Assembly (NCBI GenBank): GCA_900617105.1
Contig: UYFQ01000818.1
Location: 1-45,280, forward strand
Direction: 5' to 3'
Source of the DNA: Hydrurus foetidus
Taxonomy: Eukaryota
Length of the DNA: 45,280 nucleotides
The notes below the pieces were generated by a model. It saw only the letters and a list, made by a program, of their open reading frames with translations, was not told where the DNA came from and ran no database searches. Each line of letters begins with the position of its first letter. Position 1 is the first letter of the stretch. Shown here piece after piece: positions 1-45,280 of this stretch. The translations under genes were made by a program, and so were the position numbers.

Positions 1-726
1 CAGATGTATCATACGCAGACGGTGAAATTTGTCTGGCGTATTGATATCAATGATATATTTCGAAATTTCAGATATTAATACTGTTGAATTTCGTTGGTAA
101 TGTATTCTTTTAACCATCTTTTCGCATGGTTTTTTCTCTGAATATTCATTCTTCTGTTCGTCATCGCTACTGCTACTATCCTTATCCCAGAATTCTGATT
201 GTTTCGGCGTTGATCCGATCTTAGTATTGTTGTTCTTATTCGAGTCCTTTCGACCCTTTATTCTCGTTATTGAGGAATCGCTCGAAAAATTTTTGCGAGG
301 GTTTCCCCCGTGATTCAATCTACTAGAATTTTTGCTACTCCTACTATACGAATCGTCATCGGACGGCATCGGACTTTCTGGACTGGACGGACGGATGTTT
401 GTAAGAATCGCTTTATTCTCAGTGTTCCTAGACGAGGGTTGATCGCCTAGCGGCAGATCCACCCTTGGCGCGATGTCGATTAACCCTAGCGGGTTATCTA
501 TGATCGGGCTCTCATCTTTTAACAACTGGAGTTCGGCGATTCTTCTATCTAAAGCTGCCCGGAATTGAGGGCTTTCCTCATCGATTACAACACCGATGGG
601 AGGCTCCTCAATTCCTAATGCAGGAGTCAGAGGGAGAGTAGGGATTAGTGGTTCAGGATTGGGCTGCGGTGGCTCGTTGTCTTCTTCTGACGAGAAAGGC
701 CCCGGGCCTTTCCTTCCTTTTGCCAT
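1..726 (-). CDS. Partial ORF running off the left edge; Pro/Ser/acidic-rich N-terminus, probably retrotransposon gag-like
   Basis: Absent from the ORF track because it has no stop in the window. The ATG at 726 opens 242 uninterrupted codons to base 1 (MAKGRKGPGPFSSEEDNEPPQPNPEPLIP...PDKFHRLRMIHL), with an in-frame TGA upstream at 778-780. It lies ~200 bp from a candidate LTR. The gag identity is inferred from context only. Confidence 0.45.
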   Translation of the reverse strand, partial: MAKGRKGPGPFSSEEDNEPPQPNPEPLIPTLPLTPALGIEEPPIGVVIDEESPQFRAALDRRIAELQLLKDESPIIDNPLGLIDIAPRVDLPLGDQPSSRNTENKAILTNIRPSSPESPMPSDDDSYSRSSKNSSRLNHGGNPRKNFSSDSSITRIKGRKDSNKNNNTKIGSTPKQSEFWDKDSSSSDDEQKNEYSEKKPCEKMVKRIHYQRNSTVLISEISKYIIDINTPDKFHRLRMIHL

Positions 727-922
727 CTTTATCTTGGACGGAGGCTCAATAAAACTATCGGAGAAGTCTATGACACTTCAATCGCTACCATGTGAGTGTC
801 CACGGGTTGGCACGAAGTCGGGAGGACATATCGTGGATGGCCAAATGAAGATGGGAAGGTTTGGTTAGTTAATTCGATTTAAGAATTAGAAACTGGCACG
901 GAGGCCACAAAGCATAAAATCA

Positions 923-1134
923 TGTTGCACATCATTTCTACCTGCCGTACAATAATAAGATCTCAGACGTCATGCGCATGCATTTTGACTGGCTCTCGCA
1001 GGTTTATATCTACGTTGTTGTATAGGCGAGATAGTAACTATTCAACTGTAACAATGACGTATGTACTAAAAGCTAGACTTTTGGTACCAAGTACCGGATA
1101 AATACTATACAGCTGTGGTTATTATGGTGTAACA
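923..1134 (-). mobile_element. Candidate 5' LTR (~212 bp) of the element carrying the 1-726 ORF
   Basis: Ends are TGTTGCAC (923) and GTGTAACA (1134): TG...CA termini with a 7/8 inverted match. There is an internal TATAAA on the minus strand. No second copy in the window and no clear tRNA PBS was recognised. Confidence 0.3.
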
Positions 1135-1249
1135 ATGGCAATATACGTGATACGAATTGGCATTGAGGAAGCGACTTGGTGCACATTGCACACCAATAAC
1201 AATCTACAAAATGTGTTTACTTATGATATCCTATCATGCTAATTGTTGA

Positions 1250-2580
1250 TTATACAAATGGTAATATACAGCTATAACTAGCACTTATCGCTGTTATATA
1301 CCGACAATCAAGAGGGTGCTTTTTGTAGGTGATCTTACAGATCTCATGTTGGCGGTCTGCAGGTATATTGTCGTAGCTGCCGTAGTATCCGAAGAGGATG
1401 TCTCGGAGTCGTGCAATTGTCGCCAACTCTACGTTTGGGTTTTGCCATTTGATCTTCATTTGCCAGTTTTCAGGGCAAGGTCTAAGTCATAGGTAGACTC
1501 TGTGGCGCGATCACTGAAGAATAGTTTCTTGAGATCGGTGGCCATGTCGCGAATGGACAGGAGTTTGTCGTCGATGATGGGCCAGGTTTGACACATTTTG
1601 ATTGTGTATCCGAGAGTCTTTCGATTTTGAAGGAGACTGTCTCGGATCACATGAACAGCTTCGTCTTCGATGAGATCCTTCCAAGGTGCATTAAACTGAG
1701 GGCGGTGCGCCTGTGTATAGAACTTTCGGGCTGTGCCGTCCATGTCCTTCAGTAATGTCTCACGTGTTACATAGAACACTTCCTTCATGTTGATGAGGGA
1801 GGTTGTGAGTGCTTGGGGTGTTCGTTGTTGTTCGAAGACTGTGTCAGCCTCTTCGGTTTTGCGCTTTCGGTTTGAAGTGGCAGCCGCTTTCGTGGAAGCT
1901 GTCGCTGACTTCTTTTCAGCTGCTACCGTTGCTTTCGACGTTTTGGATCTGGTGGCACGCGTGGGTTTGTCTTCAGATTGGTCGGCAGAGAGTGGTTTTG
2001 ACTCCCTTGTTTTGGCAAGGGGTTTGATTGGCATCGCCTTTTTCTTTTTTGGTTTTGGTGACGGTGGGGTTGACGCTTCCGACTCACTTTGATCTTCCTC
2101 GTCTGATTTGGACTTGATATCGTCGGGGTTGTTGTCTTCCTCTTCGGTTTCGTCGTTGGTTTGTTCGTCTTCCGCCTCTTCCGAGGCGTTGTCAGACACC
2201 GAGACGTTATCATCGTCGGAGAGAATTTCCTTTGGAGATATTTTGGTACCGATTTTGTCGTCGCCCTCTTCCGTTTGAGAAGGATTGATATCCTCTTCTT
2301 CTTCGGTTTGGGGTCGGATTGGAGAGCCATCCTCATCTGACTGAGGGTTTAGACTGTGTAAGTCATTTGTCTCTTGCATCCAGGCTGACAAGTCTTTCAG
2401 TTCTTGATCTTCGAGATCAGATCTGTTGTCAGCCTGTTCCTGCAGCACTTCAAGTCGCACGCGATTGCGTTCACGTTCTTGTTGTAGCTGCAGAAAGCGT
2501 GCTTCGTTTGCCGCCAATTCATCGGATACGCGCGTATGGGTGCTCGAGGCTTTGATAGCCGATTTGCCCAGCGTCTTCAT
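1250..2580 (-). pseudogene. Intronless, low-complexity (coiled-coil, acidic, Lys-rich) ORF, probably TE-derived and degenerate
   Basis: A 374-aa ORF (1456-2580) whose frame stays open upstream to a TAA at 2722-2724. It overlaps a 69-aa ORF by ATGA at 1456-1459, consistent with a frameshift. No recognisable domain; it sits among TE remnants. Confidence 0.4.
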
Positions 2581-5500
2581 GGAGTTGGCTATATTGTCTT
2601 CTCGAGCGAGACGCTCGAGTTTAGCCTTCTCTTTATCCGATAGGAAGAGGATATTTTGGGGTTTGGAGCGTTTGGAAGACGAGCTAGCTTCGCTAGAGCT
2701 CTCTTTCTTGGTTTTTTGGCCTTAACCATCTTGAAAACTTGGCGTGGAAATCTCACTGGAACTCTGCGTCTTGGACAGCGACGGAACGCGGACGCGGTGA
2801 TTCAGGGAAAAGAGGAGTAGGTTGTTCGAGGGTGAGGAATAGTAGGTTAAGGATGTGGTAGTAGGAGTCAGGGGGATTGGAATGGTTTGGTGCGATTTCG
2901 GGAGGAAATCGCAACAAAATTTGGACGTGGGCGGCGGCTTCGTAAGGAACGAAGCTGGGCGTGGGCGCGTTGGATTTCGTTCGTGAACGAGTTTGGGAGG
3001 TGTTACTTGCTAGCAAGTTCCTTTCCTTCGTAAGCCTTCGCGTAGAAGAGCTGCAAGATATTTTGGGAATAAATCGCCAATATTTGAGGTCGCGAACGAC
3101 TACGATTCAGAGGCTGTCGCGTTGACGAGACCTTTGTAGTATCGTTTGGGGTGGTTTTCACTCTTAGAGAGTTACTCAACTTGTTTGCGCAGACTGTTTT
3201 ACGGTCGTTGCGGGATTTTCGATTTGGACGTTTGGTCAACTTGGATCTTAGAGATCGCTAGCTGGTTCCAAATACCGGTATTGTGGCCTTGCCAGGATCT
3301 GGGCACTGGGAGCGGGTCAGCTGGGAGCGGGAGCGAGGGAAAAGAAGCTGGGAGAGCTATTGCTATGGAAACAATGTGGTTAGCTTACAGATAAACACAG
3401 CAGGTATCATGGCAATGAATCGGATGGATCGGATCGTCCTCGATCCGGTCCGAACGTACGCCTGTACCCGTACAGCCCGTACGGGTGTGCGGGTCACAGT
3501 ATTGTTCAGCGAGAAGAATGGCTGCTATAATAGCACGAAGAGGGATTGCGCAGGCGGAGTATTCATTATTTTGAAGTTAACATCTTTGATTGGTTTTTAA
3601 ACCATTATACGTAATTTTATGTGAATAATCTTTATTATGACAAAAATTGTGTAATCGTTGCGTTTTCAATACACACTGATTATTAGATTCAATTCGAATT
3701 CTCGTTATTTTTATTTGCTTTTTTGCCATGCGTTGTATATGCAGGGTGAGATGGATTAATCCAACTAGAGAACACTTAAACATGATGCTCAGTAGGGGTT
3801 GTGGTTGTGTTTAACACCTCTTCCAGAGTCCTTCATTTCTTTATTTGATCTTGAGAATATCCGCTAGTATATTTGCCATTAGCATTGCTAGACATGGTAC
3901 CCACAGAATTAGGATCAATTTAAAATTATTTTCGCCCACACGTAATTTCAAATTATCTCAAGTTGTACTTGAGTAAATTTTAAATTAGGATTCGGATAAA
4001 TAGTGTTAGCAGGTTGTGTTTTGGCCGGAGAGATCGGATAGGTATTACGGCGAGGAGGTGTAGGGGGTCTGAAGTCTTTGGGCATAATTTGATCAAAATA
4101 AGTATAAACCGAGTAGCTACTATGATCCTTATAAATCAGCCAATTAAAAGAATGCTAAGACTCAACGACCAGAAGTTGATAGTCGTAATAGATGCTGTTC
4201 CCGCGTTAGTATCCTCGTGCTCACAGCCACGACTTTTAGTTACTAGCTAGTTTGTGCTGCTTTGCAGAAGTTAATAGCGCACCTTCTGCCTCAACCCTAA
4301 CTAACCAGTCTCTTCTTGTATTCTTCCTTGCTATCTTAAGGTCACAACCTTGAATATAACGTCTAGTAGTACTGAACCTCATATTCTCTATGAAAACATT
4401 CCATCAAATATTGGTCCACCTATTCCTCCTCTTATCGGCTGAATGGGGTAGCAGACCCTGAGGGAACCGCACTACCCCTACTTATCTCTCTTTTTATCAT
4501 CTCTCTCTCCCTCTCTCTCTCTTCCTATCTTTTAACATTATTATAAACAATGTGTAAAAAAAACTAGAAAAACTAGAAATAAATAATAACAGAATATATT
4601 TGTACATTTGAGAGAGGTGGAGAGAGTGAAATAGGAGAGTGCCTAGATGTGTTATATATAAGTGTTCCTGTCAGACTACCTTATTCTATCAAGTTATGTC
4701 TGTAGTAATATAGTTGCAAATGTAGCTACAAATACATACTTACGCATGTGCGTTCATATACATATACACGCATACGTACCCCTGTACTATCGCCATGTAC
4801 CAGTTAGTACGAACCCTCTGACCTCACGCAAATGAACGTTCGCCTTTCATGATTCTCCAGTATCGCCAAAACACTTCGTTACTATAAGCATTCATGCAAC
4901 GTTCCTCAAGCACATGCTATGAACAACACATCTCGCTGTGAACTTTGTCTCAAGGTAGTTTCACTGTCATGAACTGTTCTGATAGCTCTTTTGCGTGGCT
5001 ATCTGTAAACTCTAATCAGAATTTAATACGTTGTACTTCACAGCTTCGTCTACTCGATAGCTCACTGAATTGAGACAGTAGCCTGCAGCTGCTTCTCCAC
5101 CTTCGCTGCGAACGCTGGAAGGTGACATCTTGTACTTAGTTTTACAGTTCCCCTACATAATAATTTTAGATTTTTCCTGACTAAATCTTCTGAAAAGTAA
5201 CTTAAAGTTGTAAAAATTAGGAGTAATCTTCAACAGATCATGTGAAGGTCGTTCCATGGGAACTTATGTGTCTGTCAGAATTACTTTCGACATGCCGTTG
5301 GGGCGTAAGCACGCGTGAAGAGCGACTGTAAGACGAAGATTCTTTCGACTCCCACGTGTCATTTCCATTAACTCTTACCTACACACATATACTCACTGTA
5401 TTGTGGCTTTATAAAGTTAATAACTTTTGTAATACATCGAGTTCATCGATCCCACTTTATTTCCATGATCATAATATGTATGCATAGCAGTTTTATATCT

Positions 5501-5656
5501 TGTTTGATAGTAGTTCAACATTTGGCTATGTTCTAATTGCGGTACTTCACTGCGTCACTTTACTGCATTTGTTTTGAACCAGTAATATCATTTCGCACTC
5601 ATCGAATCATCCGATGACACATCACTCATGCGATAGATCACATAAAACGGAGCCAA

Positions 5657-6366
5657 ATGCAGCTATTACTTATAGTAGTCCGATCAATTGCATTCGACAA
5701 ACTGATAAAAGCAAGGTACGATCTAGAAGGTGGCAGCTGCTGTTTGCTGGTGGCATACGAAACTATCGTTGACTGCCAAGAATGGCTCAACACACATACT
5801 GACCATTTGACATTTCCTGGTGTACAAGAGGTATTAGCTGACTACGTTGACGAAATCATGGATGGTGAAGATCAACTCAGCGGGAAAGATCGCGACACAC
5901 TTATCGAGGATGCAAGTGGTCATGCACGACAAATCCTTTCAGGCAGGGTGGCGGACTTCAACTCAACAATAATGGGGAAGCTGAGCTCGGATCTGGAGAT
6001 TTTTGCGATTTGTAGATTTGCTAACCCCATAGCAATGCGTCAGAAAATTCAAGATCCAGAAAGTTCTCCACTGACACTGTGAACAAGATCGTGGGCGAGT
6101 GGAATACATACAAGAGAATCTTGAGAGATTTTCCATCAACGCACTCTGAAGGGATTTTAAAATTTCAAGTGCAACGGTGCATGAATTTCTGGCGTACTCA
6201 CTATTCTTCATTGCCTGCAATGTCTGAATTTGCACGATTCTGTACGACGTTAGCACCATCTTCCGCTGCAGCTGAGAGAGTCTTTTCTTATTTGAAGAAT
6301 TCTTTCACAGTCAGTCAAATGAGACAATCGCTTGAAGACTACACTCAGTGTTCGATAATGCTATAG
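5657..6366 (+). pseudogene. hAT-superfamily transposase remnant (C-terminal part with dimerisation domain), frameshifted
   Basis: ORF 6079-6366 reads FWRTHYSSLPAMSEFARFCTTLAPSSAAAERVFSYLK, matching the hAT dimerisation signature (FW...P.L...A...P.SS...ERVFS). It overlaps ORF 5657-6082 in a different frame, and the N-terminal part is missing. Confidence 0.85.
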
Positions 6367-6589
6367 CACAATCACATCAAAGAATGTACCCCAGTTGATA
6401 ACTTTCACTTGATATTTCCAGCTTAGTAACTTTCACTTAATATCTTTCATTTAATATCTCCCGTCAAATAACTCTTATTTAGTATCTCTCTATTAGTATC
6501 TTTTCTTTTAATATCACCCACTTAAAAACGTCTCTACCACCTAAGTTGATTATTTTTGAAATTGTTTTGTTAAAAAATTTCAAATTACT

Positions 6590-6970
6590 TTAGATGTAGA
6601 TGTCACAGTAGATGTCAATGTAGATGTCACTGTAGATGTCACAGTAGATGTCACATTCGAAATCACTGTAGATATCAATGTGGATGTCACAGTAGATGTC
6701 AATGTAGATGTCACTGTAGATGTCAATGTAGATGTCACTGTAGATGTCAATGTAGATGTCACTGTAGATGTCAATGTAGATGTCAATGTAGATGTCAATG
6801 TAGATGTCAATGTAGATATCACTGTAGATATCACCGTAGATGTCACTGTAGAGATCACTGTAGCACTGTAGATGTAGATGTCACATTCGAAATCACGGTA
6901 GATGTAGATGTCAATGTAGATGTCACTGTAGATGTCACTGTAGATGTCACTGTAGATGTAGATGTCAATG
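6590..6970. repeat. 12-bp minisatellite, left arm (GATGTCACTGTA and GATGTCAATGTA variants)
   Basis: Directly visible tandem array of about 30 units. Confidence 0.97.
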
Positions 6971-7304
6971 CCATTGTAGATGTTAATCACGAGGTCAATT
7001 ACACATCTATATTTCTCGTATTCATGATCATATTAGCATTCATGTCCAACATGTTCGAATCGATCATCCATCTTCATCACATACATGAATATATTGATCA
7101 TACTCAAGTATATCTTTATGTGCTTCATGTTCACAAGTTTGATTTATTACGTTTTACTCCAGGTTGATTTCGATGCTGAATTTTTTGATTAAATTATCGA
7201 TCCTGAATATTATTTATTGAATTGTATCATTGGCTGTTCGGCATGACTGTTCACATTGAGATATGTGTAGCTAAAATGTTTTCCAGTAATTGCGTTGTAA
7301 ATTC

Positions 7305-9873
7305 TGACATCTAATTCTATCTTCTGTGATCTACTCTGACTTCTAAATCTACAGTGACATCTACAGTGACATCAACAGTGACAACTACAGTGATATCTAC
7401 CTTGACATCTACAGTGACATCTACAGTGACATCTACATTGACATCAACGGTGATTTCTACTTTGACTTCTACATTGACATCTACAGTGTCATCTACAGTG
7501 ATATCTACTGTGACATCTACAGTGATATTTACAGTGTCATCTGCAGTCTAGTGACATCTACATCTACTGTGACATCTTCAGTAACATCTTCTGTGATCTA
7601 CTCTGACTTCTAAATCTACAGTGACATCTACAGTGATATCTACATCTACAGTGACATCTACCTTGACATCTACAGTGACATCTACATTGACATCAACGGT
7701 GATTTCTACTTTGACTTCTACATTGACATCTACATCAACAGTGACATCTACATTATCATCTACTGTGATATCTACTGTGACATCTACTGTGACATCTACA
7801 TTACATCTACAGTACCACTTACAGTGATATCTACATTGGCATCTACAGTGATATCTACATTGACATCTACAGTGACATCTACTGTGACATCTACTGTGAC
7901 ATCTACAGTGATATTTACAGTGTCATCTGCAGTCTAGTGACATCTACATCTACTGTGACATCTTCAGTAACATCTTCTGTGATCTACTCTGACTTCTATA
8001 TCTACAGTGACATCTACAGTGATATCTACATCTACAGTGACATCTACCTTGACATCTACAGTGACATCTACGTTGACATCAACGGTGATATCTACTTTGA
8101 CTTCTACATTGACATCTACATCAACAGTGACATCTACATTATTATCTACTGTGATATCTACTGTGACATCTACATTTCTACATCTACAGTACCACTTACA
8201 GTGATATCTACATTGGCATCTACAGTGACATCTACAGTGACATCTACTGTGACATCTACAGTGACATCTACAGTGATATTTACAGTGTCATCTGCAGTCT
8301 AGTGACATCTACATCTACTGTGACATCTTCAGTAACATCTTCTGTGATCTACTCTGACTTCTAAATCTACAGTGACATCTACAGTGACATCTACATTGAC
8401 ATCTACAGTGACATCTACAGTGACATCTACAGTGACATCTACATTGACATCTACAGTGATTTCTAGTGTGACATCTACATCTGACATCTACAGTGATATC
8501 TACATTGACATCTACAGTGACATCTACATTGACATCTACAGTGACATCTACAGTGACATCTACAGTGACATCTACAGTGACATCTACTGTGACATCTACA
8601 GTGATATTTACAGTGTCATCTACATTCTAGTGACATCTACATCTACTGTGACATCTTCAGTAACATCTTCTGTGATCTACTCTGACTTCTAAATCTACAG
8701 TGACATCTACAGTGATATCTACATCTACAGTGACATCTACCTTGACATCTACAGTGACATCTACATTGACATCAACGGTGATATCTACTTTGACTTCTAC
8801 ATTGACATCTACATCAACAGTGACATCTACATTATCATCTACTGTGACATCTACTGTGACATCTACATTTCTACATCTACAGTACCACTTACAGTGATAT
8901 CTACATTCGCATCTACAGTGACATCTACAGTGACATCTACTGTGACATCCACATTGACATCAACGGTGATTTCTACTTTGACTTCTACATTGACATCTAC
9001 ATCAACAGTGACATCTACATTATCATCTACTGTGACATCTACTGTGACATCTACATTTCTACATCTACAGTACCACTTACAGTGATATCTACATTGGCAT
9101 CTACATTGCATCTACAGTGACATCTACAGTGACATCTACTGTGACATCTACAGTGATATTTACAGTGTCATCTGCAGTCTAGTGACATCTACATCTACTG
9201 TGACATCTTCAGTAACATCTTCTGTGATCTACTCTGACTTATAAATCTACAGTGACATCTACTGTGACATCTACATCTACAGTGACATCTACTGTGACAT
9301 CTTCAGTGACATCTAATGTGACATTTACATCTACAGTGATTTCGAGTGTGACAACTACATCTACAGTACCACTTACAGTGATATCTACATTGGCATCTAC
9401 AGTGACATCTACAGTGGCATCTACAGTGACATCTACCGTGACATCTACTGTGACATCTACAGTGATATTTACAGTGTCATCTACATTCTAGTGACATCTA
9501 CATCTACTGTGACATCTTCAGTAACATCTTCTGTGATCTACTCTGACTTCTAAATCTACAGTGACATCTACAGTGATATCTACATCTACAGTGACATCTA
9601 CCTTGACATCTACAGTGACATCTACAGTGACATCTACAGTGACATCTACAGTGACATCTACAGTGACATCTACAGTGACATCTACAGTACCACTTACAGT
9701 GACATCTACTGTAACATCTTCAGTAACATCTTCTGTGATCTACTCTGACTTCTACATCTACAGTACCACTTACAGTGACATCTACAGTGATATCTACTAC
9801 AATATCTACTGTGACATCTACAGTGACATCTACATCTACATCTACATTGACATCTACATTGACATCTACATCT
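7305..9873. repeat. 12-bp minisatellite, right arm (ACATCTACAGTG and variants) with higher-order periodicity
   Basis: A ~2.57-kb array. The landmark TCTGTGATCTACTCTGACTT recurs at 7323, 7590, 7976, 8341, 8669, 9221, 9530 and 9732. Confidence 0.98.
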
Positions 9874-10298
9874 AAAGTAATTTGAAATTTTTTAACAAAA
9901 CAATTTCAAAAATAATCAACTTAGGTGGTAGAGACGTTTTTAAGTGGGTGGTATTAAAAGAAAAGATACTAATAAGGAGATACTAAATAAGAGTTATTTG
10001 ACGGGAGATATCAAATGAAAGATATTAAGTGAAAGTTACTAAGCTGGAAATATCAAGAGCGATCCTTTCAGACCCAGACCACTTTTTCAAAAATCCTAGG
10101 CAAATCTCGCCAGAGCATAACTAGTGTAGATTAGAAATCAAATCTGCTCGAAGAAAAGTCGTGTTCGAAATGAGGCCGTGGTCGAAGTAATGACTTCAAG
10201 AACTGAGTTAAGGGGCAACTGATCTTGATCTTTAACGAAAAGACAATTTCTGACTGTGTTCGAACTAAAGAACAGTGGAGTACATCTCACTTGTAGGA

Positions 10299-12656
10299 AT
10301 GAGTTCATCGTCGTCATCTTCTTCATCGTCCTCATCCGCAGCAGTAATTGCAGCTAAGGGAGGTACAGATTTATCAGCAGCGACGCTGACACATTCATTT
10401 GATTTCGATTTGCATCTTGAAGATGAACGGCCCAAAAGCCCTCTGTCTGCTGGACGGCCACTTCACATTTACGTATTGATATCAATTTTCGGATTGGCAT
10501 CTTTGCTCCGTATCTTCCATGCTGCGAAGACACCTGCTCAATCAGTACAGCCACAGTTGGAAATTATTCCTAATCCAATAGATGCGACTACCACCTTAAG
10601 CTATCGTCTGAGGGAAACTGAAGATTTAAATGAGCTTTTTGCCTCTCGCCTTATCATTCTGAACGATACTGTTACAACTTTGCGAAGTCGCGTGCTGAAG
10701 ATTGAGAAGAAACCAGTTACAATTGTATCGGCGGATTTTTCAGCGGCCAAGACAATAATAAATGAGAATCTCCTGGCTTTAAACAGCCTTATCAAAATCC
10801 AATCAGATAATTTGGGTTACCTGAATAAAGCGCAAATGATGACCTTCGCAAAAGTGGAGGCACTCAAGATTTCACAAGAAACAAAAGTCTCTGAAATAAG
10901 TGCTGTCGCATCTAACGTTGAGGCCAGTCTTCTTCGTCTCCGCAATAGATTGGACGTGTTTTCAGTCACGCAGTCTGAGACTAGTAAATCAAGAATGAGG
11001 ACTCAAAATCTCATGCTACTGCAAAAAATAGCAAAACTTGAAGAGAGATTCTCGACAGCTCTTAAAAAAACCAGCGAAGCATTTGCCTACATGAAGAAAG
11101 ATTTGAACTTCACAGTGCAAGCTGAAGCTGACAAGTGGGACAATCTGGGTACCAGCAAATATTCTGGTGAATTCATCGAAGAAGTTGTGAAGGGTGTGTG
11201 GGAAAATAATAGGGTAATCTATGTAAAGTTGTTGCCCGACATGGCGTGTCCGAGGATAGAGAGAGTAGTGACGAAGATTAAGGAAGTCCTCGTTCAACCA
11301 ACACCAGTCGTGGAGCCTGTGACTCCTCCCATCAACACTGCCACTGACTTTGCGAGACGATCAGCAGGGGCGAGTGTAGTTCTTGAAGGGACATCTGACA
11401 CATACACCCACCCCGAGATGAATTTCAGACGGGTCTCAGACATTGCGTTGGGATATCTAGGAATAAGCAACACGAACTTCCTCGTCAAGAGCGCCATTGC
11501 ATCTCAAATTATAGACTACGCAGACTCCCTGACTCCATCGCTAATCGAGATCTTGGGTTTGGATTCTGGAATCGGACGGCCCGATGACGCTATTTCTGCA
11601 GATATGAGTCTCGGGTCCTGCTGGCCCATGCAGGTACCGTACTGAGTGCGTATCTAGTACTTCATAACCATGAGATTCATTTGGATAGGATTAGAGTCGG
11701 CATTATCGACTGGAACTCTATGTCTTTGTCTCCATATTTGGATTGTTCAGAACCTCTTGAACTAGTTGACGTATCCGTATCTGTATCTCACTAAGTGCTC
11801 AATTCTTCAACACCTTCAAGCAGAAACACTCTGTAAACTGATGTCCACATCTTCAAGCTGTTCCCCACACAATCGAAATCTTTCACGTTACTGCTTAGAC
11901 CATCATTTGAATTGAAGTAAATTGTTGTAGGGAGAGTCGGGAGTGCTGATGATACAACTCGCCTATCCGGTGTCTGTGAAGTCCATCTCAATTGACCACA
12001 TATCGAGGTACCAAAACCTAGCTCATGCTGTACAAGAAACCACTGATGCTTTTTTTCTATACTATACTATACTACACTACACTCTTGAGTACGCCTCTTC
12101 ACAAAACAGCATTTAAAAAGATAAAACAAAATGTGTACTTACGTACTGTACGGGCAGGGAGGGAGCCATTGATCTGAGAAGCGCCCCCAAATTGTTCCAA
12201 GTGTTCGGATCATCCGATCTCATCAGCTCCAGAGACGAACTCCAGTGAGAACATTTTTCAATCTTTTCAGCTCGAATAGTCGTGTGTCGTGTTTTAGTAC
12301 TGCACTATACATTGCCTTGCAGAGTCTTCTGTGACTGACATAATATCCGAATGTGTTCTGTGTCCATCCAGAAGTGCGCGTTGTACTCAATCTTCAATCA
12401 CCGCGTCTCTTATATTGTATCTCACATGCTGCCCTATCCTCTACGTCTTACCATCTAATTATCCATCAGTATGTTGGTGCAAGGAACGTACAACACAACT
12501 GGTCAGTACGCGCCATCTCAGCTGTTTCCTGTCACATCTCAGACCGAGCCTGTGCAGTACGTGTCACTACGCGTACTGTCCAATCACGGCCATCCGGAGT
12601 ACACCTGCTTATACCGAATAAGGGTGCATGGCGATCCGGTGGAGAGCAACTCATAG
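10299..12656 (+). CDS. C-terminal SUN (Sad1/UNC-84) domain nuclear-envelope protein, ~561 aa, 4 exons
   Basis: Exons 10299-11633, 11931-12007, 12158-12244, 12470-12656 (GT-AG, 1686 nt, in phase). TM segment [14 protein letters not shown], then coiled coil, then SUN motifs [63 protein letters not shown]. The start codon is uncertain. Confidence 0.93.
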
Positions 12657-13664
12657 ACAGCTCAGCAGCTACCAGTAGTCCTTTCGCTAGTGAAACAGTT
12701 GGTCAGTCAGCCAGTCAGCCAGCTAGCCTTCTGTTGGATTAATCAGTCAGTCAGCCGGTAAGTCGTTCGGTTGATATGAGGTCAGAGGCACAGACACAGG
12801 GCTAGTAGAGTTCTGCTACGCACTGCACTGCACTGCTGCAAGATAATCCCATCCCATCCGATGCGATCCCATCCGATCTAATCCTTCATGACAGCGATTT
12901 ACCTGGAGGGGACGCGATACGATACGATGACGTCATCGGAACAGCCCACACTCCCTCTTGTTCTGTACAGTGCAGTGGCCAGAACGTCGTTACCCCCTCC
13001 CATTAGTATGATCGGATAACTCAGCTGTGCCACTCATTTTTGACGGTTTAATTTACAGTCCATTCTTTCGTTCCACACTCGTTCAACACCAGGCCGCTCA
13101 AAATCATCTGCTCGCCCCCCTACAGTACATTTTGTTACACCACACTTACTCTGTTTCACGTTGAAGCATCTATCCGTTGCAGTTGCCTTCTCAATCTGTT
13201 CATAACTACCACCAAGTTTTGTCTCCCTACTTTTTTTCCTTGTCATCATGACGTACTCAAATGGAGTGGAACACGAGAAGAGTGACGTCATTGCAAGCAA
13301 AATGAGATAGATCGTGAATCGAATAATTCTATGTCTCGAAAATTACATTATGTAAATCAAAAGTATAAAGTTGGATTCTATTCAGCGACTGACATTGAAA
13401 AATACTGTGATGTACTGGAAAACCGGGAGACATGAAACGAAAGGAGATGGGATGAGAGGTGTTGAAGTAAGCACAGGACGATGCGCACGTACGTGGTGTC
13501 AAAGACTGAAAGAATTGCAAGTGCGTGATAAGAAGGCGTAAGTACCGTAGAGAATGGTGAGATGAGACGACTAACGCCATGTCGTGACATGCCAAGCCAC
13601 GACATGATACGACACTATGTGACAATGTGACGAGGGAAGGAAAGAGAGAGAAACGCAATCAAAA

Positions 13665-16504
13665 TTAGAAAGTTCTGCTGTATCTCTTGATCTCCATCAG
13701 AATGGTGGCTGTTGACACGACATCTCGACTGAAAGGGGGGGGACGGGCCCAGGACCTCTTGATGATTTCTTGGAACCGAGTATAGTAGAGCAGTAACTGG
13801 GTCAGCACCTGCTTTAAGATCTCCATGCCATTTCGAAAATTGGCGAAATAGGCTAGGACGTTGTCGTTTATTTGTTGTATTCCCGATCTCCAGTTGACGG
13901 AGAAGTCCCTCACCAGCCCTTCGACAAGCACTTCGTCTAACGAGAGGGAGACCGACCCGCCCCCGCCCCCTCCACTGCTTGTTGCAAGCTCTGTCATAGC
14001 GTGTTCTGTCTGCACCACAAAGGAAATCAATCTGGGGAAAGAAGTTTTGATTTCTTCTTCGGCGAATAGTTCCCTTTGTTGCAATAAAATGTCTTCGAAT
14101 TTCTGCACCTCTTCACTCACTACTCTTCTATCTTGAAATACACTTAGTATTTGATCGAAATTGTTGATGAAGAACACTTTTTGTTCCTTGGGGTTCGGAA
14201 TGAGAGAGGACAACTTCTCGAGCAGGAGGGCCATCTCTGACCGCATCAAGTGTATATCGTGTTCTAACATCTTCTCCCCTCCTCCTCCCACCCCCATGCT
14301 ATCCGATCCGGTCTGAAGGAAGAAAACACTCGACACTAACTCTGCATACCTCTTACTCACGTAGTGTGGGGACAAATCGATGGGTCCTAATTTCCTCGGA
14401 TTGGCCCCCTTAACACTTTTTAAATTCAAGTCAAAAACCTGTTTGAACCTCGGCCACAACAGCATGGAAATTCGGTCAAAAAAAGGATCCAATACGGGTA
14501 TTCTTCTTCTCTGCATCACCATTCGCTGCATGTGTGTGACTTTTATCACCAATAGTAGACCGATTGCGTCATAGCACCCCAATAGATAATTCTCGAGAAA
14601 TTCTAATATCAGCGATAATGTCTTCACGAACATCTTCGTGAATATTTCTCTTGTATTTGATTTAAAAAAATCAATCACGAAGAGAAACTCATTCGTAGCA
14701 GCATCGCTTAGGTGCTTTATAATTGACCGAAAGATAACTTCAATTGGATATTTTAGATTTTCTGCCACCGCTACATGGAGCAGAATTGGTTCATCTTCAA
14801 TTTGATCTAAGATCTTATCTCTTTCCCCCAGAGAGAAAGAGTCTGTTCTTTTTGATAAATTGACCTACATTTTATTGTCATATTGATTTTGTTGTGTTAT
14901 GCTGCGTGTTATTGAGGTGACTAGATCTTATGTCGTTGAATGGCAGATTGCAGTCGTATACAGTAATGAAACCATAATAGGTATGCAGGTATGACAACCA
15001 TCGACTATCGGAATCATATCGATCAAAGTTCAGACCTATACATTTTTACAGAACTAGAATCTATAAAAAAATCATACTTTATTTTGGTCAATTTCTGGAA
15101 GCACTTCTGTTCGTGCATTTGTACGTACTACGAATTTATTGGTGAGAACTTACTTTTTGTGTGAACATGGATTTTAGAGTCGCCTCCTCGACAGCAATTA
15201 AATCATTCTTTCCCGCCACAAATAGGTCTAATTTGAGCAATTGACTGCAGTAGCTCTTGAATAAATTTTGAAGTGTCTTGCCCATACTCTCCATATAAAT
15301 TGTTCTGAAATGCGGAGTGTTCATTGTGCATAATATTACGTAATGTCGGCAGAATGCGTTTACCTTCATTCGCATAGAATGTATACTTATTGGCAATGCA
15401 TAATATTGCCATCGGTCTATGGAGTTACTGTTGAATCTTTACTAAAATGTTGACAAGAGGTATCCTCAGTGGCACACTACATGAAAGAAAGACATGGATG
15501 GAGTACAGAGGAGAGAGTATGTCTGCAGATGTACAGGTGAATGATATGGCAAAAAGCCATAAGATAGTGGCATTGCCTCATCAGCTACAAATTGTCCCCT
15601 ACAATTATCAACGTATCATTCAATAAGTAAATCACCTGAGATCATCGGCAGCTGCTGGTGCTTCTGATTGAACGAACTGCAGAAGCGGTGCGTACTTACA
15701 CAACGAGTTCTGCTGCACCATCTGCACATTCGTTTTCGGTTTCCTAATGGCCTGGAATTGCTGCAAGAAGTAGTCTCTTGTTTTTGTGATAGCTCTGAGT
15801 TTTAATTTCTCCAAGTCAGGGAGTAGTGATCGTCCTGCGAATGTTTCTGAAGGTGGAATATCCAGTGACGATCCATCCTTGGCTGGTGACTCCTGCTGTA
15901 AGTATTTTAATTTGTTGCTGAGGCTGACAACAGCGTCTAAGAAGGCTTCGTTGATGTCTGGTGACGCAATATGTTCCGCCATCCCATGTGTTACACTAGA
16001 ATTATCGAGAAAGCAGTGAAGCTTGTCCTCGGCAGCTCGCCTGTGGTAATACACAGTGGACGGAGACAGCGATTTCATTACGTAAGTAGAAAGACTCGAA
16101 ATTTAATATGATCATACTCAGAGATGAGTGATCTTCGTTAAAAGATACCTGTTCCTTAGGCGTATGCTCATGGAAAGTGATTCGTCCTGAAGATGTTTGA
16201 TCTCCTCCGATATTCCCCCTAAATCAGCCTGGAATCCTAGAAGCATCTCCTGCATTCTCCCTAATACGGCATCACATTCTTGCATTTGTCGATGCAGATC
16301 AACGACTTGCTGGTCATTCTCAACATATTGAGCTACTGAATCCATTTCTGCGATTTTAAGCTCTTTCTCCAATTCAGCACCGTATTTTCTGAGATCCACC
16401 CCCCTATGCAAAGCTTGATGAACCATATCGTCCTCCTCAAAGGCAGACAAATCCTCACCAATCTCATCGAAATTAATCTCGTCATTTGTGAGAATGTCGG
16501 CCAT
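13665..16504 (-). CDS. VPS52: Vacuolar protein sorting 52 (GARP/EARP complex subunit), ~703 aa, 4 exons
   Basis: Exons 16504-16149, 16040-15636, 15304-15154, 14864-13665 (2112 nt, in phase). Motifs GVDLRKY, CDAVLGRMQEMLLGFQADLGGISEEIKHLQ.ES.SMSIRLRNR, LLWPRF, PHYVSKRYAE, FANFRNGMEILKQVLTQLLLYYTRF. Confidence 0.96.
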
Positions 16505-17378
16505 CTTGCTTCTGCCAATTTCCCTGATAAATTGTGTCGCTCGAATTGGAAAATGATTTAACGTTAGACCATCCAATTTCGCTTCATGTGTGGGTGAAAC
16601 GGAAACTTTTAAAACTATGCTGCTCAAGATGTAAAATGTCGAGGAATCTATTCGAACCCTTCCAACTTCTGACTTTCAGCAAACAAGACGCAAAAAATCA
16701 AAAATTACTTTTGGCAGCAGATTTTCTACAGGTCCAGCATTTTTCTTCTCTTCTTGATGTGGACTTCAAATTTCTAATATGGTTACTAAACGCCTCTAGA
16801 TTTCAATGAAATATCGCGAGAGAAAGTTCCAGTGAACGCTCCCTGCATCCGCTAGTTTCATTCTTGCAGCAGAAGACATCACCCCCGTCTCGATCGCAGA
16901 ATAAAATCAATAATTGAGGGGGATACGTAAATCAGTTATTCGTGAGATAAGGACAGATCGATAAGAGTCCTCGCTGATTGTAAATATGATAAGGTAGATG
17001 CGTTCTATTCTACTCCTCAAAGGAGCTATTAAATAATTTCGTCTCATGACGGTTGTTTCCGTTAGGACAGATGACATGTAAATCGTTTCACTTGGTCGAC
17101 ACGGCGCAGCACTACGGAGAAAACAATTATGTACGATCCAAGGGCTTACATGAAGATGTTGAGATATTCTTGAGTAATACTGGAAATAAAATATAATGTG
17201 ATTGTTTTCAATCAAATTCAACGTCTCCCCCTAACTACATGTAAGAAATGCTGGCAGCGAAATGTTACCGGGTGATCGACACTACATATGGATTCGTTTC
17301 TTAAGGTAGCAGTGAGGCAGCACTTCGGATTCTGAATATCAATGACCACCTCAGAGAGCCAAACTAAATTCAATTCCA

Positions 17379-18759
17379 TCAGAAGAATAAACTATACAAG
17401 TCAGGGAAGGAGCTCTCAGATGGTACGGCTACAGGAATTCCAGCGCTCAGACCCTTTATTTCTGACGAGAACGAGAGAAAGTATTAGATGTCAAAAAGTG
17501 AACACAGAAAATGTAGAAAGTGGAAAGTAGGAGCACAGTAAATTCTGAAAGAATGTGGCACAACGAGGTAGGGACAGCAAAGGGAGTGAAGCACTTACTG
17601 TGTAGACGAGCTACGAATAGCTTGCCCTTGGGAATGCCATCGGAGTCGTCACGAGAAGTGATGTAAATGTCATTCAGACAAGGGCCACCTATAATAACGG
17701 AGCGAAGGGAGTCACGTCAACGTCATTCTTTCCATTTGTACCCTTAGTTTCAATGTATGATCTCACCGAATGTGCATGCTGTCGGATTTATTATGGGTAG
17801 TCTCAGGCGCATCATTTCCTTTCCACTCTCTGGATTTATTCTAATCAAACATGACGCCCCAACAACAGCGACCTGAAGCAGGTTTCGAATAGCAGTAATG
17901 GGGTGAAGTCAGAATATTTATAAGAAGTCCAATTTGAAAATCAATACGGACCGAGATTCCTCTCGTCGTACGCGCAGTGACCTACCCACAGCTTCCCATC
18001 GCTGTCACATGTCATTCCATCTAGCATGCATCCAAACGATTTGTCAGCGTCGCCCAGAGTGTAAATGATGCGAGTCTTATGAATCTGATGCGAGCCATCT
18101 GCTGCTGCACTTTCGGCGTAACAATTAATTGTGTTATTGCCGGAGTCGATGAAATATAAATCGCCGTTTTTCGTCCAAGTTGAGCCATTAGGTAGATGAC
18201 AGTCGTTCTTGTCAAGCATCGGGCGTAAGTCCATCGATGCTTCAGCGCTTTTAGGATTAGATCTGCAGAGTTGATATAAGTTTCCTTTTTCACCATCCCT
18301 CCATTTTTTACTCATGTAACCTGCATACAGGCGGCCATCATGGTTGCATTTCCCATCATTGAATCTGCTATTTTTCGAAACGTTTTCTGGCAGTGAGCTC
18401 ACCACCCGTAGAATTTCTTTGCTGGTAAAATCTACTTCTAAAATTTCAAACTCTAATCCGACGAAAAGGATGACCTTGCGAGCAGTTGTTCGACTAGTTG
18501 GCACGGCAAATCCAACGGTTGAATTCATGACCATAGAGTCCACTGTATTCGTTGATGGCGAATAGCTGTAGACAATTTTTGCAGCGATGTCTATGTAGAA
18601 TAAACATTTCGATATGGAGCACCAATGTGGCGACTCTCCGTGAAGTGTTGGTGGCACAGTAACTTCCTCTACGACCATAAATTGCCGGGATGGAGTCCGA
18701 CAACGACCATCTGAATTGCCTTCAGTGGAGCAAAGAAGCTGACTGACATGCTGCCCCAT
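17379..18759 (-). CDS. SMP-30/gluconolactonase/regucalcin-family beta-propeller, ~350 aa, 4 exons
   Basis: Exons 18759-17986, 17872-17767, 17688-17599, 17461-17379 (1053 nt). Motifs HGESPHW, LFYIDI, SRFNDGKCNHDGRLYAG, PNG..W, LYFIDS, DGMTCDSDGKLWVA, PTACTFGGPCLNDIYITS. Confidence 0.93.
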
Positions 18760-19264
18760 GGCCTCCGAGTGACACCGGTCTCTTTAAAGCTTACTCAGTG
18801 TCCATCCGTACACACCTAGAGGTCCAGCTGCGAGAGCACGATTCACAGTTGAAACTCCAACAACTCGTACAAGCAGCGAAGCGCCATCAGCACAACAACG
18901 ACCCTTCGACGCAACCCGACGACGAAGTTTTTATTTGATGTGTAAAAACCAGAAATCAGATGTAAATGTAGAGTGTAACTAGTAACTAGCATGTACGAGA
19001 ATAACGATTCGATTAACGATCATGTGTAATGTGTAATATCATGAAACTGTCAAACACCCCTGATCCTTTTAGATTCAGCGGAGTAGCTTGAGCGGGCCCT
19101 CACATTCGATGAAAAATCTGTGCCACAAGCGACATCCGCGCCGATGTTTTCAATGAGTTCCGGGTCGATGACCTTCCTTCATCCCCTTCGCAATTCCATC
19201 TGGACTCCCCCTTCTTGAAATTGGTGATCATAATTGGTGACTGTATCCGTTTACTGTCGTAGGA

Positions 19265-22200
19265 ATGTCGCTCACCGGCAGCGCTGGTGTAAGCAGAATA
19301 AGAATCATAGGCAGTGGTGTTGAGGGAAGAACGGACAATCATTTCGCTCAGCCTAGAGGAATCTGTATCGATGAAGCAGCGAAAGAACTTTTCGTGGTGG
19401 ATTGTAACAACCACAGAGTCTGCGTCATTTCGCTCGTATCATTAACTTTTCTACGGCAGATAGGTCGAGGTATTCAGGGCTCTGGACCCGGTTGTTTAAA
19501 CTATGCTGTCGGGGCTTGCCTGGACTTCAAAAATCATCATATCTACGTAGCAGACACGAATAATCATAGAATAAGTGTTTTCGATCAAGTGACAGGCGTT
19601 TTTATACGCTGTATTGGGTTCCATGGTAGCGGTCGAGGGGAATTAAACAGTCCATACGGTGATTAACTGTGTTCTTCATATCTGTATTCCTACCATTCGG
19701 CGCTTATCTCACTTTACATTCCACGTCCTTGATTATCACATATAAAGGGGTCTGCATCGATGAAGCAACCGGGAGCCTCTTTGTGACAGATTATGATAAT
19801 CACAGAGTTCAGGTCTTCGACATTGCCTCACGGAAGTTCCTAAGAACTATCGGAAGTGGACTTGGCTCCGGACCTGGTCAGATGAACCAGCCGATTGTAC
19901 CATATCTCGACAGTGAAACCGGTTTCCTCTACATAGCAGACTACTCCAACAACAGAGTGCAGATATTCGATAAAGATAGTGGGGCTTACATTCGGCAAAT
20001 AGGGGGTGGTGGAGTGGGAGGAAGCGTGTCTGGTCTGGGAGCGGATGCCTTGAACGGACCACGCGGAATCTGCATAGACAAAGTATCCGGTCTTTTGTTC
20101 ATCGCTGATAGAGAGGTAATCGGGTAACCAATTTTGATGTCTCTTATCGCTGCTACGAGGGTAGGATACCGAATTGAATTGACCTTGGCGTTCACTTATT
20201 TGTATCACTCTCCAATCTGTATTCTGACCAATTCTTATTCTGCACGTCATCATATTTCAGAATCATCGGATCAAGGTCTACGATAAATCAACTTTCGTGT
20301 TCTTGAAGTTTCTCGGTGACGGCCAGGGTGCATCACCGGGACAGTTTCATCGACCCATGGAACTGTGCATCAGTGCGGATGACTCGTCAATATTTGTTGT
20401 TGACGGATACAATCACAGAGTCCAAGTATTCTTCCTACCAGAACTTCAAGCAGCTAGAAAAGCTGCCACGATGATAAATGAGAATAAGAATAAGGAGGGT
20501 ACTGTGGACCACGTTAGACCAAGCAAGCTGTGCCTTGAATCGAGAATATCTCTTCTAAGAATACCAAAATATCATCTACAGTCTACTGCCCTCACATCAA
20601 ATACACGCACACAGAGGAGCAGAGTTGATCTTTATTTCCCCCATATTGGGTCCTATATATCCGTACCCTCAGTGGATATCGACCATCTTCTTCGCATGGG
20701 TTTCTTTTCTTCATCTTCAACTTCAACTCCTGGTGAAGATTTTCATTACGGATTGGACACAAGTAACGCACTAGTCCCGCCCGATTATTTGAAATATGAG
20801 ATTGCAAAACTACCAAATAATAGCAATTCTAAGTTAAATCACCAGGCAGCTGTTTTCATGGGTTTGATCACTGGTGTTGCTGTGGACTCGATGGCGTGTA
20901 GCACTGCTCAAACAGCGTCAGAAAGGGATAGGAGTGAGGGTACATTAACTACAGCCCTTGACTTCCATCAAAATCAGAGTGACTTCAGCATCGACTACAG
21001 CCTGATAGTCCCCTCAGTGTTCGCCTTGGATGCACTGCTAAACAGAGGGTGGCTACCGGGTGTATCTATACCGTCACCCGTTATACACTCTCTAGTGCAC
21101 TTGATGTGCTATGGTGAGGCAACAGAGAGCTCTACCGGCAGCAGCGCAGAGAGACGCAGAGCTACATCAGCTGCAGCAGCTATACTAATAGCTGCTGTAG
21201 GTGCAGGGAAGGAATCTTGTGAAGCCATTTTCTCTTATATAATAGAAGAACTACAAATATCTTCTGTAAAATTCTCACCATCTGATCTAGAGACTAATGG
21301 CTCAGGATCACATTATTCCTCTGATGCAACTACACAGCAAGGAGAAATACCGCAAATACTAGTGACGTCATTCGGATCTGATCGAAGCATATTGGGAGAG
21401 GGTGGTCCTGATGCGCATGCAAATGGTGTCAAGTACGTAGATGATGAGGATGGGAGAGCAAAGGGAAGTGAGAGAAAGTCGGACTTGGGAGGGGGAGGAG
21501 GAGGCGGTGAATCAGCCCTGGAGGGAGATCCGTCTATCCACGCCCTCAGACTCATCGCCCTCATATTAAGCTCAGAAAGCGACACTGCGTATCCCTACCC
21601 CATGTCCCTCCTCTCCCAGCACGCTGTGGGTTCTGGCTGGGAAGCATCTCTAGTTACCCCTCCCACAGCTGGTCCGTCTCTGCCTGCACCTCCAGGACAC
21701 TCCAAGGTGTTAACATCAGCAACAGTATCTAAATGCAGACACATGGCACAAATCAGAATGCTGGTATTGGGTCTGGCGTGGACTACAGAACACGATGCGA
21801 GACACTGCGAAGATGAGAGGGGCAGGGAGAGGGAGATGAATCGCAGTGTCGGATTAAAGGGTCTCCCTCTCCCTCATATCAGCGCTCTTTCCAGCCGCTC
21901 TGCATCTCAATGTGCCTCACCTCTACCTCTACACTCCTTCCCTCCCTTCCCTCTAGGATCAAGCTCCTCCGCCTACCCCTTTCCTAAAGAATATTCTTCA
22001 AGAAAAGATTCCTCAGTATATTCCTCAAGTCTCTGCAATTTAACTGCAGAGACTCTGGACCTGGTGACTCTAGTATCTAAGATGAACAGAAGGCGCCAAG
22101 TTGTGGCGGATCTATCCGGTTTATTTGACGACTTCTACGAAGATTTGGCTTCTGTGTCTGCATTACAATTGGACTTGTTCAAGAAGGCAAAGATTTGCTT

Positions 22201-25200
22201 TACTCAGGTAATTCAAGCTGAAGTCAATTGCTGCATTCTGTATTGTCTTGCATTGCACTGATTCTCCTGTACTACTGGATTGTAGTACGTACATACGTAC
22301 TTTTTTTAATACACAGCATTTTGACCTCCATATATTCTCCGCACAGCTCCCTGTATATAAAGAAACTTCCAGGCAAAGTAGAAAGGCAGCTCAGGGAGGC
22401 AGACATATTTGGCAGATAGGGGAGCCACTAGCAGTGGGTGATCTGGTCGATGCGAGGGACAGAGAGAAGTCATGGTTTGAATCGTACGTTACAGAAGTAC
22501 GTCCTTCAGCAGCAGCCTCAAGTCCAACTAGAGCCGGATCGCAAGTGAAGGAAAGATTAGATGTTAAAGTGCATTACATGGGGTGGGGCTCGAAGTGGGA
22601 TGACTGGGTATCAGAATGGGACCTTGGGTCAAGGATTGCTCCACTAAATTCTAGATCCAAGAATTGGAGAGCGGATTTATTTGAAGGCGGATTAATCGAA
22701 ATTAAATGCAATGATGACATGGTGAATCAAAAATGGATGTGGGGTAAGATAATAGCACTGAACTTTACGGAGGGTTGGGTTGATGTATCGTACACCTTCA
22801 CGAACGAACCCACTGTAGTAAAACGAGCAGACCTTTTCGGTGAGACTTTATGCATGGTGGGAATGCATACGAAAGATAAATCTAAACTAGCTGCTGCCAG
22901 CATCGTAAGACCTGAGAGAAAGGTAGAAGACCTCTTGCGCTTTAAGACGCTCAATCGGAACTCCCCTACCCTTGTGGAGGATTTCACATTCTGTGATATG
23001 GATGACGCACTCACACCAGCAGAATCGGACATTCTGGATACGATGAGAGAGGTAGACCCAGGAACTGATTCCGCTCTTAGCATCACTGACTATCCGGATA
23101 GAATCGATCAAACTGTTTGTTTCATGCCGAAAATGGATATCCACGGTCTATCCAGTCTAGGCGCTGCGAATAGCATCAGCTCTGTTTCATTCAACTGCGT
23201 GATGAGGGAGGTACTAGAGACTCTCACAGAATACCTCTACGACAAGGAAGAGCCCGAATTGCTTCCCATCAAGACCGGGGGGTCCTACACGGCGTCATCT
23301 GGTACTGAGTCTCTCGCAAGAGTGCAGGCTGCCACAGATGTGCTGCACAGTATAGCAGCCAGTGCTGCCAGACATGTGTTGGTGCCCTTCTTCTGTCGTG
23401 CTTTGACAGTGCAGTGTGGGGTGAGGGCAAAGCTGATGGTGCAGAATGAGTGGCTGCGATCTCCTAACTTGCTCAGAGTGGATGTGTCTGTGTCTCCTCT
23501 GACTGCACTGCTGGTCAGATTGGATCACCTGGGAGACAGATACTGTTCCCTCCTTTTGGAGTGCTTCGATCCCAATCGTAGTGAAGAATTCGCCAGTCAG
23601 GCGTACAGTCTTCCGGTTGATCAGCTCCAACATGCTGCAAGACGAATCAAAGCAACAGTGACAAAGTGTGCAGTGACTCCCCTGGCACAGAGATTATACA
23701 GACACACTATCCCTTCGTCTCCCTCTCCATCTAGCTGTCCCTGCATCCACTTGAATAGCCTTGCAACAGCCCTGACAGACAACTTTCTCAACGGTCCTCG
23801 ATTCAATACATCTGCTACAGCTGTCAGGAAACTGCTCTGCTCTCTCATGCGATCTTCCTCTGCGAAGGATCTAGACGTACTTGAAGTACTGTGGACCGAT
23901 ACGATATCATCTTGGGTGGTGGACACTGTTGACAGATGCTGTACATCCAGTTCATCTGCTGGTGTGTTACATGAATTAGCTGGTACTTCCTGTGAGCAGT
24001 ACATTAATGCAGTCAGGGGCGTAGGAGAGGGAGATGAGAATGCCTCCGACCATCAAGTAGATCACACAAATCCCCAGAATTTGATGATATCTGTTCCTGT
24101 TCCTGTTCCTGCGTGTGTGGCAGAGGATGTGGAGGATCGTGAGGACAACTTATCTGACCGACGTGAAGAGTCTTTCTCACACCTCCTTCATCAAGTGCTC
24201 TCTATGCTTCACAAGGCCCGGTCCATATCTGCGTTAGAGTTCTCCGTCACTCACAGATGCACTCGCTCTGCTGACGTGGCGTTCCGCACAGCTTTTGAAT
24301 TGATTTCGGATGACGCACGATGCGGTCTAATACGGGCCATGGTGAGATCCATTGATGTGCACCAAACCTCGTCATCACATAGAAACATTCTTAGAGGTCT
24401 AGATGGTGTCCGCGGAGAAGATGGAAGAGGCCGGAGTAGAGGAAGTGGCAGAGATGTCAGTGGAGAGGATTGGAGTGAGAGTGAGAGAGAGGGCGAGCTG
24501 ACTTTAGAGAGCCTTTTGGAGTTGATTAAGGTGAGGGAATTATCTCCTCTTAGTCTAAGAATCTGCCATGTTTCCAGCGTTCTTCATTGTAACGACTCTT
24601 TCATTTTATTTTAAAGCATCTGTTTCTCGTTTCCCCTCACATCACCTAGAATATCACCACCAATGCGTTGAGATCTAACAAAAACATATCAAACACACAA
24701 TGACAGATATTACTGTCAGAAGAGAATTCAAAGTATTTCGAGACCTGCTATCAACTTCAACTTGCCCACCGGTTGATCAGATCAACAGTCCCTGAGGGCA
24801 TATCTGAAAGAAGGGGGAGATTCACACACACAGAAAGGAGTGTGCTGGATAGTCTACCACCAATGTCAATGGCTTCTAAGATGATCAATGATATCGATAG
24901 AACGTGTGATACCATGAGCGATTTCAGACATCGCCTGTTGACACGATTGGACAGCGATGACATGGACTGTGAGCCCAACAATTCCTATGCACTAAGTCTT
25001 GCTGTGAAGCCTGGCGCTCTGACAGTGCACACCCTCTCCGCCTCTCACTGGCCTACAGGCTGCATGTCAGCGACAGCTTTCTCCTCCCTGATACTACCCC
25101 CTACACTCTCTGTCATGGCTGACGAATTCGAGTCATTCTTTCACTCCTCCAGCTCTACTGATGTGAGGTACATCAATGTGCTCAAATTCAAGAACTCATT

Positions 25201-28200
25201 CTCCCCTCCTGATGATCCTAAAGGTGAGAGTAGGCCAGGGGGTTCCAGAAGATTGCACTGGTGTCACGGAGAAGGCAGTGTTACACTCACATGCAGATTG
25301 AACGAAAAGCCAGGTGGCTTCTCAGTTCCTTTTTATTCAGCTGCAAGATCGACAGTAGCGAGTGTTACTCTTGTTCTCAGCACGCCACAAGCTGCTGTGC
25401 TTCTTGCCTTTCAGTCCACTGCTATGGGCCCTTCTAGTGGTAGAGACAGGGACTGTGGAGAGCGCAGTGTGCTTGACATAAGCCTGAAGACTGGTCTGTG
25501 GGGTGAAGAACTCGCATGCGTACTTCAATCACTGTGTGACTCTGCTCTGCCATTGCTCTGCAGAGGTCGATGCAACAGTGAGGCGTACATACTGTCTCCA
25601 CGCCTACTAAGCGGTCAGCTGGGAGGCTCAGACGACACTCTCATAGCAAAATCCAGTGCAAATCCGAACAAGGCATCCATACAGCTGTCCCGATCCTGGA
25701 GAGACACTTTGATAGATGCATGCATAATTCGAACGTTGAAGAAGAAGGGCACTGACACAGACAAAGGCAAAGATAAATCAGATTATTTTGTGACTTGCAA
25801 AGGAGTCACTAACAGCAACTGCCTTTCATTTCACGATCTATGCACTGCAGTGAAAACTGTTCTGGAGTTGAAAAGTCGTCTAGTGGTACTGCCATCTGAG
25901 GATGTGCGTGTCAGATGTAATTACTTGGTGGAGAAAGGGTATATAGAGGCGGTGAAAGGGTTGTCTAGTCTCTCACTTCAATCGATGGGATATGCCTATC
26001 AAGTGCAAGTGCCTGCCCCGGCCACCTCTACATGTCCTCTACGTGAAGGCATTCCAAATGGGGACAAATTGTTCCATCAGGTGTGTAATGTAGTGTCTCC
26101 TACTTTGTTAGGAACTGTAAGTGCAGAAGATATCCGGATATCGTGCAGTCAATTTAGTAGAGCAGTCATGGGGTGGATGGTAAAGTCCCCCTTCGAGTCG
26201 AGAGTGACGTCATCCACGTTGAACACCTTTCCCATGGTTAGATCTCTCGCTCCTATCCCTATTCCTACCCCCATCCCCGTCCCTGTCCCCTATGGTATCG
26301 CATCCTTGGGGCCACGCAATGAGTCTCCCGTACAGCGGAGGGAAACCGGTAGGATGTATGCAGATGACGAGGATAGAAGTGGGGAGCAGAAGGACAACAT
26401 CTATCTCGCAAACATTCGGTGCAAGAGTTACCCCCAAATCGGCACTCGGTACCGAGGAATGACACCTAGGGAATATAGCGCATCCAATGAAAGTCTACGC
26501 AGCATCCACAAAAAACTAGTGCTAGCGTTCTCGGCTAGTGTGGAGCAAGTGCGGAGACTTAAACATCAACACTTACTCATCTTTGGAATCGATGGATCCA
26601 CGGTACCTTTCAGAGACACACATTTCTCGACTTCAAAAAAGGACCATCTAGTCTACAGAAACTTGATAGATGGACTTGGAGTTGATTCCGAGGAGTGTGA
26701 GACATTATTCGATGTCAACAAAACAGTTCTATGCAGTCTGCCGCGGCGTACTATTCAACTTGTGCTAGATGTATTCGAAAGTTTGCAAACTCGCCCTCAA
26801 ACTGATCACGTTGAGGATGGCCTTAATGCTGATGTCAAAGGCATGCGCCTCGACTCCACATCACTGCCAACATCTGGGGACCCCAGTGAGTGTGAGGGCG
26901 AGGGAGAGGGGGACGAGTCAAAGGGATCCCCCAGAAGTACTGACAGCCGCGGTAGCAGCAATAATGGTGGTGGTGCTAATGCCATTTACACCGTCGCTGT
27001 GGACCGATGGGACTTCAAGAGGGTTACACCTGACTGCAGAATCACTCCCACCAGAGCACTTGAACCACCTCTAGACTTGGAGTCATGCCATGTGAAGAAG
27101 CCTTCAGCGAGTCACGCATCAGTAGAGGGAAAAAATTTAGACAATACACCTGCTTCTCAGAGACAGGACAGTCAGGGAGTCAAGAGTAAGGGCGGTAGTG
27201 AAGCACCGCATGCGCATGTGTTAGATAGCAGAGCAGTCCTGATAGAGCGTGTGAAGAGTACTTGGGACCAGCCCTCTAGAATTAGAGAGGATTCCTTTCA
27301 AGCCCTCTTAGAGTCCCTCAGTGCAGCTTCAATCGATGCCAATCAGCATCAAAATAGCACGACCAGCCCGCCTCAAAGTCACCCACACAGCACGGACATC
27401 GCGTACAACTCTTTCTATGTGCACCCTAGAGAAGGTCTTTCCCTCTCTCTGTCTTTTCTGGAACATATTCAAGAGCGGTTACATTTCGCAGATCCTCACA
27501 GTGGAGATGAAGGTGAGGAAATATGCAATGGCGAGAACTCATACTCTCTCTGGCGGTCGCGATTGAATTTTGTTACGATAAATTGCACGTTTGCGTCTCT
27601 CACCTATCATCTGTGCCATACCCAAAATGAATCCCCTTCATACCATACCCTCCTCTAATCATTTCTCTACTATTTCTCTTTTTCTCTCCGTGCTTCTTCC
27701 ATCATCTTTACCTTTCACAGAGAGAGTATCCCCTCACTCCGACTCCACCTCGAGTCATCGAGATGACGTCACGGACGCCTTCTCGTCCTCACCAAGGAAG
27801 AAGTCACCCTCTGCAATTAGCGGCCTTCCTCTTATAGCCGAGCGAAAATTATCTGGTTTGCTCTCCTCAGATCGTAGTGGTGACACCCCATCAAATTACA
27901 TGACTCTGTCCGAGTTTGTTGCGCTGGCCCTCAGGGTCGCATCTCCTAGAGGTGTGGACAGGGCAGGGTTTGCAAGGAGATCTCCAGCCGTCCCTTCCTC
28001 TGTCTCTGGGAAGAGCGAGAGTGACAGATATGACCCATCAAGATCGCATCCTGACAGCTTCTATACGGACAGCAACAAGTGGATGGACGATCAGTCACGA
28101 TTCGCTACTGGTGCACACACACAGACTGCACCGCACACATTGCCTCACACAATGAAGAACGCAGCAGCCAAAGATCATCGAGTGAGGGAGAAGACTTCAC

Positions 28201-31104
28201 GTATATGCAGCAGCAACAGAGATCGCAAAGTGCGTATGCGCGTCACGAGGAGCACCCCTACGGCATCACTGTCCTCGTCAGGGCTGTCAAACTCTCATAC
28301 AACAGGTGCATCTGATGACGTTGCAGGAGGAGGCGGGGAGGCGTTTGAGTGCAACTTCAACTCCCTCAAGACAACAGCATTTAGAAACCCTCCGTATGAG
28401 GACCTACCCACTACCTTGAGTCTACCAAGCAGTGCAGATCAATTGGCATCCTCCCGCTTCCTCTTCGGTACTAGCTACCACACGCCACGCACCCCTGACA
28501 TGGATTGTTCTGAGAGAGAAACAGAATCAGGGGGGTCGGGGTCGGGGACTGGAGGCAGTTCTGTTTTAAGCTATTCGGACACCTACAAGCAAGTCAGCGA
28601 TCAACTTCCGACGACGCCCTCTCCGTTTCGACACCTTTCTTACGACAGTAACAGCAACAGCAACAGCAGCAGCGCATCACCCAACTCCCACAACTCAAGC
28701 ATGTTCTCCGATGCTGCAAAGTCGCACACTCCTGTTCTGACTCCTCGCCTACAGCTGCACCACCATGATGCAGCTCCACCAGCAGCAGGAGGTAGTCCCA
28801 GTATATCTACCGTTTTGAAGAATCCATACTGTGTTTCAACAGCCACTTCTCCTCACACTAGTGCGAAAGAACAAGTGACGTCATCATGTGACGCACCACT
28901 AGTGGATCGGAATAAATGGCACTATAACCCCTTGTATTCAGAACAATTCGACAACACCTGGATCACTGGAAAGAAAGCCGTCAGCAGCAGTGGCGGTAGC
29001 AATATTGGTAGTGGCAATGGTAGTGGGACAGAGAGCAGTTTACAGGACGCCATTAGCTGTTACATGAGAAAAATGGACATTTGTCTCGGGGAGATATTGG
29101 GGGTGTTTGAGAGCACACACAGCAGAGCTTTCTTCGCTACAGAGCAGGGAGGACCATTGTCCGCTGAAAAGAAAGCAGAGGAAAGCACGTCTACTTCTAT
29201 ACTTGAGAACACTATGCTCGCGTTACTGGACAATATTACGTCACATTCTCTCAAGCCATCCAGACAGTCACGGCATAACTCATCTTTAGTGCAAGTTTCC
29301 GTCCTCATCAGCCGCGTTGATGAAGACATCGGGGCATACATGCGCTATATAGAGGAGTGCTTCTACTCACTTGACATAGATAAAGATGGATATTTGACCT
29401 TAAGGGATTTCACAGAAGAGGACTTTGGGTGCTCTCTGGTATCTATCGCATCTGATGTAGACAGTGATAATGAAGAAGAAAATGAAGATGGAAGCGAAGA
29501 GAAGAGCACTGAACAAACAGGTGCACCATCTGGTGCCAATATAAGCGTTCTATCATCTCCATCAGAGACATCCCCATCCCTCGCTTCCTCTCCATATCCC
29601 CACTCCCCTAGAACTCTGAGTCTTGCGAAGCAGGTATGACCCTGTTGACATGGCAGCTGATGTGATTTGTTGGCTGACTTGCTAGCGCACAACTTCAATG
29701 TGCTGATCTCTTTCTTCCTTTCTTATCATGAACAATCAGCATACACTCGGAACAATCGCTATTGACAGCTTGGTGCAGCGCATACTTCAGTTCTTGGAGT
29801 GCGACATGTCTATGTCCCACGAAGTTCTCCATCTCCTCGTGCAATTCAAATGGGACCCAGACGCCCTCTTACTCCACCTCACAGAGTCGTCTAGAGCAGG
29901 AGTGAGAGAATCTATTTCTGCAGAGAGAAGTTACCGCATGATGTCAGCTACTCTCAACAGACTGGGACCTAAGCGCAAGGGAGAGAACGCACTAGTGTTT
30001 CCGTGTGTGTGCGGCTCATTCTCCAACACATGCGATGTATACGCCATGAAGGAGTGCGGTCACTGGCTGTGTCGCACTTGCTGGCTAGACGTCATCTACA
30101 GCTCATGTGAATCTCTCAGTGCTCCTCAATCTTCTCTATGGAAGTGCCCACACACAGCATGCGGCGCTACCATGCAAGGAGACTTTGTCAGCAACTTACG
30201 AGGCAAGGCAGACACGTACATCCAGTGGAACTACTACATCTCACAACTCCACTCTAATGCAGACTATCTGCATCTGGATGATCAGAATATAGGTGACTCT
30301 TCGTTCTCCCCTTCTCTCTCCTCTACTTACAAGTGTCCCTCTCCTGCCAGCGCTGAAGTTATGGCGTGGTGGACCGGTTCATCCCAGAGCTCTTCTCCCT
30401 TTCCGAAGATCTCAAAGGGCGACACACGATCCTCACACTTTCTTTTTCAGTCAGCGATTGAGCTGGGTCATATTGTCGACAAAGATCGGGAGAGGGATAC
30501 GTCAAGTAGCGGAGGTGCATCTCCCGCTGATCATATTAATGGCGGGTTGCTGATGACCATAGAGGCGTACAGGCGAATAGTTGGCAGTGCCGATGCAGCT
30601 GAGCGCTGTGCCTTGGATGCTACCACTGCTGCGGAGAGTGCAGTAGATGGTGCAGCTGCTGTAAGACTACTCAACCTGTCGGATAGGTGGGGTCTGCTGG
30701 TAGACACCCTTACTCTTCTCGCACATACGCACGTCATGCTCGCTGCAGAAGCGGAGTTCAGAGACGCCTCTCAGCCCCTGTTTCTTGGGAGGTCTGGTGA
30801 GTCATGGGCGGACATGCGGTGCATATCCACCTATGTGGAGGTGTTCGAGAGGCTCGCTGCGTCTTACAGCGATGCCCTCTCAAAGCTCACCAGTGAGTCC
30901 GTCAAAAACACGCAGCAGACAGGACCTGAGATATGTGCACTCACAGTACAGACCCACAATATGGCTGGTACCGTCCGTATGATGCAAGGGAAGCTCATAG
31001 AAAGACTTGCAGCGACACACAGACTGCAGCCCAAATGCATAATAAGTGCACCGGATAGCTCAGTACGACTCGAAAGAGAGTTCAATGTGTCTCCCCTCCA
31101 CTAA
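19265..31104 (+). CDS. Giant multidomain protein (~3,658 aa, 7 exons): NHL repeats, tandem Tudor/chromo-barrel-like, cullin homology with neddylation winged helix, EF-hand, Ariadne-type UBA-like/RING1/helical domain
   Basis: Exons 19265-19658, 19748-20115, 20261-22207, 22347-24530, 24707-27512, 27721-29633, 29740-31104 (10,977 nt; all GT-AG, phases compatible). NHL: P.GICID..., IYVADTNNHRI. Tudor-like: VGDLVDARD...W...VKVHYMGWGSKWDDWV...RIAP. Cullin: YFETCYQLQLAHRLI, TLSASHWP, RRLHWCHGEG, STPQAAVLLAF, IDACIIRTLKK, YLVEKGYI. EF-hand: DIDKDGYLTLRD. RING1: CVC...CGHWLCRTCW...CPHTAC. That the exons form one transcript is inferred. Confidence 0.8.
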
Positions 31105-31660
31105 ATTGATTTATCCTGTTCATAACACTCTCCAACGAAACACACTTACATGAAAGAGAAGTTTCAGTGACGGTTGGCAAAGCCGGTCGTAAGCTGGAGA
31201 AACAACTTGGCGCTAGAGAAAAACAGTGCGATGTATACGCCACATCCGAATTTTAAATTATGTACATTATTTTCCTTGATATTGAATCTCTTGATATAGC
31301 TCCCACATCAATTTCCTTTCAGACTCACTGTACAACTTAGAACAAAACAAACACTTGCTGTAAGATTCAGACAAGAATGCTGGTAACCGAAGAATCTTGA
31401 TACTAAACACAAGGAACGTCTTTCATGTCTAGCAGACTTACTGACATCGGTATCTATCGGCGTTATTACTGTGATAAGAGTTACGAGTATGATACATGGC
31501 ACTGTTTCCTGTTGCACTCAAAAATTCTGAGGAATGGAAGAAGACGGGTTTGATTACCACTGCTGGGTGACTTTCCATCTCGAGTTTCAAATTTTTATCA
31601 CATTCCCCAAGTGCCTTCTGTCTAGTCGACCGACCCCGTCACTTCGAATTACGCCAAAAA

Positions 31661-32074
31661 TCACTTTTTCTTCTCCACAAGTTCAATTTCATCTAATGAA
31701 AAATGCGCCTTCCAATCGTCTACCAGTGGATCATAGTTGTTGCCGATGAAACGGACTTGAACAGGTGCGTCGAAAGCGAGTTCAGCGCAGCAGCAATGTG
31801 GGTCGACTTCGCATTTTTCCCAGACGTCACAGACTATACCCTGAAATCCCATCGAGCTGAATTCTGGAAGTGAGTTCGGTCTGTGCAAAACATTCTTGAT
31901 AACTTCCACTTTGTCCCCCACTGAGAAAAATATCGAAGCCGTGCTTCCGTCCCTCATGGAAATCGACCTAATTCCATTATTACCGCGATGAGTTCCGACA
32001 AATTGGAAAGCGACCGTCTCCATTGCCAACGTGCTTAGTCCTGTCAAGAACAGCAGGAAAAGCCAGTGCACCAT
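31661..32074 (-). CDS. Small (137 aa) pre-sequence-bearing protein resembling the ferredoxin-thioredoxin reductase variable (alpha) chain, SH3-like; likely plastid-targeted
   Basis: Hydrophobic signal MVHWLFLLFLTGLSTLA, then TVA-FQF (Phe at a plausible cleavage site) and a Ser/Arg-containing transit-like stretch. Core VGDKVEV..NVLHRP...F..MGFQG.V ... PVQVRF ... WKAHFSLDEIELV. Confidence 0.65.
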   Translation of the reverse strand: MVHWLFLLFLTGLSTLAMETVAFQFVGTHRGNNGIRSISMRDGSTASIFFSVGDKVEVIKNVLHRPNSLPEFSSMGFQGIVCDVWEKCEVDPHCCCAELAFDAPVQVRFIGNNYDPLVDDWKAHFSLDEIELVEKKK

Positions 32075-32188
32075 CTCGATCTGCAATTAAAAAATTAGTG
32101 TCACTGAATTCATTTTTTCCAATTGAAAACACTGCGATGAATCTGCATACTGGTATACCTGGAACCGGGGGTGTGTAGAACGTAGAAC

Positions 32189-33721
32189 CAAGGGGGTATA
32201 GAAGGAGAGGGGGCGGTTTCGAGACCCATCCCCACTCAAATTTTTCTCACCAACCCCTCACCTAAATTTCAAAATTCTGAACTACCCGCGGTCGTAGTAT
32301 GGTGCAGTACGAAGTACCGCGTAGTCGAAGAGATTTCAGCCTGCGGAACTCCATCGGTGGCCGAAAGGAAGATAAATCCATAAGCGAGAGATTTAAATCC
32401 GCTGGAATTTTTCCGGTGGAGTTGAAGCCCTTTTTTTCCCGCAATATCTTAGAAAATTCCAAACTTTTCGCAGGTCGATCAAATTCATCAGAGATTCTGG
32501 TAGTGAAACCGATGCCAGACCTTCTTGCATCCAATGTTTTAAACAGGTAGGCTGAATGAACTTCAAAAATTCCTTTCAACGAGCTCTGTGGGTCGAGAAA
32601 TTGCAATCTCCTATGCACCCTGTTTATTACCAAAAACGGTAGCATCACAAATTTAGCCAGAAATCATTTTCCGAAGCACTTACAGGCACCAAAAGTTCAG
32701 GCTCTTCGAGAGGAGTCGGGCGCACTCCTAGGATTTTGCTGAATATTGCTACATTTTTTTTATTCACCTATTTAATCTCGAATTAATTGATCACAAAATT
32801 ACCCAGTTTTTCATCTTTTTTAACGCCGGCACTTCACAACTGCGAGCAATATCACTTCTGAGTTACTCAAAAACTAATGAGTGCTCAATGTTTTATTACT
32901 TACAGCACATGAAACACGTTGTAACTCAATAATGTCTATCTATTCTATAAAAATCTGCCGTTTTTTGTAGCTGCACAACCAATACTGCCAATTGCAGGAG
33001 GGATCAGCCAATTGCAGATCCTGTAGCAAATCCTAAACTAAGCAATACATCAAGACCTTAGAGAGTTGTCTAGATGTCCTGTTAGCCCTGATCGAAGTTT
33101 AAACGAGTTGAATATCATGAGATAAATTCCTCGCCAAACAATGCTTGAAAGACAGTTCAACGGCAGTCGAGCAGAGGTTCACTACCTTCAGCCACGATTG
33201 AGATCTTATCTAAAATGGTGTCTTCTTCACAGCAGTTTTCAACCTGTTGGCCTGTAGAATTTGTTGCAGCAGTGCAGAGAAAATTAGGCGAAAGCAGACA
33301 GCAAATTTGTCGAAATCGATAACTTCATGAATATTGTACTGTGCCTTGGCAAATTCAGGGAATAACTCTGTAGTGGATAATTTGAGCTAATCCTCAAATC
33401 TGCCAAGGTGACGATCAGTATTCAAATTTCAATTTCATCGAGAGACGCTTACCATTATGGGGAAGAGCCAAATGGCGACACCCGTCGCAGACGAAATTCG
33501 TTGAACTGGAGGAGTGGAAAATTGCAACACACCATCACGGCCGATCGGCGAGGACGTGTTGCAGTTCCTGGATTTGCTCCACGCTGCGAAAGTGTAGGTT
33601 AATTGCAGCATTCATGATGCCAACTGCACTCGGGTAGTTCAGAGTTAGGTGAGGGGTTGGTGAGAAAAATTTGAGTGGGGATGGGTCTCGTAACCGCCCC
33701 CTCTCCTTCTATACCCCCTTG
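32189..33721. mobile_element. Non-autonomous DNA transposon, 1,533 bp, 77-bp TIRs, 7-bp TSD (P-superfamily-like ends)
   Basis: TIRs 32189-32265 and 33645-33721 (CAAGGGGGTATAGAAGGAGAGGGGGCGG...CCTCACCTAA, 1 mismatch). Flanked by the direct repeat GTAGAAC at 32182-32188 and 33722-33728. No transposase-sized ORF inside. Confidence 0.92.
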
Positions 33722-34084
33722 GTAGAACATTCGACGGATGAGAACAGAAAGAAAACAGAAAACAAGGCAAATCCAATCCACAGATAGTGAAAATTCAAAA
33801 TAATAGGGGGGAAAATCAAAAATCAGAACTACTGAAGCGAGGGTTGCAGATATCTAGTATCTAGTGGCAAAGTGAAAGGATCTCGTTCGATCTCGATGAC
33901 AGCGAACACACGCGAAATTAGTTGTTCACATCGTCGCATCCGTAGGTCAAGTGATAAACCATCAACGTGCCTTAGTTGTCGGAAAACTACATAGCACAAG
34001 CAAGCGGATTGATCTCACACTAGAGTGTCCAACGTTCGACGTCCACCATCAGGAACATAACGCAGCAAGTTGTATTTGATAGTA

Positions 34085-35366
34085 ATGGGAACTAAGATTT
34101 CTCAATTTGCCGGAACACAACTTGATGTTGTGTTGAAGAAAAGTCCTCGCATTGTCAAGACATTCTCGTCATCAGAGGAGGGCACCAGAAACTCTTCGGA
34201 AAATGCGTCATATGATTCCCCGAGGCTTAGTCCGAGCAGTCTCCACCTTGACCCAACTGAATTATTCCAATACCGAAGACGACCAGACCAAGGAAAATCT
34301 TCATCTGATTACTCTGTCCGATTAAACTCACCAAGTAGCTACGAGGTAGATACCGGGACAATGATAAATGAATTGCTGTCGCTCTGTGAATCGGGAAGTG
34401 GATCAGCAATCACAGATCTACTTGAACACGGTGAAATCCCAGAAGAGTTCATCAACAGCTACCATGATTGTTACGTGGGAGACCGTCAGATGAACCTGAC
34501 TCCTCTAATGCTAGCTGCTGCTTGTGGACATCCTCACATAATTGTCGAGTTTCTTGCCTCACGATCCGTCTTCGTAAACGCACGATCTGAGGACATGTAC
34601 GGTCAAACAGCATTACATATTGCTGTGAGTCTCGGGCAACTAAAATGCATAGAGGTGCTGGCTGCTCATGCGAATGTGGACATTAATGCTACAGATACCA
34701 TGGGCATGACGCCACTGCACTTAGCAGCCTATGGAAACTATGATGAAGCGATTGAGCTGCTGCTGGAGAGGGGTGAAAGTTCATGCGAAATCCAAGATTC
34801 TAATGGAAATAATGTCTTCCACATTGGAGCGATGTCGAACAATGTCAGTGCAATCAAACTAATCATAAGACACGCTGCTATGGTTGATTTCGGTGAGATC
34901 TGTCGATATGGAGACACGGTGGATTTGTCCGATTCTAAACGGCCTGCAATGGGAGAGGCACTTCGACATCTGACAGAGGTAAGAAGATTTGCTCCGGTAA
35001 TATTCTAAGCAGTCAGACTGATAGTAATTTCCTCCCTTCTGAATCTTGCAGGCTGTAAACAATGACGGTTATAACGTCAAGATGATCTTACAGCAAAACA
35101 TAGCAAATTTAAAAATGCCACCTACATCTTATCAGCCACGTCCTCCAAACTATCTGGAACTATGCGATGACGCGCACCGCTGTTTTGTGCTGTACACTAG
35201 GGCGACATACTACCCTTCTGTTCTCAGGAGATCAGGGAACAGTCTACTGAGCATGGAGGAGAACAGTCCCTCTGAAGACGTGACTGCTGCTCTGTCTTGG
35301 AGTCCTAGAGCCGTGCTGAGGGAGAACGGATCGTACATGAAGATTTGTTCGCCACTTTCCCACTAG
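34085..35366 (+). CDS. Ankyrin-repeat protein, ~402 aa, 2 exons, predicted N-myristoylation
   Basis: Exons 34085-34978 and 35052-35366 (73-bp GT-AG intron). Ankyrin motifs LTPLMLAAACGH, GQTALHIAVSLG, GMTPLHLAAYGN, GNNVFHIGA. N-terminus MGTKIS. The 3' end could involve further splicing. Confidence 0.9.
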
Positions 35367-36308
35367 CACTTGCCCACTCAAACCATCAATCAATAAACTC
35401 AATCCAATCAATCAGTTAATTCATTGGTGCAGCTAATAGAGCTCGAGAGAGGGTGTTTAATTGAGCCGAAACCTTTCCAGCGCCGCATCTCCGCCTCTAT
35501 CTCACCATTCTATTCGACTGTCCTGTGTTATCTCTCTTTGACTGTGTTACATTTTTGCACTGATGTTTCCGCCTCTGCGATGAGTCAGAAACAAATCTCA
35601 CTTCCGCCTGTTTTGAAGGTAATGAGCCCTCAACCATTCTATTTGTCCAATTGTTAGCGCACATTTTGTCTCATTCTTATACCTGATATTCGGTATGTGC
35701 ATTTTCACCCTTTCCCCCCGCCTCACTTACTAGTGATCTTAGCTGCAAAATAACTTTTACTGAGCTAAATGTTGTCTCCGAGCTTTTTACTTTTAAGTCT
35801 TCGGTTTAATCTTTACAAGTGCGTCATACAGATGATCGAATGGTTATCGCGTTGTTTGTGAGAACATGATGAGATCCGAACGACAGGCTAATCTGTCCGC
35901 GCCGGTATGTGAGGAGGACTGTGACACGAGTCCAAGCTATTACGTAGACAAACAAAAAAACAAAAATGGAATGTACTGTAACTGGATGTAAGTACGCCTA
36001 GACACGCACGTACGGTACCCAGTGCGTGTAGAGTGCTTACGAACGTACACGAAAAAGGTCCCTACAGAACGGGAGTAAAATTGAGCATGTAACCACGCAC
36101 ACACCAGATTAGATTGTAGTTATCTGTCGAGGGAGATATCAAATTTCTAATATTTGGTATGGAATTTAGCAGAAGTGGTTCTGAGTCCACTCTCAGAGGA
36201 GTGTCGTTATGTAGCACCTTAAGGTGTCGCATGCTGTCACATCACTTGCTGTAGACATCTTCATCAATGTCACCACCGCACTCCATCTAACCAAAGTCAC
36301 AGGAGTGT

Positions 36309-39300
36309 CTACGTGTCGTCCTTCCTCATCATGCCCTCTAGGACTTCTTTAGGGGGGCGGTACACGGTGGGTAGGAACTGGACCTGTAACTGGTTGATGC
36401 TGTACACCCTCCTCCCGATGTTCTTCTCGGCTATCATAATGCGCACTCCGTGGATCCTAGAACCATAGTCAGTGAGATTCCATGCAGGAAAAGGTAAATG
36501 AGTGATTTGAGTGAGTTGATGGGTTGATTATGGACTTGACTGAAGTGACAGATGAGCACTAATTAAGTTGGGTGCACTTCAACAAAAGGATTAGAGTGGA
36601 CAAAGGCATGTCTCGGAGACACATAGATGGACAGACATGTAGACATGTAGACAGGGAGAAATCACTACTGACGTTCGCACCTCATCACATTTGCATCTCT
36701 GAGAACCCTCTCCATGGACTGGCCACACCCGAACCTTTCTCCTAGCTGCCTACTCTGCTCGTACGTCACCGCCATGCCCGTACGATCTTTCCCACTCTTG
36801 CAGAAAGTGACCCTGCACCCCCCCAACATCACACACACTCTCTCTACAGCTACGAGCATCTCCACATTCTTCGAGTTAATGTTGCCGTTGGCGAGGATGG
36901 TTTCGGTGAGCTCTTCTAGCAGGGGGTGGGAGGACAGGGGCATAGGAGAGGTCGGGGTGTTCAGACTGCTGCCAGTGGTACGACTTCCCCTCTCACTGCG
37001 CGCGCTTGCACCTCCACCTGACTTGAAGTAAGACGCTCCATAGGCTCGAACTGCCGACCCTGCAGCTGAAGTGGCGGCAGATGTGAGGGACATGGCCATG
37101 GAGAGGTTGCGGGTAGTCGCAGCTGCACGGGACTGCCCGTTCCTCGCACTTGATGACTGTGACGACCTGAACCTGTCGTGCTGCTCCTTGACTGCAGCTG
37201 CAGCAGACGGCTCAAAGTTTACCCCACCCGTCGCACTGAGCCCCTCCCTGTCCCCTTCCACCGGTCGGAACGAACAGCAGTACCCCTCAAGGAGAGCAAG
37301 CCCCCTGACGTTCACCACGTGTTGGAGGTTCTTCATGGCAGTCAGATCTTCAGATACTACAGGGGAGGGCGACTCTCTGCCCCCCTCCAGGGGTCTAGTC
37401 ACCTTCGACTTATCAGTGGTGGCTTGACTAGCCATTGCAGAAAAGGATGTGGCGGCAAGTGCGAGTGTTTGCTGCATGTCGATTCCCTGTTATCGGAGAG
37501 TTGAGAGAGTGGAGAGATTACACAATTGTACTTGTACTTATTTGCTTTGTGCATGTGCGTGGATGAAGAGGATAGGCGTATGACGCACTAAATCATTGGC
37601 ATAGAATGGAAGAGATGGGAAGAAAAGGCAAGTTCTAAATAAATGCAGATAGCGGATATTATCACATGTAGTCCAACTAAAAGTCGTGTGTATGACTTAT
37701 TATATACCATACCTGAGAGAACAGAGCAGCAACAATTCTCAACACCGCTCCCCCATTACGTGCCCTCGTCTGAAACTCTTCAGGCAGAGCTGCTAAAGCG
37801 TCAGAAGGCATATACAACATCACTTCCTTGCCCATTATGCCCACTTCAACGACAGGTGGACGATCCTCCCCGTGAGCTTGGTCCGCTTCAAACCGGATGA
37901 GGTCATTGAGATAGTTGGACCCCTCCCTCTTCGTCCCTTGTTCCTTCTCATCCAAGGGCAGTATGCACACTTGGAACTGAGAGAGAGCTTCTATGGCGCT
38001 GACCGTGTCTTCCAGCATGAATCTCTCTGATCCGATCACAGAGAGCAGACCCTCGAAAACCAGCAAGAATCCGTGGGTCAGCCACCCCACACACACCTCT
38101 TCAGGAATGTGCTTCTCCGCTATTAGTGTGAGTTTCATGAGCACAGCAGACACTGCGATTGACACGGCTTGGGAGACAGCGAATGTTCTGCGTCTGCATG
38201 TAGACAGCAGATCTGTCTCGTACGTGAGCACCTCCGCTCCTATCCTCTCGTACAATGCAAAAGCAGGGCTCCTTCTTAGGAGAGGAGCCGTCGCATAATT
38301 GTGACTACTGCTGATGTTCCGATCAGTTGTAAGTACGTCATCGGTGTGGTTCCTGGATCTAGAGTCCTGAATACTAGCTTCAAGCAGCTTCTTCAATCCA
38401 TCCATTCTCGCCCTTGACGCGTTTAAAGACGATTCCATTGCATCTAGTCCCTTCTTCTGAGTGAACCCCAGACCGTGTGGGGAAAGACACCCGCACGTCA
38501 TCGCATCCAATACGTCCTCCATAGGGGGGTCATCCGGTCGGGATGGGTCCAAAGTCCCTGGCAGCATCATGGCACGCACAGTAAGTACTTGCATGTGCAG
38601 ATTAACAGGCACAGCTTGATGAGTCATTATCTTTTTGGCCGTAGATGGCCGGAATGCACCGTTTTTGTCGAGCAGATCCTGTGCATTATTTCTGGCGATT
38701 AGGAGCTCTCTTGATAACAACTCTATCTGCTGTATGTGACTGTCCAGCCAGTCGGGGGGATAGTCGTAGTCCACGCGTAATGCATCCATCTCCTCGTTGC
38801 TGTTGACATGTCGGTTGGGAAGTGGTGAGACGTCTCTTGAGGTGAGTGAGGCTGATACCATTGACACGTCAGCATCGCTCACACCGGAATCATCATCATC
38901 GAAGGAGAGCAAATCAGCTTCACCCATCGCATTATTTCTGCTGCTGCTCTTGATCTTATGTTGCGTGAGTTCAGTCTGATAAAGGGGGGACAATGTACTC
39001 TGATCCGTCAGTTCCAGAGGATCAGTCGTATCATACCCTAATTGCAGCTCGAACTCTCTGCAGCCCTTTAGGATATCAGAGGGAGTGCGACTCTCACACG
39101 TGGAGATGTGCCTCTCTCCTGCCATGTTCTGTGATGCATCTAGTGCGTCACTCTTGCTGCCCACTACGTGCAACGGACTGAGTATTTCTATGGACACCAA
39201 CAGCTGCATGCCTGACGTGGTATCACCTACGGCACCACCCACTGAATTTTCAGCCACCCAACTGGTAATAGTCCGACGGCTAAATCCGGCATTATCGGTT

Positions 39301-41421
39301 ACTTTGGATAAAGTCGGACAGTCAGCAGGCACAGTGAAGTGCGCGATACTGATGTCCCAAATGTGCAGTATAGAGGGAAATAAAGAGCGTAGAAATCAAA
39401 ATCAGCTGACGTATTGAGAAATGGTAGGGAGGGGAGGGCAGTTTGGCGTCACATCACTGTGCAATATCATGCAGAGCAGTGCTGAACAAGTAAAGATTCA
39501 AATGCGAGTAATGACTCTGTGATGAGGTCTTTCAATAGGAAGACATACTCAAAAGACGATTGCAATTATGACGTGTGTGTACCTTTTGCCTCGGTCTGCC
39601 ATGGTGCGAGAGAGATCTGCTAAGTTATTGCTACTGCTGTTATTGCTGGCACTGTGACTGACGTCACCCAACACTTGATGCAGAGTGAAGCTCAACATCG
39701 TACCGGAACAGGTCGGAATATAACTGACGAACTTTACTGAGGAATCTTCAGCATCACCTCTTGACCCCATAGAGCGATTGTCTCGAGACCGTTGGGGACT
39801 GTTCCCCACACTACGTGCTCCAGAGGATGTCTGTCTGTCCATCCCCATTGCAAAGTTCCCTCCTTTGTCTTTCTCACTGTCTCTCTCCAGATTTGAGTTG
39901 GATGTTCTAGGCTCTGTTAGCAGTGTCACGCAGTCTCTGCCCCGCTGATGCTCCGTATAAGGCTGGACAATAATATGTCCAGCATCAATACCAGTCACGA
40001 GTTAGAAATCGATACAAGTAACGAAGACAAGCAAAATGATTGATTACATTTTGTGATGAATAGAGAATATGTGCCAAATAAAATAACAATGTACGTACGT
40101 GTTTGATGCTGCTGGAGTTGAGGTTGCTTCCGTAGACCGGATTGTCGCAGAAATACTCCGCATTGGTGTAGCCAACAGGATCCGTGAAAGAGCAATTACT
40201 GTAATTTCGATCAAAATAAAAGAAACGCATCATTTTTACTCATAATCGTCCAATACAGTAAGTATATACGTAGAGGCGTACATCAATACGTGTGAGGGCT
40301 TTCTTACTTGGTGGAAAGTTTTTACACGACACAGAGCGGCATATAGCGGTAGATAAGTGGAAGTGCATAAAATATTACCTTCTTGAGACTTCTATTTCAA
40401 CAAATGTGGATGGCTTGAAGTCGTCTAGGCTCTTCATTCTCTTGCTGCATCCCTGACTGAAGTTATGAATGGCTTTTTTTAAATCATTCCTCGTCCCGAC
40501 GGTTTTTTTTACACTATTTGTATCAGCTCCTGCACAGAAATCTATGATGCTGTCGTTGTCTTTCATCAACGGCATAGATGTTGACTTTTGAACTGTTCCA
40601 GTGTAGATGTCAGTAGGAATTTTCGCCCCTAGGACACTGATGGTGACTTGATGCCATCCATTCTTGAGAGCTTCACCAAGGCTAGTAAAGTGCCCTTGTC
40701 GGATCTTCTCAAACTTTCTCCTAGCTATCCAAGCATTTTTTGTCACAGACAACGTACGTAGACACTCGTCAAGGAAAGCAGTGACGACATATCCTGATAT
40801 ACGAGTTTCTAATCCGTATTCCTCACAGTATACGGCAGGTGCTGCACCATTTTCCTCATGATAAAATAAATAAGATTGGCAGTAGGGATTCCCAGGATTT
40901 GGAGCTGCTATGGGCGCAAATGCACTGTGCATCAATACTGGTCGAAACCTTTCAACAATTTTCACAGCAAGAGTAGCCTTTTCTTTCAAGAACTGTGATG
41001 ATAGTGAAAACGTCATACTTCCGGCTGAAAGGATATCACTCAGAGATACCGTGGCTTCACCAACAATAACTTCCTTACCACCACTCAAGTTGCTCGAGTA
41101 TAAGATTCTCATCCTAATAGATTCCGCGGCATTTTTACATATGATGTCTGCCACCAAAGATGGGCTGATGTTGAACGCATCATCGATTGTCTCCGATCGA
41201 TATACATCACAAAATTCACCAGACATGCCCTTTGATAGTGCTACAGAGATCGCCCGCTTCTCATTTTTAGCAGAAGTGGACCCTTTCGCCCTGTTTAAAA
41301 GACCGGTAAGCATTCCGGCATGGAATGATGCCGTCGGTGAACACTGAAGTCCTGTACATCTGAATGACAGCCTGATAATCCCAGATTTTTCGGTCATATT
41401 GTTACGCTTTTGATTGCTCAT
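36309..41421 (-). CDS. INPP4: Inositol polyphosphate 4-phosphatase (INPP4-type) with N-terminal C2-like domain, ~1,370 aa, 6 exons
   Basis: Exons 41421-40379, 40198-40099, 39962-39583, 39348-37713, 37486-36681, 36456-36309 (4113 nt, in phase). Catalytic CX5R motif FCKSGKDRTGMAVTYEQ. Also VPVNLHMQ, GFLLVFEGLLS.IGSE..MLED, LFSQGIDMQQTLA, KNIGRRVYSINQLQ...LP.VYRPP. The start codon is uncertain. Confidence 0.93.
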
Positions 41422-41676
41422 TACTCCGATGAAAGTAGCCACGCTGTCAAGCTTATGCGATTCATATCAATCGAAGATAGAGATTTCAGGCGGTAGTATC
41501 GAAAAGCGTCGTATTTGATAGTGCTGATAAAGGCGCTCGAGAAGTTCGAGGGGACCTAACGCAATGCGACGCGACGCGACGCCAGCTATGACAATTTGCA
41601 CTGTCGATAGCGAAGTTCAAAAAACTTTGAATGATCGTAGCATGAAGCAAAGCATAGCGCATAGGTAGTAAGTAGT

Positions 41677-41711
41677 ACAGCTTACAGCTTACAGCTTACA
41701 GCTTACAGCTT
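41677..41711. repeat. Perfect 7-bp tandem repeat (ACAGCTT)x5 in the divergent INPP4/UFD1 intergenic region
   Basis: Read directly from the sequence. Confidence 0.95.
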
Positions 41712-41986
41712 TAGATAGGTACTATACCCTAGTTTCGTGTTTCGTGTTCGAAGACAGAAAATGAGTGAAATTTGATACAGATATTTTGTGATTAATACCA
41801 AATTTTGTATCTTTCTTCGTCATCTTAAAATCTCTCCATAATGTCAATATGGAATATGGATACTGTATGTACTGTAGCAGGAAGCAGATAGCAGATAACA
41901 GATAGCACCATAGCAGCTTTCACTAGCAGCGGGTATCCAGTTCGGAACTCCAGTCCGAACATAGTCGCCACAGCAGAGGATCTAAT

Positions 41987-42907
41987 ATGAGAACCATTCT
42001 CAAGACGTTTCTTTGCGTAACATATGTCATTGTTGTGGCTGGGAACTTTTTATCAAATGCATGGAATAGAGCCGTGAAGCAGACCCTCTACGAGCAGGAG
42101 GTCGAAGACGTCAACGCTGTCCACAAAATTGACAATCATCTCGTCAGAAGACTCATAGTAATGCCACTTACTGATGCGTTCAATCCTAATCCAGTCAACG
42201 GCATGCACGGCAAAGTTCAGTATGGTGATAAATGCTCTCTTCCAGGGACAATAGGTCGACTGATATTTGAAAAGCCCTACGAAGTCCCATGGCTATTTGA
42301 AATAATACCTGTGACACCCAAGAGCGAAAGAGTTTCTTCCCCAGACAGTGCTATCGGCACTTCATCAGTCGATGAAAAAGTAGCGAATGGAGCGATACTC
42401 CTTGATAAAGCTTACATAAGTCCATTGGACTTCAGATCACCAGAAAACTACATTTTTTTGCCACGATGGCTTATGATAACGCTGGGAGTAAAGGCTAACG
42501 ATCTTGTGGATGTCAGTTTTGTCAGGCTAAAGTTGGCATCACTTGTTATACTCGAGCCTCTGTCCCTCGACTGGGATACAGTACTCCAGAAAGGAAACCG
42601 TGATCCTCAGACAGTTCTGGAGCATGAAGTCAACAAATATTCAAGTCTCACAGCAGGGTCAACTATTTATATAGATGTAGACGGATTAGAACTACCCATA
42701 CGGGTCAAAGAAACCTTCGCAGAAGGTGGCGTATCAGTTAAAGGAGTTCGAGTTCAAGATTCTGACATCAAAGTTGACATTGATAGGGGGCACCTAGATA
42801 AGTTGATAAAGATACAGAAAGCTGAAGAGGATTTGTTGGCAGAGTTAGAGGCTGAAGCAAAAGAGATGGGAAAACGCAAATTATCATCAACAACTTCTCC
42901 CGTTTAA
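41987..42907 (+). CDS. UFD1: Ufd1-like protein with N-terminal signal peptide; probable SELMA (plastid-import) Ufd1 paralogue, 306 aa, intronless
   Basis: Ufd1 motifs YGDKCSLP, PWLFEI, LDFRSPENYIFLPRWLM, DPQTVLEHEVNKYSSLTAG, VQDSDIKVDI. Hydrophobic N-terminus MRTILKTFLCVTYVIVVAG. Confidence 0.85.
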   Translation: MRTILKTFLCVTYVIVVAGNFLSNAWNRAVKQTLYEQEVEDVNAVHKIDNHLVRRLIVMPLTDAFNPNPVNGMHGKVQYGDKCSLPGTIGRLIFEKPYEVPWLFEIIPVTPKSERVSSPDSAIGTSSVDEKVANGAILLDKAYISPLDFRSPENYIFLPRWLMITLGVKANDLVDVSFVRLKLASLVILEPLSLDWDTVLQKGNRDPQTVLEHEVNKYSSLTAGSTIYIDVDGLELPIRVKETFAEGGVSVKGVRVQDSDIKVDIDRGHLDKLIKIQKAEEDLLAELEAEAKEMGKRKLSSTTSPV

Positions 42908-43024
42908 TTTATTTTTGATTATTAAGTTAAGGTCCATTTTCGAAGATTAGTTTTCTTCACGAAGACAGCTGCCTTTGACTATTCGTTTCGCAGCTTCCCC
43001 TCGGAGGTTTAGTCTAGCTGTCAG

Positions 43025-45280
43025 TGTTGGAGTGACCACGTAGCGGATCAGACTTATCGCAACCACTTTTTCCCCGAATTGTTTATGCTAGGTGCGCGGT
43101 CATTTATCATCACTTAGAAGTCAGTCCATTTGACTAAAAACCGCATTTGGGTTTTGCGCCTGGAATTGCCTTGGTGCTGAAGAATGGAATCGATAAAGAA
43201 TTCCATATAATCGCGGCGTGATACATCAGCAGGATCCGTATGTTTCGGATTGAAAACAAATTGTTTAAGATTACTAATATGAAGATGTTTATGTTTCTTC
43301 GTAGTTATATCTAACAACGTATAATCAGAGTTGTGAATCGATATCACTTGAAACGGTCCCCGCCACAACGTGTGTAACCGTGTGGGCGGTTGTGTGGTGT
43401 ATCTAGCCAACACATATGAACCGACGGGAAAAACCGTTATATCCTGTGGACTTGTGGCAACATGAGCCGCGTCCATTGTGCGCAAAGCAGTTTGTGCTTG
43501 GGCAATCAGGGTATCCTGGATGTGATACATCTCACAGACCACTTTCGATGCGGAAGTTTCCACTTCCGGTAATTGTGGGAATGGTGAAAGTATGCCCGAA
43601 TCAAGATTGATTTGGTTACCAAACAATAAACTTGCTGGGGAGGCATTGGTACTGCTGTGAATTGAAGAATTCAAAATGCGCTGTATAAACGGTAAGCAGT
43701 TTTGTACTGGTACACGTCGTTTGTATCATACAGGAACGAACGTAAGTACCGGTTAATTTCTTTATTAACTCGTTCAACTATAGCATTCTCTTGTTTAGAG
43801 TATGCTAGTGTCAGGTTGTGGGGTGTACCCGTTGACACTAGGAATTGTTTGATCAATTCGTTAGCAAAATGCGAACCCCGATCAGATCTGATCATTTGGG
43901 GTGCACCGTATCTTCCAAAGTGTTGGAGAAGGCAATCGGTAGCCGATTTGGCCGTATTATCGGCACACCAAAATAGTTCTGTCCATCGTGTAAAAGCACA
44001 GATGATGACAAGAACGTGTGAGGCATCGGGGAAGGGTCCGATGAAATCGATGTTCAATACATGGAAAGGTTTGTACGCAGAAGTAACGTACTTGTGTACA
44101 CGTATCGGTACGCGGGTCGCGTTCATCTTCTGGCAGCATGCACATTGTTGTATAAACAAGTGGGTGTGCTGAACCATGTGTTCCCACTGAATGGGTAAGC
44201 CTAAAAGCTTTTCTACGGTGCGTTTAACGCCCCCGTGTCCAACAAACTTGTTGTGGCACATGTTGAGTGCATCGCGCTGCGTATCAGTCATCTCTGGGAT
44301 GACCTTGAGGGCGCCGCAAAACGGGCCCGGTAAGTTATCCGGTTCTGTGCCAGTGGTGGCTGGTTGAACCTTGATGACAAGGTCCGAGAGATTAGCACAG
44401 AGGCGGGACATAGCGTCCGCTACCGTGTTCTCAGACCCTCGCACGTATGCGATTGTGTAATCAAGCTCTTGTAGAGCCATGGACCATCTCCCTACCATCG
44501 AGTTAGGGGAGGATTTCATGTACGTCAGATTTTTATGATCTGTGTGAATCGTAAACTTGCGATCACGTAATAGTGGATCAAGTTTTGTACAACACAAGTA
44601 GATAGCATAAGCTTCTTTCTGGATTGTTGACCAGTTCAACTGTGAGAAGGTGAGTGACTTACTCACAAATGAAATGGGTTTCATTTCATCTCCAACTTTT
44701 TGGAACAGTACACCACCTACACCATAATCAGATGCGTCGGTGTATAAATGTATTGGTGATACATTATCAATGAAGTGCATCAGGGGGCATTGAGAGATTG
44801 CCTGCCTAATGTCTTGAAACGCTTTAATGGTTTCAGCATTCCAAGTTACTCTGGAATGTTTATGAGTTGTAGACACCGTCATTTTATGTAACGGTGCTAC
44901 TATGTTGGAGTGGTTTGGTACGAAACCTCTAAAATAGTTCGCTAAACCGAGAAATCCCCTAAGGGCAGTAACGGTTTTAGGGCGAGGAAAATCTAAAACA
45001 GATTTTATTTTCTCAGCCGACATAGATAACCCCTCTTTGGAGATCACACGTCCGACGTATTCGAGGCGTGTAACTCCGAACTTACACTTCTTAGCTTTCA
45101 AGAATAAATTCTTTTCTCGAAAACGGATGAAGACATCACGAAGTCTCTGCAGAAACTCGTCAGGCCCATTACCAAATACAATGCAATCATCGAGATACAT
45201 CTCACATGTTACATATAAAAGGCCCGCAAGGACAACCGTGGCCATCATCTCCTGGAAGTATGATGGGGCACATCTAATAA
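43025..45280 (-). mobile_element. Ty3/gypsy chromovirus-type LTR retrotransposon, 3' part (RT, RNase H, integrase, chromodomain), continuing beyond the window
   Basis: RT YLDD; RNase H YTDASDYGVGGVL; integrase zinc finger H...GHGG...CACCQ; DDE motifs IDFIGP, RSDRGSHF, NAIVERVN; WRGPF; chromodomain start FFIDSILQH...FLVKW. Possible LTR terminus ...CCAACA at 43025. Confidence 0.95.
43114..45280 (-). pseudogene. pol: gypsy pol with a frameshift near 43695-43705 and a premature stop in the chromodomain
   Basis: ORF 43671-45248 loses integrase similarity at ...YQYK, while the alternative frame continues LPFIQRILNSSIHSSTNASPASLLFG. A TAA follows KWTDF at 43114-43116. Confidence 0.88.

What the first reader, a model, noticed from the sequence alone, without database searches (positions are those of the whole stretch)
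24707..26000. Internal, divergent cullin module that retains the neddylation lysine
Seen: cullin motifs occur in the correct order: FE..Y...LA.RL, KMINDI, L.V.TLS..HWP, LP..L....EFE.F, RRLHW...G.V.L, ST.QA.VLLAF, I...TGL..EEL..VLQSL. These are followed by IDACIIRTLKK (~25712-25744) and YLVEKGYI. Known: the canonical motif is IDAAIVRIMK, where K is the NEDD8 acceptor, and it normally lies near the C-terminus of cullins. Here about 1,600 aa follow it. Inference: NEDD8 could switch the fused Ariadne module in cis.
Basis: partly seen in the sequence, partly recalled or inferred. Interest (0 to 1): 0.7.

Follow-up and report, generated by a model that had tools for sequence, protein, structure and literature searches.

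The report
Algal CUL9-like cullin with dead Ariadne
An expressed gene of a freshwater protist, likely a golden alga, encodes a giant cullin fused to an Ariadne ligase module that has lost its catalytic cysteine, so the module likely acts as a built-in clamp rather than an enzyme, while sister genes keep the complete cullin-Ariadne fusion that papers describe only for animal CUL9.

Summary
The stretch is the complete C-terminal half of a cullin inside one spliced, expressed 3,658-aa protein: NHL propeller, two Tudor-like barrels, cullin, 1,145-aa linker, Ariadne-type tail. K1976 aligns with the canonical NEDD8-site Lys, lies in a well-predicted winged helix and is Lys in 77 of 77 family motifs located; 1,682 aa follow it. 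The inference needs correcting: this Ariadne tail keeps its UBA-like Trp and RING1 but has no IBR and no Rcat cysteine, so NEDD8 cannot switch on RBR catalysis here. Twelve of 12 relatives of this type also lack Rcat, yet the Ariadne-like helices are under strong purifying selection (14 silent, 2 replacement changes). Best reading: a neddylated cullin-RBX ligase with built-in receptors and a built-in dead Ariadne clamp. A sister group (Chlorochromonas, Spumella, Mallomonas, unnamed protists) keeps a complete catalytic RBR whose best solved match is human CUL9, not ARIH1/2 (4 of 4 tested). The CUL9 layout is thus not confined to chordates. One ancient fusion versus convergence is unresolved: the RBR tree leans to one origin, the cullin tree does not. 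No binding or neddylation was shown.

The parts
19265..31104 (+). Whole gene, 7 exons (19265-19658, 19748-20115, 20261-22207, 22347-24530, 24707-27512, 27721-29633, 29740-31104), one 3,658-aa reading frame
   Evidence: introns 3-6 seen as GT..AG joints in RNA, stranded cover in 30 of 30 bins; introns 1-2 inferred from frame and from 60% identity to the intron-free relative P0009
19292..20434 (+). NHL-repeat beta-propeller (aa 10-312), likely substrate receptor
   Evidence: Pfam NHL E 2e-17 and 7e-19 on exons 1-2; six repeats in P0009; role inferred
22407..22877 (+). Two Tudor/chromo-like barrels (aa 924-1080), strongly conserved in this subfamily
   Evidence: Pfam MSL3_chromo-like E 0.0005-0.0008, below cut-off; own profile 220-335 bits in the relatives that carry it
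23115..24530 (+). Helical region, likely cullin repeats and four-helix bundle
   Evidence: no Pfam hit in the window; Pfam Cullin covers the matching region of relatives P0009, P0064, P0073 from profile position 244-303; inferred
24707..25663 (+). Cullin homology (C/R) domain with the strands that pair with RBX1 in canonical cullins (aa 1632-1950)
25670..26005 (+). Winged-helix B domain through the position of the canonical cullin C-terminus (aa 1953-2064), with an insert after the Lys
25739..25741 (+). K1976, predicted NEDD8 acceptor
26012..29760 (+). 1,145-aa linker, largely low in hydrophobic residues, poorly conserved
   Evidence: 560-938 aa in 14 non-animal relatives, 100 aa in Ciona CUL9
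29349..29414 (+). Single EF-hand-like loop, also present in both subfamilies
   Evidence: Pfam EF-hand E 0.02-0.05, below cut-off
29761..29895 (+). UBA-like element of the Ariadne family with W3242 (= ARIH1 W140), predicted NEDD8 contact
   Evidence: W140 role from PMC3817463
30004..30177 (+). RING1 (aa 3293-3350); first Cys pair spaced CxC instead of CxxC
   Evidence: 25.5 bits against a shuffled maximum of 4.1
30184..30552 (+). Span where IBR and Rcat lie in intact relatives; zinc ligands and catalytic Cys absent; relaxed selection
30553..31023 (+). Helical tail, likely remnant of the Ariadne domain, under purifying selection
   Evidence: weak profile match (2.3 bits; shuffled 99th centile 1.7, maximum 4.7), one aligned motif; 14 silent / 2 replacement changes

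Best explanation
The gene encodes one 3,658-aa protein in which a complete cullin C-terminal domain is fused to an Ariadne tail lacking IBR and the catalytic Rcat cysteine; it likely works as an RBX1-bound, NEDD8-modified cullin ligase whose dead Ariadne tail would fold back as a built-in clamp. Shown: one spliced transcript model, the cullin fold, the conserved Lys, the loss of Rcat, selection on the tail. Inferred, with odds: the C/R strands bind RBX1 (0.85); K1976 is neddylated (0.8); NHL propeller and Tudor pair recruit substrates in place of an adaptor (0.6); on neddylation the UBA-like element binds NEDD8 and the Ariadne helices bind the RBX RING, as in CUL9 (0.6); with no cysteine to relay ubiquitin, the docked tail shields NEDD8 from removal and gates access of E2 to RBX1, holding the complex in a long-lived neddylated state (0.5).
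For: Gene model and expression; relatives encode the same order as single intron-free ORFs (L001, L002, L003). Lys: one of only 12 invariant columns of 357 in 16 non-animal sequences of median 29% identity, while the 14 other Lys columns reach at most 7 of 16; Lys in 77 of 77 family-type motifs located among 168 proteins. Fold. Loss of catalysis: no IBR or Rcat match in six frames of the window or by family profile (-0.6 and 0.1 bits); 12 of 12 chosen relatives lack Rcat, 10 of 12 keep RING1, 12 of 12 show the UBA-like Trp in the alignment. [quoted passage not shown] Precedent: catalytically dead HHARI/TRIAD1 raise cullin neddylation, slow deneddylation, and dead HHARI lowers CUL1 activity (PMC3817463 section 11). 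Selection: Ariadne-like span 14 silent/2 replacement, former IBR-Rcat span 6/8 (Fisher p 0.019).
Against: No binding or neddylation was tested. The window's Ariadne-domain match is within the range of shuffles; only 3 of the other 11 Rcat-less proteins score clearly on it (8-15 bits), so several may have lost it. The UBA-like profile score is modest (7.2 bits) and ARIH1 V123/I124 could not be aligned. The 1,145-aa linker allows trans as well as cis docking. The selection count rests on one metatranscriptome variant (37 sites in 36 codons). RING1 is lost in P0009/P0012 while they keep the tail of IBR, so the subfamily is not uniform. The Cullin_Nedd8 match is below cut-off and the winged helix carries an insert just after the Lys.
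Confidence: 0.5

Rival explanations
1. The kept RING1 acts as an ordinary RING ligase: neddylation positions it and its E2 hands ubiquitin straight to substrates held by the NHL/Tudor end, so the tail is a second catalytic centre without a cysteine relay.
For: RING1 is kept in 10 of 12 Rcat-less proteins, more regularly than the Ariadne helices; in CUL9 an E2 sits on RING1 of the neddylated protomer.
Against: Lost in P0009/P0012; first Cys pair shortened in the window; RBR RING1 domains are thought not to promote direct transfer (recalled, not read here).
Confidence: 0.2
2. The protein is a non-neddylated or rarely neddylated scaffold, in the manner recalled for CUL7, that works with another cullin or with the intact paralog; the Lys is kept for packing.
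For: Very divergent winged helix with an insert; CUL9 itself is hard to neddylate in vitro.
Against: The Lys is invariant where nearly everything else varies; it co-occurs with the UBA-like Trp needed for binding neddylated cullins.
Confidence: 0.17
3. One reading: NEDD8 on K1976 switches on a catalytic Ariadne RBR in the same chain.
For: Shown for human CUL9; plausible (about 0.7) for the intact sister group, 15 non-animal proteins with the Rcat Cys-x-His motif.
Against: No IBR, no Rcat, no catalytic motif in this gene; the last exon is covered without a further joint in RNA.
Confidence: 0.03
4. A decaying gene: the tail is junk left after loss of function.
For: The former IBR-Rcat span drifts (pN/pS 0.4); poor profile scores.
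Against: Open 3,658-codon frame, spliced and expressed; last exon pN/pS 0.15 overall, 0.05 in the helices; the same layout in many diverged genomes.
Confidence: 0.03

Closest known systems
CUL9/PARC (human, PDB 8q7e/8q7h; PMC11257990)
   Same: Cullin C-terminal domain with an internal NEDD8-site Lys followed in the same chain by UBA-like, RING1 and Ariadne elements; substrate-binding domains at the N-terminus. The RBR of intact relatives matches CUL9 better than ARIH1/2 in 4 of 4 tests.
   Different: No CPH, DOC or CUL7/9 N-terminal domain detected; NHL and Tudor-like domains instead; 1,145-aa linker against about 100; no IBR, no Rcat; the cullin half scores poorly on CUL9 (E 0.0076 against 5e-12 for CUL4B).
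Neddylated CRL-ARIH1/ARIH2 E3-E3 assemblies (PMC3817463; PDB 7b5l, 7oni)
   Same: The same docking parts: winged-helix Lys, UBA-like Trp (W140), RING1, Ariadne-like helices.
   Different: Fused in one chain and without the catalytic domain; closest in effect to the engineered dead mutants C357S/C310S.
Canonical cullins CUL1-5
   Same: C/R plus winged-helix fold over CUL1 452-776 and the acceptor Lys.
   Different: In canonical hits the Lys lies 52-59 aa from the end (33 of 40); here 1,682. No adaptor-binding N-terminal repeat was recognised; a family-specific Trp replaces the Asp/Glu before the motif.
CUL7
   Same: Large cullin of CUL9 type without a working RBR (recalled).
   Different: CUL7 lacks the whole RBR element (recalled); this protein keeps UBA-like, RING1 and helical tail.

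Membership tests
Cullin | Cullin homology (C/R) domain | tested here: met
   Pfam Cullin E 4.2e-14 above cut-off; model Z 17.5, rmsd 2.7 A over 220 residues to CUL1
Cullin | Winged-helix B domain with the NEDD8 acceptor Lys | tested here: met
   the Pfam Cullin_Nedd8 score alone is below cut-off
Cullin | Binds RBX1/RBX2 | not testable with these tools
Cullin | Is neddylated in cells | not testable with these tools
   needs proteomics or an in vitro assay
Ariadne-family RBR E3 ligase | UBA-like element before RING1 | tested here: met
   7.2 bits against shuffled maximum 4.9; Trp aligns with ARIH1 W140
Ariadne-family RBR E3 ligase | RING1 | tested here: met
   25.5 bits against shuffled maximum 4.1; first Cys pair shortened
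Ariadne-family RBR E3 ligase | IBR domain | tested here: not met
Ariadne-family RBR E3 ligase | Rcat (RING2) with catalytic Cys | tested here: not met
Ariadne-family RBR E3 ligase | C-terminal Ariadne helical domain | tested here: inconclusive
   2.3 bits, inside the shuffled range; right position, one aligned motif, strong selection
CUL9/PARC | Cullin and catalytic Ariadne RBR in one chain | tested here: not met
   not met for the window protein (no Rcat); met for 15 non-animal relatives
CUL9/PARC | CPH and DOC domains | tested here: not met
   no Pfam hit while Ciona CUL9 shows both; pairwise tests with the Ciona domains gave no E under 0.1 in 13 comparisons
CUL9/PARC | Common descent of the fusion (orthology) | tested here: inconclusive
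   RBR tree 90/90 for fusions plus CUL9 but AU p 0.218; cullin tree: holding Ciona CUL9 with canonical cullins gave a likelihood 11.1 higher than the quick free tree, AU p 0.71

The most novel reading that the evidence does not exclude
The cullin-Ariadne fusion known as CUL9 is not a chordate invention but dates from before animals and stramenopiles parted; golden algae kept it, duplicated it and turned one copy into a natural pseudo-RBR: a cullin ligase carrying its own dead Ariadne clamp that locks NEDD8 on.
Probability: 0.25. Interest if true: 0.82.

Novelty: new variant of a known kind. Interest (0 to 1): 0.62.

Why it matters
CUL9 is described as unique among cullins in carrying an Ariadne RBR and as vertebrate-specific (PMC11257990) or restricted to chordates (PMC2785787). 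A protist family with the same layout, whose RBR is most like CUL9's, means either that the fusion is ancient and widely lost or that cullin-Ariadne partnership was hard-wired twice; both show that the E3-E3 mechanism is old and strongly selected. The Rcat-less subfamily is a natural version of the dead-ARIH1 experiment and separates the docking and NEDD8-shielding role of Ariadne proteins from their catalysis, which can be tested directly by comparing the two paralog types.

Tried and rejected
No genome is held for the window, so whether this organism also has the intact paralog is untested. Single-sequence search of the cullin exon against solved structures found nothing; the profile was needed. 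First fold from 4 sequences failed (pLDDT 37). A search for stand-alone Ariadnes with an RBR profile returned only 2 fish CUL9 fragments among 7,999 candidates, so no cellular ARIH1, ARIH2, ANKIB1 or stramenopile Ariadne is in the RBR tree; 4 Ariadnes from giant-virus bins and 9 other RBRs stood in. The profile score for CUL9 is biased by Ciona CUL9 in the alignment and was not used. The quick cullin tree that placed Ciona CUL9 among the fusions (98 aLRT, branch 3.7) was rejected as support. A CPH-like start in P0023 (E 1.8) and a DOC-like start in P0150 were seen by eye and not confirmed. Atlas: the cullin part matched cullin clusters (0.93, recognition below the trusted level); P0023 gave one sub-0.9 IBR cluster. 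No complex was folded: no RBX1 or NEDD8 sequence was at hand (one search found none). Two viral pattern scans found nothing. In the cullin tree Rcat-less proteins did not form one group (3 changes, weak support), so one loss or several cannot be told. Nine paper searches showed no report of a non-animal cullin-RBR fusion or an Rcat-less Ariadne; subscription papers on RBR evolution and the supplements of PMC2785787 were not seen.
Full report
What is there. The window is eukaryotic and no genome is held for it. The finding lies in exon 5 of a plus-strand gene of seven exons, 19265-31104, that reads as one frame of 3,658 aa. Stranded poly(A) reads cover all 30 bins of 19000-31500, almost wholly on one strand within the gene, and show the four introns between exons 3 and 7 as GT..AG joints; a metatranscriptome repeats three of them. 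Introns 1 and 2 had no listed joint and rest on frame and on 60% identity to an intron-free relative. No read spans the whole gene, but relatives encode the same order of domains as single ORFs (L001-L003). The order is NHL propeller, helical region, two Tudor-like barrels, helical region, cullin C/R domain, winged helix, 1,145-aa linker with an EF-hand-like loop, UBA-like element, RING1, helical tail.

The observation. Every motif is present, in order and in frame. K1976 (25739-25741) falls on the Lys of IDAAIVRIMK in CUL4A, residue 705 (that this is the NEDD8 site is established knowledge, recalled), and on K1992 of Ciona CUL9. A model built on 122 sequences has mean pLDDT 81.6, about 92 around the Lys, which sits in a long helix; it matches CUL1 from 452 to its last residue 776 (Z 20.7, rmsd 8.9 A over 303 residues, reflecting the mobile winged helix; C/R part rmsd 2.7 A). 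Among 16 non-animal sequences of median 29% identity only 12 of 357 columns are invariant and K1976 is one; the other 14 Lys columns reach 7 of 16 at most. Of 168 proteins examined, the motif was located in 117: Lys in 77 of 77 family-type (including the window, Ciona CUL9 and several near-copies) and 40 of 40 canonical-type, 33 of which end 52-59 aa later; five with a winged-helix hit were not located by the pattern, and two of these show the Lys by eye.

The correction. The tail is not a working RBR. Against a profile of 13 intact RBRs it matches UBA-like and RING1 (39.6 bits), then nothing until one short Ariadne motif. IBR and Rcat score -0.6 and 0.1 bits, have no match in six frames of the window, and the last exon is covered by RNA with no further joint. 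Twelve proteins of this type, chosen because their frame runs at least 350 aa past the UBA-like Trp, all lack Rcat; 10 keep RING1, 7 show NHL and 9 the Tudor motif. Most are intron-blind gene calls, so a missed exon is excluded only where Ariadne-like helices follow in the same frame (window, P0009, P0012, P0073). The tail is nevertheless maintained: against a metatranscriptome variant the helical part has 14 silent and 2 conservative replacement changes, the former IBR-Rcat span 6 and 8 (Fisher p 0.019). Against this, the Ariadne identity of the helices is weak by profile (2.3 bits, shuffled maximum 4.7).

How it likely works. [quoted passage not shown] ARIH1 needs its UBA-like residues including W140 to bind neddylated CUL1, and catalytically dead ARIH1/ARIH2 raise cullin neddylation and slow its removal, dead ARIH1 also lowering CUL1 activity (PMC3817463, passages and section 11). 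The window protein keeps those docking parts and has lost the catalytic ones. The best reading is therefore a cullin-RBX ligase with its own receptors and its own dead Ariadne clamp (0.5). Rivals are RING1 acting as a plain RING (0.2) and a scaffold that is not neddylated (0.17). None of the binding steps was tested.

The sister group. Searches found 15 non-animal proteins with cullin, acceptor Lys and an Rcat Cys-x-His motif, among them Chlorochromonas danica, Spumella vulgaris (IBR missing from its gene model) and Mallomonas annulata, plus P0150 with Cys but no His. Their RBR matches human CUL9 better than ARIH1 or ARIH2 in 4 of 4 tests: 3.6e-28 against 1.2e-20, 3.8e-40 against 1e-30, 6.3e-34 against 3.4e-28, 5e-31 against 2.1e-28, and they share CUL9's Trp-x-x-x-Gly-Gly-aromatic linker, absent from the four stand-alone Ariadnes fetched. 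ANKIB1 did not appear in those lists and was not compared.

One origin or two. In an RBR tree of 29 rows, 13 protist fusions and 3 CUL9 form one side at 90/90, but the alternative is not rejected (AU p 0.218) and no cellular stand-alone Ariadne was available. In a cullin tree of 53 rows the quick search put Ciona CUL9 among the fusions, yet holding it with canonical cullins gave a likelihood 11.1 higher (p 0.71), so the cullin half gives no support. CPH and DOC domains were not found. Two unchecked scan notes describe cullin-free CPH-RBR proteins in protists nearest to CUL9, which would allow an old CUL9-type RBR that met a cullin twice. I put one ancient fusion at about 0.35.

Novelty. Papers call CUL9 unique among cullins and vertebrate-specific or chordate-restricted, with three cullin groups in stramenopiles (PMC2785787, passages); Dictyostelium has five ordinary cullins (PMC9108976, passages). 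Nine searches of the open library showed no non-animal cullin-RBR fusion; subscription papers and supplements were not seen. The protein works like CUL9 in layout and is a cullin by test, but is neither a member of the RBR ligases nor shown to be a CUL9 ortholog: a new variant of a known kind, interest 0.62.

Noticed in passing
window 41927-42907 (+): UFD1-like protein (Pfam UFD1_N1/N2) with a hydrophobic N-terminus resembling a signal peptide; may be the plastid-import (SELMA) copy of algae with complex plastids (recalled idea).
   Followed up: no
window 43671-45278 (-) and 1-2721 (-): Retrotransposon pol with RT, RNase H and integrase; the low-complexity ORFs at the left end have no Pfam hit and may be element-derived.
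   Followed up: partly
window 17941-18783 (-), 13665-16675 (-), 34061-35008 (+): SMP-30/gluconolactonase gene head to head with the cullin gene; VPS52; ankyrin-repeat protein.
   Followed up: partly
window 36665-41466 (-) and 10269-11645 (+): No Pfam hit, but a CKSGKDRT motif suggests an INPP4-type phosphatase and the other ORF resembles a SUN-domain protein (both recalled).
   Followed up: no
L005 7629-9758, L006 6639-8606, L007 4437-6590, L008, L009: Bacterial bins, one labelled Candidatus Dependentiae, encode RBR-type proteins with the catalytic motif, two to a locus in L005, L008 and L009; possible host-directed ligases of protist parasites.
   Followed up: partly
L004 1760-3256, L013, L017, L019: Giant-virus bins encode stand-alone Ariadne-type RBRs with intact catalytic motif.
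   Followed up: partly
P0003 about 1385-1545 and other intact relatives: An unannotated insert of about 130-150 aa inside the cullin domain is shared by the intact subfamily and absent from the window, P0009 and P0023; several also carry a small zinc finger in the linker (XAF1_C-like).
   Followed up: no
P0023 1945-1982; P0134 30-111; P0150 Rcat: P0023 ends in RNA polymerase II tail-like heptads; P0134 begins with an IFT46 match, perhaps a gene-call read-through; P0150 keeps the Rcat Cys but has Arg for His.
   Followed up: no
P0112, P0108, P0201, P0064 C-termini: Several Rcat-less relatives continue for 400-1,370 aa past the UBA-like Trp with helical, repeat-like sequence, suggesting replacement of the catalytic part by other modules.
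   Followed up: no
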